This document shows positions 1-64,000 of a stretch of 64,000 bases of DNA, one piece after another (position 1 is the stretch's first letter; each line of letters begins with the position of its first letter). Origin of the DNA: Octopus bimaculoides (Eukaryota). A program made the translations under genes and the position numbers. Under the pieces are notes generated by a model, which worked only from the letters and a program-made list of their open reading frames with translations, ran no database searches and was not told the origin of the DNA. The stretch is taken from contig NC_068982.1 of NCBI RefSeq assembly GCF_001194135.2, positions 122,282,816 through 122,346,815 of the forward strand, in the 5' to 3' direction.

Positions 1-245
1 ATGTGTGAGTGTATGTGAGAGCATATGTTTGTGTGAGTGTATGTGTGATTGTCAATTACGCTGATTATGTGAAAGCTATACTGGCATCAACTAATGAAAT
101 GGTTGATAAACTCAATCATGAACTTCTTCAAAAGTTAAGATACACTAGAAATGACTTTTTGATCAATTCACACAACAATACCCTGTTCAATTGCTGAACA
201 CACTTGAACCCACTGGGATGCCACCACACAAGTTGACACTAAAGC
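1..245 (+). mobile_element. Helitron PIF1-helicase fragment, duplicate of 973-1217
   Basis: ORF 9..197 is identical to ORF 981..1169 (offset 972); the copy ends at the 10-N gap. Confidence 0.8.
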
Positions 246-255
246 NNNNNNNNNN
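246..255. other. Assembly gap
   Basis: N run. Confidence 1.
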
Positions 256-264
256 ATATATATA

Positions 265-395
265 TATTCCATAACTGCCATCTCTGAAGAGCATAGGGTT
301 ACATAATCAAGTCGTTATCTAACACCCTGTTGAACTTCCTGGTGCAAAACCAATTTTTGCACACCAGACAAAATGATTAGTGGCACTTCTTGTGT
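265..395 (-). mobile_element. Possible Helitron Rep fragment
   Basis: Minus-strand EVPLIILSGVQKLVLHQEVQQGVR, then LCNPMLFRDGSYG in another frame; resembles the Helitron EVAA..DIVL..LQRI..YPLLF region. Degenerate. Confidence 0.35.
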
Positions 396-843
396 GTGTG
401 TTTGTGCATTTGTTAAGATGTTAGGCCTCAGAGAATTAAACACACACATACATACATCTACATATACATATACATATGTGGATGTATGTGAGTGTATGTG
501 ATAGTGTATGTGTGAGTATATATATATTTTTGTGATGATTGACATACACACACATGTGCACACGTCTAAAGAGAGAGAGAGAGAGAGTGTGTGTGTGTGT
601 AATGTACCACAAAAGTCTAGAATTGGTTCACATACACATCTCCACATACAAATACATATGTGATGGCTGACAAGTATATAATGAATATTGTTTACCCTGA
701 GGTGTGTGTGAATGTATGTCAGTGTATCTGTCTTAGTATATGTATGTGAGTGTGTGTTAGCGTGTATGTGTGTGTGAGTGTATGTGAGATAATTTTAATT
801 TTCATTTGGATTAAAACAATATAACACTTTATCTACACACATC

Positions 844-876
<33 letters not shown>

Positions 877-972
877 GTGATAACTGACAAGTATATAATG
901 AATATTGTTTACCCTGAGGTGTGCGTGAATGTATGTCCCTGTGTGTCTGTCTTAGTATATGTATGTAAGTGT

Positions 973-1793
973 ATGTGTGAGTGTATGTGAGAGCATATGT
1001 TTGTGTGAGTGTATGTGTGATTGTCAATTACGCTGATTATGTGAAAGCTATACTGGCATCAACTAATGAAATGGTTGATAAACTCAATCATGAACTTCTT
1101 CAAAAGTTAAGATACACTAGAAATGACTTTTTGATCAATTCACACAACAATACCCTGTTCAATTGCTGAACACACTTGAACCCACTGGGATGCCACCACA
1201 CAAGTTGACACTAAAGCTAGGTGCTCCCATTATGTTGCTTAGGAATCTTGACTCATCTCACCTGTGTAATCGAACTTGCTTAATTGATACTTCCATGAAG
1301 CCCCATGTCCTAGAGGCAACAATCATACCAGGTAGTCACAAAGGAGAAAATGTCTTTATTCCAAAATTTCCTCTCATATGTACAGATGTTCCATTTGAAT
1401 TTAAGATGCTTCAGTTTCCAGTCAAACTAAGTTTTGGTATTTCAATTAACAAATCTCAGGGTCAATACCTCAGGGTCAAGTTGGAGTTGATCTGTCTACT
1501 ACATGCTTCTCTCATGGCCAACTCTATGCTGGTTGCTCATGAGTTGGAAGTAGCAATAATTTATTTGTTTGGTCACCAAAAAAAATTACTCAATGAATGT
1601 TGTTTACCCTGAGGTGCTTGAAGATTGACAGATTTTCAGTTCTAAATTCTATTAGCATTACAATTTGGATATTTTAAAATAAAATACAGATATTTTGAAA
1701 TAATTATGAGAAAAAAATATATCTTCATATTTATTGTTTACTGATCTGAATAAGAACAATAGTAACCGTGGCAATGCCAGGACACGCAGCTAG
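973..1793 (+). mobile_element. Helitron 3' remnant (PIF1/RecD helicase C-terminus plus terminus)
   Basis: LNTLEPTGMPPHKLTLKLGAPIMLLRNLD...QFPVKLSFGISINKSQGQ (frameshifted) and NVVYPEV end; imperfect GC hairpin CCGTGGCAATGCCAGG at 1766-1781 followed by CTAG at 1790-1793. Confidence 0.92.
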
Positions 1794-1797
1794 TATG

Positions 1798-1802
<5 letters not shown>

Positions 1803-1852
<50 letters not shown>
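1803..1852. repeat. (CA)n microsatellite
   Basis: Direct read. Confidence 0.95.
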
Positions 1853-1856
<4 letters not shown>

Positions 1857-1859
1857 CTA

Positions 1860-2085
1860 TGTGTGTGTGTTTGTGTTTGTCCTCCATCACTGCTTGACAA
1901 CCAGTGTTGATGTATTTATGTCCCCATAACTTAGTAGTTCAGCAACATAGACCGATAGAATAAGTACTAGGCTTAAAAAGAAAAAAAGTACTAGAGTCAA
2001 TTCATTTGACTAAAAATTATTCAAGGTGGTGCCCCACCATGGCTACAGTCTAATGACTGAAACAAATAAAAGATAAAAGATAAAT
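1860..2085 (+). mobile_element. SINE 3' half, (AAAAGAT)n tail
   Basis: Matches the 3' half of the composite SINE at 37682-38092 and 21366-21759. Confidence 0.8.
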
Positions 2086-2544
2086 GGTAAAAAAATTCTA
2101 GTAATGATGTTAAATACATACCAAAAATGACTAGTCTGTCTTTAACCCTCTCGCATTTAAATTGGCCATATCTGGCCCAAATATACTACCTGTTTTATGT
2201 TCAAACTGGTCAGATCTGACTTCTCATACCAACCTAACAATGTCATTCTAAAAATACACTATCACATTATCAAAATCTCAAACATACAAGATAACATATG
2301 ATTAAGTCAAAACAATGTAAATAAATAAATATTACATATGACAATCTGAACGCTAAATCTATATACTTTTCTTTTTATAATTTTTTATTTCTTTTTTATT
2401 TGTTTCGGTCATTTGACTGTGGTCATGCTGGAGCACTAACTAAGTTGTTTATGTTTGTTTAATAGCAATGAAAATATGTATATAGAGTGAGAAACTAATC
2501 CATATGGATAATACAAAGTCGGATAGAAACATAGAAATAGCAGT

Positions 2545-2735
2545 TAAAATATTATCAAGCCTTCATAAACAGTTCCTCTGTAGAACTGCCACCACATGAA
2601 TTCATCTAAATAACCAGGAAACATTGTAGAGAAAATACTTATAATTAGACTTGAGTAATTTTTGTACAATTTATCCATATACATTCCACATTGTGTATTC
2701 CTCTAACAGGCTCAATGATGTTTGCATTTAAAGAC
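2545..2735 (-). mobile_element. Merlin (ISXO2/IS1595-like) transposase C-terminal fragment
   Basis: Minus-strand IIEPVRGIHNVECIW...YLDEFMWWQ; shares CCACATGAATTCRTCTAAAT with the element at 44.3 kb. Confidence 0.65.
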
Positions 2736-3771
2736 TGAAAACATTCAATAATGAAAATAAACTGATGAACCATGTTGTACCAAAGTGCTGAAATATATTA
2801 TTCTATATTTATTGAACAAAGTGTTAATAAATTATAAAAAAAGGCAAATAATATTGTCACATGTGATAACTTTGTTGCTACACAGTGGTCAGTTTATTAC
2901 TGATGATGTCACAGGAATGACAAATCCTTGTTCCTTCAGAGAGATTTTAAAAATTAAACTATGATCAATGTATTGTTTTTTATAACTTTTAATCCATGAT
3001 GACATGAAAGAAATCAATTCATAACTCTGCTTTTTCAGGAGGAAATGGGAAGACAAATATTTTTTACTAGTTTTAAAGAAAAGTGTGCTTGCCTGGTATC
3101 TTGGTATGCCCCAGTACTGAAGTGCATTTTAAGAAAATATACATAGAATACCACTGTTCAACCTGTCATAAAGATTGTAATGTTAAATATCAGGCTAGCA
3201 GTACCCTAAGAAAGACTAAAATACAAATAATTGAAAAATGAGTTGGTTGGTGAGCAAAAAAAAAAAAAAAACTTCAACAAAATTTATTTTACTTTCAGCA
3301 GCATTCTTCATTGTTGCCAAAGTGCTTGAAAAAAAAAAAAAAAAAGGAAAAGAAAAAAGTTGACAGTAGGAAGCAATGAAAACATACATGTTTGAGGCTA
3401 ACATGGTTTTGTTTCACAAATAAAGTAAATATTATATTTGCAATAAAATCATACCATCTTCAAGGAATACAGTTACAGAATACAAACTATGTTTCAAAAT
3501 GTACAATACAAAGTAAAATGTGATTTTGAAAACCAAAAAAATGAAGACTTCTTTTGTTACTTGGCAGTTTGTTGAGTTAAATGAGACTGTCAATTTCCCC
3601 CAGCTGAGTGATTTCTTCACACAAAAGGTTTTCTCAGCAAACATTAGAAAAGAGGTTTTTAAAATATCATTCCTCAAAAAGGGAAAATGCTTGATAAGGA
3701 TATTAAGTTTTTCAAGAACTTTGTTTGTGAAAATGATGCACCACTTTCAAAAATTAGTTTCAATGACAAGA

Positions 3772-4092
3772 GATAGGGGGAAGGTGTGTGGCTCAGTGGT
3801 TAGGGTATTTAGTTCATGATCATAAGGTCGTGAGTTTGATTCCTGGCAGCATGGTATGTCCTTGAAAATGACACTTCATTTTACATTGCTCCAGTCCACT
3901 CAAATGGCAAAAATGAGTAGTACCTGTATTTCAAAGGACCAACCTTGTCACATTCTGTGTCACACTGAATCTCCTTGAGAACTACGTTAAGGGTACATGT
4001 GCCTGTGGAGTGCTCAGCTACTTGCATGTTAATTTCCTGAGCAGGCTGTTCCATTGATCAGATCAACTGGAACACTCATTGTCATAACAGAG
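3772..4092 (+). mobile_element. tRNA-derived SINE (degenerate)
   Basis: Head GTGTGGCTCAGTGGTTAGGG...GAGTTTGATTCC with A/B-box-like motifs; 3' body homologous to the copy at 30602-30998. Confidence 0.8.
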
Positions 4093-6120
4093 TGTCAGTT
4101 CCAGGGAAGTGAGCTAGCAGAATTGTTCATATACCAAGCAAAATGCTTAGTGGCATTTAATCCATCTTAATGTTCTGAGTTCAAATTCCACCAAGGCTGA
4201 CTTTGCTTTTCATCCATTCAAGGTTTATAAGTACCAGCTGAGCAATGGGGAAGCAATGTTATTGACTTACTCCCTCCTCTGAAAATGTTGGACTTGTGCC
4301 AAAATTCAAGCCTAATCATAAGAGATACAATAAAAATATGTTTTGCTATTCTTTGTAAGAAGCTTGAGGTTTTTCTATCCTTCATTAGTTACCAGTTAAT
4401 CATTCCTCAACATTAGCACTTTAATAATTCATCAAGTTGATGCCATGTCAGGTGATCTCGTTGTATGCACAGAAGTCTGTTGATTAAGTAAAGACAAAGC
4501 AATATGAATTTTGTGATTTCTGTTGATTAGCTGATTTATCATTTTTGAATGATGTCACAATGAAACTTAATAATTCTGATCTCAAATAGCAAACAAAAAT
4601 GTTCAACATTTTCCAAGTTTAAAAACTGTTGTCAGATTTTAGAACAATAGATGGTTTCTGCTAACTTCCAGGATCAATTTTTAATTTTACTGTTGTTGCA
4701 GGTCCATCTACATTTATCTTGAACCTATTTATAAATGTATGAGTGCAAGACATTGCTCCCCAAACTATTCTTCTTTTCAAATGAAGCAAAATCCAAAATG
4801 ATTTGTTGTTAAAATGTCATATAGGAGACTTTTCAAGCCAGGATTTTTGATAATGATTTAAAAATTTATAAGGAGATCACAACTAATTGATGCCCATCTT
4901 ATTGACTGCATGAGAATGGTGTAAACAAAATATGAACCAGACACTCAAACTCTTGCCAAAGAAATGCAGTGTTAAGGATCTCATTAAAATATTTTAAAAG
5001 TCATCAGCATCACTGTCCTCCTCTTCCTCTTCCTCCTTGCTGCTGCCATTGTCATTGTTATCAGTTTACATTGGCTTTCCACACTGGTAAAGATTAGATG
5101 AGTTGACAAAACTCAAGTCAGTTTTTACTTAAATGAATAGGAGGATGATGTCTTACTTTTATGTTCCATTTTGATAATGGTTCCTGTATCTGGATGCCCT
5201 TCCTAATGCCAGTTGGGTATTAGATGAATTTTATCATGGCACCAGCACTAGAGAGGCTGTCATGTCTTCTCCAAGACTTAAGAGTCTTCTCTACATTGTC
5301 TCTACATCTTATATATGATTGTTTGTATACCTATATGACATTCTATCTGTAGCAATAATTTTTTTAAGTATATCAGTTTTTATATATTTTATGATGCCCA
5401 CAGTACTTTGTCAGTAAATGCCCCCCACACCTACTAAAGTTTGGACAATCCTAGTTCAATCAATAGGATGCTAGATGACCAACCAAAAAGATTTTAGTTT
5501 ATATCATATCACAAACCAACCACTGCAATGTGTTGAATGCAGATAATTCACTACAACATCTGAGTTCATCTAATTCTAAGAAGAAACTGTAGGAAAGTAT
5601 ATTTTACTGCTATAAATAGCATTATAATTTTAATAATTCATGGCTGATTCCTTAGTTTGCAGTGATCAGTTCAATTCATGCCATGTAAAAAACTACTTGC
5701 AACAGATCAGTGTCCTATGCAGAGGGAGGTTAACTCTGATTTGCTTTAACACATAAGAAACCAGATATAAAAGCTTGCACCAGCCTAAAGAATCCTTGTG
5801 ATTTAGAAAAGAATATTTTCCAAACATTTAGAACTTAAAACATCAGCTTGCATTTGTAAATTCAGTCGCAAGTTTTTTGGTGAAGTTTAGGTTGTCACGC
5901 TGAACAGGTTGAACCTCAAACTCCTTCATTTAACCCTAACAAATTAATTCATTCCAGTCCCCAACATTTGTAATTCTCAGTAGCTAGTCATTGTGTTGTA
6001 AATCTAAACAAAGCATTTTATAATCATGAGCAAAATAAATAAATGGAAACTATTGGTCTGCTGTGCTGGTAATCAAAGCTGCAAGATGAGATTAGCAAAA
6101 AAAGAATTCTTAATTTTTAC

Positions 6121-6243
6121 CTGCTGATGAATCTTCTTTTTTCTAGTTGTATAGCCTGTATTCTCTTTAAGGAGTGTATAGGGAGCCATAGTTTCAGACT
6201 CAACAACTGCATTTGATGAAGTTGAAATCCTCTGCATCAATAG
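6121..6243 (-). CDS. Internal coding exon (repeat unit 3) of unidentified minus-strand gene: LLMQRISTSSNAVVESETMAPYTLLKENTGYTTRKKKIHQQ
   Basis: Acceptor TTATATTTCTCATTAAAG, donor CAG|GTAAAA, 123 nt, open in phase 0; flanks homologous to the exons at 10895 and 17211. Confidence 0.8.
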
Positions 6244-7269
6244 CTTTAATGAGAAATATAACTAGTTACAAAAATATTCCACAACAAAGACACAACAAAA
6301 TAAGATTGAAAACTATATCTGTTTAGCCACCTTGAACTGAATAAATCCTCCAATAATCAAATTCACCTTAATTCTTATTGCAGTGGTTGTTATGTAGTGT
6401 GTGTGTGTGTGTGCACATGTGCATGCATGCATGTGTGTGTGTATGTGTGCATGCATATGTATGTACATACATACACACACACATACATACATACACACAC
6501 ACATACATACATATATCATTATCATCATCATCACTCTTTAACATCCATTTCCTATGCTGGCAGGGGTTGGATGGTTTGGCAGGAAGCAACAAGCCAGAAG
6601 ACTAAGCCATGCTCCAAATTCTCCTATGACATGGTTGCTGTGGTCAGATACCTTCCTTGATGCCAACCATTCTATATAGTGTGCAGGGTACATTTTCATG
6701 GCACTAGCACTGGTGAGATGATGAAATAACTCACAACAAAAGACATCTCAACTGAGTGGAGGTATATTATTGAGAGAGGTAGTGTTGAGAGTCTATAATA
6801 TGATAAACAGACAAGAACAGGAGTCTTGCTGCAGAGGAAGTACATGGCTTCCCCAGCTCGAAAGAGAGTAAAGAGATAGTGAGAGTATACCCTCAAGGTA
6901 TAAGGTGAATATAAAAGAAGGAATAGAGATAAAGGATCAAAAAGGGTGGGTGGATAGGTAAGTTTGAAAGAATGTAAAAGGAGAGTGACAAATGACTGGA
7001 GATGGGGATAAAGGTGAATGCAGTGAATGACCCCATGGGTGGAGGCATGGTTAATGGTGAATCAGTTTATGGGTAGGGGAGTGAAGGAACTAGGAGTAGG
7101 TCAGAGATGAGAAGGAGGTGATAAGTGAGATTATTAATGAGAAGATGTCAAGTGTAGGGAGATAAATGTTATCATTTAGAGCCTCTTAGTAAGATGACAG
7201 AGGAATAGGAGTTAGATGAGTTGTAGAGGAAGGATTGACAGGACCTAATTTTTTCTGAGATGGACAGAT

Positions 7270-10200
7270 CTTATCAAGCATATTGCCAATCATCTTGGTC
7301 CTTTGTTATCTCTTCTGTGAGGCTCCACATCTTGATGTTAGTCTTCACCACTTCATCACAAGTCTTTCTGGGTCTCCCTCTTTTATAGGTTCCATCCTTA
7401 TTTAGCAATCTGTACTTTTTATGCATCCACATCACATGGCCTTACCAGCAGTCTTCTCTCTTGTACACTATATCTGATGCATCTTATTTACAGTTTTTCT
7501 CTCAACATATTAACTTACAATGGCTTCCAACAGAATCATTTTGTTCAAAAGTCAGTTACAATGCTTTACTTGACTCATATACAAGCTACACTTCTTGTTA
7601 CTTGTCAGCTCTTGTTCCTAATTTAATAAAATTACAATGTTTTGTTTAAAAACGCCATCTGATATTCATTTACACATGCTTTTCAAAAGCACATTTAATG
7701 GGCTTTTTCACTAACACTTTCATACTTTAAATTAGTGACTGCTCTCCTGCTCTCACTAAATATTTGTACTTTGTTATACTTGCTCACTAATGTTGTATGT
7801 CCAGCAGATCATGCTAGCTTTATTTCTTTCTAGTTTAAATATGTCCTCTGCATTCACAGCTCAAGTTTCACAATTATGTAGCATTGCTGTTTATACACAA
7901 ACATCATACAATCTGGCTTTCACTCTGAGAGAGAAGCCTTTTGTAATCAACAGAAATAATTGCTCTCTGAACATTCTCCAGCTGGTTCTTTTTTAACAAT
8001 ACTTTCAGAACATTTTCTCCCCACTGCTAATTAAGTCTCCTAAGTAAAAGAAACTATCTACTACCTCTAAGAATCTTCTGGGGCATCCAAAAAAATATAT
8101 TTCGTATGTGTCCTTAATGTTTATTATTTCTATGCACCTGCTACAAACAAAGTCAACTTTCCCTGTTAACCATCCTGTTATTCCACTGCACTTCTTACAT
8201 GTTCATAGCTTGCACTGAGTACATTGTATGGAATTTCTACCAACACCTTTCTTTTATATTGAACAGGACTATTTGCTTGATTTGATTAGTGTCCTGTCAG
8301 TTTCCCTCCTTACTAGAAATTTAGACTAAAATATCTTTAAGGTCTTTTGATTCCAAGTTTTGCTTCCATACTTGGAACTTTGTCTCTAACTCTGCTACAG
8401 TTTAAACTATGAGAACAAGATCATCAGCAGAGAAGAATTTCTATAGGCTTAAATCTTCTCTGTTTTGGCCTGGAGAACTATAATGCATAGGAGGGAACTG
8501 AGAACCAAAGCCAGATGAACTTCTACCTGCACACTGAATTCATTACTGTGCTCATTGTTAATTCTCACCCTATTGACAGCACTCCTGTATATGGTTTGAA
8601 AGGCTCTTACCAGCCATTCATCAACTTATAACTTCCATTTGACCACCAGATCAGATATGATGGACTTTACTGAAGGCTTTCTTCCAGTCAACAAATACCA
8701 TCACTGTGTGTAGTGTATGTGTATGTGTGAAAGTGCTTGTACCTCCTTTGATAGATAGAAGGAAAATAGTTTCCTTATGGTTAAATATTTCTCCTGCAAT
8801 TACCTTACTAGAAAGAGTGCATCTGTAGTACTTCTCCCCAGCACAAAACAAAACTGCATCACATCTAGACTAACTCTCTTCCTATTAATTGTGCTATAAC
8901 TCTTTCTGCAACTTTCATGACTAAATCCAACAATTTGGTACCTTTATAATTACTTTTCTCTAAGGCCTCTCCTTTATCCTTATAACAGTTGACTATGATG
9001 CTGATACACCACTTGCTGGATATGATACCTTTTTTGAACAATCTGATTAACTATACAGGTTCTATAGGCTGAATTCCATTTTCATAGCTATTTTAAGCAT
9101 CTCAGAAGCTATTCTTGATGGACAAAAGGGTTTCCCTGTCTTCATATCTTTAATTGCTTTGTCTATCATACTGCTGTCAACTAGAATGGCTAGTCCCTCT
9201 ATCAGGTTCACATTAGAAAACCTCTCTTTTTACTATTCATTCTCCACATTTAACAACCTTTCATATTAGTCATTTCATGCCTCTTTCTATCGAAAATCAC
9301 AATATGTAAGCATATCATTATCCATCCATACACACTTCCCTCCACAACATGTTGATTTTCTCTGATACACTATCTTTCAATCTGGAACATCTCATGTCTC
9401 TAGTCCTAATGCCATAGAACATTGACAAACCTCTTGCTAATTAGACTTGTCTCTTAACTTCTCTTCTAGCTACCTTATATAATTCTCTACTGCCTCTATT
9501 CTCTTAATCTTTCCAAGCCAGTCTCTTCCCTGTTCCACCAACCACATCACTCTTAGTCTGTAGCACTTGGTAGGTTTTCCCATAATAACTTCCATTTATT
9601 CTCAGTTATACATCCGTGTCTCCTCTTCCTTGTCAAATACTTCAGTTAGAACATCTGTAAATGTCAGTTCAATAGATCTTTAGGTTTCCAAATCTTCCTT
9701 TTTCAAGTTGGTTTATGTCTCTGAATCCTTCTAGCTCTGAATCTGAAGTCAATAATCACCAATCCATGTTGAGTTGTACATTCTTCCCAACAGAAGGAAT
9801 TTGGATTCACAAGCATCTGTTGAGAATGTAGTTAATCAGGCTTGTGTGTCCAGCAGACTGATAGGTCATCAGGTGGCTGGCTGGTTTTCTGAAGTTAGTG
9901 TTGCAGATTATCAGATCATTTGCATCACAGAACTTCAACAGCTTTGTATTCTCCTCTAAAGCTGTAACATCCATGTACACCATAAAATCCATTGGGGTGC
10001 TGCCCAATGTGTCTGTTGAAGTCACCAGCTACAATAATAAGGCCACTGTCATTCATCATTGAGATAATTTGCAGAAGTACCTCACAGAAATGGTCCTTCT
10101 ATTTATCTGCCAAGCCAGATTGTGGAACATAGGCCAAGATAAATGTTACTGTAGCATTACCTAATATCAGTTTTAACTTAATCTTAAAAAACACTCTGAC

Positions 10201-10460
10201 TACTGTGATTACTTTCTCTGTCCATTTCTATGCCAGAGTATGCCTACACCACTCATGCCATCACTGCTACTTATCCAGAAAAACTTGTACCTATATTCCT
10301 TGTCCATAAGGTGGCTAGTAGAGGCTCCACTCCATCTTACTTCTTGTACACAGTGTACATATACATGCCTCTGTTTTAGCATTTCAACCATCTCACCAGA
10401 CCTACCTTTTGCTGTGCGAACATTGATTGTAGTGGCTGTAAGGATACGTTCTGAAGAGTG
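7270..10460 (-). mobile_element. RTE-clade LINE, long degenerate copy (APE endonuclease plus RT)
   Basis: CVQEVRW, FCDANDLIICNTNFRK, VFVDWKKAF, ADDLVLI and C-terminal GRPRKT motifs in order, with stops and frameshifts. Confidence 0.9.
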
Positions 10461-10894
10461 GGGAAGGTAACTGATAGATTATTTTCAGCTTCTGAAAAGA
10501 TTTTTGCAAACCACTACCAGCAGGATGTGAGTTCTTGCATCATATACATATAGAACATGGTGTAGTGTATGTGCTAGCTAATACCTGAAATAGTTCTAAT
10601 ATAATTGTTTCAAGCAGACATTAATTCATGCTTCAATGTCACAATATATTCATATATTTCAGCTTTTCTTTATATATTTCATCTGACCCTTCCTCTGAAT
10701 TTATTGTTGTTTGGTACCACGTGGTGAGTCTGATAAAATAGTGGGGCTGACTTAAAGTAATTGAGAGTCAATTTGATGGAAATCCAATCTACATGACTTT
10801 TACTAAATTCATGTAAATTCATGAATTAAAAACAAACAAGCTGGTGATCAAAGCAGCAAGAAGAGATTAAGAAAAGTGAATTTTACATTTTTAC

Positions 10895-11029
10895 CTGAGA
10901 ACTTTGTGTGCTTTGGCTAACAGCAGAAGCCTCTGGAGAAGGTTCAATTGTTTGAACTTTCCTTTCAAAAACGTCATCCTCATTATCAGCTGCATTAAAT
11001 GTAGATTTTGAAAGCTCTGAGGATAGATA
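10895..11029 (-). CDS. Internal coding exon (repeat unit 2): YLSSELSKSTFNAADNEDDVFERKVQTIEPSPEASAVSQSTQSSQ
   Basis: Acceptor TATATTTCTAATTTCAG, donor CAG|GTAAAA, 135 nt, open in phase 0. Confidence 0.82.
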
Positions 11030-11239
11030 CTGAAATTAGAAATATAGGGGATCCATAAGTTTTCAGATGATTTCAAAAAGTCATTATGAAAAACTTAGAA
11101 GAGGTGGCAACTGAAATTTCGTTGTATATTAATATGTTATTATTAAAGATTTTTAATGATATTAATAATTTTATTAATGTTATGTTTTATTATGTTTCAG
11201 ACCACAATTAATTTTGCTTTTATGTTTCTGACAATTACT

Positions 11240-12440
11240 ACTCCAAAAGTAAAGGCACAACGTGCATCTTGGTTAATCAAAACAAATTCAAACACAAAGA
11301 AATTACACAGTTAAATATGGAAAACAAGCTCCAGCACATCAGTCGATATGCAACTGACACAAGCAATTTATGGAAATAGGGATGGTGCTACATAAACAGA
11401 GGACTGGAAGGCCTATAACATCTGAAGAAGATGCTGAGTGAATCTGTCAGTCATTTCAAAGTTCCTCTTCTATGTCCATCTGTACTACTTCTACTCAACT
11501 GCATCTACTGAAATCAACAATTCATAAAGTGCTCCATAAGAATCTGAGGCTTTGAGATATACTGTGACTGCAAAGGCCCGACAAATAAAGTGAGTTCATG
11601 GTGTATCCTACACCAGCTTCACATAACCAGCCCCAGCCCATTCAAGTACCTTGGATCGTAGGGCTGTGCTTGAGGAGACCTTGAGTCATATACATCAACA
11701 CCAAAATAAAAATGAAATGGAAATTGTAGTTGTGATACCTGTGCCGGTAGCTGATGCCAGTGCCGCCTTGACTGGCTTCCGTGCCGGTGGGACGTAAAAA
11801 GCACCAACCGATCGTGGCTGTTGCCAGCCTCCTCCGGCTCCTGTGCCGGTGGCACATAAAAAGCACCCACTACACTCACAGAGGGGTTGGCATTAGGAAG
11901 GGCATCCAGCTGTAGAAACACTGCCAGATCAGACTGGAGCTTGGTGCAGCCTCCGGTCAAACCGTCAAACCCATGCTAGCATGGAAAACGGATGTTAAAC
12001 AATGATGATGATGATGATGATATTGCAAGCAATTAAGGTAAATGACCAACTGCAATGGAAAGAATTTGCTGTTAAAATTCTGCAAACAATTCAAAGAAGA
12101 TGATTTCTTTAATTGCATTTGCTTCCATGCGTCTGGAAAAACTTAAACAAAATGCAAGAATTTGAGGATCAGAAAATACCCACATTACTAGGGAAATCAA
12201 ACATAACATGTGTGGTGCAGGATTTTGTGCAACAAAGGTATTGGTCCATTTTTCTTTTTGGAAAAGACAATAACAGCTGATACATACCTTAATGTTCTAA
12301 AATAATACACTGTGCCACAACTAGAAGAGCTCCATCCAAATGTCATCCTTCTGCAAGATGGAGCTCCCCTCAGATTTTTAAATGAAAGGTTTCCAGATTG
12401 CTGGATAGGAAAAGGTGGCCTGATTCCTTGGCAAGTGTGG
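11240..12440 (+). mobile_element. Tc1/mariner-superfamily transposase remnant (DUF4817-type N-terminal HTH), interrupted by an RTE 3' end
   Basis: VKYGKQAPAHQSICN.HKQFMEIG..HKQRTGRP, then after the insertion LQAIKVNDQLQWKEFAVKIL...LQDGAP...FLNERFPDCWIGKGGLIPW. Confidence 0.75.
11600..12022 (+). mobile_element. RTE LINE 3' UTR-type element ending in (GAT)n
   Basis: GGCACATAAAAAGCACC-type internal repeats, TTAGGAAGGGCATCCAGC core, CCATGCTAGCATGG...GATGATGAT tail. Confidence 0.8.
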
Positions 12441-12479
12441 AAGGATCTCGGATCAATTCAAATGAAATGAACAACTACC

Positions 12480-12700
12480 CTTGGCAGTGTCTCTCTTAAT
12501 TTCTTCTCTCTCTTGTTATGAATTTGCTGCACTGTGTCCTATACCTGACAAGAGCAACCCCACTGACACTGCCAATTATTGACCTGTTACTCTCAATTCC
12601 AATATCTCAAAGATGATAGAAACAGTCATCAACACACACATTCTCCAATACTTTGGCATGCAAAACCTATTAGCTGCAAATAAGCCACCTCACTCTAACA
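12480..12700 (+). mobile_element. CR1/Jockey-like RT fragment
   Basis: Reads as NPTDTANY.PVTLNSNISKMIETVINTHILQY (RT N-terminal region). Confidence 0.6.
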
Positions 12701-13139
12701 GAAGCTTTTTGTTAGATCACTGACCACTTCCCAGCACCTACACCATCATCCACACGCCTACACATGCACACATGCACACGTCAATGTCACCAGCACCCTT
12801 CCACATGCACACACATGCTCTCACATACACACGCACGCGCACCTTCATTTTTGGATCACCACTACTTTATTATCTCCCCTTGTTCCTAGTTCTTCTGTGT
12901 GACCCCTCTGTCTGGCATTTGCCATGATAGATCGCTAGCCACTACACCTTTTTCTATTTTCTCTCCCAGTTTATTTCTGTGTTCCTTTCTGTCAAAGAGC
13001 GTAGGCTTGAAACATAAAAGACTTTCTCACTTCCCTAGCATTAAACTAATACATCTGTTTGTTATTCACACACTCATCTTTGTCTTTTTTTTTTTTTTGT
13101 AAATTCTCACTAAACATAAATATAACTACATCAAATGTA

Positions 13140-13672
13140 GTGTACAAGAAAGAAGAGTGCACTGGTATAGTCATGTGATGAGTATAGATGAGAACAGCTC
13201 TGTAAAGAAGTGCCAATCTCTAACAGTGGAGGGAACCTGTCAAAGAGGTAGACCCAGGAAGACATGGGATGAGGTGATAAAATATATTCTTCATATGTTG
13301 AGTCACATGGAGGCAATGACAAGTGACTGAGACTTTTGATGATTTACTGTGCTTGAGAAGATATGTCAAGCTAAGTGAAATTGTGGTCATGGCCAGTGCC
13401 AATGACATATAAAAGGCACTTGTGCCAGTGATATGTAAAAGGCATCAGTGCCAGTGACACGTAAAAAGCACCCATGCCAATGACATATAAAAGGCACCTG
13501 TGCTGGTGAAACATAAAAGGGTACCCATACCAGTGCTATGTAAAAGACACCCAGTACACTCTGTAAAGTGGTAGATGTTAGGAAGGGCATCCAGCTTACC
13601 AGCTCCAGTCAAACTGTCTAATTCATGCTAGCATGTAAAACAGATGTTAAATGATGATGATGATGATGATGA

Positions 13673-13675
<3 letters not shown>
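13140..13675 (+). mobile_element. RTE LINE 3' end (ORF C-terminus plus 3' UTR)
   Basis: RGRPRKTWDEV, then tandem GTGCCAGTGACAYRTAAAAGGCA units and a (GAT)n tail. Confidence 0.85.
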
Positions 13676-13714
<39 letters not shown>

Positions 13715-13948
13715 NNNNNNNNNNNNNNNNNNNNNNNNNNNNNNNNNNNNNNNNNNNNNNNNNNNNNNNNNNNNNNNNNNNNNNNNNNNNNNNNNNNNNN
13801 NNNNNNNNNNNNNNNNNNNNNNNNNNNNNNNNNNNNNNNNNNNNNNNNNNNNNNNNNNNNNNNNNNNNNNNNNNNNNNNNNNNNNNNNNNNNNNNNNNNN
13901 NNNNNNNNNNNNNNNNNNNNNNNNNNNNNNNNNNNNNNNNNNNNNNNN
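13715..13948. other. Assembly gap
   Basis: N run. Confidence 1.
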
Positions 13949-14029
13949 GAGTAATTGATTTTTTTTTTCTTAAAGGGGAAAATTACTATTTTATTTAAAA
14001 TAAAATATTAATCTTTACCAACTTAATCA

Positions 14030-14720
14030 AAAGGCAGAAAAACAGAGAGACTATCTCTTTATAGACAAAGATCAGTTGCAATGGGAGGAGTTGAATCTCA
14101 TAAGAGTGGAAAAACAAATAAAAACAAATGGGTTGTACCCTATAATGAAACTCTTTTAAGAGCATTCAAATGCCACTGCAACATTGAAAATCGCTGCCTC
14201 AATGAGGTCAATTAAGTATGTCATCAAGTACATGCTGAAAGGAAATGACCAAGCTGCTGTTCAAATAAGCAATGGTAATGAAGTTAGTCAATATCTAATG
14301 GGTAGGTATACTGGACCATCCGAAGCAATTGCTTCTATTTTAGGATTTTCCATTCATGAAAGAGCACCTGCAATAGTGAGACTGCAAGGTGCAACTTCAT
14401 CCACCAGATGAACACAGAATATTGCTCATAAATAATGAGGATGTACATGGCTGTCAATGAACAACATATGAGAACAACATTGACAAAATTCTTTTCATTG
14501 TGCATCAATGATGACTTTGCAAAAATGTTACCTAATGCTGAAGTATCCATGTATTTCACTTGGAACAGTAGTAACAAAGAATGGCTAAGAAGAAAGCAAG
14601 GCAAAAAAGTTGAAGGCCATTTGAACATTTTCAAAGAAGAAACACTTGGTCGTGTTTATGTTGTCATACCAAAGGCAGGAGAACTGTATTATTTAAGAAT
14701 TTTATTGCATGAAGCTCAAA
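14030..14720 (+). mobile_element. Helitron Rep (HUH) domain fragment
   Basis: WVVPYN..LL..FKCHCN..SIKYVIKYMLKGND, GRYTGPSEA..ILGFSIHER, TTLTKFF...YFTWN, LGRVY...GELYYLRILL. Confidence 0.92.
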
Positions 14721-14785
14721 ATAGTATTTTTTCCTTTCCCACCATTCAGTGGTCGTGACCCAACAGGTCATGGCAGATACATCTA

Positions 14786-14849
<64 letters not shown>

Positions 14850-14850
<1 letters not shown>

Positions 14851-15123
14851 TGGCACTAGCCTGCTTATGAAATTAATGTACAAATGGCTGAGCAGTCTAC
14901 AAACATGCAAACCCTTAGCCAATTCTCAGGGAAATTCAGCATGACACAGAATGTGACAAGGCTGGTTCCTTGAAATACAGGTACAACTCATTTTTACCAG
15001 CTGAGTTGACTGGAGCAATGTATAACAAAGTGTCTTGCTCAAAAGCACTACACACCACTGAGTATCAAACTCATGACCTTACAACCCTGAGCCAAATACC
15101 CTAATCACTTGGCCACACACCTT
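14850..15123 (-). mobile_element. tRNA-derived SINE (degenerate)
   Basis: Reverse complement of the family at 3772-4092. Confidence 0.75.
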
Positions 15124-15177
15124 CATGTAACATATTACGCATGTGTATGTGCATGTGTTTACATGTTTGTGTGTGTG

Positions 15178-15237
<60 letters not shown>

Positions 15238-16319
15238 AATGTCCATTAATGCAAATAATTTCATCATAGTAGATAACATTTGTTCTTTTCTTCAAATGCC
15301 ATCAAATAAATTGTGAGTATAACAATGTACACACCATTGTATTTGACAGCTTTGAAAGCATTTGAAGAAGACCAAATGTCAAAATTCCAAATTTATTTTA
15401 AATCTTATCATAAAAACACCCTAGATAAATTGTATTAGATAACATCTTATATAACAAACATAATTTCGAGTCTTTTTTTTCTTTACTTGAAATCACCTCA
15501 AGCAAGGCCCATAGGTGACTTTTAGGGTTAGAGGTAAGAGAAGAGAGGCAGAAAGTCATAAATGTTAGTTTAAGATATAAAATAAAAGATAGCGAAAAGT
15601 AATTGATAAAAGATTTAAATGAAATATGATAAGTTGGTAATAGAACTGATGAGAAAATTGGTGGCAATAAAATACCAGAAAATTGGTTGACAAAGGAGCT
15701 AATAAAATGAAATACATGAGACATAATAAAAGAACCAACAAGAATATCAAAATGAAGAAGATATCAATATCGGGCAAAATACTTTAACCACTAATATGCT
15801 GCATACAGGTTGAGGTGTTGGACTCATGTAGATTTGACTCTTGGAGCGAGTAGCATGTTGTGCCTTTGGACAAGGCACATCATTTCAAGTTGCTCAGTCT
15901 ATCATCATCATAACTTAACAACCACCTCCCATGTTGGCATGGTTTCAATGATTTGCCAGGAGCTGGTGAGCCAGAGGACTGTGAAAAAGCACTACTGTCT
16001 GCTTTGGCATGATTTATATGGCTAGGTGCCCTTCTTCATGCCAACCACTTTACAGAGTGTATACGGTTCTTTTTGCATGATTGAAAATGAGAAACAACCT
16101 AGTACTGCTGCATCTCTTTCTCTCCCTCCAGCTGTCACATCCTTGATGTTTTACTTAGTCATGTGTGGGTGGGGGTAGCTGATAGGGCGTTAGTGAAAGC
16201 TCATGACTACTCAGACACATAAAGCAATTAGTGAAAGCATGGTACAAGCTTCTAGGTCACACTTTTTTCCTAGTGATGGTTAAGCAAGATTAGTTATCCT
16301 TGAATTTAAAGAACTTAAG

Positions 16320-16810
16320 GTCATATTCTAGAGGAAAACAATGGAGAGAATTTATTCCATAATTCAGCTATTTTGTGGAGGAGAAACATTATTACACAGA
16401 ATTTGCAGCATTTTTGTGAGATACCTTGGAAGCACAAATGCAAACAGTTCAAACGGGAAACCTTGAATTGATATGGCAAGGGAAAGAAGCTCATGTGAAC
16501 ACTTTCTGTAGATAAATGACAGAAGAGGGTAAAAGAGAGGATGGAGTAATGGAAAGATCTCATAACCAACTCTACAACGTATCTGGTTCTGTATGCTATC
16601 AAGATGGATAACACTTATCTGGAGGAATCCATTATACAAAGACAGTTTAGCTAATAAAATAGTAAGTAGAGATATTCAGTAACCTTAATAATCACAAAGA
16701 GAATGCTATTCAAACCTTTACAACCTAAGATAAAATTTTTCTTGATAAAGATTTGGCTTCCACCATGAGCAGGATGAACAGCTATCTAGAATCTCTCTCA
16801 CTAATCCTAA
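16320..16810 (-). mobile_element. CR1/Jockey-like RT C-terminal fragment
   Basis: IHLDSIQNQIRCRVGYEIFPLLHPL and ..IAELWNK, typical of the post-RT region. Confidence 0.55.
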
Positions 16811-16997
16811 CAGGGTAATTCTTGGCAGTTTTTATTTTAAACCCAATATTTGTAATTGTTAGAATGTATGGTAAGTAATTGCATTGTATTCCGAACAAAG
16901 TCTTCCAGGCAAAAAATGTGACAGTTGTGTGCTTAGAATTAGTAACATCTCCCTCATGCAAAAACTATGGTCTGTAATTAATCTATAATCAGATATT

Positions 16998-17075
16998 CAA
17001 TTTAGTGCAAGTATGGTTATTTGCAATTTAGTGCAAGCATGGTTATTTACAATTTAGTGTGAACATGGTTATTTT
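16998..17075. repeat. 3 x 26-bp minisatellite (CAATTTAGTGCAAGYATGGTTATTTN)
   Basis: Three consecutive copies read directly. Confidence 0.9.
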
Positions 17076-17210
17076 ATGTGCATCAAGGTAAAAAAAACAA
17101 AAAAACTTTCACTTACCAACTCCTCACAAAAAAAATTAAAAAATTAAAGAAACAAGCTGATGATTAAAGCTGCAAGAAGAGATAAGGAAAATGGAAAATT
17201 AAATTTTTAC

Positions 17211-17327
17211 CTGATTATCTACCTTAGAATTAGCAAATTTTGGTGCATAACCAGTTTGTTCAGTATCTCTGAGTTTTGCATTTTGGGATTCTTTCGCTGC
17301 ACTTTTTGAAGGCTGTGTTAACAGTGT
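17211..17327 (-). CDS. Internal coding exon (repeat unit 1): TLLTQPSKSAAKESQNAKLRDTEQTGYAPKFANSKVDNQ
   Basis: Acceptor TTATATTTCTACTTGAAG, donor CAG|GTAAAA, 117 nt, open in phase 0. Confidence 0.8.
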
Positions 17328-17689
17328 CTTCAAGTAGAAATATAATCAGTCATAACAATATTCTATGCCATAAATACAAAATAAATAAATAAATAAACTG
17401 AAAACTTTGCTGTCTAGTCAGCTTAAATTCCTCTTCTCCACCCACTATTCCTGGGAAGGAATAGAGCTCCATAAGGTTCTCTCAGAAGCAACCATCATTA
17501 CACTATCCAGCTGGATTCCCAAGCATGATCAACTGAGACTTATGGATATTATCCAACCATCTCATTCTTGGTCTATTGCTAGGTCATTTGTTGGTTGGTT
17601 AAGTTTAAGGAATCCATCTCGCAATTCTTTCAAATAATACAAAGTTCAAGTTTCTATTTACTATCACCAAATACTCTACGGCATGGCAC

Positions 17690-18910
17690 TGATGCATTTT
17701 ATCATGTCATCAGCTTTAGAGATGGTATTTATAGCAGGACTTTAGAGTTCACTCTATCGTGTATTAAGTTTTGCTTGGAGATACTTCTCTCTTAGACAGG
17801 TTGCTTGCACTGTAGTATACAGAGTCCACACCTCCCTTGTGCATGCATAGCAGCCATCTTTTTGCGGTTGTGCAGGTGAAACACTGTGGTGATGATGAGC
17901 AGGTTATGCACTGCACAAGAGATTCAATGGATATTCTTCTGAAGCATTCCCAGTCACTAAAGGAATCACCTACGTTGTTCAGCATGATGTTTTCAGCAAT
18001 GCTGTAGGATGCCTTCTGCAGTGAAGACAATTCCAGCATCAAGATCAGATTCAGGACTGATGGCAGACTCTTCACATTGGAGAGGCTACAGACTAACACC
18101 AAGGTGGAAGAGGACTCAGTGTGCGAGTTCCTGTTTGCAGATAACTGAGCACTCAACTCCACCACAGAGGCTCAAATGTAGCAGAGCATAAATTGCTTTT
18201 CCACTGCCTGCAACAACTTTGGCCTCACAGTCAGTACTCAGGAGACAGGGGGGTCAAGCACCAACCTGCCCTGCAGAAGCAGTATGTGGAACCAACTATT
18301 ACTATCAAAGAGCAAACCCTGAAGGTTGTTGATAAGTTCATATACCTCAGCAGCACACACTCCAGATCTGTGAACATTGGCAAATGCATCACCAAGGGAA
18401 GCTCAGCATTTGGGCAGCTATGTGAATTAGTGTGAGAGAGAAGAGGCATTAGGCTGCTCACCAAGTTGAAGGTGTACCTAGTAGTTGTACTGCCTACACT
18501 ACTGTATGCGCGTGAAACTTCAAGGGTTTATGAATGCCATATCAAATATCCAAACTACTTCCACATGAACTGCCTGAGAAAGCTGTTGAAAATCAACTGG
18601 AAAGACATGGTCCCAGACACAGAGGTCTACTTTTGAGCTGATCTGCCAAGCATTTACACACAGCTGAGGAGAGCACAGGTCAGGAGGGTAGGCCACCTTG
18701 TTTGAATGCCTGATATGTGACTCTCCAAGAGCTTGTTCTACAGTGAAGTGGTAGAAGGCAAGCACATACAAGATGGACAGAAAAAGTGCTTCAAGGTTAT
18801 ACTCAAAGATTCACTGAAGAGCTTTGAGATCAACCCTGGTGTCAGGGAAATGGAAGCACACAACCATCCTGCCTGGTGCTGTACCAACAGATACAACCAG
18901 CCCTGAAGGA
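17690..18910 (+). mobile_element. RTE (BovB-like) LINE RT remnant, a different subfamily from the other RTEs
   Basis: IRFRTDGRLFTL.RLQ.NTKV, CEFLFADN, LKVVDKFIYLSS, KGSSAFGQL; many stops. Confidence 0.85.
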
Positions 18911-19214
18911 TGAATGGTAAAGTCAAACTCAGCATTATTTGAACTCAGAAGGTAAGGATAGAAGAAATGCTGGTCAGCATTTTGCCCAGCATGCTAATGA
19001 TCTTGCCAGTGTGCTGCCTTAATAATAATATTTTCTACTACAGGCACAAGTCCTGAGATTTTATGGGAGAGGGCTAATCTATTTCATTGACCCCAGTACT
19101 TGGATGAAAGGTGAAGTTCACCTCAATGGAATTTGAACTCAGACCATAATGACAAACGAAATGTCACTAAGCATTTTGCCTGGCTTGCTAATGATTCTGC
19201 CAGCTTGCTGCCTT

Positions 19215-19261
<47 letters not shown>

Positions 19262-19668
19262 NNNNNNNNNNNNNNNNNNNNNNNNNNNNNNNNNNNNNNN
19301 NNNNNNNNNNNNNNNNNNNNNNNNNNNNNNNNNNNNNNNNNNNNNNNNNNNNNNNNNNNNNNNNNNNNNNNNNNNNNNNNNNNNNNNNNNNNNNNNNNNN
19401 NNNNNNNNNNNNNNNNNNNNNNNNNNNNNNNNNNNNNNNNNNNNNNNNNNNNNNNNNNNNNNNNNNNNNNNNNNNNNNNNNNNNNNNNNNNNNNNNNNNN
19501 NNNNNNNNNNNNNNNNNNNNNNNNNNNNNNNNNNNNNNNNNNNNNNNNNNNNNNNNNNNNNNNNNNNNNNNNNNNNNNNNNNNNNNNNNNNNNNNNNNNN
19601 NNNNNNNNNNNNNNNNNNNNNNNNNNNNNNNNNNNNNNNNNNNNNNNNNNNNNNNNNNNNNNNNNNNN

Positions 19669-19737
<69 letters not shown>

Positions 19738-19744
19738 CAACAAT

Positions 19745-19785
<41 letters not shown>

Positions 19786-19833
19786 AAACAACAACAACAA
19801 CAACAACAACAATATTGATAATAATAATAATAA
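19215..19833. repeat. (AAC)n/(AAT)n compound microsatellite spanning an N-gap
   Basis: Direct read; source of the spurious poly-N/I/T/L ORFs. Confidence 0.95.
19262..19668. other. Assembly gap
   Basis: N run. Confidence 1.
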
Positions 19834-20199
19834 TGGTTTCAAATTTTGTCACAAGGGCAGCAATTTGGGGGGAGGGGATGAGTCAATTACATTGGCCCCA
19901 GTGTTCAACTGGTACTTATTATTTTATTGACCCCAAAAGGATGAAACACAAAGCTGACCTCAGTGGAATTTGAACTCAGAACGTAAAGATGAATGAAATG
20001 CTACTAAACATTTTGCCCAACATGCTAATGATTCTGTCAGTTTGCCGCCTTAATGATAATAATAATAATAATGTTTTCTTTATTAACCACTAAGGAGTCA
20101 CAAAAAAATATTGGGTACAGGACAATATGATGTGGCGTAACATAAAAGGCATGCAAAAAGTAAATACCAGTAACAATATAAAATTATGATAATGAGTAA

Positions 20200-21270
20200 T
20201 TCCCCAGAAGAGGGAGACTTCCTAGGACTACTTATGGAGACCTCACAAAACCATGGTCCCTCTGACCACTAGGGCAAGTGCCCTCTCCACAATGTCCTCC
20301 TTCAATCTACAGGCGTATGCTCAGTGTAGGCCCGTTCACTCAGACTATTCTTGCAACATTCATCCACCTTTTAACAAAATTACTGAGAGGCAGCAATTCG
20401 CTCTCTACCCTCATTTTCCTTTTCAAGTGAAACTTGAAAAAGTTGATGAGGGCTTGACCAAAGCATCTCTCTTCAGTCTTTTCAGTCTGGTCCACCACAC
20501 AACCTCTTTCACTAAGATTACTAGATAAAGAAACACTACCTGCCCTTCTCAGCCAAAGGAAAATGATGGAATGATTTTCACAATGGACTCAGCCAATAGC
20601 TAGATCTGTCTTATATGTGACAGCAGGTGTTTGACATAAACCCACAAGTCAGCAATGCTCAGGCACTGGATGAAAACATGCAGAACAGTTTCATCACTCT
20701 GCATGCGATTTGGGCAATACCGGGTGAATGCATTTCCATACCTGTAGAGTTTATCCTGAAATTGGCAATGCCTCCCCAGTAGCACTGCCAGGTCAAGGAT
20801 TTGGGGATTTTATCCCTGGCCCAAAAGTTCTCTGGAACAGACCAGCCAGTTGATTTTCATCAACACCTAGCCTCCCTGAGAACACTACTGTACTTTCCAA
20901 CCACTGTAGAACACTAGAGAGTGAACTTCCACTAATCACATTACCCAACTGACAGAGGGCTGTTAGTGCCTGATGACACTCTATGTGCAGGTATCCTGCT
21001 TTGGTCTACACTTGACCCAGGACTGAAGCTCAGTCAAAAGACATGTGGAAAATCCTGTCTGACAAACAGCATGCCCTGATGTCAACAGGATCAATGTGAA
21101 AGAAGAAGAAAAAATAAACAACTATCACGATTTGAAGTGGGAAAACATGGCTCAAAAAGATCAGTGCAAGTGTGAGGGTAGAACACCTACAAAAATCAGC
21201 ATTGATTGGAACTGCAAGAATTCTTCGCAGGGTTCTTGAAGCATGACCAGTAAACAAAAGTCACCTTAGT
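20200..21270 (-). mobile_element. L1/Tx1-like LINE ORF2 3' fragment
   Basis: YCPNRMQSDETVLHVFIQCLSIADLWVYVKHLLS resembles the C-terminal CCHC-type region of L1/Tx1 ORF2. Confidence 0.6.
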
Positions 21271-21365
21271 CTGCTGGCAGTGGACAACTGACACTTTCCA
21301 TTATACCAAGCAAAATAAGCTGTGAGTTTTCATATAATAATAATAATGATGATAATAATAATAAT

Positions 21366-21759
21366 ACTCTTTTACTCTTTTACCTGTTTCAGTCATTTGA
21401 CAGTGGCCATGCTGGAGCACCACCTTTGATCGAGCAAATCGACCCCAGGACTTATTCTCTGTAAGCCTAGTACTTATTCTATTGGACTCTTTTGCCGAAC
21501 CGCTAAGTTACATGGACATAAACACACCAGCATTGGGGGGATAAACACAGACACACAAACATATACACACATACATATACATATATATATATACATATAT
21601 ATGACGGGCTTCTTTCAGTTTCCGTCTACCAAATCCACTCACAAGGCTTTGGTCGGCCTGAGGCTATAGTAGAAGACACTTGCCCAAGGTGCCACACAGT
21701 GGGACTGAACCCGGAACCATGTAGTTTGTAAGCAAGCTACTTACTACACAGCCACTCCT
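21366..21759 (-). mobile_element. Full-length composite tRNA-derived SINE
   Basis: Head AGGAGTGGCTGTGTAGTAAGTAGC...GGGTTCAGTCCC, internal AT/GT microsatellite, (AAAAGAGT)n tail. Confidence 0.88.
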
Positions 21760-24700
21760 ATGCCTAATGATAATAATGGTTTCAAATTTTTGGCACAAGG
21801 TCAGCAATTTTCAAGGCATGGGAATAATCAATAACATTGACCTCAGTACTCAACTGGTACTTATTTTATTGGCCTTAAAAGGAAGAAAGGTAACGCTGAC
21901 CTCTACAGAAATTGAACTCAGAACATAAAGATGGATAAAATGACATTTAGTATTTTACCCGGTGTGCAAACAATTCTGCCAGGACAACAACAACAACATC
22001 AACAGCAATAATAATTCTTTCTAATTTTAGCACTAGTCCAGCTAGTTTGAGGGGAGTTGGGGGTGCAAGTTGATTACATCGAGTTCAACATTCAACTAGT
22101 AGTTACTTTATCAACCCCTGAAATGATGAAAGGTAAAATTGGCCTAGGCAGCATTTGAACTTAGAATGTAGAGAGTTGGAAGAGATGCCACTAGCTAATG
22201 AAAAGAACATTAGGAAGCAGAGAGAGAGAGAGAGAAATAGATACAAAGAGAGAGTGAAAGAGAGAGAGAGACACACACACACACACACACATACACACAC
22301 AGAAAGGTTGTTATACTGATTTTGGTACAATTGTATAAGTAGTGGTTTTGTAAAAGTGTGTCTGAATAAATACTTGAAAGTGCAAAAAAAAAAGCTATAA
22401 AACCAAACTGCTTTCAGTTCAAAACAGAAGCCTTCTTATTCTAGCTGCCAAGTAAAACTAAAGACTTGAGCCATTCTCCTCTGTCAATCTTTCTATTCTT
22501 GTGCTCCTTTCACAAATATTTACAGCATGTTGAAAATGAAAGCGGGCTTTTCTCTCCATTTTCACAGTCTATTTCAAGGAATACTGAAAGGGTGATATAG
22601 ATGAAATCAGAGAGGAAAAGATCTGATTTTTAACCCTCTCATTTTAATCCTCTGCATTCCTCCTCTTGTCAAAGCCAGAAGAAAAATATTTGTTTCATGA
22701 TCCTTATCAAAGAAATGTAGTAAGCAGTGGTCATCTTTGAAAATCAGCTAAGCTGATGTACAAACCATCAACACAATTATCATTTTCATTGTCATTTGAT
22801 GCTTGTTTGTGGTCTTCAGCCAGACATTCTGTTGCCTGAAGCAGCTTCATGGAAATACACTAGATATATAGTGGCGGCATCATTAGATCTCTACATAAGA
22901 ATCATAAGCTAAAGTCACTGTAATTTTAATGTCAACTATTTTTATAGTTGCCAGCATTGCTAAGTAAAGTTAAGAAAAATAAACAAGACAAAACAAAAAT
23001 CCTGTATTTTTGCTTTACCATTTATAAATCCGTTGGAATTTATCGAGAACAAAACACATACACTGTGTACTCTGCTTATTTCTTATGAGATATTCAGGTT
23101 ACAACAACTTCCTCGCATTCTTTTTTTTTTCTGGTGATATTTGTACCAGCTTTGCATATAGTATATTTATTAATTTTAACATTTATAACATTTTAGAACA
23201 ATGACATTTACAACAGAGAATAACAATGTCAAAGTTTATTGCGATAATATATGTTAATTGCATGGATTATTTATTCATTTGCTTTCTTTCTTTCTATTTC
23301 TGAGAATTTTTATAAAAGTAAAGGTCATGAGAGAACTGGTAAGAAGGTGAAATACTGAGCAAAACATTTTACTTGTTCTTAGATTTGATTATAAAAATTT
23401 GATAATTATATTTCATAAGCAGTATAGAACAATAATGATTTCTTTTGCCAAATCAAAAGGCTTTTTTTATTGTCGTTATTGCTTTTGTTGTTGTTGTTTT
23501 GCTCAACAACAACAACAAAAAGACAATAAAAAAGTCATGAGTAAAACAGCTAGTTTTAAATCTCTGAATGAGATCCAAGTAGTAACTATACTGCATCGTA
23601 AAATCTATTTGCCAATGTAAGGTAGCAGTCCTGCGTAGGACCATGTTACTACCTTTTAATCCCAGGACAACATCATTCCCAGCTGGTTATTGATACACGA
23701 TCTGTGTCTGAAATATACTGTGAGCAAGGATCAAATAGAACTATTATCAAAAGCACTCCAGTAATGACAATCTTGTCTTTTATCAAACAAACAACAAGAT
23801 TTTTTTTTATAATTTCAAGGGAGAAGTAAATCCATACTCACTATCTTATTGGAACTTAGTTCATCAACCTTACAAACTATAATATTGCCTCAACAGTAAC
23901 GATGATGGTGATGATGATGAAGATAACAATGGTGGTGGCAATGGTGACAGCGATGGTGACAACAAGGCTGATAATGTAGATTCTTTTATGAAATCTACAC
24001 AGATGTTCTAACAGGCTGAGTCTTTCTGGTTCCATCACACTTTTGTACATGATGACAACTACAGCTGTGCACATCATGTTACCTCAACTGCCTGATTGAT
24101 CTTCATCCTTCTCATTGAAACATACCAACCAGGTTACACATCTGAGATGAAGCAAAAATTTTCAGATTCATATCTCTTCAATTCAACTAAGAACACCATA
24201 TGAATGTTCAATTACATTAAATATATTCCAAAGAGAGAATTAAAGACTCTTATTTGCCTACTTTGGAATGGTTAGCACTGCTTTTTTTATTATTCAAACC
24301 ACTATTTTATGTTTTCTAAATAAATTACCTAATTTGTTAGTTCCTTATCTATCGATTCCTTTCAATCAACACTCATTCTGAATTCTATTCCATATTAAAT
24401 TGTCCTCTCATTGCTCTAGAAATTAAAAGCTTCAGGAATGAAACGCTTAGTCAACCAGCAAAACTTCATATCACTCAACCCTTGATCATGAGGCATCTTG
24501 AAAATCAAGAACAAAGTATAAAGTAACAGAAAGTATAACAAAAAAAAAGAAGCATTGAAATAAAAGATGACTAAGTGGAACAATCATCAAATAAATACAT
24601 AAATATATATTAGAATAGAGAGAAAAAGAGAATAACAAGATTGCTTTTTATAACACAAACAAAATTGAATTGATTGACTGAGAAACACAGCACTTAATAA

Positions 24701-24869
24701 TAACAGAAATAAAAAGTGCTTATGAATATGAGTAATAACATGACAGTTATAATACAGTCATATAATGTTTAATAAATAGAACATGTTAGTTCAAAGTTGA
24801 CGAATAGTTAAGTCCAGAAAGATTCTTCAATGCATGAAGTTAAATTATGTTTGCAATAAAGCTTTTGAG

Positions 24870-25200
24870 AGGGACCCCTGATCCCTTATCTGGTGGTCAA
24901 TATGGAAACTAGGGATAGATAAGTAGCAGGTGAGAGCTGGGAAAGCCATGTAAAGAGATGCTACCAGTAAGGTGAGGATTGGCAACAAGTACAGCAAAGA
25001 ATTCAGGATACAAGTAGGGGTTCACCAAGGATGGGTCCTATGTCCCCTCTTGTTCATCACAGTCCTCAAGGCAATAACAAAAGAATTTAAGACAGGCTGC
25101 CAATGGGAGCTCCTCTATGCTGATGACCTTGTTCTTATAGCTGAATCACTACCAGAAATAGAGAAGAAGTTCCAGGTATGGAAGCAAGATTTAGAATAAG
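24870..25200 (+). mobile_element. RTE LINE RT core fragment
   Basis: QVGVHQGWVLCPLLFITVL...ELLYADDLVLIAES. Confidence 0.92.
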
Positions 25201-25248
25201 TAGCTCATGGGTCTCCACATGCATGCTTCTATGTGTAAGAAAATGAAT

Positions 25249-25536
25249 CAGTGGTTCCCAAAGTGGGTGGTACTGCACCCCCTGGGGGAGGTGGAAAGAT
25301 CCGGAGGAGGTGGTGAAGAAAAGTGGGGTGATAATGAGGTGGCCAAAAGGGGGCAGTAGATGTAACAGCAACAAAATAATGGGTTAATTAGGTTAAGTTT
25401 AATTTGTGAAATACAGTTGTTTTGAATTTGCTTCAGAAAGTGGTCTATGTTTATGGTGGTGAGTGAAGTGGGGAGCACTAGGAACATGACCAGGGCGCCA
25501 AGGGGGTGGCAGCCTCAGAAAATATGGGAACCACTG
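25249..25536. mobile_element. Non-autonomous hAT (Charlie-type) element / MITE
   Basis: Perfect 12-bp TIRs CAGTGGTTCCCA ... TGGGAACCACTG; no clean 8-bp TSD seen. Confidence 0.75.
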
Positions 25537-25573
25537 ATTTAGAAGTCTATGTTATCAAGGTATATGCAGTTAC

Positions 25574-25622
25574 CTCTGCATTGCCAAAGACTAATTGCTG
25601 CCTTAATAATAACAAGCTGAAC
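25574..25622 (-). CDS. Candidate exon of the minus-strand gene (VQLVIIKAAISLWQCR in phase 0)
   Basis: Acceptor TTTTTCACAG, donor GAG|GTAACT, 49 nt; frame uncertain and part resembles a SINE end. Confidence 0.35.
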
Positions 25623-26732
25623 CTGTGAAAAATTCACGGAAAACATAAAAAAATGTAGGCATCTGTAAACAGTGTACTGGTGCCATGAGAAATGTTTGTA
25701 TATTATGACGACCTTTATGTTCTGAGTTCAAATTCTGCCGAGAACGACTTTGCTTTTCGTTCTTTTGGGGTCGATAAATTAAGTATCAGTTGTCAACTGG
25801 GGTCGATCTAATCAACATGGCCCCCTCCCCACAAAATATTCAGGCCTAGAAAAGTATATTGTGACATTTACAGAATATAGAAAGTAATATAACACCAATG
25901 GCTACATAATCCAACCAAAATATCTCAGTTACACAAATGTAAACAGAATTATTATTTAACCTTAAAATACATCATACATATTCAAAGAACCTTAATGTAC
26001 AAATTGAAATGCAAAAGAATGAAATAAATGGATTTATGAATGAAAGTTTGGTAATTGTGTTTATTTCCATGTGACACTTATGATTGCAAACACGTTTTAA
26101 CTAACCTAAACTATACACACACTCACACACACACACACACAAATACATTTATATAAATATGTCTCGAGTTGCAGCTGTAATTCAAAGGGGCCAGCCTTGT
26201 CATATTCTGTGTGAGGCTGAATCTCCCTGAGAATTATGTTAATGTTATGCATGTCTGTAGAGTACTCAGCCATTTGTGAGTTAATTTTATCCTCATGTGG
26301 TAATGAAAAGTGAAATTGACAACCAATATTTGCTGTGTGTATGTATCTATGTAAGAACTTTTCTTTGGATTTATGCATCTACTGTCTCTCACTTTCTCTC
26401 TTCCTCTTTCACTTCTTTTGTGTCCCTCTTCTCTCCTGCTTTTGATTTAACAATGTGTATATGTATCTATGTATCTACTTCTCTTGTGATGTGATAAACA
26501 ATTAAAAATACAAAACGAATGCCGTCACCACTCACTCTCTCTTTCCCTCTCTCTCTTTCTCTCTCTCTCTTTCTCTCACTTTCTTTCTCCCTCTCCCTTT
26601 CTCTCTCACTCTCTCTCTCTCCCTTACTTCCTCTCTGTCCTCCTCTCTCTCACTTTGCCACTTCTTTGAAATAAGTGTGATGCACACAAAAGGTATGTAC
26701 AAAAGCAAAAAGTTAGCATATTAATATTATTG

Positions 26733-26781
<49 letters not shown>

Positions 26782-26829
26782 TAATAATAATAAAACAACA
26801 ACAACAACATTGAAACCTAATTCATCTGC

Positions 26830-29128
26830 TGAGATTGTTGAAATGCTTGAGCAGATATGTGTGTAAATGTGTGCTGTGTGCAAGAGGTACAATGCAGGGG
26901 AGTCTTAGCTAGACTGCATGTAGGCAAGAGACATTTAAACAAGTTCTTCTGGGTGGGAAGCAATGATGGATTAGGTGGCATAGGTATTCTTTTGGCAGAA
27001 AAATAGGTGGATAAGGTGACTGAGGTAGTCAGGGTGTGTGATAGGATTATTAAGCAAAGATTAGTCCTGTTTAATGTAACAATGTTATTTATCTCTGCAC
27101 ATGCTCCGCATTTTAGACTTGTAGATATTCAGAAGGACTATTTCTATGAATCCTTTCTGCAGACTATCTTGATGATGAAAGACAATGATGTCTTCATCTT
27201 GGCAGGGGATTTCAATAGCCACATTAGAAAACACTGCAATGGTTTTCATGGCGTGCATGGAGGTTATGGTTTTGGTTCCAGAAATGAAGAGAGAACAAGG
27301 TCATTAGAGTTCTGTGATGCAAATGACATAATGGTTTGTGATACCAACATCAGGAAATCTGTTGGCCATTTGATCACTTATCACTCTGGTTGGCACACTA
27401 GCCAGATTGACTACATCCTCACCAGAAACAGGGATAGGTGTATGCTTGTGAATGCAAAGTCTTTTCCGGGTAAAGAATGTACAACTCAGTATAGGTTAGT
27501 GGTTAGTAATTTCGGACTTAAGGCTAGAAAGATTCTGAAACAAACTGATATGGAAAATGAGGCTATGGAAACTCAAGGATCCTGCAAATGGGCAGAGATT
27601 TAGTGATGTCCTTAATAAAACCTTTGATGAGAAGGAGATAGAGATAGAGACATATGACATAGAGTTCAATTGCAAATTCTTATGGGACAATCTACTGAGG
27701 GTGACAGACCAAATCTGTGGTTGGAGCAAAGCTTCTGCCAGACCAAGGGTGACATGGTGGTGGAACAGTGAGGTTGACAGGGCTATAAAAGAGAAGAGAT
27801 GGGCTTGGAAAAAGTGGAAGAGTTGGGGTAGTAAAGTGCCATATCAGATAGTCAAAAGAGAAGCTAGGCATTAGGTGTGTCTAGTTAGGGCAGAAGAAGG
27901 AAAGAAGAGGTTTGCCAATGTCTTACATTGTGAAGATCAGAGATTTGAGGTGTTCCGGATTGCTAGACGGTGTGTTAGAGCAAATCAAGAAGTTGTGGGA
28001 GACAAGTGTGTATGGAAAAATAATGGTGTGCTTGCTCATAGTGATCCCGAAAAGAAAGAAATGTGAGAGAGCTACCATGAAAGACTACTAAGTGCGGAGA
28101 ATGAATGGGAGAGAGGGAGTCTTCCTCGTGTAAACCCAACAGAGGAACCAACTATCCTAGTTGAAGATAAGGTAATTAAAGATATGAAAACAAGGATGGC
28201 TGCTACCCTATCAGGAGTCACTGCTGACATGCTTAAGATATTGGGCAGAGTTGGATACAGTCTAGTCACCTGTATAGTTAATCAGGTTACAGTTAATCAG
28301 GTTATTCAAGAAAGTATAATCCTTAGTGACTGGTGTAGCAGCATTAATAATCAGCTGCTACAAGGGCAAGGGAAATGCCTAAGATAGAAATAATTACAGA
28401 GGCATCAAATTGTTGGACAAGGTGAAGAAAGTTGCAAAGTGAGTTAGAGCCCAATTAATTATTGTCCTGGGGAGAAGCACTATTGATGCTATTTTGCATG
28501 TGCATGAACTACAATGCTACATGGGAGTGAGACATTGGCCCTGAATGCAAGGACATGCAAAGACTAGAGTGATTGAAGCTGGTATGCTCTGCTGGATATG
28601 CAATGTAGGTAGGTACAAGACGAATTATATGCAGTGTGCAAGAGAAGAGACTGCATTGGTTTGGTCATGTGATGTGTATGGGTGTAGATAGTAGCATACA
28701 AAAGTGCCAATCACTTAAAGTGGAGAGAAGTTGCAGAAGAAGGGAGACCCAGGAAGACATGGGATGAAATATTGAAAGCTAATCTCAAAACACTGAGCCT
28801 TATGAAGGAGATGACAGAGGACTGAGATATGTGGTGCATTGCTGTACTCAAGAAGACCTGCCCACCACAACAGAACTGATACCCTAAAATCATGGAGCTA
28901 TATAAAAAATATCAGTGTGGGTGCGGTGCCATGTAAAAAACATTGGTGTTGGTGCCACAGAAAAAGCACTGGTGACAGTGCCACATAAAAAGCACCCAGC
29001 ACACTCTGTAAAGTGGTTGTTATTAGGAAGGGCATCCAGCTGTAGAAACCAAGACAAAACAAACTATGGAACTTGGTGTCGCCCCTGGCCTTGCCAGTTC
29101 CTGTCAAGCATGGAAACTGGATGTTAAA
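26830..29128 (+). mobile_element. RTE LINE, internally deleted (endonuclease, partial RT, C-terminus, 3' UTR)
   Basis: ILAGDFNSH, FCDANDIMVCDTN, SQIDYIL, VTWWWNSEV, GRPRKTWDEIL, then the 3' UTR core. Confidence 0.9.
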
Positions 29129-29520
29129 TGCAGCTGTGTGGTAAGAAGTTTGCTTCCCAACCACATGGTTCTGGGTTCAGTCCCTCTGTGTTGCACCTTG
29201 AGCGCCTTGAGCTTTGGCGGCCTCAAGCTGACCAAAGCCTTGTAAGTGGATTTGGCAGACGGAAACTGAAAGAAGCCTGTTGTGTGTGTGTGTGTGTGTG
29301 TGTCTTTGTGCCTGTATTTGTCCCCCACTACTACTTGACAACTGGTGTTGTTGTGTTTACATCTCTGTAACTTAGCAGATCAGTAGAAGAGACTGATAGA
29401 AAAAGTACTAGGCTTAGAAATTAAATAAGTACTTGGGGTTGATTACTTTGACTAAAATTCCTCAAGGCAGTGCCCCAGGACGTCAGCACTCTTATGACTG
29501 AAACAAGTAAAAGATAAAAA
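29128..29520 (+). mobile_element. Composite tRNA-derived SINE
   Basis: GCTGTGTGGTAAGAAGTTTGC...GGGTTCAGTCC head, (TG)n middle, AAAAGAT tail. Confidence 0.82.
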
Positions 29521-30314
29521 TTTGTATGTGTAGGTATATCTATCTATCTGTCTATCTAACTCCCTATCTATCTATATATGTATGTATATATCTGTCTATC
29601 TAAATATATATCTATCTATTTATCTAACTATATGTATGCATGTATGTATGACACATGTACATCGTAGTCATGGTCATCAACGGTGCCATGTAAATGGCAC
29701 CCACCCATGAATCGTAGTCATGGTTGTTGTTGGTGTCATGTAAAAAGCACCTGTACCAGTCACATGTAAAAGCAACCATTACACTCCTAGAGTGGTTTGT
29801 GTTAGGAAGGGTATCCAGCTGTAGTAAACCATGCCAAATCAGACTGGAACCTGGTTCAGCTCTCCAGCTCATTAGCTCCAGTCAAACCATCTAACCCATG
29901 CCAGCATGGTGTGTGGACATCAAATGATGATGATGATGATGATGATATATATATGTTAATAAAAGCGGAATTCTGTCTGTTCATCTGGGATCCTTTTATC
30001 TCAGTCTACATTTGCTCTGCATAGATATATTATACTTTTTTGGAATCAGCATTGGGATCTTATTTAAAAGCAATCTGGTTATTATTTCTAGCAGATTAAA
30101 CAACCGTGAGAGGTTTCAATGCTATAATACAAGAGTTACCTCCCTTAATTTTAAGTTTTAGTAAGGAATTTAGTGGTTCTTTTATCTTTTCTAGTGATAA
30201 GACTGCAGCTATACTGGGGAACCATCTTAAATTTTAATCGAACAAATCAACACCAGTTCTTTTTTTTTTTCTTTGTGCCTGGTACATTTTTTATTGACCT
30301 CTTTTACCAAACCT

Positions 30315-30363
30315 NNNNNNNNNNNNNNNNNNNNNNNNNNNNNNNNNNNNNNNNNNNNNNNNN
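30315..30363. other. Assembly gap
   Basis: N run. Confidence 1.
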
Positions 30364-30398
<35 letters not shown>

Positions 30399-30601
30399 TA
30401 TATAACCTGTATTCAAATTTTAAAAGAACTCACAAGTTGGTAGGGTACCAATAAATGTTTTATTATTATTGCTCGCTTCAGTTTTGGGTTGCAGGCCCAA
30501 TTAGCTCTTCACATGAGCTAGCTTAAAAGTTTACACAAAGTGTGGCTTTTAAGCTAGTATATAATATATCTGTTTGTGTCTTTCTAGAATAGACTAATAA
30601 T

Positions 30602-30998
30602 GTTGTTGTTTGTTGTTGTTGGCACTCCGTCGCTTACGACGTCGAGGGTTCCAGTTGATCTGATCAACGGAACAGCCTGCTCGTGAAATTAATGTGCAAG
30701 TGGCTGAGCACTCCACAGACACGTGTGCCTTTAACGTAGTTCTCAGGGATATTCAGCGTGACACAGTGTGACAAGGCTGACCCTTTGAATTACAGGCACA
30801 ACAGAAACAGGAAGTAAGAGTGAGAGAAAGTTGTGGTGAAAGAGTACAGCAGGGTTCGCCACCATTCCCTGCCGGAGCCTCGTGGAGCTTTAGGTGTTTT
30901 CGCTCAATAAACACTCACAACGCCCGGTCTGGGAATCGAAACCCCGATCCTATGACCGCGAGTCTGCTGCCCTAACCTCTGGGCCATTGCGCCTCCAC
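30602..30998 (-). mobile_element. Young full-length tRNA-derived SINE with 12-bp TSD
   Basis: TAGACTAATAAT at 30590-30601 and 30999-31010; head with A box TGGCCCAGAGG and B box GTTTCGATTCC; (CAA)n tail; CpGs intact. Confidence 0.93.
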
Positions 30999-31110
30999 TA
31001 GACTAATAATAGTGTTAAGTAAAATTGAAATCTTAATTTTAGAGAGATAAATGTTATACTACCTGTGTATTTCCATGCAAAATAGTTTCAAGTTTTGTTT
31101 TGTTGTGTAC

Positions 31111-31146
31111 CTTTAATCCTCCTTCATTTTTCACATCAAGTGGCAT
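31111..31146 (-). CDS. Candidate first coding segment MPLDVKNEGGLK (exon 31111-31214)
   Basis: Acceptor TATTATTTTTCCAG, ACA-ATG context with an upstream in-frame TAA, donor AAG|GTACAC, phase-0 exit. Confidence 0.4.
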
Positions 31147-33370
31147 TGTAGGATTTAGAGTAAATCCTTGTTGTTACGACAGGTAATGAATGTTGCAGAA
31201 AACATCAAAAGTATCTGGAAAAATAATACAAGAAAGTTTTTGAAAATACAAGTTTTAAAATCAGTAGGGCTATCTTTTGCTTAATCCATTTTCTGGTTTG
31301 CTTTAACTATTTTTTTTTCTTTCATTCTTCTTTTTTTTCATCTTAGAGACAAGGTTTTCTGTGGCTGTGTATAGTGCATGTGTGATAAGAGATTTCCTTC
31401 CCAACAACTTGATTCTCAGTTCGATCCCACTGCATTGCACCTTGGACAAGTATCTTCTGTCAGAGACCCAGACTGACCAAAGCCTTGTGAGTGCATTTGG
31501 TTGACAGAAACTGAAAAGCTGATAAAAGGCGGTGAGCCGGCAGAAATGTTAGCATGCCAGGCGAAATGCTTAGCAGTATTTCGTCTGCTGTTATGTTCTG
31601 AGTTCAAATTCTGCCGAGGTCGACTTTGCCTTTCATCCTTTTGGGGTCGATAAATTAAGTACCAGTTATGCACTGGGGTTGATGTAATCGACTTAACTCA
31701 TTTGTCTGTCCTTGTTTGTCCCCTCTATGTTTAGCCCCTTGTGGGCAATAAAGAAATAACAAACTGAAAGAAGCTCGTTATATAAGTACACACACACAAT
31801 CATCGTCCTCATTTAATGTCCATCCTCCATGTTGGCATGGGTTGAACAGTTTAACAGGAGCTGCTAAACTTGGGATATTATGCTGAGCTCCAATGTCTGC
31901 TTTGACATAGTTTTTACAGCAAGATGCCTTTCCTAATACCAATCACTTTACAGTGAATTGGGTGCTTTTTATGTGGCACCAGCACTGGTGAGGTCTGCTT
32001 TGGTATGGTTTTACAGCTGGATGCTCTTCCTAATGTCAACTACTCTAGTGAGTGGACTTGATGTTTTTTATGTAGCACCAGCACTGGTGAAGTCATCAAA
32101 TAACTTCCAAAACAAAGACCCCCTCGACTAGGAGGAGGAGTGATATTGAAGGAAGTAACTCTGTGCCAGGTGATGTGAGGGACAGAAACATGTGTCTTGT
32201 TGTAGAGGAGATACAAGGTTACCCCAGTTGGAGGGAGAGCAAGAGAGAGGGGGGAGGGGAAGAGAGAGTGAGAATGAGAGTAAGAGAGAGCAAGAGAGAA
32301 TGGGCGAGATGATGGCAATGCGTCAGGGTATACTCTCAAGGTGTAAGGATGTGAATATAAATGGAACGGTAGAGGATTTCTCAGAGTGTATGAGTAGGGA
32401 GTTTATGGAGGTGTAAAAGGGAGAGAGGGGAGGGAAAGGTAAGGTGGAGGGTGGGGTGGGGTGAAAATGCAGTGAGTGATAAAATGTATCTAAAGGAGTG
32501 ACAGGATGACCAATGATAAGGTTGACAGAAGGAGGACAGAAGAGTGAGAGAGATGACGGAGCAGTGTTGGGCTGCAGGAGTGGGGAAGGAGAGAAAAGCC
32601 TAGTGCATGAAGAAAAGATGTTTTATTTTTACATATGTGTGTGTGTATAAAATTATAAATACAGAGAGAAAAATACAATGATAAAATTTATTTTGTCATT
32701 GTATATTCTTATTTAACATTAAACAAGAATATCCAATAGTAAAATAGATTTTATCAATGTATATTTCTCCCTTTATCTATAATTTTATACACTCCTTATG
32801 GTTTTCTCTTGTATCGTACTATATATTCCATATGTTTAGTAGAATGATACATTAAGGGGCTTTTTTTTTGAGTAAAACCAGATTAGTTGAATCCATATAT
32901 TGGAAACATATATGCTTGGAAACAGGTGAGGGTTGATGATAGGAAGGGCATCCAGCCATAGAAAATGTGCTTCATCTATACTCTGTCTGACCCATGCAAG
33001 CATGAAAATGTGAGTGTAAAATGATGTGGCAGCAGATGATGATGGGTTTCTTGTTTAGTAATATTCAAATATTACTAAATATATCAATTCAAATTATGCA
33101 TTTTTTGCTTTTTCATCTTTCTATCTTTTACTTGTTTCAATCATTAGACTGTGGCCATACGAGGGCACTGCCTTGAATAATTTTTAGTCAAATGAATCGA
33201 TCCCCCAGTACTTCATTTTGTTAAACCTGTTGCTTATTCTATTGGCTCTTTTGCTGAACTGCTAAGTTACAGGGACGTAAACATACTAACACTGGTTGTT
33301 AAGCAGTGGCAGGGGATAGACACAGATACAAGGACATGGACAGACGGACGGACACACACACACACACACA

Positions 33371-33416
<46 letters not shown>

Positions 33417-34144
33417 GCCTCTTCCAGTTTCCGCCTACCAAATCCACTCACAAGGCTTTGGTTGGCCCAAGGCTATAGTAGAAAGCACTTGCCCAAGGTG
33501 TCACACAGAGGGACTGATGTCTACTAATGATAAATCTCGCAGTCAAAACTGGTAATATCTACTTAAGACACAGAACAGTTTATTCATTGTAATTTTTCCT
33601 TTCCATTCAAAATCCAGTCATTTCTAGATGCTTAACTCTTCAGTATTCAGATTACTCTGTCAAGTGTAATGCTTTTATATTCACATTGTTTTGAGTTAAT
33701 TGTGCATTATCTTATAGCTTTGAGATTTCCATGATGCATAGAATATTCGAGCTGAATATGGTTGGTTTAAATTGTAAAGGGTTATAGGTATTTGTCATAT
33801 AAATATCTTTGTTCAATCTGAACTGACAAATAATATTACTAAAATTATTCTTACAACAGATTTCAGCATTTTCTAAGTTTGTACGAAGTTAATCATCCCC
33901 CTTCGATAATGTTATAGTTTCAGTATTTCCACTGAAAACTTACTTTAAACATGCTTTAAGTAAATATAATTTCAAAATTTTTTTGCTATAATTACACAGA
34001 AGAACAATTATTATTACATGTATACAAGTTTGTTTCTCTGTCTCTATCTGTATATCGCTTTCTGTCTGTCTGTCAGTCTGCTGTCTCTCTATCTGTCAGT
34101 CTGCTGCCTATCTGTCTGTCTGTCTCTGTCTGTCTGTCTCTGTC

Positions 34145-34213
<69 letters not shown>

Positions 34214-34749
34214 TAGATTCAAGGTGAATTTGGTACTTAAGCTTAGGCACCAGAATTAAGTATGGTATTATCCATACAATCCCAAAATAAGGTGGTTAAA
34301 ATCAAAATAAGCAACAAGGATATTCAAAGTTAATGCAGTACGATCGTTTCATGCGACTCCATTTATTTAAGCAATGTGAACATTACATTAAATGTAAAAT
34401 GCAGAGCAATCCTCAGCTGCACAAATATATAGAAATTTACTGAAATTTTATTTCAACAGAAGGACATATTGTTGTAACTACATTTAAACTCTCCTAGTGG
34501 AAAGGAAGAATACAAAAAACATTTTGACTTAGCCAGGCCATACAGGCTAGTAATTAATTCCAAGCAGATTTTAACTGTCACCTATTTTATTTGTTGTTTT
34601 GTTTCATCTTATCAGACCTAGTGATTCAAAGCTTAAGATGGCACCAGCCTTTTCCTTATAGGGAAAGGGAAAGGGGTAAACAATATACATGAATGATATG
34701 GTTATAAAGATTCTTTTGATTTTTTTTTTTGTCACTAAAACCAAAAGAA

Positions 34750-36790
34750 TCTTGGACAGTTTGACTGAGAACTGGTCAGCCATGAAACTACACTAGGTTC
34801 CAATCTGATTTGGCATGGTTTCTACAGCTGGGTGCCCTTCCTAATGCCAACCACTCGAAGAGTGTAGTGGGTACTTTTTATGTGCCACCAGCATGGGTGC
34901 CACTTATGTGACATTGGCTATGGCCATGACTATGATCTCACTTGGCTTGACAGCTTTTCTCAAGCATGGTATATCACCAAAAGTCTTGGTCACCTGTCAC
35001 TGCCTCCATGAGGCCCAACATTCGAATGGTGCGTTTTACATGTCACCAGTATGGGTGCCAGTTACATGGCAATGGCATCAGCCACAACCATGATTTCACT
35101 TGGCCTGATAGGTCTTCTTAAGCATAGCATATTGCCCAATGTTCAAAGGGTGCTTTTTACGTGCCAGTTATGCGACACTAGCATTGGCCACGACTATGAT
35201 CTCACTTGGTTTGATAAGTCTTCTCAAGCACAGCATATTGCCAAAGGTCTCAGTCACTTGTATCACCGCCATGAGGCCCAACATTTGAAGATCATGTTTC
35301 ACCACCTCATCTCATGTCTTCCTGGATCTACCTCTTCCACAGGTTCCTTCTACCATTAGAGTGCGTCACTTCTTCACACAGCTGTCCTCATCCATATGCA
35401 TCAACGACTATACCAGCGCAGTTGTCTCTCGTGCACACCACATCTGATGCTTCTTATGCCTAACTTTTCTCTCAAGATGCTTACACTCTGATGAACATGT
35501 ACACTGACATTACACATCCAGTGAAGCATACTGGCTTCATTTCTTACAAGCCTACACATGTCCTCAGTGGTCACAGCTCATGTTTCACTGCTGCGTAGCA
35601 TGTTTGCACACAGGTATCATACAATCTGCCTTTCATTCTGAGTGAAAGACCCTTTGTTACCAGCACAGGTAGGAGCTCCCTGAACTTTGCTCAACCTATT
35701 CTAATTCTAGCAGCAATGCTTTCAGAGCATCCACCCCAACTACTGACTTGGTCACTTAGGTAATGGAAGCATTTAAGTATTTCTAGTTTTTCCCTCTGGC
35801 ATTTGATGGAGTCTATTTTCTGTACATTTTTAGTGTTTATTGTACCTGTGCACCTTCCACACAAAAAAACAATTTTCCCTGTTAACCTTCCTCTGATATT
35901 GCTGCACCTCTTATGTGTCCATAGTTTACACTGGGTACATTTTATGGAGTTTCTACCTAAACCTTTTCTACAGATCGAGCAGAGCCATCTACCAGAAGGA
36001 ATTTGTGATTTGTCTACTCTCCTTCTTACTAAGACTTTGGTTTTTGCTAGATTAACACTAAAGCCCTTTGATTCTAGACCTTTCTTCCACATCTGAAATT
36101 TCTTCTCAAGTTCTGGTAGTGATTCAGCAAAGGGGAACTCCCAGGGGCAGCCTATCTTAAATTCTTCTGTTATTGTCTGGAGGACTATGATGAACAAGAG
36201 GGAGCTGAGGACCGATACTTGGTGAACCCCAACTTGTACCCTAAATTCATTGCTAGCCCTTACCTTACTGACAACATTCCTGTACATCGCTTGTACAGTT
36301 CTCACTAACCACTCATCTATCCCTAGCTTCTGCATTGACCACCAGATAAGGGAGCAGAAGACTTTATCAAAGGCTTTCTCTATGTCAACAAAAGCCAGGT
36401 ACAGGGGTTTATTTTTGGCTAGATATTTCTCCTGCAGTTGCCTAACCAGGAATATAGCATCAGTAATGCTCCTGCTTGGCACAGATTGAAACTGCAACTC
36501 ATCTACACTAACCCTCTTCCTAATTGGTCTATGACTCTCCATAACTTTCATCACCTGATCTAACAATTTGATACCTCTGTAATTATTTCTATCTAAGGTG
36601 TCACCTTTGTCTTTCTAGCTATAATGCTGCAACACCAACCATTTGGTATGACTCCCTCGCGCAAAGCCTGATTAACTATACAGGTGACTAGGCTATATCC
36701 TACTCCACCAGATAGTTTAAGCATCAATGGTGATTCCTGAAGGGCAGGGGAATTTCCCTGTCTTTATATCTTTATGAGACTGATAATTTA
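34750..36790 (-). mobile_element. RTE LINE 3' half with 291-aa RT ORF, C-terminus and 3' UTR
   Basis: ORF 35691..36566: TDAIFLVRQLQEKYL, AFVDIEKAFDKV, GVHQVSVLSSLLF, PHD-like CSICRK..C..C..W.H..C; the YADD motif is deleted. Confidence 0.93.
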
Positions 36791-37129
36791 TAAATATATA
36801 TATGTGTGTAGAAAGGACAATAAAAATTTAGAGGAAATACTTTTTTCGCTCTAGTGTTTGTGTCAGTTATACACATCCCAGTGAAATTTTGAAATGTTAT
36901 AGGTACTATGCATTCACTCTAGTAGAACTAGTGTGATATATTTTTCTCCAAATAGATTTAAAGTTTGAATGTTAGTTGATTGATATTTTATAGCAGAGTA
37001 TGCATTTTTTTTTAATGTGTATATAATAATTGGTTTGTCAGTTTGTTTATACAGATTGTAGGTTATTTCTGGAGTGTCAAGATTTATTTTACAGGCCTTT
37101 ATCACAATGGTTGCATTTCATCAAGTTGG

Positions 37130-37660
37130 GCCTTGTTAATTGTTCATAAGCAATTATTTGTTCCTGTGTAAAAAAGTACTGAGTAACTCATAGTTGGTGT
37201 TTAGATCATTTTCATTTTGGAGGAATATGGCAATCTTCTCCATCAAATAAAGTTGGCACTGGCATTTCAGTGTTTATAGGCCAGTACAGAATCTAAGATC
37301 AACCATATATTTTAAAGGTGCTATCATTAGCTTTCTGTAGTTGCCAAATGTAATTTGATAGGCTTGTGGAGTGTTTCCTGTCTGAGTTGATACCTATGTG
37401 AGGAGTACCTTGATTTGAAAGTGTTTCTTGTTGCTCTGATGTAAGACATATGTTCAGATTTATTGGTCAACTGAACTTAGGCATGGAATATTACTGGATT
37501 ATTCAGACACTGTTTGTTGTTCAGATGAATCTAATAGATGAGCTCCTAAAGTTACAATTGCATGCAGGTTCAGTGGTGCTATTGCTGTTTAGTATATTTG
37601 CATTTAGTGTATTGACAATGTTGGCAAAGTTCCTACAGCAAGAATAAGAGAGCTACAGGT
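37130..37660 (-). mobile_element. Penelope-like element, GIY-YIG endonuclease fragment
   Basis: YIRATRNTFKSRYSSH followed by a degenerate LDSVLAYKH region. Confidence 0.65.
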
Positions 37661-37681
37661 TTTGAAGAAAATAGTTCCTGC

Positions 37682-38092
37682 AGGAGTGGCTGTGTGGTAA
37701 GTAGCTTGCTTATCAACCACATAGTTCCGGGTTCAGTCCCACTGTGTGGCACCTTGCGCAAGTGTCTTCTATTATAGTCTCGGGCCGACCAAAGCCTTGT
37801 GAGTGGATTTGGTAGACAGAAACTGAAAGAAGCCCATCGTATGTATGTATATATATATATATGTATGTGTGTTTGTGTGTCTGTGTTTGTTCCCCCCACC
37901 ATCGCTTGATAACCGATGCTGGTGTGTTTACATCCCTGTAACTTAGCGGTTCAGCAAAAAGAGACCGATAGAATAAGTACTCGGCTTACAAAGAATAAGT
38001 CCTGGTGTCGATTTTCTTGACTAAAGGCGGTGCTCCATCCTGGCCGCAGTCAAATGACTGAAACAAGTAAAGGAGAGAGTAAGAGAGCAATT
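37682..38092 (+). mobile_element. Full-length composite tRNA-derived SINE
   Basis: GGAGTGGCTGTGTGGTAAGTAGC head, internal microsatellite, AAGGAGAGAGT tail. Confidence 0.9.
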
Positions 38093-39249
38093 TTTCTGCT
38101 ACATTCTTGCTTACATTTAAATCAAACAGGAGATTGTACCATAGGATTTTCTGTGTTTTAAATTTTTCATTGGAAATTGTTGGTACTTGCATATACTATA
38201 TCTGAATATTCACCTCTTTCTAGCTCTTCAGTGCAAATATTCTAATACTCAATTGAATTCTGTTTTGTAAGAGGTTAGTGGTGCTACGCACTTGCTGAAG
38301 GCAAGAACTAAACCTCAGAGAATGTTAGAAGGATATCTGAAATGCATGTAGATGTAGAACAATCTTTTATTAGGTTTATGATAATGGTAAAATTTACCTT
38401 CAAGATTTAGGTGACATTTATCTTAAAATGATTGCCATTCACAATTATCCTCAGTCCAACATTGTTGAAGAATGTGTAGAGGTCTTTTTTTTTTAAGTAT
38501 GTGCATGTTATATTTATTTGTGGCTCTCAAAATGATTCGACCTCATCTCATATATCCTTGCATCAATTTTCAGGAATCAGTGATGCATTTTATTCAAAAT
38601 ATATAGACCAATGTTTTCTCATATTTCAGCTTTGTAATTTATTTATTTATGTGTCCTTTTCAAGCCAGGCTCATGAGCCCGGTTTTCATGGCATATGTGT
38701 TCCCCCCAGCTGGATGGGACGCCAGTCCATCGCAGCGTTATTCAAGAAACAGGAAGGAAGAGTGAAAGAAAGTTGGGGTACAACAGAGGTTGCCACCACC
38801 CCCTGCCAGAACCACGTGGAGCTTGAAGTGTTTTCGCTCAATAAACACACACAATACACGGTCTGGGAATTGAAACCGCGATCCTCCAACCGCGAGTCCG
38901 CTTCCCTAACCACTGGGCCATTGCACCTCCACAGCTTTGTAATAGACCCCCATAATTACGTTGAACAGTTGTTTGATGTTCTTTTCTTGTTTATGTGGTA
39001 TTTTTTTTTTTAAATAGGAGGGAGTTCCCATCATGTAGTATGACATTTCTGTCCTAGTCAATTGTGGCTGAAATGTTGCTCACAAAATTCAGTACCTTGA
39101 ATAGGTTCACACACACACAGACACACAGACAGTCTGTGTTCAGACTGTCTCTGTACAAGGGCCACTCGGACACCTGCCTTCACTGTGAACAGGAATTAAT
39201 CTTCTCCCTTCATTCTTTTGTGCTTTATGAGCAACATAATACCAACCCT

Positions 39250-40060
39250 ACACAGACTCCCACACACTTCCCACTTTCAACTGTCTCTCTCCTCCACCAA
39301 CATACCTGCATACTGCCTACTTCCATACCCTCACCACACACACACACACACACCACAATACAAACACCCATACACACTGTTAAACTCATTACTCAATCCA
39401 CATACACTTTTCATTAGTGTTACCACACATACCACAATACAAACACCTCTACACACTGTTCACCTCAGTACACACACCACACACCATCATGCACACTGTC
39501 ACACCTACACAAGCACATGACTGAACACAGACAATATATATACACACATGCATAAACACATGCAACACGCAAAGACACAGATAACTTTCACTCACAAACA
39601 TACATTATACACGTGCACACTATATGGTCACAGACACACACACATACACATGTGCACACATCACCTGCACAAGCACACATCAACTGCTAAACACAAGCAT
39701 TTGTACAAGAACCCACGTGTGCACACACACACACACACATTAGCCTCACACAAATACACAAAATGCACATCACTCTACACAACACATACACAAGGTTACT
39801 TGTACACATATAAACACACCCAGGCCAATGAATTTGCACACACAATATTTGCACACATATATACACGTCCATATGCACACACACATACATACCAGTACAT
39901 GTAACACTTATCACTCCACATAATGTATGCACTAGGTCATTTACACACATACACTCACACAGGTCCACATATTTTTCAGCTTGCCCACACATACATACTC
40001 ACATACTCACCCCTATTCATATACACTCACACATAACATTCTCACATACACACAGATGTA
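39250..40060. repeat. Degenerate CA-rich low-complexity tract
   Basis: Direct read; yields spurious H/T and C/V ORFs. Confidence 0.9.
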
Positions 40061-40189
40061 CAAGAGCAAATATGTTTGGCTGGATCAGTGTTATTATCTC
40101 CTTACCATTCAGCCTCTTTCTTCTGGTTATTTCATCATGTTCAACCATTATTCCCTACACCTACTTTCCTTAGTGATCACCACATTACA

Positions 40190-40690
40190 GTATGTAGTAC
40201 CCTGTCAAAGACCTTTTTCAAGTGAGCAAAGGTCAAGTATAGTGGGTTACTCTTAGCCAAGTATTTCTCTTGAAGTTGTCTCTCTAAGAAGACTGAATCT
40301 CTAGTACCTCTTCCAGGCATGAAACTAATCTGCATTTCATTTAAGCTAACCGTTTTTGATCAATTGTTCTTGGATTCTTCTGGTCCAACAATTTGATGCC
40401 GCTGTAACATCTTTTCTCTAAAGTATCTCTTTTGCCTTTGTAGCAGTTGACAATGATATTGCTACACCAGTCAGTGGGTATGACACTTTCCTGTATTACT
40501 CAACTATTTCGATGGCCATTATCTATCCTTCTTCATCAGATATTTTGAGTATCTTAGAAACCATCCCTGATGGACGAGCAGTTTTCCCTATATTCATGTC
40601 CTTAATATATGTAAGATGCTTAAAAGTATAGCAAATTGGAAAGTTTCTGGGTCAATGGCATTCAGGGATTCTCCAAGCAAGCACAAGTAT
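40190..40690 (-). mobile_element. RTE LINE RT N-terminal fragment
   Basis: EMQISFMPGRGTRDSVFLERQLQEKYLAK..LKKVFDRV. Confidence 0.85.
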
Positions 40691-42113
40691 ACAGAACCTT
40701 TTTTATTGACTGCACAGAAAATTGAAGGCCAACATTATTGATGAATGAAAAGACGGTTTCAATGCAGAAGGATAAAGAAAATAGAGAAGTCAGTAGTTAA
40801 AGACCTATTATATGTTTACTCTGAAAATTGCTAATTGGTCTCGTAACAAATGAATTGTATAGTTTTGTGGAGATAAGGAAACTGATACCAGAAGAGCAAA
40901 AATAATGAAAGAAACAAAACAAAACAAAACAAAACTAACAAAAAGAACAGTTGATCGCTTGTATTTCAATAGAATTATAGCAAACGAAATGCAGATAAGA
41001 ACTTAGCTGTTGGTTGGATAGATTATGAGAAAACATACAATAATGTTGGCTTTTGTTGGAGAGCCTGAGGACTCTTGGAGTTGTAGTAAAGCCTAGAATC
41101 AAAACCTTAAAGCTTTAGTAACTCACGTAAAAAGACAACGTAGTACCAATGCAAGCAAGCACAGTCAGAGAGGCAGAAAGGTGGCCGAGAATGCTAGGTG
41201 TGCAGCATGCACTTGTGTGCAGATGCAGACATCAAGCCCTTCAAGAAGACAATGGTTGCAGATCAATTCAGGTTAAACGAATCATTGACTATAAAGAACA
41301 GAGTATTTTCCGTGCCTCTCATGCAAAGCATTTTCCTCCCTGTTATTAATGTAACTACAAACTACTCTACTTCTGGCACAACACACTACTTGCAAGCTAT
41401 GTAAATATTGTGATATACTTCTGTAAAAATAAATGTTAATTGAACAATGTTAGAAGTTGGCTTCAATATGGAACAGTATGCAACCTAAATATTATACCAA
41501 TACATCAAGACCTATTTACTTCACACTCCACAGAGTCAATGAAAAAAACCGATAATATAACTTGAACGTCTTTTCATATTTTGTTGTATACATATTAACA
41601 AGATTAGCAAATAAGTTTTCCATATAATTTTTCTAAATTTCCAAGTGCGTAAAATTTGTTCACATTAATCATTTGATATTTCGGAAATCACGAAGTGGTA
41701 GTTTGATCTGCAAGAGATAGTAGTCAAATCTCCTTCCTCTCCCGTCACACTTTGCTGCCTTAAAGCAGCAAAAGTCTTCGGATAACGTATACAGTATTTC
41801 TTGATCGGATGGGAGACAGAACGGTCACAGCTAGATTGTCTTTTTGTAGTTTTTGAACAAACAAATGCAACTTGTATCCCCCACTCAGTCAAATGTTATC
41901 TGTACAAAGCTTCTTTTCTGAGGTTGCTCGACCCGCTAAAAACATGACATAGTATAGTAATCTTTGATCCTTACATTCCAAACAAACAACGAACTTCTAT
42001 GACATAATACTTACATAGGTATCTGTAATTTAGATGTAACCAAATAGAATCTCTATCGCAAAAAGCATACGCGACAATATCATTGCATTTGTATTTCAAC
42101 TGTGGCTGGTAAT

Positions 42114-42127
42114 GCTACTATGACAAC
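42114..42127. promoter_or_regulatory. RFX X-box-like motif GCTACTATGACAAC
   Basis: Near match to the X-box; lies about 100 bp upstream of a perfect minus-strand donor (CCTAT|GTAAGTA at 42015). Confidence 0.35.
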
Positions 42128-42605
42128 GGTGTCGAACAAAATATAGTTCAGCTTTCGATTTTATCCGAATGTTAAAACAATTTTATTTAATAATACATAA
42201 CCTTTAATAAAGCGAATGGAAATTATTTCTGTAAAATAAACTCCAGAGAACGTTCCCACATAAAAGAAATGTGTTAAGTGTGCAATAATTATTGCCTGGT
42301 GAGCAGCATGAGTACACATCATATTTGTTAGCATTTATTTATTTATTTATTCATTTACTCACCCATTCACTCATTCTTTCAAATGAGTCGGTCGCTGCAC
42401 TGCATACAAGACAAAAAATTGCGCTATTTCATATTGGTCTCTTTCACTTCTGATTTATTGAACGCAAAGAGACACCTTCACACATATACTGATTGATATA
42501 CTGTATTGTGAAATATTTAAATATTACCAGAATGATTTACAAAAGTAAATGAGCAATCAGATTCTTAAATACTGTAAATTCTGTTGAATTATAGTTTTTC
42601 TCCAA

Positions 42606-42842
42606 ACTGTGACATTTGAACCGTTTGAAGAAGCCCGGCCGATGACAACGAAAGTTTTGACATTGTTGACATCACGTCTCCGAACTGTGGTATTTGAGCT
42701 GTTTGAAGAAACCCAGCAGCTGACAACGAAAATGTTTACATCATTGGCATCACGTTTCAACGTAGATGATGCTCACGAGGATGCTTGGCTGTTTCAGCGC
42801 ATCAACCTCGCGATCATCCATTGTAATGCCGCGAGGGTTTGA
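42606..42842 (+). mobile_element. Probable CRE-clade non-LTR retrotransposon C-terminus (restriction-like endonuclease tail) with internal 78-bp duplication
   Basis: FEPFE...WLFQRINLAIIHCNAARV resembles the FEP.A.ET....LFQRIS.AI.RGNAA.V end of RLE-type elements. Confidence 0.5.
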
Positions 42843-44199
42843 GATTACATAAAATGTTTTTGAAGATGAAAATACCAGTATTCTTTGTTGTAGTGTCTAA
42901 TTGAGGGACTGTGTATGTTTTTCCTTTTTTTTTTTATTCATTTGTTGGTATTTACGATTTACTTTTGTAAATTTTCTTATCTTAGGTCTTGGTTCAGCAT
43001 TTACATGATTTTTTTCTGGTTGCACTGCTACGGGAGCTTCTATGCTGTCTTCAGACTTTCTAGAAATAAGTCACTTTTCTTTAAATCACAGCCCAACAGG
43101 TTTAAAAAAACGAAACATTAAATAAGGAAGTCTTAGATATAGTTAGGTTGAGAACAACATGGACAATCATGACTGGAAATCCCTTTACAATAAGGTCTGC
43201 TCAGTCAAGTCTGAGCTGAAGTTAAACAACGAGAATTCAACAGCGCTTCAATTATTTTTAAGTATAGCAACGTTTATGTGAACGCATGTTTTCATTCGAT
43301 TTAAACCTTCTTTGTTTAATAATGTTTTTAAATAGTCATGAGATATCACGAGTGAAGGCTGCGATAGGGTGTAGTCGATTAAATCGATATCAATCTCTTA
43401 ACGATACCCATACTTTGTTTTGTCAACTCCCAGAATGGTATGCAATAGAGGATGGTTTAATTGGCTGCTATTTTTACCGGTTTTATATGCCAATGAGAGA
43501 ACGACATTGTAGTAGCAATTTTGATTTTATAAAGCAAAATTGAAAAAAAAAATGTCCTTTTTCATTTTTGCATTGCCCAGATAGACCATAACTGGAGCAA
43601 CTGACAATTCGCTTTTTTTGTTTTTTCCTTCGTAAGCGCCACTATTGAATAACCTTTTCTTTGCATGAAAATCATTTTAGATAGTTTCCAATAACGATAC
43701 ACGTTTAAACTGAACGATAAATCACTTCACTGTATATCCATTAGTTTCCAATAACACACATTATTTTCTTTTCTGTTTAGCCCAGTAACATTATCCACTG
43801 TTACTACTACATGTGATACTCAAGAAGAACTTCAATTTAAGAACTTATATAACGTTATTTCTTCAACACAGAATTACGCATTTACAGGCATGAAACATTT
43901 TCTACTTTTAAAAAAGTAATTTGAAATTTGCTTTTTTCCTTATGCATTGCTATCTAATTCAGATCTGTACTTCACTTCATTTTAGAAGAACATCTTTTAT
44001 GGAACTATTTTGAATTATAGAACCACTATGCAGGGACTGGTACTATTGTATTCCCCGACACCCAGTCAAGCAGAATGTTATTGTTTCTTTCTCTTTGACT
44101 TTCTATCATTATTCTCTTCCTTTTTTTTCTGTTTTTGTTGTATGAGATGGCAAAATAATTAATTACACCTCGCTTATATATATTTGCAAAAAAAAAATT

Positions 44200-44740
44200 T
44201 CTTTATTTATTTAATTATTTATAGGATCATTGAACAATATACCAACTTGAAATGTCAATGAAAGCCTCATCACAGATTTTCCCCCTTAATTGTTGCCACA
44301 TGAATTCGTCTAAATGAGACAGTAGCATCTCTTATGAAGTTCTGTTGATGTGTTTCAATCGTTGTTTTATTTCTTTCCAAAATGTTCAACATGATTTGTA
44401 CATACTCCATTCATGTGATTCAAAAAATTCTCGCGATGATTAACTGTCAAATGGTGAAATGGTGGTATCACAGGGATTGCATTTATTCCGTTGTAAGCAC
44501 TAACAGTCCGTATAGATTTCTGTTCCAAGAAGAACATTTTTCCTAAATCAAAGATAGCAATGATGATGCCGACCTATCTGGAACAAAACAAATAAATCCA
44601 AGGCCTGTTGTTGTGTCCTTCCCTCCAAGTAACCATTTTTGGGGAATCACACGCCCGATATGGTATTTTCTTCTTGAAACGACATTCTAATCTCTAATTC
44701 AATTACATGTCCAACACCACCAATCTGATAGGGACTGTTC
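44200..44740 (-). mobile_element. Merlin (ISXO2/IS1595-like) transposase remnant
   Basis: IGGVGHVIE, NVLLGTEIYTDC, LTVNH..NF, HLDEFMWQQ in order, frameshifted. Confidence 0.75.
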
Positions 44741-45189
44741 ACTAAGTAGTGAACAATTGCACAAGCCTTTGAGAATGTTTAAAAATTCGTTTAGGAGCAT
44801 AATGAAAAAATGGGGAAATTGATTGTATTACTTCATATATATATTTGGATTAACTCTGGTGCCCTAAGTTTTGTGAGAGTCCTTAATTTCAAGCGACTTA
44901 TTGGTAATTAATTTAGCAGCCAGTTGTAGTTGATAAAAAACTAAGGAACAGTAACAACAAAAAGAGAAAGAAAAAAGGAAGGGATTAATGATAGAAAGTG
45001 AAACAAAGAAACACTAACAATCAATAACATTCTGTTTGACTGGAATACCACAGTATTACAGGGACTATGGGAGATGAGTGGTGAGAGTACATTGTACAGA
45101 GGTCTAAGAATTTCCTGAGATTATATTTGCACACACGGAAGTCTAGCATTCACACAAGAGAAGGTGGGGGCGAAAGAAACCTTGTAATC

Positions 45190-45625
45190 TTTTCTACTCT
45201 AGGCTCAAAGCCCGAAATTTTTGGAGGACGGGGCCAGTCGATTAGATCGACCCCAGTACGCAACTGGTACTTAATTTATCGACCCCCGAAAGGAGGAAAG
45301 ACAAAATCGACATCGGCGGAATTTGAACTCAGAACGTAAAAGACAGACGAAATACTGCTAAGCATTTCGCCCGGCGTGCTAACGTTTTCTTATTTCTTTA
45401 TTGCCCACAAGGGGCTAAAAATAGAAGGATAAACAAGGACAGACAAAGGGATTGAGTCGATTGCATCGACCCCAGTGCGTAACTGGTACTTAGGTTATCG
45501 ACCCCGAAAGGATAAAAGGCGAAGTCGACCTCGGCGGAATTTGAACTCAGAACATAACGTCAGACGAAATACCGCTAAGCATTTCGCCCGGCGTGCTAAC
45601 GTTTCTACCAGCTCGCCGCTTTTAA
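45190..45625 (-). mobile_element. Two abutting young SINEs with the same head and core but different tails
   Basis: Both carry TTCTGAGTTCAAATTCCGCCGA...CCTTTCGGGGTCGATAA..AAGTACCAGTT; tails diverge after GGGGTCGAT..AATCGAC. Confidence 0.88.
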
Positions 45626-45912
45626 ACTTCGTAGTCTCTGATGAAATTCTTGTTACAGGCCATGCCATGAGGGCGGAAAGAAAAAGTATTTACAGAAAAG
45701 AAAAAGTATTGTAATTAATTTAGAGTTATTTCTGCGCATCCATATTTTTTACAAGTGTATGACTGAAGTAGAACTTTTTTAATAAAATATTTCCACAACT
45801 AGATTTGTATATTTTTATGTAGCATTTTTAATGAATACGAAACTTTTATTTAAATAATTTCCTCTTTTATAACACTTTAAACCTTCAATTCTGAAAGAAT
45901 AGTCAGCTCTTT

Positions 45913-45926
45913 GTTGCTATGACAAC
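45913..45926. promoter_or_regulatory. RFX X-box GTTGCTATGACAAC
   Basis: Fits the palindromic X-box consensus GTYNCYATRGYAAC with one mismatch (A for G at position 10). Confidence 0.45.
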
Positions 45927-47129
45927 GGTGTCAGACAAAACATACCTCCAAATCTATCAAAACTGCCATAAAATTAAATAGAGTTGCTTCTCTCTGCTAC
46001 TTCAGCGATCTAAATTTCATCCAACTTAATAATTTCACTGAGAGGTCATTAAAAAAAAAAGAAGTAAATAAACAAAAATGTATTTTTAAATATGTCCCCA
46101 ACATTTTGAACAAATTTCCAGTCGAAGGAAACCCTGAATTTATGTATTTGGCAATGCTTGATGTGCGTGAAATTGGAGATTGATGAAAGTTGGCTGTTTC
46201 GTAAACATTAATTTGGTAAAAAAAAATTATTTCGTTTTGTAAGTAAAAGAACATGCGATTCTTTTCTTTTTCAGAATTTGATTATATGCATTATATTGAG
46301 AATGTTTTCTTGTTAGTAAGTGATTCCCCATTTCTATAAAAAAAAAAACAAAAAAAAAACAATGACAGTTTTCCTACCAACCAAGTAACAAAAAAAGAAA
46401 AAAAGAATAATTAGATTTCAGATCTCATTGGTAAAATAAATAAATTGCTTTTCGTTCATTCCAAACACATACGCATCGTGTTATATTTAGTCTCAGTCGA
46501 AATTAGCTTGACGCACGCGCGCACAGTCATGCCAACACAAGTGTGCAACCTTCGACTTCATTTACTTATAACTTTCAGAAAAATTGATATTTATTAATGA
46601 AATTTTCTCAGAATGTCTCTCAGATGGCATAAATTACAATTATATGTATGTGGGCGCGCACACATACATACTGTTTTTTTTCCAAAATTTCAGGTTTCGT
46701 TATGTTGGTATTTATGTGATGTTGGTCAATATATATATGTGTGTGCGCCTACCAATTTTTGGCGGAGGTAAAGAATACGCACACCACCCGTTTTGGGCGT
46801 AACAAAGACTCTAACTCTAACCCTAAACATCGGGTGTGCGCATTCTTTACTTATCTGAAAGATATTCGAAGGACATTTCATTACCTGTTTTTCTGAAAGT
46901 TATGAGGAAACAAAGTCGGAGGCATACTTGTGTAGGTATGCTAATATATGTGTGTGTGTGTTAATATCTATAAAATGCAATACAATATTTTAGACCCATT
47001 TCGGTCGGTTCAACCAATCCAGTTAGGGAAAATCCCTATCCCGCCACTCATTACACACACACAACAGGCTTCTCTTGCAATATTATTTATTCACGTAGTT
47101 TTACATGTTTACACTTTTATTGCCTTCAG

Positions 47130-47892
47130 GTATTCTCCATTTGAAGCAATGCATCGGTCCAGACGTATTTCCCACTGTTCAAAGCAGTGCTGGAACTCTT
47201 GCGAAGTGATGCTTTTTAATGCCTCTGTCATTTTTTCTTCACCTCTTCCACAACTTCAAATTCCAGCTTTCGTCACCAGTGATGACTTTCGAAAAGAGGT
47301 CCGGATCAACTTCCAATTGTTCTTTTAGTTCACGACACGCATTCAGCCGTGACTGCTTTTGATCTTCCGTGAGCAAGCGAGGCACAAATTTTGCTGCAAC
47401 TCTTTTCATTCGCAATTCCTCGCACAAAATTCGTTGGCAGGAACTCCAGGGCACACCAGTCACATCAACAAGTTCATCAGTTGTTAGGCGACGGTCCTCC
47501 AAGATCAGTTTATTAATTTTCATTCGTTCGGGAGGTGGACGCTCGTCCTGATGGAGGTTGGTCTTTAAGCGACAAGTGACCATTGCTAAAGTCTGGAAAC
47601 TACTCGTTAACTTGTATTTTGCTGATGGCAGCGTCCTTGTAAGCTGTTTAAAGCATGACAACTGTTTCGGCCACTGTTTTCCGCAGCAGAAAACGGAAGC
47701 ACGTTGTTCCTTCGTTTCAGCCGTCACAAAATTCGACGAACAAGGGAGAAGCACCACGTTGCAGTATGATCCTAGTGGACAACACCAGTCGGCAAACTGT
47801 TGCCTGAGGGTCGCATCAAGCGACGGAAGCCTGAACTACAATGGGCTTGTCCAAAAGAGAACGCTTCCGGTTACTTTTGGGCACCCCCTTCG
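47130..47892 (-). mobile_element. Mariner transposon, internally deleted
   Basis: 5' TIR CGAAGGGGGTGCCCAAAAGTAACCGGAA (47865-47892); KRVAAKFVPRLLT...VITGDESW joined to ITSQEFQHCFEQW..RLDRCIASNGEY. Confidence 0.92.
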
Positions 47893-50699
47893 TGTGTGTC
47901 TGCGTGTATATGTGTGTGTGGTGCGTAAAATAACACAGATGGGCTGAAGTTTACTACGGCTGTTTTAGTCGTGTTTTTTTATTGATGACCAAATTACTTA
48001 CATCAAAATGTTTTATTGATGACCAAATCAATTACATCATGTAAAAAAAAACCGTTTTCTTCAGGTGAATTAAGAGTAAAACTTACATTTAAGATTTTTC
48101 ACAGAAATTATATATATTGCATATTGACCCTCACATCTCGGCAATATTAATCTCTTTCCCTTTCTAAGTGTATCGTTCACGTAACATCTATAAATTCTAT
48201 AAATTACACACACACACAAACATACACAGACTTTCATTATTTGTTTCGTGTTGGTAAGTTTTTCCATGCTTGTCCTTCTTGGCTTTGACTTGTATGTATG
48301 TATCACACACACATAGACGAGTATCGCACGCATGAACACACTAACACGCACGCGCACGCACATATACGAGGGAAACACAAAGAGCGAGAGCTGAGATCCA
48401 GTGGTTTTGTAGTTCCTTCGTGATGGGCTTCGTTTTCTCTTAAATGATTCCACTCTAATTTGTATGACTTTCTTCTTGTGCCAGTGTCACCCTTCAATCT
48501 TACAATTCCCGTGTTACTTTTCACTGTTCAACATCTTTTCCACTTCTAAAGAGACCTTTGCTCGTCATCGGGATATGGACTTCTCCCTCATCTGGGTACT
48601 CTAAATATTTTGCAACAAACTTAAGGGCTTCAAGTTTTGGCAGTCTTACTTGATACTGAAGTTCGTTCTATTTACCATTATACTCTTTCTCATCTTATTT
48701 TCACTCCTCCCAATTGTGGGTCCTTGTGTCGAAATAGATTTTATCTAGTAGTTTAGTAATAGATTTTATCTAGTAGTTCGTTCTAACTGTCGTTCTTCTG
48801 TTTCGTTTTGGTGTTTCATGCCACATTTCTGATAGTTCGTATCTCATAAATCATTCACTTGGTTACAAGAATGTCAACATGACTGGAATCGTAAATCTAC
48901 CGAATAAAATATGTGGAAGATAGGCATTCTTATTACGTTTTCACGTAATATTTTCAGTGTTTCCTTTCTTTCTCTAGTTTTCCAGATATTTCAAGTTGGC
49001 CAACAGATCCACTTGAGAGGATAACATTGAAGTTTAATCCCAAATGAAAATGCTATTTAAAAGAAACTGAAAAAATATTTGATTTATTTGAATTCAAATA
49101 TCATATTTTTTATTTAAAAACAACACAATTTCAAAAGCAAACAGTTAAAAATGGCAAAAGAAAAATGGAATACAAAAAAAAAAAAGTGGAATGCATATTC
49201 TGCATCTGAGTTCGCCGGTGTTTCTTACTAAACATTGCTGAGACAGCCCAAACACTCATGCATCGGAACGGCCAAGCACCTTCACGATCATTATCTGATA
49301 TTGCGATGAGGCGGTAGTTAAAAACTTCCACGTCACTACCCGGCTGCCCAGGCGTTTCAACTTTAACACATTTCTCTGTTCTATTTCTTCTCTCCTCAGT
49401 TTTGATTGAAGAAAACTTTTCAAAGTTGACTTCTGAATAAAAAGAAGTGACAAAAAAGGAAAAAGATAAAGGAATCTCAAAGTCCATTCTTAATTATACA
49501 AGGATAAAGACAGAGAAGAAAATCGGGTGAGATGGATAGGGCAGGTCGTTTCTTTTAGGGCTCCGCTCAAACTGTATTAATTCATCTCTATTCACGGTAC
49601 ACTAAGTTCTTATTTTAAGAAACTTGTTTATTTTTGCTAACGTTTCTTCAGTTTCTAATTTGACAGATCAATAAACTTTGTCAAGTGAAATAAGTACGTA
49701 TGCCTTAAAAAAGATGTTTCTTTTAGGGTCTTTGTCGGAATAAAGATTACAATTGTCTTTTTCAGTTTCTTTTATCGAAGGGAAGTAATTATCATAAAAA
49801 CTTTGCAAGAGAAGTAACTATTATAAAGGCTTTGTCAAGGGGAGGTAAATATTAAGAAGACTAAGTAAACCTAAATCATTAAAATTAAGTGTTAGTCTAA
49901 TATAAAATGTAAGGTTGCAGAGATTTTCCTCGTCCACTTTTATTAACAAAAAAAAAAAAAAAGGATATACAATAAATACATATATTTTATTACACATGAA
50001 TTTATTTTTCATTGGATGAAATACTAAAAATTAAGATACCGATTATTGTAGATTATCTATTGTGCAATAACTTCTTTTTCTCTCCGAGACAAATCCCAAT
50101 CGTGAACTATAACTCTCTGCTGTTCAGGTGACAACCATATGCTAATTAATACTTCACTTTGAAAGATGGAATCTTCCCATATGCACACATTTCCCTGCTG
50201 TTCTCATTTACCTGAATACCAGCAACAAAACTTCCCACAAACTCCTCCTCCTCGGTCCATGTCTGTTTTGGCATGGTTTCTACGGCTGCATGCCCCTCCT
50301 AACATCAGCCATTTTATAGAGTGTACTGAGTGCCTTTACGTAACACCAGCATCGGTGCTTTTACATGGCACCGGCATGGATGCTTTTCACGTGACACCAA
50401 CACCTATGAGCCCGCAAGATTAGGAATGTCCAACTAAAGAGGGATACAGGAGGCATACCTATATGCAAGGACGACCACGTATTTACTTAGCTTGACGTGT
50501 CTTCTGGAGCACAGCAAACCGCCAGAAGTCTCGATCCCCTGTCATATCCTCTGTGAGCTTCAACATCTGAAGATCCTTTCTCACCACTTCGTCCCACGTC
50601 CTTCCACAGGTTCCTTCCACAATTAGAGCTTGGCACTTCTTTATGTAACTGTCTTCATTCATATGCAACTGTCTACCGCTCTCCAAACTCCTCTAACTA

Positions 50700-52850
50700 T
50701 CAGCAAACCTTCGACCACATCTCTTCCCGAATCGTCTATCTCATCTCATTCATACCTCGAAGTTATCATCGTCAGTGACTTTAATGTTCATCTCTGCTTG
50801 GTTCTCGAAATTATCCCGTACTTATATTGCTGATTTTTTTTACAATGCTCAACTCTTTACATCAATTACTTACATGCCACCAACACAGACATGTCCGAAC
50901 ACAGCTTCTATCAAAGTATCACCGCCTCTGCACCTCTCAGGTTGTCTGGCACTGTCTCATCACGACAACTTACACTGCATCCACATATGTCTTGGTTCCA
51001 AATCTCTCGGACCCTACCGCACTTCAAGTCAATTGACAGGTCGTAGTTTTGTCAATTTTATTCTAATTATCCCTGGGAGCAAATGTACTTGACCCTTAAC
51101 CCATCAGGCAATGCTAGACCGTTGACTGAATCCATCCACTCAAGCATGTCTCTTCTACATATTACACAGCCAAAACTTCAAACCATTGTATGGTTCTTTC
51201 GTTGTCGTGTTGCTGGAGTTGAAGGAAAGAACACACTCTACAATGCTTGGTGAGAATAGAGATCCATGGGCACACAATTTTTACCATATCTTTGGTTTTA
51301 CACCAAGCCTTGAGAGTGAATTGGATTGACGGAAACTATGAGGAAGTCTGCAAGATGCACAACATCAGTAATTTTGTGGATCAACTTTGTCACACTTTAT
51401 TGCATTGATTCTGTCTCAGAATTACATTAAGAGTATACATGTCTAATGAATACTCAACTACTGAACCCATAATTTAATGAGTAGATTAATATGGTCCGTC
51501 CATAGACTTCCAAATGATATATCTAATCTTTCACCTTTGCTGATGACATTTATTTGTGTTCTTACTTGAACTAGAAGTGATTTGTTTCATCGGAGAGAAA
51601 TAGTTGATTTTCGTAGCTTGATCTACATTCGGTGACTGAGTGGAATGCTCAGCTTTGCAAAACTAAATTTTATTTATTTTTTAAAAAACTTCTTTCTAAT
51701 CATATTCCTATTTTTGTACCTGATGATGTTCTTCCTGTGTCTTCTAGTCTTCGTATTTTTTCAGGCTTAACCTTTTCTAAAGATCTTTGGAAAGACTATG
51801 TTAGCTCAATTAACAAACCAACTTTTATAGAGGTTGGTTCTCTGTAACAAGCCCTTCATTATTTTTGTTTTGAATATATTTTTCATCTTTATAAATCTCT
51901 TATTTGACTTCTATGGAATACTGTTGTTACATTTGTGTTCGTTCTTCTGTTGATATCCTTTCTCTTGATCGAATCCAACAGAGAGCTTGAAGCTCGTTAT
52001 CATCATTGAGATATAACTTCATTATTTCAATTCTATAAACATTTCTACACTTGTTGTTTTACCGAACTTTCTAATTGTTCCTCCTCTTCAGGTTACTTAC
52101 TGATCGAATAATTCATCTTTCCACAAGTTCTCATTTTTTCACTGTTGTCTCTTCTTGTAAGAAGAGTTTCTGATTTTCTAATGTAGATGTTTCTTTCCTC
52201 GGGCACCTTATGTAACCTTATTTAACTCTTGTTTCCCTGATAGATACAATCTGAATTTTTCTAAATCTTACATTCGTTTTTTTAAAAAAAAAAAACATTT
52301 TATTTGTTTTACCTCCTACCTTTGCTTTTGTAACCCTCTGCAAACTAAGTAATTGATTGAGGCTTGTTTTATTACTAGTTGCTTACTGTTTTGATAAGTG
52401 TGAGTGAAAAAATAAAATAGAATAAATAGAAAAGAAAAAAATACTTATAACTGAAACCGAGAGAGGATTTACTTAATTATTTTACCTCTAAAGGGAAGGT
52501 TTCCAAATTAGCAACTCGCTTTGCATCCAACTCCAAACTGCAACCAATCGGTAAATTTCCTCCTCAAAACTATCCCGCTTCAACCACTTGGCCTATCACA
52601 ACGTACGCTTACATGCTAAGTGTGAAAACATCTTCAGTCACTTCAGACCATGAAAATAAAATTTTAAAAATCACCGACCCTGAAAATGTTCTTTCCATTA
52701 TCCTCAACCAAGGCACACCAGAGTTAGCCCCTCTACACCAAGCTCTTCAACTCCTGTCCCACTACAGGGATTTATTCCATTCACGTATCGTCTTGCCGTT
52801 ATTTCTTCCAAGGCGATAGAGACAATTATTTAAAAACATCCTTCTCCAAC
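50700..52850 (+). mobile_element. CR1/Jockey-like LINE remnants (endonuclease, RT C-terminal and RT N-terminal pieces)
   Basis: IIVSDFNVH (EN); FADDIYL..LDLHSVTEW (RT C-term); GTPELAPL..LFNSC (RT N-term). Confidence 0.7.
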
Positions 52851-53695
52851 ACTTTAAACTTCCTCCCTCCTTACCAAGCGCATTTTTCGTAAAGCTATAG
52901 TTAATGGAATCCAACCCTTATACGTCTATATTCGCAGCCCTTAGCCTCGAGCAATTGGAACACAATACCACTGCACGCTAATCAGACTTGTTAATTATAC
53001 GTTATACAGCATCTCTTCTGCTACAATAGTGATCTATGTCACCTTATTATATATTCCCGTTTTCATTTAATTGGCCTGACTTTCAGAATAAGCCCCACCT
53101 CCGCAATAAAAAAAAATGAATTTGTAAATTTTATTCATTTATTTTAATAAAAACAATTTCTTACCTTAAAAAAATATATAATGCAGACAATATTTTCGAG
53201 AAAAAAAATGAAATTGAAAACCCAGAAGAGTAGAGTGACTGGCAAAAGTAAAAATTAAAAAATGGAATATTTGTTTTAGAGAACTATATGATATCTGATG
53301 TCTAAAATGGAGATTTGAGGAAGTTTTTTTTAGTGAAAATAGGAAGGTGTACTAATTCCAAAACTCAACGTTTTGTCCATAAACATTTCACATTATCTTA
53401 CGTCAGTAGCGTGATACTCTATGAAGTTAAATGTGACTGTAGACGTAACATCTGAGATTTGTTGTTTTTCCCTAGACGAGCTATGAGTAACCTAGCATTT
53501 TTCAGCCATTATTCAATGTGTTCTTTAATTTTAAAGTCGGCAAGGTGTAACATGTTTGATATCGCTAGCAGGGCGAACAATTACAACTCATTCAGTGGCT
53601 TTGGGACACGTTGTGGAGGGTGGAGGGGAAATAACTCTTGATAAGATTGCTGTAAAGTTACTTAACATACTTTTATTCTGTTCTTAGGCTAAGCC

Positions 53696-53812
53696 ATGGA
53701 AAACCCTTTAATGATACTACAAGAAATACTCATGAAAACTCAGCATGTACAACAAGCTGCTATTGTTGATGCCAGAAGCAATATGGTGAAGGCTTCTTCA
53801 ATTGGTTTTACT
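53696..53812 (+). CDS. PFN4: Profilin-4-like, coding exon 1: MENPLMILQEILMKTQHVQQAAIVDARSNMVKASSIGFT
   Basis: Acceptor TTCTTAG at 53687, TAA-GCC-ATG-G Kozak start, donor ACT|GTACGT; aligns with the PFN4 N-terminus (LL.T.HV..AA......V.AS.GF). Confidence 0.88.
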
Positions 53813-54890
53813 GTACGTAATTTATAGATATTTTGAAATTTTGACTTTGCACAAAACCATGTTTTATAGGAAGGTGAATATGTTGATTTTATTGGTACTA
53901 GATAAGTAAAAGCCCCCACCTTATTGGGATTGGAATTCAGAATGTGTTCCCCTGTTTCACGCAATTGAACCCTTTATTATAGTTTATTTACTGAATTTCA
54001 AATCGATTTTTAATATTTTGTTATATCCCCCATTTAACAAGAATAAGTATCAAATGGATGAATCTGTATTAGATTGACTATAGTCCTGTCCAGTTGTAAA
54101 TTTAAATCTCACCATCTAATGCTATTTAATACAAAGTTAATCGTTGATTTTATTAAATCCTGTAGCTCTATGGGGTATGCTGTGCAGAATAGCAATTTTT
54201 TGCCATCTCATCAGTAAGGTCAAGAATCATTACCATTGTTTTAATGTCAGTTTATATGGGTTGAACAAATGTCAATGAGGTAGATTTCTACTGCCAAATG
54301 TCCTTCTTGTTGCCAATCCTTGCTTGTGTTACAAGTAAGGTTTTTTTCTTTTTTTATATTCCACTGTTAATTACACAACAAAACTGTTGAATGATTGGCT
54401 ATTTTGTTTACAAGAGATATAAACACCCATCATTTTTGCTTACATAGTGACAGTGTGAAGGCAAGCATAAACACACACACACTTAATGGACTTCCGCACA
54501 ATTTTTGTCAACCAAATTTCTCTCACAAGGCAGTGACAGTCCTAAGGTTATAGTAAAAGACCCTTAACCAAGGTGGCATATGATGGGATGGAACCCAAAA
54601 CTACATGGTTGCACTGCAGACTTTTTAACCATACAGTACCTGTATCAACAATCCTATCTCCATATCTCTATCTGTCACAGTTATCATCCATTGGCAATAT
54701 ATGGCAACTTTCATCATTCATTGATGTCACATGCTTTTGCCAGTGCAATTTTCTCTCCTTTATACATCAGCAAATTTATTTGTGTTCCACTTTCCTTGTA
54801 AATTTGTGTTTATACACCCATTGAATCACATCTTCCTTATTTCTAGTCAACTTCTGTAAATCTTCCATATTCACAAAAAATGAATTCTAA

Positions 54891-54933
<43 letters not shown>

Positions 54934-55822
54934 GTAATAGTAACAACAACAACAACAGCAACAGCAACAATAACAACAACAACCAAAGATCCTTCCCAAG
55001 CTCATAAGGCTGGTTTCTTGGATTTTATGGCATGTATATTCCCCCCATGGATGAGATGCCAGTCAGTCACAAAAACAAACATTTTTGCCAGCTGAATTGA
55101 CAAGAACAATGTGAAATAAAATGTTTTGCTTAAGAACACAATGCCTCGCCTGGCCCAAGAATCAAAACCACAATTGTATGATTATTAGTGCAGCACCCTA
55201 ACCACTAAGCCACTCATCCTCTTAAAAATGAATGAATACTAATAAATGGTATTTGTAGTTTCTCACTGTCATCAAAAGACTGGGGGTACATTATTTCTGC
55301 TACATTAACTTACTTGCAACACATTACATAAATATGCACTCTTTAGTTTTGGCCTTCTGCTTGTTACTCATTATAGGACATATAATAACTCTTTTTACCA
55401 AAGGCACAAGGCTTGAAATTTTGGATGTGGTGGGAGCTAGTTGTTTAACATCAACTCTAATGTTTGACTGATACTTATCTTTATCAACCTGAATGGATGA
55501 ATGGCAAAGTAACCTCAGCAGAATTTGAACTCCAAACCTGGTGCCAGAAGAAACGCTGCTAAGCATGTTGTCTAACATGCCATCTTGCCACCTTTATGGT
55601 ACATCTAATAATAGTCAATGTATTTTAGTATAAATGCAAAGATACAAGGGAGATTTAGATGACTGTTTTGATGATGCTGAAACTGGCATTATTATATTCT
55701 TTTTACTTTTTATAAAATTTATATATAATTCAATCTCTATGAAATTATATTACATCTCTATAATCTTGTTTTAGTTTAACTGATATAAAAACCTTTGTTT
55801 TATTTCATCTTTTTCCATGCAG

Positions 55823-55957
55823 TTGGATTATGAAGCACTTGCAAATTTTCAATTTGCTTTCAAAAACCCAATGCTGATCAGAGAAAGGGGACTGGAATAC
55901 AATAAAATGCTGTATACTGTAGTCCGAGCAGAACCTGATGTAGTTTATGCAAAATTG
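55823..55957 (+). CDS. PFN4: Profilin-4-like, coding exon 2: LDYEALANFQFAFKNPMLIRERGLEYNKMLYTVVRAEPDVVYAKL
   Basis: TTTTTCCATGCAG acceptor, TTG|GTGAGC donor, 135 nt, phase 0-0; matches the PFN4 F.KNP...R..GL.F....Y..VRAD...YAK pattern. Confidence 0.9.
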
Positions 55958-56299
55958 GTGAGCAGTTTCTTTATCCTTTTAGAAAAGAATGCAGAGATTA
56001 TTATATACTTGTTGCAAAACCTTGTGAGTGGGTTTGGTAGATAAAAACTGAAAGAAGCCAATCATATATATATTCATATTCATGTGCATGTATCCTTTGT
56101 GCCTGTTTGTCGACTACCACTGCTTGACAACAGGTGTTGGTTTATTTATGTCACTGTAACTTAGCAGTCCGGCAAAAAGAGACTGATGCAATAAGTCTCT
56201 TTATAAGGTTTAAAAGAAAAGAACTGGTGTTGATTTATTTGACTAAAATTCTTCAATGTGGTGCCCCAGCATGGCTGCAGTCTAATTACTGAAACAGAT

Positions 56300-56440
56300 N
56301 NNNNNNNNNNNNNNNNNNNNNNNNNNNNNNNNNNNNNNNNNNNNNNNNNNNNNNNNNNNNNNNNNNNNNNNNNNNNNNNNNNNNNNNNNNNNNNNNNNNN
56401 NNNNNNNNNNNNNNNNNNNNNNNNNNNNNNNNNNNNNNNN
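56300..56440. other. Assembly gap
   Basis: N run. Confidence 1.
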
Positions 56441-57498
56441 TTTATGAGTTCAATAAAGGCAACAATGAAATAGAAAGTGCAAAGAATATCAATGCAGCTT
56501 ATGGGGATCAGACAATAAGTACAAGTCAGTGTCAATGATGGTTCCAGGAATTTCGAGCTGGAAACTACAGCCTAGAAGAAGAGCCTCATCCTGGAAGATC
56601 TGTAGAGCTCAGTGAGGACATCATGCAAACCCTGGTGGAACAAAATCTCATTGTAACTGTTGAGGAACTAGCAGAGAAGCTTGGATTTGGTCATTCAACC
56701 ATTCATCAACACCTGCATGCGATCGGAAAAGCAGCAAATTGGGTCAATGAGTTCCTCACAAACTTTCTAAGCCTAATCGCACACAGAGAGTGAATGTGTA
56801 CTCTTCTTTGCTATCACATCTCACAGATTAACCATTTTTGGACCGAATAGTGACTGGTGAGGAGAAATGGGTTGTCTATAAAAATGTCAAGCATCGAAGA
56901 CAGTGGGTAGGGAAAGGAGAAACACCAGCACCCTAGGCTAAAGAAGGTCTTCACCCACATAAGGTGTTATCTGTTTGGTGGGATATGAAAGGTTTAGTCC
57001 ACTTTGAACTTTTAAACTCAAGCCAAATGATAACAAAGGAAATCTACTGCAAGCAGCTTGAGCAGCTTAAGTCAGTGCTAGAAAGAAAATAACCCTCTTC
57101 AGTTTCAAGATGAAAGGTGTTCTTCCATCAGGATAATGCTTGGCCACATACAGTGAAGATGACATCCCAAAGGCAGTTTGAATGGGAAACGATGCCCCAC
57201 CTACCATATTCGCCAGACATTGTCCTATCTGATTATCATTTATTCAGCAGTCTTCAAAACCATTTGGACGGAAAAATATGAATACTGTAGACGCAGTCAG
57301 AACAGTAGTAGATGAGTATTTTTTGTCACAGACAAGTGAATTTTGGAAGAGGGGCATTGCAAGTCTACCAGATAGGTGGAAGAACATTGTAGAAAATGAA
57401 GGATAGTATATTTTAGATTATAAATGAACTTTATCTTAATTTTGAAAAATAAAAAAATAAGTATAAAGAAACTGCATTATTTATGGGATGACCCAATA
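56441..57498 (+). mobile_element. Mariner (Hsmar1/SETMAR-like) transposon, degenerate; 5' end in the gap
   Basis: IVTGEEKW, VWWDMKG, FHQDNAWPH, PYSPDIVLSDYHLF; 3' TIR ...CATTATTTATGGGATGACCCAATA followed by TA. Confidence 0.93.
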
Positions 57499-57519
57499 TA
57501 TGTAGGTGCAAGCATAGCA

Positions 57520-58150
57520 GGCTTGGTAAGCTGAGGGGCTGCACCAGACTCCAGTCTGATTTGGCATGGTTTTTACGGTTGGATGCCCTTCCTAACACCA
57601 ACCATTCCAAGAGTGTAATGAGTGCTTCTATGAGTCACTGGCATGGGTGTCAGTTGTGTGACACCAGTATCCACCCTGATTACAATTTCACTTGGCTTGA
57701 TGGGTCTTCTTTTCAAGCATGACATATTGCCAAAAGTCTCATTCATTTGTCATTGCCTCTGTGAGGCCCAACTCTTGAAAGATGCTTTCTAAGAGTCACT
57801 GGCACAGGTGCCAGTTATACAACAGTGGAACTCGACAGGTGCTTTTTATGTGCCACCAGCACAGGTGCCAGATGCCTCTGTGGAGGCTCAACACTCGAAA
57901 AGTGTTTTTTACGTGCCATCGGCATCCACTTCGCTTGATGAGTTTTCTTCTGAAGCATGGCATATTACCAGAGGTCTTGGTCATTTGTCATAGCCTCCAT
58001 GAGGCCCAATGCTCAAACAGTGCTTTTTACGTGCCACCAGCACAGGTGCCAGTTTTGCAACACTGACATTGGCCACATTGCCTCTGTGAGGCCCAACACT
58101 CAACAGGTGCTTTTTACATGCCACCAGCATTGGTCACATTGCCTCCATGA
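57520..58150 (-). mobile_element. RTE LINE 3' UTR with expanded internal tandem units
   Basis: Repeated GGTGCTTTTTAYGTGCCACCAGCACAGG / TGCCTCYRTGAGGCCCAA blocks. Confidence 0.78.
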
Positions 58151-58997
58151 ATCATTAACTTAATTTACCTATAGGCTGCTATCCTAATTACTTGGTCAGC
58201 CAACACAATATTTGCAGTGGTCTTTTTATATGTCTAAATGGTTAAAAGGTTCCACTTCACCTCTGTAGCTTACATTATAATAAAATACTTGTTGGCTGTT
58301 TGAACTTTTTATATAAGTTTGAATATAAACTTGCAATAAAAGGATTTATAAGAAACCATAAATTTAACCCTTTAGCATTCAGTTTACTCTGTCAAATGTA
58401 ATGCTTATTTATTCAAATTGTTTTGTATTAATCATACATTATCTCATAGCTTTGAGATTTCAATGAGTGATTGTTCATGTTCACAGTGAAAGTATAGAAT
58501 CACCACGAGAGGGTGGATCTGGTCAGTTTAAACATAAAACAGGTAAAACATTTGGATCAGATATGGCCGGTTTTAATGCTTAAGGGTAAAGCTTGAAACT
58601 TGATCTTTGATTTTATATGAATTTAAAATGCAGGTGATTAAATTTTGTTTGTCATCAGTAAACTTTATATTGAGCAAATTCCACAAGGCAATCTATCTTA
58701 TGTCTAACATTAGCTCCTAGCCAATTGAAACTGATTTTGTCTTGTTTCCTAGTTCTATTTATATATACTCTATACTTATCCCATTACTAATACTCTTGAG
58801 AAAAGTCTGAATTCTCTTTCTCTCATATCAATGTATCTAATTGCTATAAGTAGATTACGAGAAGTAAACTAATTTATTTTCATTATACATTCAGAAGATA
58901 AATATGATATCGATTTCTTGCTTTATTACTGTTGTAAAGCAGTCTTTTGCCACTTTTGTATCTGTCTCTTGATGATGGTTGTCGCTCTGACAGATAT

Positions 58998-60249
58998 TGT
59001 TATATTTTGAAGTCGTCGATAGAATGTTTCTAACTGGCACTCTACGACCCTCAGTCATACAGTGTTATTATCTTCAAAATGTTGGATCGATATAACGTCC
59101 ACTCAGTATCACAATATAATTACTATATTGGCACAGACACGACTATCAACACAGTCTACACATACTCCTGACCTTCTTCTGTCAACTAGCTACTGGTCTA
59201 TTCATAATGGTTGGTTCCTACCACTTTTTACCGGGAAGGATGTACAGTTTCACTAGACATCTCCCCTTTTAATTATTTTATTTAACAATCAAATACTTTA
59301 ATTCATCCTACCTTATAATATATATATATTCTCAATATCTTTTCTTCTTAGAGTCTACTTTCAGTGTTCTTCCTTTTCCTTGTACATGTGGTTTCAACTT
59401 CTTGTAATGGTGTTAGAACCTGAAAAGTGTCATATAGCCAATCCATCGGTATTTCTACTCTTGTTGGTTCCTTTTCTATGAGTCTTTCATTAAGCTGATT
59501 TCTATGTCTCCTTTCCATTCCATTTCTGCTTCTTACGCTATACAGCATCTTCCAATGTATGTTACAATTTCTTCTTCTTTCCAGTATTGCTTGCCATTTT
59601 TGTACATTCTTACATATACCTTATCACCGATTCTAAGGAATTTAGGCATGTCTATTCTATTCTTCACTGGTAACAATAGTTACTAGTCATTGGATACCAT
59701 TGTATGTCTTCGTACTGGAATACACCTCGTGACCTTAGGCCATTTTGGGTAGCTGTCCACTACTATTAAGTAATAATATCCATTTACCGGGCCTGCAAAA
59801 TCAATATGCAATTGGGACCATGGTATTTTCACTTCTGGCCAAGGTTCACGTTTTGTAGTAGGTAGTTTTGCTTCCAGCACACGTCCTCTGCAACATTTTA
59901 CCAGATTTCAACTTCCTTGTCCAAGCTTGGCCAGTATATGAAACTTCACATCAGTGCTTTCATTCTAGAGATGCCTGGGTGTTGTACATGAAACTCTTTT
60001 AGCATTCTCTTCTGTAATGTCTGTGGTATGGCCACCCTCTGAGTGTACATTAGTACACCATGATATATAAAGTACACATTCACCCAATATTACAGTATAA
60101 TTACAATATCAGCACAGACACAACTATCAACACAGTCTACATGTACTCCTGACCTTCTTGACCGTCTTCTGTCAATTGGCTACTGGTCTATTTATAATGC
60201 TTGACTACTACCACTTTTTATTAGGAGGGATGTACAGTTTCACTATACA
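58998..60249 (-). mobile_element. Gypsy-type LTR retrotransposon, internally deleted (two LTRs plus integrase part)
   Basis: LTRs 58998-59259 (TG..CA) and about 60061-60249; PPT AAAAGGGGAGA at 59260-59270; integrase PW..LHIDFAGPVNGYYYLIVVDSYPKWP and KEFHVQHPGISRMK. Confidence 0.9.
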
Positions 60250-61952
60250 ACAATTGCAAAGTAACACAACAGAAGGAGAGCAGGTATAGTCGATTATAAA
60301 GAACCAAGTACCAACTTATTTTGTTGACAATCCCCTCCACTCAAGAGAGGACCATTCCATTTTCAAGACCATTCCATTTTCCCTGAAAGAATGATACAAA
60401 CATTTGTATTTAATCTCAAAGATGTTTCCACAACATTTATAACATTTCTCTTTCCTACCAAATTTCAAATCATTATTATCATCATCATCACTGTCACCAT
60501 AACCATCACCACCACTGTCGTTTTAATGTCCACTTTTCCATGCTTGCATGGGTCAGACAGAATTCAGTGAGGAAGATTTTCTATGGTTGTACACTCTTCC
60601 TGTCAATAACCCTTACTTGTTTCCAAACAAGAAAATATTTCCTCATAGCCAGACATGTTTTCATAGAAGACCTGAAATGAAGGACACTGCTTGTATTTCA
60701 CTCCTTCAAATTATTTAGCAAAACTATATCATCATCATCATCCTTTAACGTCCGCTTTTTATGCTGATATGGGTTGGATGGTTTGACTAGAGTTGGCAGG
60801 CCAGAGAGCCACACCAGGTTCCAGTCTGATTTAGCTTGGTTTCCTGGATGTCCTTCCTAACACCAACCACTTTACAGTGTGTGTTGGGTGCTTTTCTGTT
60901 GATGTTATTGTTGTTTTACCCTTGGTCTGCCCTGATGAAAAGACCATCATACAATTGTTTTTGTCCTTTTACAAGGATTGTGTTATCTAGAACTCCATTA
61001 TCTTTACCTTTTATCCTTTATCTTTTACTTATTTCAGTCTTTGGACTGTGGCCATACTGGGGCACTACTGTGAAGAGTTCAGTCAAACAAATCAACCCCA
61101 GTGCTTCATCGTCATCATTATTGTTGTCGTCGCTATTGTCATCATCATCATCTTCTTCTTCTAATGTCCATTTTCCATGCTGGCATGGGTTGCACAGTTT
61201 GACCAGAGCTGGCAAGTTGAGGAGCTGCACCAGACTCTAGTCTGATTTGGCTTGGTTTCTATGGCTGGATGTCTTCCCTAATGCCAACCACTTTATAATG
61301 TGTGCTGAGTGCTTTCAAGTAACCATGCGACAATGTACCAGGATGTACCATGTGACAATGTACCACACAGTGTTTAACTTTACCTCTCTGTATTCTTAGT
61401 TTAAATCTTGCTTAAGTTGACTTTGCTCTTCATTTCAGAGTTGATTTAACAAGCTATGCCCTCTTTCCTAAAATGTGAGGCTTTGTAATAATGTGTGAAA
61501 TCATTATTACTAATAGTGGGGTGGTGGACACGCAAAATAATTAGAGCATTAGACAAAATATCTTGTAATGTTTGTCCTGGCTCCTTACATTCTGAGTTCA
61601 AATCCTGTCAAGTTCAACTTTGCCTGTTATTATTTTTTCGGGGTCAATAAAATATTGGTTGTCAGCTAACTCCTCTAACCCAAATTTTAGGCCTTGTGCC
61701 TATACTAGTAACTATTATTACTGGGAACATCCATATGTCACTGAAATCTCAATCTTTGGATTGATTTGTGCTATATATAGTCTTGACAACAGTCTCTGTT
61801 AATTCTCTTTTAGTATTTGGTTCATAACAATGTAATCACATATAACAAAAAACAGTTCTTTTTTCTATTTATTTTTTGTCTGTCTAAATATAAAGATGAG
61901 TCTGTATGTAAGAAATGCAACAGTCTCAACCAAAACAATGTTTCTATTCCAG

Positions 61953-62058
61953 GATAAAAGAGGGATTGTCTTGGTAAAAACTAACACATTCATTGTTGTA
62001 GCTACTTACATTGAAGGCATGTATCCTAGTGTATGTGTTGAAGCTGTTGAAAGGTTAG
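61953..62058 (+). CDS. PFN4: Profilin-4-like, coding exon 3: DKRGIVLVKTNTFIVVATYIEGMYPSVCVEAVERL(G)
   Basis: TTTCTATTCCAG acceptor, TAG|GTGAGT donor, 106 nt; near-identical to the PFN4 hallmark VATYTEGMYPSICVEA.E.LG. Confidence 0.93.
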
Positions 62059-62149
62059 GTGAGTAGAATAAATTTTCTTCGCTTACAATTGAAATCCTTT
62101 TAATGTTCTTATTTTTATTTTATTTTTTATCCACTGATGTTACTGGAAA

Positions 62150-62950
62150 TTATGTGGGAAAGCTTATCGATTTCTCCATCTGATTAGGATGCTAGTTTGT
62201 TGAAGGTTTTGTTTGTAACTTACATAGATGCAGAAACCCCAGTATTGTCTAATATGGTCTTCTCAATGGAGGCACATTTGAGGGAACCACGGTATTTGTT
62301 TGTATTGTATTGGAGAGATCAATAGAAAAAACTTTTATAACTCTATTTCACTGGGACCCTTGGAACCTGAGAAGAGCACCTGAGGAAGTTGAGCCTCCAA
62401 AAGTTTAGAGAATACATGGGGTAAACCAGTCAGTCAGTGGTCTTGTTATAGAACCACTTTAACATTTGTACCCCATCTGAAGTTCCCTTACAAATATCAA
62501 TTCATCTTCTAACACTCTCTTTGTTTCTGTCCATTTAGGTTCCATTGAAGGAATTGGTTTTCAGATCTGGTCAGTTGGTTGGTTGTTGAGAGTCCTGCAA
62601 CATGGACCAGCTAACTGAGATTACATCTTGCATGTTGCTTGATGATTACTTTTGTTCATGTGAAAGTTTGAATTTGGCATTGCAAACTACAAAACACTCA
62701 CTGGTTGCACATTCCAGCCATGTCGTTGCATCTTTTTTCTTAGGCACAGTGGTAGACATAATTCAATGCTCAGTCTGATGTCACCGCTTTGTCTTTAGGT
62801 ACCTTTAAAACAGAGTTTATTCTATTGTAAGCCTTCAGGCCAGATCTTCAGTCTGAGAATAACTTCTCCCAACTAGTGTCAGAGATGATGCAAAGGATCA
62901 CTGGCACTACCCTCCCACCTCTGAGAAGGCAATATCCCACACTAATCTCC
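62150..62950 (-). mobile_element. Possible very old non-LTR RT remnant (HERO/NeSL-like)
   Basis: EPKWTETKRV then GTSDGVQ...FYNKT loosely resemble the EPK..EV..VV...APGPDGV region; highly degenerate. Confidence 0.3.
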
Positions 62951-64000
62951 ATTATTCAATGTGTCCTTCTTTTTTAAGACACTTTATTGTGATTGGAATG
63001 GGATTTGGTTGCTATTTTCTATCAGGTTAAGTGATGACTACACAGAGACTCCCTTATTAACACTATGCTTTTAAGATGAGAGAAATTGAATGTTATAATG
63101 ATCATGCCTTTCCCATGAGCATTTTCAGAAAAAATTATATAAAATGGGTTTCCACTTAAGATTGAAACTGCTTGGTAGATTTGGTTTGCAGGGAACTTAC
63201 TTATTGCTTTAAAGCACTAAATAAACTGTGAAGCTAAATATTGAAATGCATTCAGGCCAGCAGTGAATAAATCAATTTTCTATAAAAATAGTCAGTGGAT
63301 ATGATGACATGAGGGTTAATACATGAGACTAAAGATATCATAATGCTAGTGAAATAGAGCAGATGATATAATTTCCTATTCTTTGTCTGTTTAGTCATGA
63401 AATTGTGCGGGTTTTTTTTACCTTTTCTAGTGTTGCAAGATAGTGTAATAGATAAGGTAACTCATTGGTTTGAGCATATGTAACTCAACTTTTACAGGAA
63501 AAAAGTTGATAAGTGATTACTATGGGACCTGGTAGATGATGCACAAAAGGGGTGATAAGAGAGAGAGAGAGAGATGGATCTAATAGGTGGAAATGGTATG
63601 CAATTAGCTGGTTCAGAGATGCAGTGGCTGTTGTAGCAGTAATAGAAAAGACAATGAGAGAGAGATTACAGTGAATCTGAGGAACAAAGAACGTACTATG
63701 TTGGTGAGTGAGTCATGATGATAATATACAAGTGAAATGAAATTTTGCAGGTGATATATCAAAATACTTGCTGATGATGTGGGTTTGTTTACAGATCCAT
63801 TTATATCAATCTTCTCCACTTACTAAACATTGAATGCATGTGGAATCTGACATATCTTAGTTGTATTTGCTTCTAGTCATTCAACAATTTCATGTGAACT
63901 CTCAGGCCAAGTATTGATGTTAGAGACTGTGTCAGCAGTAGGTTAATGACACAAAATAATGAAGTGACAATCAACCTACACACCAACTACTGACAACTGC

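Follow-up and report, generated by a model that had tools for sequence, protein, structure and literature searches.

Tandem duplication of three exons in an octopus FAM228B-like gene, with fast-evolving exon cores and recognisable intron flanks

Three consecutive coding exons in a FAM228B-like gene of Octopus bimaculoides are embedded in homologous intron flanks, while the exons themselves retain only traces of homology to one another and differ between Octopus species about three times as much as the introns do. We consider it probable (at about 0.72) that an old duplication, compact at first, was inflated by transposable elements (TEs) and survives in the flanks as a neutral relic, and that protein evolution faster than neutral, probably under positive selection, scrambled the exon cores.

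Identity of the exons and of the gene

The window, that is, the whole 64-kb stretch of DNA that was analysed, had been described in an initial annotation as carrying three minus-strand exons of 117, 135 and 123 nt, all in phase 0-0, all ending in CAG/GTAAAAAT and all encoding part of an unrecognised protein without a known domain. The three exons, here termed A, B and C, were indeed found at these places, and the phase was borne out in the mapped coding sequence. The protein, in contrast, could be recognised: A, B and C are coding exons 2-4 of LOC106877912, an annotated FAM228B-like gene on the minus strand (RefSeq XP_014782451-55), the product of which matches mouse FAM228B in its C-terminal half. 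In an exhaustive HMMER search, the 125-aa concatenated A+B+C peptide was 100% identical to residues 29-153 of XP_014782454.1, the record of which is named 'protein FAM228B isoform X3 [Octopus bimaculoides]'. A word-indexed protein search with the same concatenation returned no match, which was a false negative; as a control, a LINE reverse transcriptase query found Octopus proteins in the same database. A match to a 2862-aa acidic repeat protein (P0122, E=2e-8 over 37 residues) was judged to be compositional and set aside. Four annotated isoforms of O. bimaculoides, four of O. sinensis and two of O. vulgaris were mapped with canonical splice sites onto the orthologous loci, and the limits of A, B and C in these isoforms coincided exactly with the boundaries proposed initially. 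The splice-site exon finder proved too strict, as even true acceptors received low scores. The coordinates of all features are collected in Table 1.

Table 1. Positions in the window of the exons, their flanks and the intervening features
Feature	Position	Strand	Remarks
Exon 1 (first coding exon, MPLDVKNEGGLKVHNKTKLETILHGNTQ, 84 nt)	31063-31146	-	donor CAG/GTAGTA; tblastn of XP_014782454.1 and spliced isoform mapping
Unit A upstream flank	17328-17427	-	TTATATTTCT, then AAG acceptor; homologous to unit C flank to about -100
Exon A (coding exon 2, 117 nt, TLLTQPSK...KVDNQ)	17211-17327	-	spliced isoform mapping
Unit A downstream flank	17127-17210	-	GTAAAAAT donor, U-rich stretch, 27-nt block at 17156-17182
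Assembly gap	13715-13948		inside the A-B intron beside an (AT)n run; touches no exon
Unit B upstream flank (CTATATTTCTAATTTCAG)	11030-11047	-	homology to A and C only in the last ~18-25 nt
Exon B (coding exon 3, 135 nt, YLSSELSK...TQSSQ)	10895-11029	-	spliced isoform mapping
Unit B downstream flank	10811-10894	-	81% identity to unit A flank over 84 nt; block at 10840-10866
Degenerate LINE copy (endonuclease and reverse-transcriptase fragments)	7277-10400	-	fills most of the B-C intron; unrelated to the units
Unit C upstream flank	6244-6336	-	homologous to unit A upstream flank
Exon C (coding exon 4, 123 nt, LLMQRIST...KIHQQ)	6121-6243	-	spliced isoform mapping
Unit C downstream flank	6065-6120	-	block at 6065-6091; homology stops at about +56
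Exon D (next coding exon, 70 nt, VEQWYSMYIF...)	3093-3162	-	unrelated to units A-C

The FAM228 family (PF28229) is recorded for XP_014782454.1, for four further proteins (P0123-P0126) and for the gene products of all three Octopus loci, an assignment that rests on precomputed annotation because the local Pfam copy did not return PF28229. A phmmer search against the PDB aligned octopus residues 221-392 with residues 49-224 of 'Protein FAM228B' (9ijj, chain q; E=6.5e-17); the match to Chlamydomonas FAP239 (7n61), another C2 microtubule protein of the central apparatus, was weak (E=0.099). Compared with the 232-residue mouse chain, to which the C-terminal ~170 octopus residues correspond, the octopus protein has about 170-210 additional N-terminal residues (exons 1 and A-E) that have no detectable counterpart. 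FAM228B has been modelled in the central apparatus of mouse sperm, its location on the C2 microtubule being known in mouse only (PMC12297659). The octopus gene may be expressed in sperm or cilia.

The conserved FAM228 domain is preceded by an N-terminal extension of about 150 hydrophilic residues, which is the product of exons 1 and A-C. The extension is probably disordered, as had been suggested initially. In an AlphaFold2 model, residues 1-144 had pLDDT values of 26-37 and no secondary structure, with helices starting at residue 145; this model is weak evidence for disorder, because it was built on five close sequences and is of low confidence throughout.

O. sinensis and O. vulgaris likewise have all three units, with unchanged splice sites and open frames. 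Neither of these species carries a stop codon or frameshift in the orthologous exons, and the indels, of 21, 6 and 6 nt, are all in-frame. The claim that all three exons stay open was confirmed for frame 0, for which shuffling gave a chance probability of about 1.3e-4, or about 4e-4 if any of the three frames is allowed; frame 0 is the sole open frame in A and C, and B has a second one. Because all three exons are in phase 0-0, each of them can be skipped without a break of the frame. Exon B is skipped in isoform X3 of O. sinensis (XP_036354495.1) and exon C in the O. vulgaris model CAI9718011.1. The annotated isoforms carry A+B+C, A+C or A+B, and all long ones contain A+B+C. Since B or C is skipped singly, A, B and C are, in the annotated gene models, independent cassette exons and not mutually exclusive. 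Further variation is provided by an internal alternative donor of exon A (AAG/GTAGAT, after 17223), which yields a 105-nt form in O. bimaculoides isoform X2, and by exon D, which is paired as a cassette with exon E (92 nt, to the left of the window) and has a GC donor (CAG/GCAAGC) conserved in the three species.

Homology of the flanks and composition of the spacers

The interpretation of A, B and C as a tandem duplication array of symmetric phase-0 exons is supported by their homologous flanks, their shared phase and their consecutive order in the RefSeq models. The hand count of 28 identities in 36 positions for the acceptor flanks of A and C turned out to be exact. Identity between the paralogs was 0.62-0.72 at positions -40 to -1 and 0.65-0.83 at +1 to +65, and it returned to the null level beyond about -100 and +85. 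The flank homology reached blastn E values down to 2e-15, and nhmmer agreed. The sequence CAGGTAAAAAT occurs exactly three times in the window, compared to an expectation of 0.09. In contrast, identity between the exon cores was 0.51-0.55, equal to the shuffled null, and homology between the cores of A, B and C is trace only; comparison of the three peptides with hhalign gave essentially nothing (P=0.0085 at best). The sharp end of the paralog homology fits equally well with a short duplicated unit and with selective retention of splice-proximal elements.

The strongest feature of the flanks, under-reported in the initial annotation, is a 27-nt block (TCTCTTCTTGCAGCTTTGATCACCAGC) that lies 28-29 nt past each donor, has at most two mismatches to its consensus, is identical at 23-24 of 27 positions between paralogs, and is found nowhere else in the window. 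A reading of the block as plus-strand coding sequence was rejected by hand because of stops in units B and C, and a mini-intron or micro-exon around the TTGCAG inside it was also rejected, since it would span only 41 nt and has no consistent downstream donor.

Each of the three species has exactly three units in its locus of about 70 kb. Further units had been envisaged to the left of the window, but none were detected there or anywhere else in the gene. A weak nhmmer match at 14237-14272 was inspected and is not a fourth unit. The assembly gap, which corresponds to positions 22199-22432 of the ~70 kb O. bimaculoides locus, is separated from exon A by 3.3 kb and from exon B by 2.7 kb, so that continuity of the frame across it is irrelevant. 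In O. sinensis and O. vulgaris, where the orthologous introns are free of gaps, these introns have no fourth unit.

The spacers contain unrelated dispersed repeats, as had been proposed. Of the C-B spacer, 67% has matches elsewhere in the window; this portion includes the LINE of about 3 kb, which has further copies at 26.8-28.5 kb and 35.2-36.8 kb (blastn, tblastn). Pfam searches of stitched ORF fragments yielded only a weak Exo_endo_phos match and a Pif1 2B domain, and several TEs that had been assigned by eye as mariner-like, integrase-like or Helitron-like N were not confirmed by Pfam. No known RNAs were detected when the window was scanned with Rfam and for tRNAs.

Divergence between species and its possible causes

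Divergence was quantified between O. bimaculoides and O. sinensis. The introns differed at 2732 of 43444 positions (6.3%), whereas exons 1, A, B and C differed at 83 of 453 (18.3%; odds ratio 3.3, p=4e-18). A comparison of exons 1, A and B with their own 100-nt flanks gave an odds ratio of 4.4 (p=5e-10). Exon 1 lies outside the repeat family, yet it also evolves fast (14.3%). In contrast, divergence was 5.9% for six of the seven downstream exons (D-H and J). Pairwise Nei-Gojobori estimates were dN=0.232 and dS=0.163 for exons 1, A, B and C (dN/dS 1.4), and dN=0.049 and dS=0.025 for the FAM228 domain; for the whole gene, dN/dS is near or above 1. Nonsynonymous differences in the N-terminal exons amounted to 70 per 352 sites, which exceeds the intron rate (p=1e-17), and dN is about 3.5 times the Jukes-Cantor-corrected intron distance (~0.066), so that by this pairwise estimate from one species pair the nonsynonymous rate is higher than the neutral rate. 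The near-identity of O. sinensis and O. vulgaris reduces this to effectively one interspecies comparison, which, lacking an outgroup, does not tell on which lineage or at which sites the acceleration took place. We infer that positive selection on the protein is the most likely cause of the fast exon cores.

The initial annotation had stated that the coding sequence diverged more than the splice context, and this part holds. The flanks at -40 to -1 and +1 to +65 differed at 14 of 302 positions (4.6%), which is not significantly below the intron rate (p=0.14). The pooled regions -100 to -1 and +1 to +65 differed at 19 of 467 positions (4.1%), somewhat below 6.3%, which leaves room for mild constraint. 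Between species, the flanks thus show no clear additional constraint, and it is mainly the fast exons, not specially preserved flanks, that produce the contrast.

These observations are consistent with the following history. A single exon was duplicated in tandem before O. bimaculoides split from the O. sinensis/O. vulgaris lineage, and the copied unit probably included some 100 nt of intron on the upstream side and some 60-85 nt on the downstream side. The resulting array was probably compact, with an initial repeat period of about 300 bp. Later insertions of LINE, SINE-like and other elements would have widened the spacers to 4.6-6.2 kb. The exon cores have outpaced neutral sequence, at about three times the intron rate between species, and the common origin is still visible in the flanks because these drift at roughly the ordinary intron rate.

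A tenable, if rather doubtful, alternative is that the flanks are functional: GTAAAAAT, the U-rich stretch, the 27-nt block (UCUCUUCUUGCAGCUUUGAUCACCAGC) and UUAUAUUUCU at the weak AAG/CAG acceptors would be splicing-regulatory elements on which the weak cassette exons depend and which purifying selection therefore retains, with the cores free to vary. The restriction of paralog identity to the flanks (62-72% upstream and 65-83% downstream, with exon and deeper intron at the null), the uniqueness of the block, the weak acceptors (AAG in A and C, low splice scores), the skipping of the exons in some annotated isoforms and the slightly lowered pooled divergence all fit this explanation, and the flanks of alternative exons are often conserved, as Sorek and Ast reportedly found in 2003. 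However, the block itself diverged between the species at the neutral rate (5/81, 6.2%), a 7-nt indel shifts it relative to the donor in unit A, a 5-nt indel follows it in unit C, and the proximal divergence of 4.6% is statistically compatible with 6.3%. Moreover, the flanks need not be constrained at all, as the excess of exon divergence over the neutral rate suffices for the contrast. It is unlikely, though conceivable, that the GTAAAAAT donor and the 27-nt pyrimidine/YGCY-rich block constitute a splicing-control module that was copied with each exon and permits combinations of A, B and C, with the N-terminal variants driven apart by sexual selection. If so, the fast exons and the preserved flanks would both be adaptive in a sperm-axoneme protein.

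The initial annotation had left a choice between relaxed and diversifying selection, and this choice is narrowed by the threefold excess over the introns, which relaxation alone cannot produce. Under pure relaxation, the N-terminal exons would be a drifting, unconstrained spacer with selection only against stops and frameshifts. Their predicted lack of structure in the low-confidence model, the paralog cores at the shuffled null and the whole-gene dN/dS could be understood in this way, but drift cannot exceed the neutral rate, and neither the exon divergence measured against 43 kb of aligned intron nor a dN of 3.5 times the intron distance is compatible with it; we regard pure relaxation as improbable.

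Slightly less probable still is a mutational or RNA-level cause, either exon-local hypermutable sequence or fixation linked to the heavy A-to-I editing of coleoids. It would account for the raised dS of the N-terminal exons, which is well above that of the C-terminal exons and also above the intron value of 0.063 (p=0.002 versus introns). However, a lone synonymous change is present in only six codons, about the neutral expectation, so that much of the dS excess stems from codons with multiple changes. The ratio of transitions to transversions was 25:34 in the exons compared to 1817:915, i.e. 2:1, in the introns (p=2e-4), and this transversion-shifted spectrum means that the exon excess is not simply more of the normal mutation spectrum. 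Changes between A and G made up 19% of the differences in the exons and 35% in the introns, the opposite of an editing signature, and the excess ends at the splice sites.

It is scarcely credible that the array is a mutually exclusive cluster of the Dscam or 14-3-3zeta type, in which the copies of the downstream block act as selectors and compete for one docking site. Such a cluster would contain an intronic element that recurs at a constant distance from every duplicated exon, as is the case here, and tandem duplication is proposed as a route to selector arrays (PMC6071210). Yet the annotated long isoforms hold A, B and C together and others drop just one of them, and the exons are of unequal length. 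In an RNAduplex scan of the whole window on the transcript strand, no complementary docking site was better than the plus-strand controls; the best candidate (-26 to -33 kcal/mol) lies in an ORF that appeared transposase-like when its frame translation was read and for which Pfam returned no family. The local folds of the units were not stable (z -1.2 to +0.5), and the pairing partners of the block were inconsistent between units, none being conserved.

The idea that the units are dispersed TE or SINE copies within one intron, with frames open by chance or exonised, has a probability close to nil despite the richness of the window in TEs, as the units match no dispersed repeat in the window or in the three orthologous loci of ~70 kb, are not copied anywhere else in these loci or in the remaining ~50 kb of the window, share one orientation in one gene, keep their frames across species with in-frame indels only, and are all spliced into RefSeq models.

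Relation to known systems and significance

In classic tandem exon duplications, the exons are similar in sequence and length and are often mutually exclusive. The octopus cores, in contrast, have become unrecognisable, so that the duplication shows in the intron flanks alone; the three exons are of unequal length, and transcripts include them together or skip one of them. Exon-repeat arrays that encode disordered segments are known from titin PEVK and the nebulin super-repeats. Like these, the octopus array has short, symmetric, singly skippable tandem exons with a low-complexity or probably disordered product; unlike these, it has only three units, which are very old, have scrambled cores and show no recent homogenisation. 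Exons that diverge faster than introns are found in the PLA2 genes of crotaline snake venom, in conotoxins, in abalone lysin and in other reproductive proteins. The octopus exons share with them a divergence above that of introns and a dN of at least dS, which is read as positive selection, and the presence of FAM228B in the sperm central apparatus provides a family link to sperm, as with the reproductive proteins. Unlike in secreted toxins and gamete-recognition proteins, the octopus signal comes from one species pair and is confined to a probably disordered N-terminal extension, encoded by exon 1 and the duplicated exons, of an intracellular axonemal protein.

In general, tandem exon duplication creates adjacent exons of the same phase from one ancestral exon and its flanks (Kondrashov and Koonin 2001; Letunic, Copley and Bork 2002; see also PMC8373072 and PMC6071210). 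The octopus exons correspond to this in shared ancestry and phase, and neither their inclusion nor their skipping disturbs the frame. As in the docking-selector clusters of Dscam exon 6 and 14-3-3zeta (PMC6071210), a short intronic element lies beside each duplicated octopus exon; unlike there, the exons are not mutually exclusive in the annotation, and neither a docking complement in the window nor a conserved local structure was detected.

No new kind of mechanism is revealed, and the exons were already annotated. Nevertheless, the array is a small and clean case of a tandem exon duplication that is invisible to protein comparison. It is nonetheless evident in the intron flanks, as the exons have outrun neutral sequence by a factor of about three. 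The array also illustrates that symmetric, weakly spliced and fast-evolving exons are easily missed by homology. The introns of the gene would have grown from a compact array via TE insertions, and the N-terminal extension of octopus FAM228B emerges as a candidate target of positive selection in a protein whose mouse relative resides in the central apparatus of the sperm flagellum.

Duplicated exon units and their gene

Translation of the minus strand reproduced exactly the three exons (A, B and C) that the initial annotation had described from sequence alone, together with the peptides it implied, and a recount of its 28/36 matches between acceptor flanks gave the same number. The sequence CAGGTAAAAAT occurs three times in the 64 kb, with 0.09 occurrences expected. 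A and C are open in frame 0 alone, B in one further frame as well; the joint chance of frame 0 being open in all three exons is ~1.3e-4, or ~4e-4 if any shared frame is allowed.

Coordinates of exons, repeats and other features in the window
Feature	Position	Strand	Details
First coding exon	31146..31063	minus	
Exon A	17327..17211	minus	117 nt; acceptor ttatatttctacttgaag/; donor CAG/gtaaaaat
Internal donor of exon A	after 17223 (17211-17223)	minus	AAG/GTAGAT, 12 nt upstream of main donor
Exon B	11029..10895	minus	135 nt; acceptor ctatatttctaatttcag/; donor CAG/gtaaaaat
Exon C	6243..6121	minus	123 nt; acceptor ttatatttctcattaaag/; donor CAG/gtaaaaat
Exon D	3162..3093	minus	L001 32985-33054; L002 26317-26386; L003 25627-25696
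Assembly gap	13715-13948		A-B intron, beside (AT)n run
LINE family copy	35694-36614	minus	
LINE family copy	7277-10400	minus	
LINE family copy	26825-28459	plus	
LINE family copy	40156-40606	minus	
LINE family copy	24858-25196	plus	
ORF	1163-1612	plus	Pif1 2B-domain match, E=6e-14
Helitron-like N-terminal piece (by eye)	14160-14758	plus	no Pfam confirmation
ORF	47242-47835	minus	mariner/Tc1-type transposase-like (by eye)
ORF	59351-60108	minus	retroviral-type integrase-like (by eye)

Each unit, i.e. an exon with its homologous intron flanks, also contains a 27-nt block, TCTCTTCTTGCAGCTTTGATCACCAGC, 28-29 nt past the donor. The three copies have at most two mismatches to the consensus, are 23-24/27 identical to one another, and are the only occurrences on both strands of the window. 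The flanks had rightly been reported as conserved, but this block, their most strongly conserved piece, had been missed. Identity between the paralogs is 0.62-0.72 at -40..-1, 0.51-0.55 in the exons, equal to that of shuffled sequence, and 0.65-0.83 at +1..+65, and it returns to the shuffled null past about -100 and +85. The coding sequence has, as initially claimed, diverged more than its splice context. Sensitive blastn and nhmmer searches found exactly three units in the window; a weak fourth match at 14.2 kb was inspected and is not a unit.

The encoded protein had been regarded as unrecognised, but an exhaustive HMMER search with the joined A+B+C peptides retrieved P0121 (XP_014782454.1, 'protein FAM228B isoform X3 [Octopus bimaculoides]', gene LOC106877912), which is 100% identical across all 125 residues, including the junctions. 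The gene and its exons are thus already in RefSeq. A word-indexed protein search with the same peptides had yielded no match, which later proved to be a false negative: the protein was present in the same collection, with 125 consecutive identical residues, and yet the search was empty. Negatives from this word-indexed search should therefore not be equated with absence. P0122, an acidic 2862-aa protein composed of repeats of ~180 residues, gave a match to positions 9-45 of the joined peptides (E=2e-8, 30% identity), and this match was judged to be compositional.

A whole-protein search added four further clusters, which contain the remaining isoforms of O. bimaculoides, four from O. sinensis (LOC115225466), and two models from O. 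vulgaris. Using a small exact spliced mapper, every isoform was placed with canonical sites on its own locus (L001, L002 and L003 of O. bimaculoides, O. sinensis and O. vulgaris, respectively). Relative to L001, the window is reverse-complemented and has identical gaps (window coordinate = 36147 minus L001 coordinate). The O. bimaculoides gene contains 11 coding exons of 84, 117, 135, 123, 70, 92, 72, 198, 75, 233, and 55 nt; A, B and C are coding exons 2-4, with exactly the boundaries proposed initially.

The C-terminal ~170 residues match mouse FAM228B (PDB 9ijj, E=6.5e-17) and, weakly, Chlamydomonas FAP239, and PF28229 (FAM228) is recorded for P0121 and all its isoform and ortholog proteins. 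In the mouse sperm central apparatus, FAM228B was modelled on the C2 microtubule, in the base under CFAP65 (PMC12297659). The N-terminal ~150 octopus residues, encoded by exon 1 and A-C, have no counterpart in the FAM228B chain of 9ijj. AlphaFold2 predicted them to be free of secondary structure (pLDDT 26-37, with a shallow alignment and low confidence throughout), and the duplicated exons probably encode a disordered region. A literature search found no paper on the octopus FAM228B-like gene.

Divergence of exons, flanks and introns

Divergence was quantified in a chained 47 kb colinear alignment of L001 and L002, effectively one species pair without an outgroup.

Divergence between O. bimaculoides and O. 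sinensis
Region	Divergence	Comparison
Introns	6.29% (2732/43444)	
Exon 1	14.3%	
Exon A	16.2%	
Exon B	20.7%	
Exon C	20.5%	
Exons 1, A, B, C pooled	18.3% (83/453)	odds ratio 3.3, p=4e-18
Exons D, E, F, G, H, J	5.9%	
Flanks -40..-1 and +1..+65	4.6% (14/302)	p=0.14 vs introns
27-nt block	6.2% (5/81)	

Exons 1, A and B also exceeded their own 100-nt flanks (odds ratio 4.4, p=5e-10), and the step is located at the splice sites, with 17.9% in exons A+B+C versus 3.3% at +1..+65 and 6.7% at -40..-1. For exons 1+A+B+C, the Nei-Gojobori method gave dN=0.232 and dS=0.163. This dN is ~3.5 times the Jukes-Cantor-corrected intron distance (about 0.066, our calculation), and the 70/352 nonsynonymous differences exceed the intron rate of 6.3% (p=1e-17). 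A lone synonymous change was present in only 6 codons of the N-terminal exons, so the raised dS stems largely from multiply changed codons. For the FAM228 domain, dN was 0.049 and dS 0.025, with 24 nonsynonymous and 3 synonymous differences. Together with the divergence of exons D-H and J, which equals that of the introns, this suggests that weak constraint between the two species applies to the gene as a whole and not to the N-terminus alone.

We attribute the contrast between exons and flanks mainly to exon cores that outpace the neutral rate, with flank sequence drifting roughly in step with the introns. An alternative explanation is that the flanks are functional and under purifying selection on splicing elements, for which the 27-nt block and the TTATATTTCT motif are candidates. 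Acceptor strength is low (AAG in A and C), the exons can be skipped, and the pooled proximal flanks are, by our own sum, slightly under the intron rate (19/467 = 4.1%). We regard this explanation as the less likely one; the ortholog data for the block itself look neutral. Between the orthologs, indels of 7 and 5 nt displace or adjoin the block.

A mutational cause of the exon excess is disfavoured by the substitution spectrum. The exons are enriched in transversions (25 transitions to 34 transversions, versus 1817:915 in introns, p=2e-4), and A<->G changes are rarer among their changes than in introns, which speaks against a plain mutational hotspot and against an imprint connected with A-to-I editing. 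The initial annotation had proposed relaxed or diversifying selection; the exons evolve faster than neutral, and pure relaxation of the N-terminal exons cannot yield three times the neutral rate.

Orthologous units and isoforms

The loci of O. sinensis and O. vulgaris contain exactly three units apiece, with acceptor motifs near-identical to those of O. bimaculoides, and the GTAAAAAT donor is common to 9/9 units of the three species. The distances from the O. bimaculoides assembly gap to exons A and B are 3.3 and 2.7 kb, respectively, and no reading frame crosses the gap. Because the other two loci have no N runs and three units each, this gap conceals no unit. All orthologous exons were checked for stops and frameshifts and are open, the only indels being of 21, 6, and 6 nt. 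About 100 nt upstream of exon B (L002 about 18260-18265), O. sinensis differs by a GC-rich segment (ctggcggacggccacgatcgg), where O. bimaculoides and O. vulgaris agree; the segment, which distorted one forced alignment, probably reflects either an insertion specific to this lineage or a difference between assemblies.

In the gene models, A is spliced straight to C in O. sinensis X3, O. vulgaris CAI9718011.1 skips C and passes from B straight to exon F, and O. bimaculoides X2 uses the internal donor of exon A, losing the residues VDNQ. Since single exons are dropped, the three are independent cassettes rather than a mutually exclusive set, as judged from gene models, not reads. These isoforms contradict a mutually exclusive cluster governed by pairing between docking and selector sequences. 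No docking complement in the window scored above the controls, and the units have no stable fold. Exon D has a non-canonical GC donor (CAG/GCAAGC) that is identical in all three species. Exon D (70 nt) and exon E, a 92-nt exon beyond the left end of the window, keep the frame only jointly, and annotated isoforms include or skip both.

Origin of the array

The flanks are still 62-83% identical between units, which we explain by their descent from a duplication ~3-8 times older than the species split, an age that we estimated from paralog flank distances of about 0.2-0.5 versus 0.066 for orthologous introns. Homology between units stops ~100 nt upstream and 56-85 nt downstream, at the start of repeats, which suggests that the original array was compact. 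The ancestral array may have had a period of ~300 bp and would later have been stretched by TE insertions. That unrelated TEs separate the exons was borne out: sequence with further matches in the window makes up 67% of the C-B spacer, including the ~3 kb LINE copy at 7277-10400. The hypothesis that the units themselves stem from a dispersed TE conflicts with their copy number in the window and the three loci, with their orientation and splicing, and with the conserved frames.

A degenerate LINE copy fills the B-C intron. The longest ORF of this family encodes RVT_1 and a PHD finger; among named proteins, its best relative is from O. vulgaris (68% identity). From its strong domain match, the ORF at 1163-1612 is taken to be a putative Helitron helicase fragment; the ORFs at 47242-47835 and 59351-60108 had no Pfam match at E<=0.001.

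The array is of the same kind as other tandem exon duplications, here in a probably disordered region. In contrast to the usual case, however, the cores are unrecognisable at the protein level (best hhalign P=0.0085 over 12 columns among the exon peptides), and kinship is visible in the intron flanks only. In genes such as those for venom PLA2 and gamete proteins, exons under positive selection diverge faster than introns, a behaviour that the octopus exons resemble.
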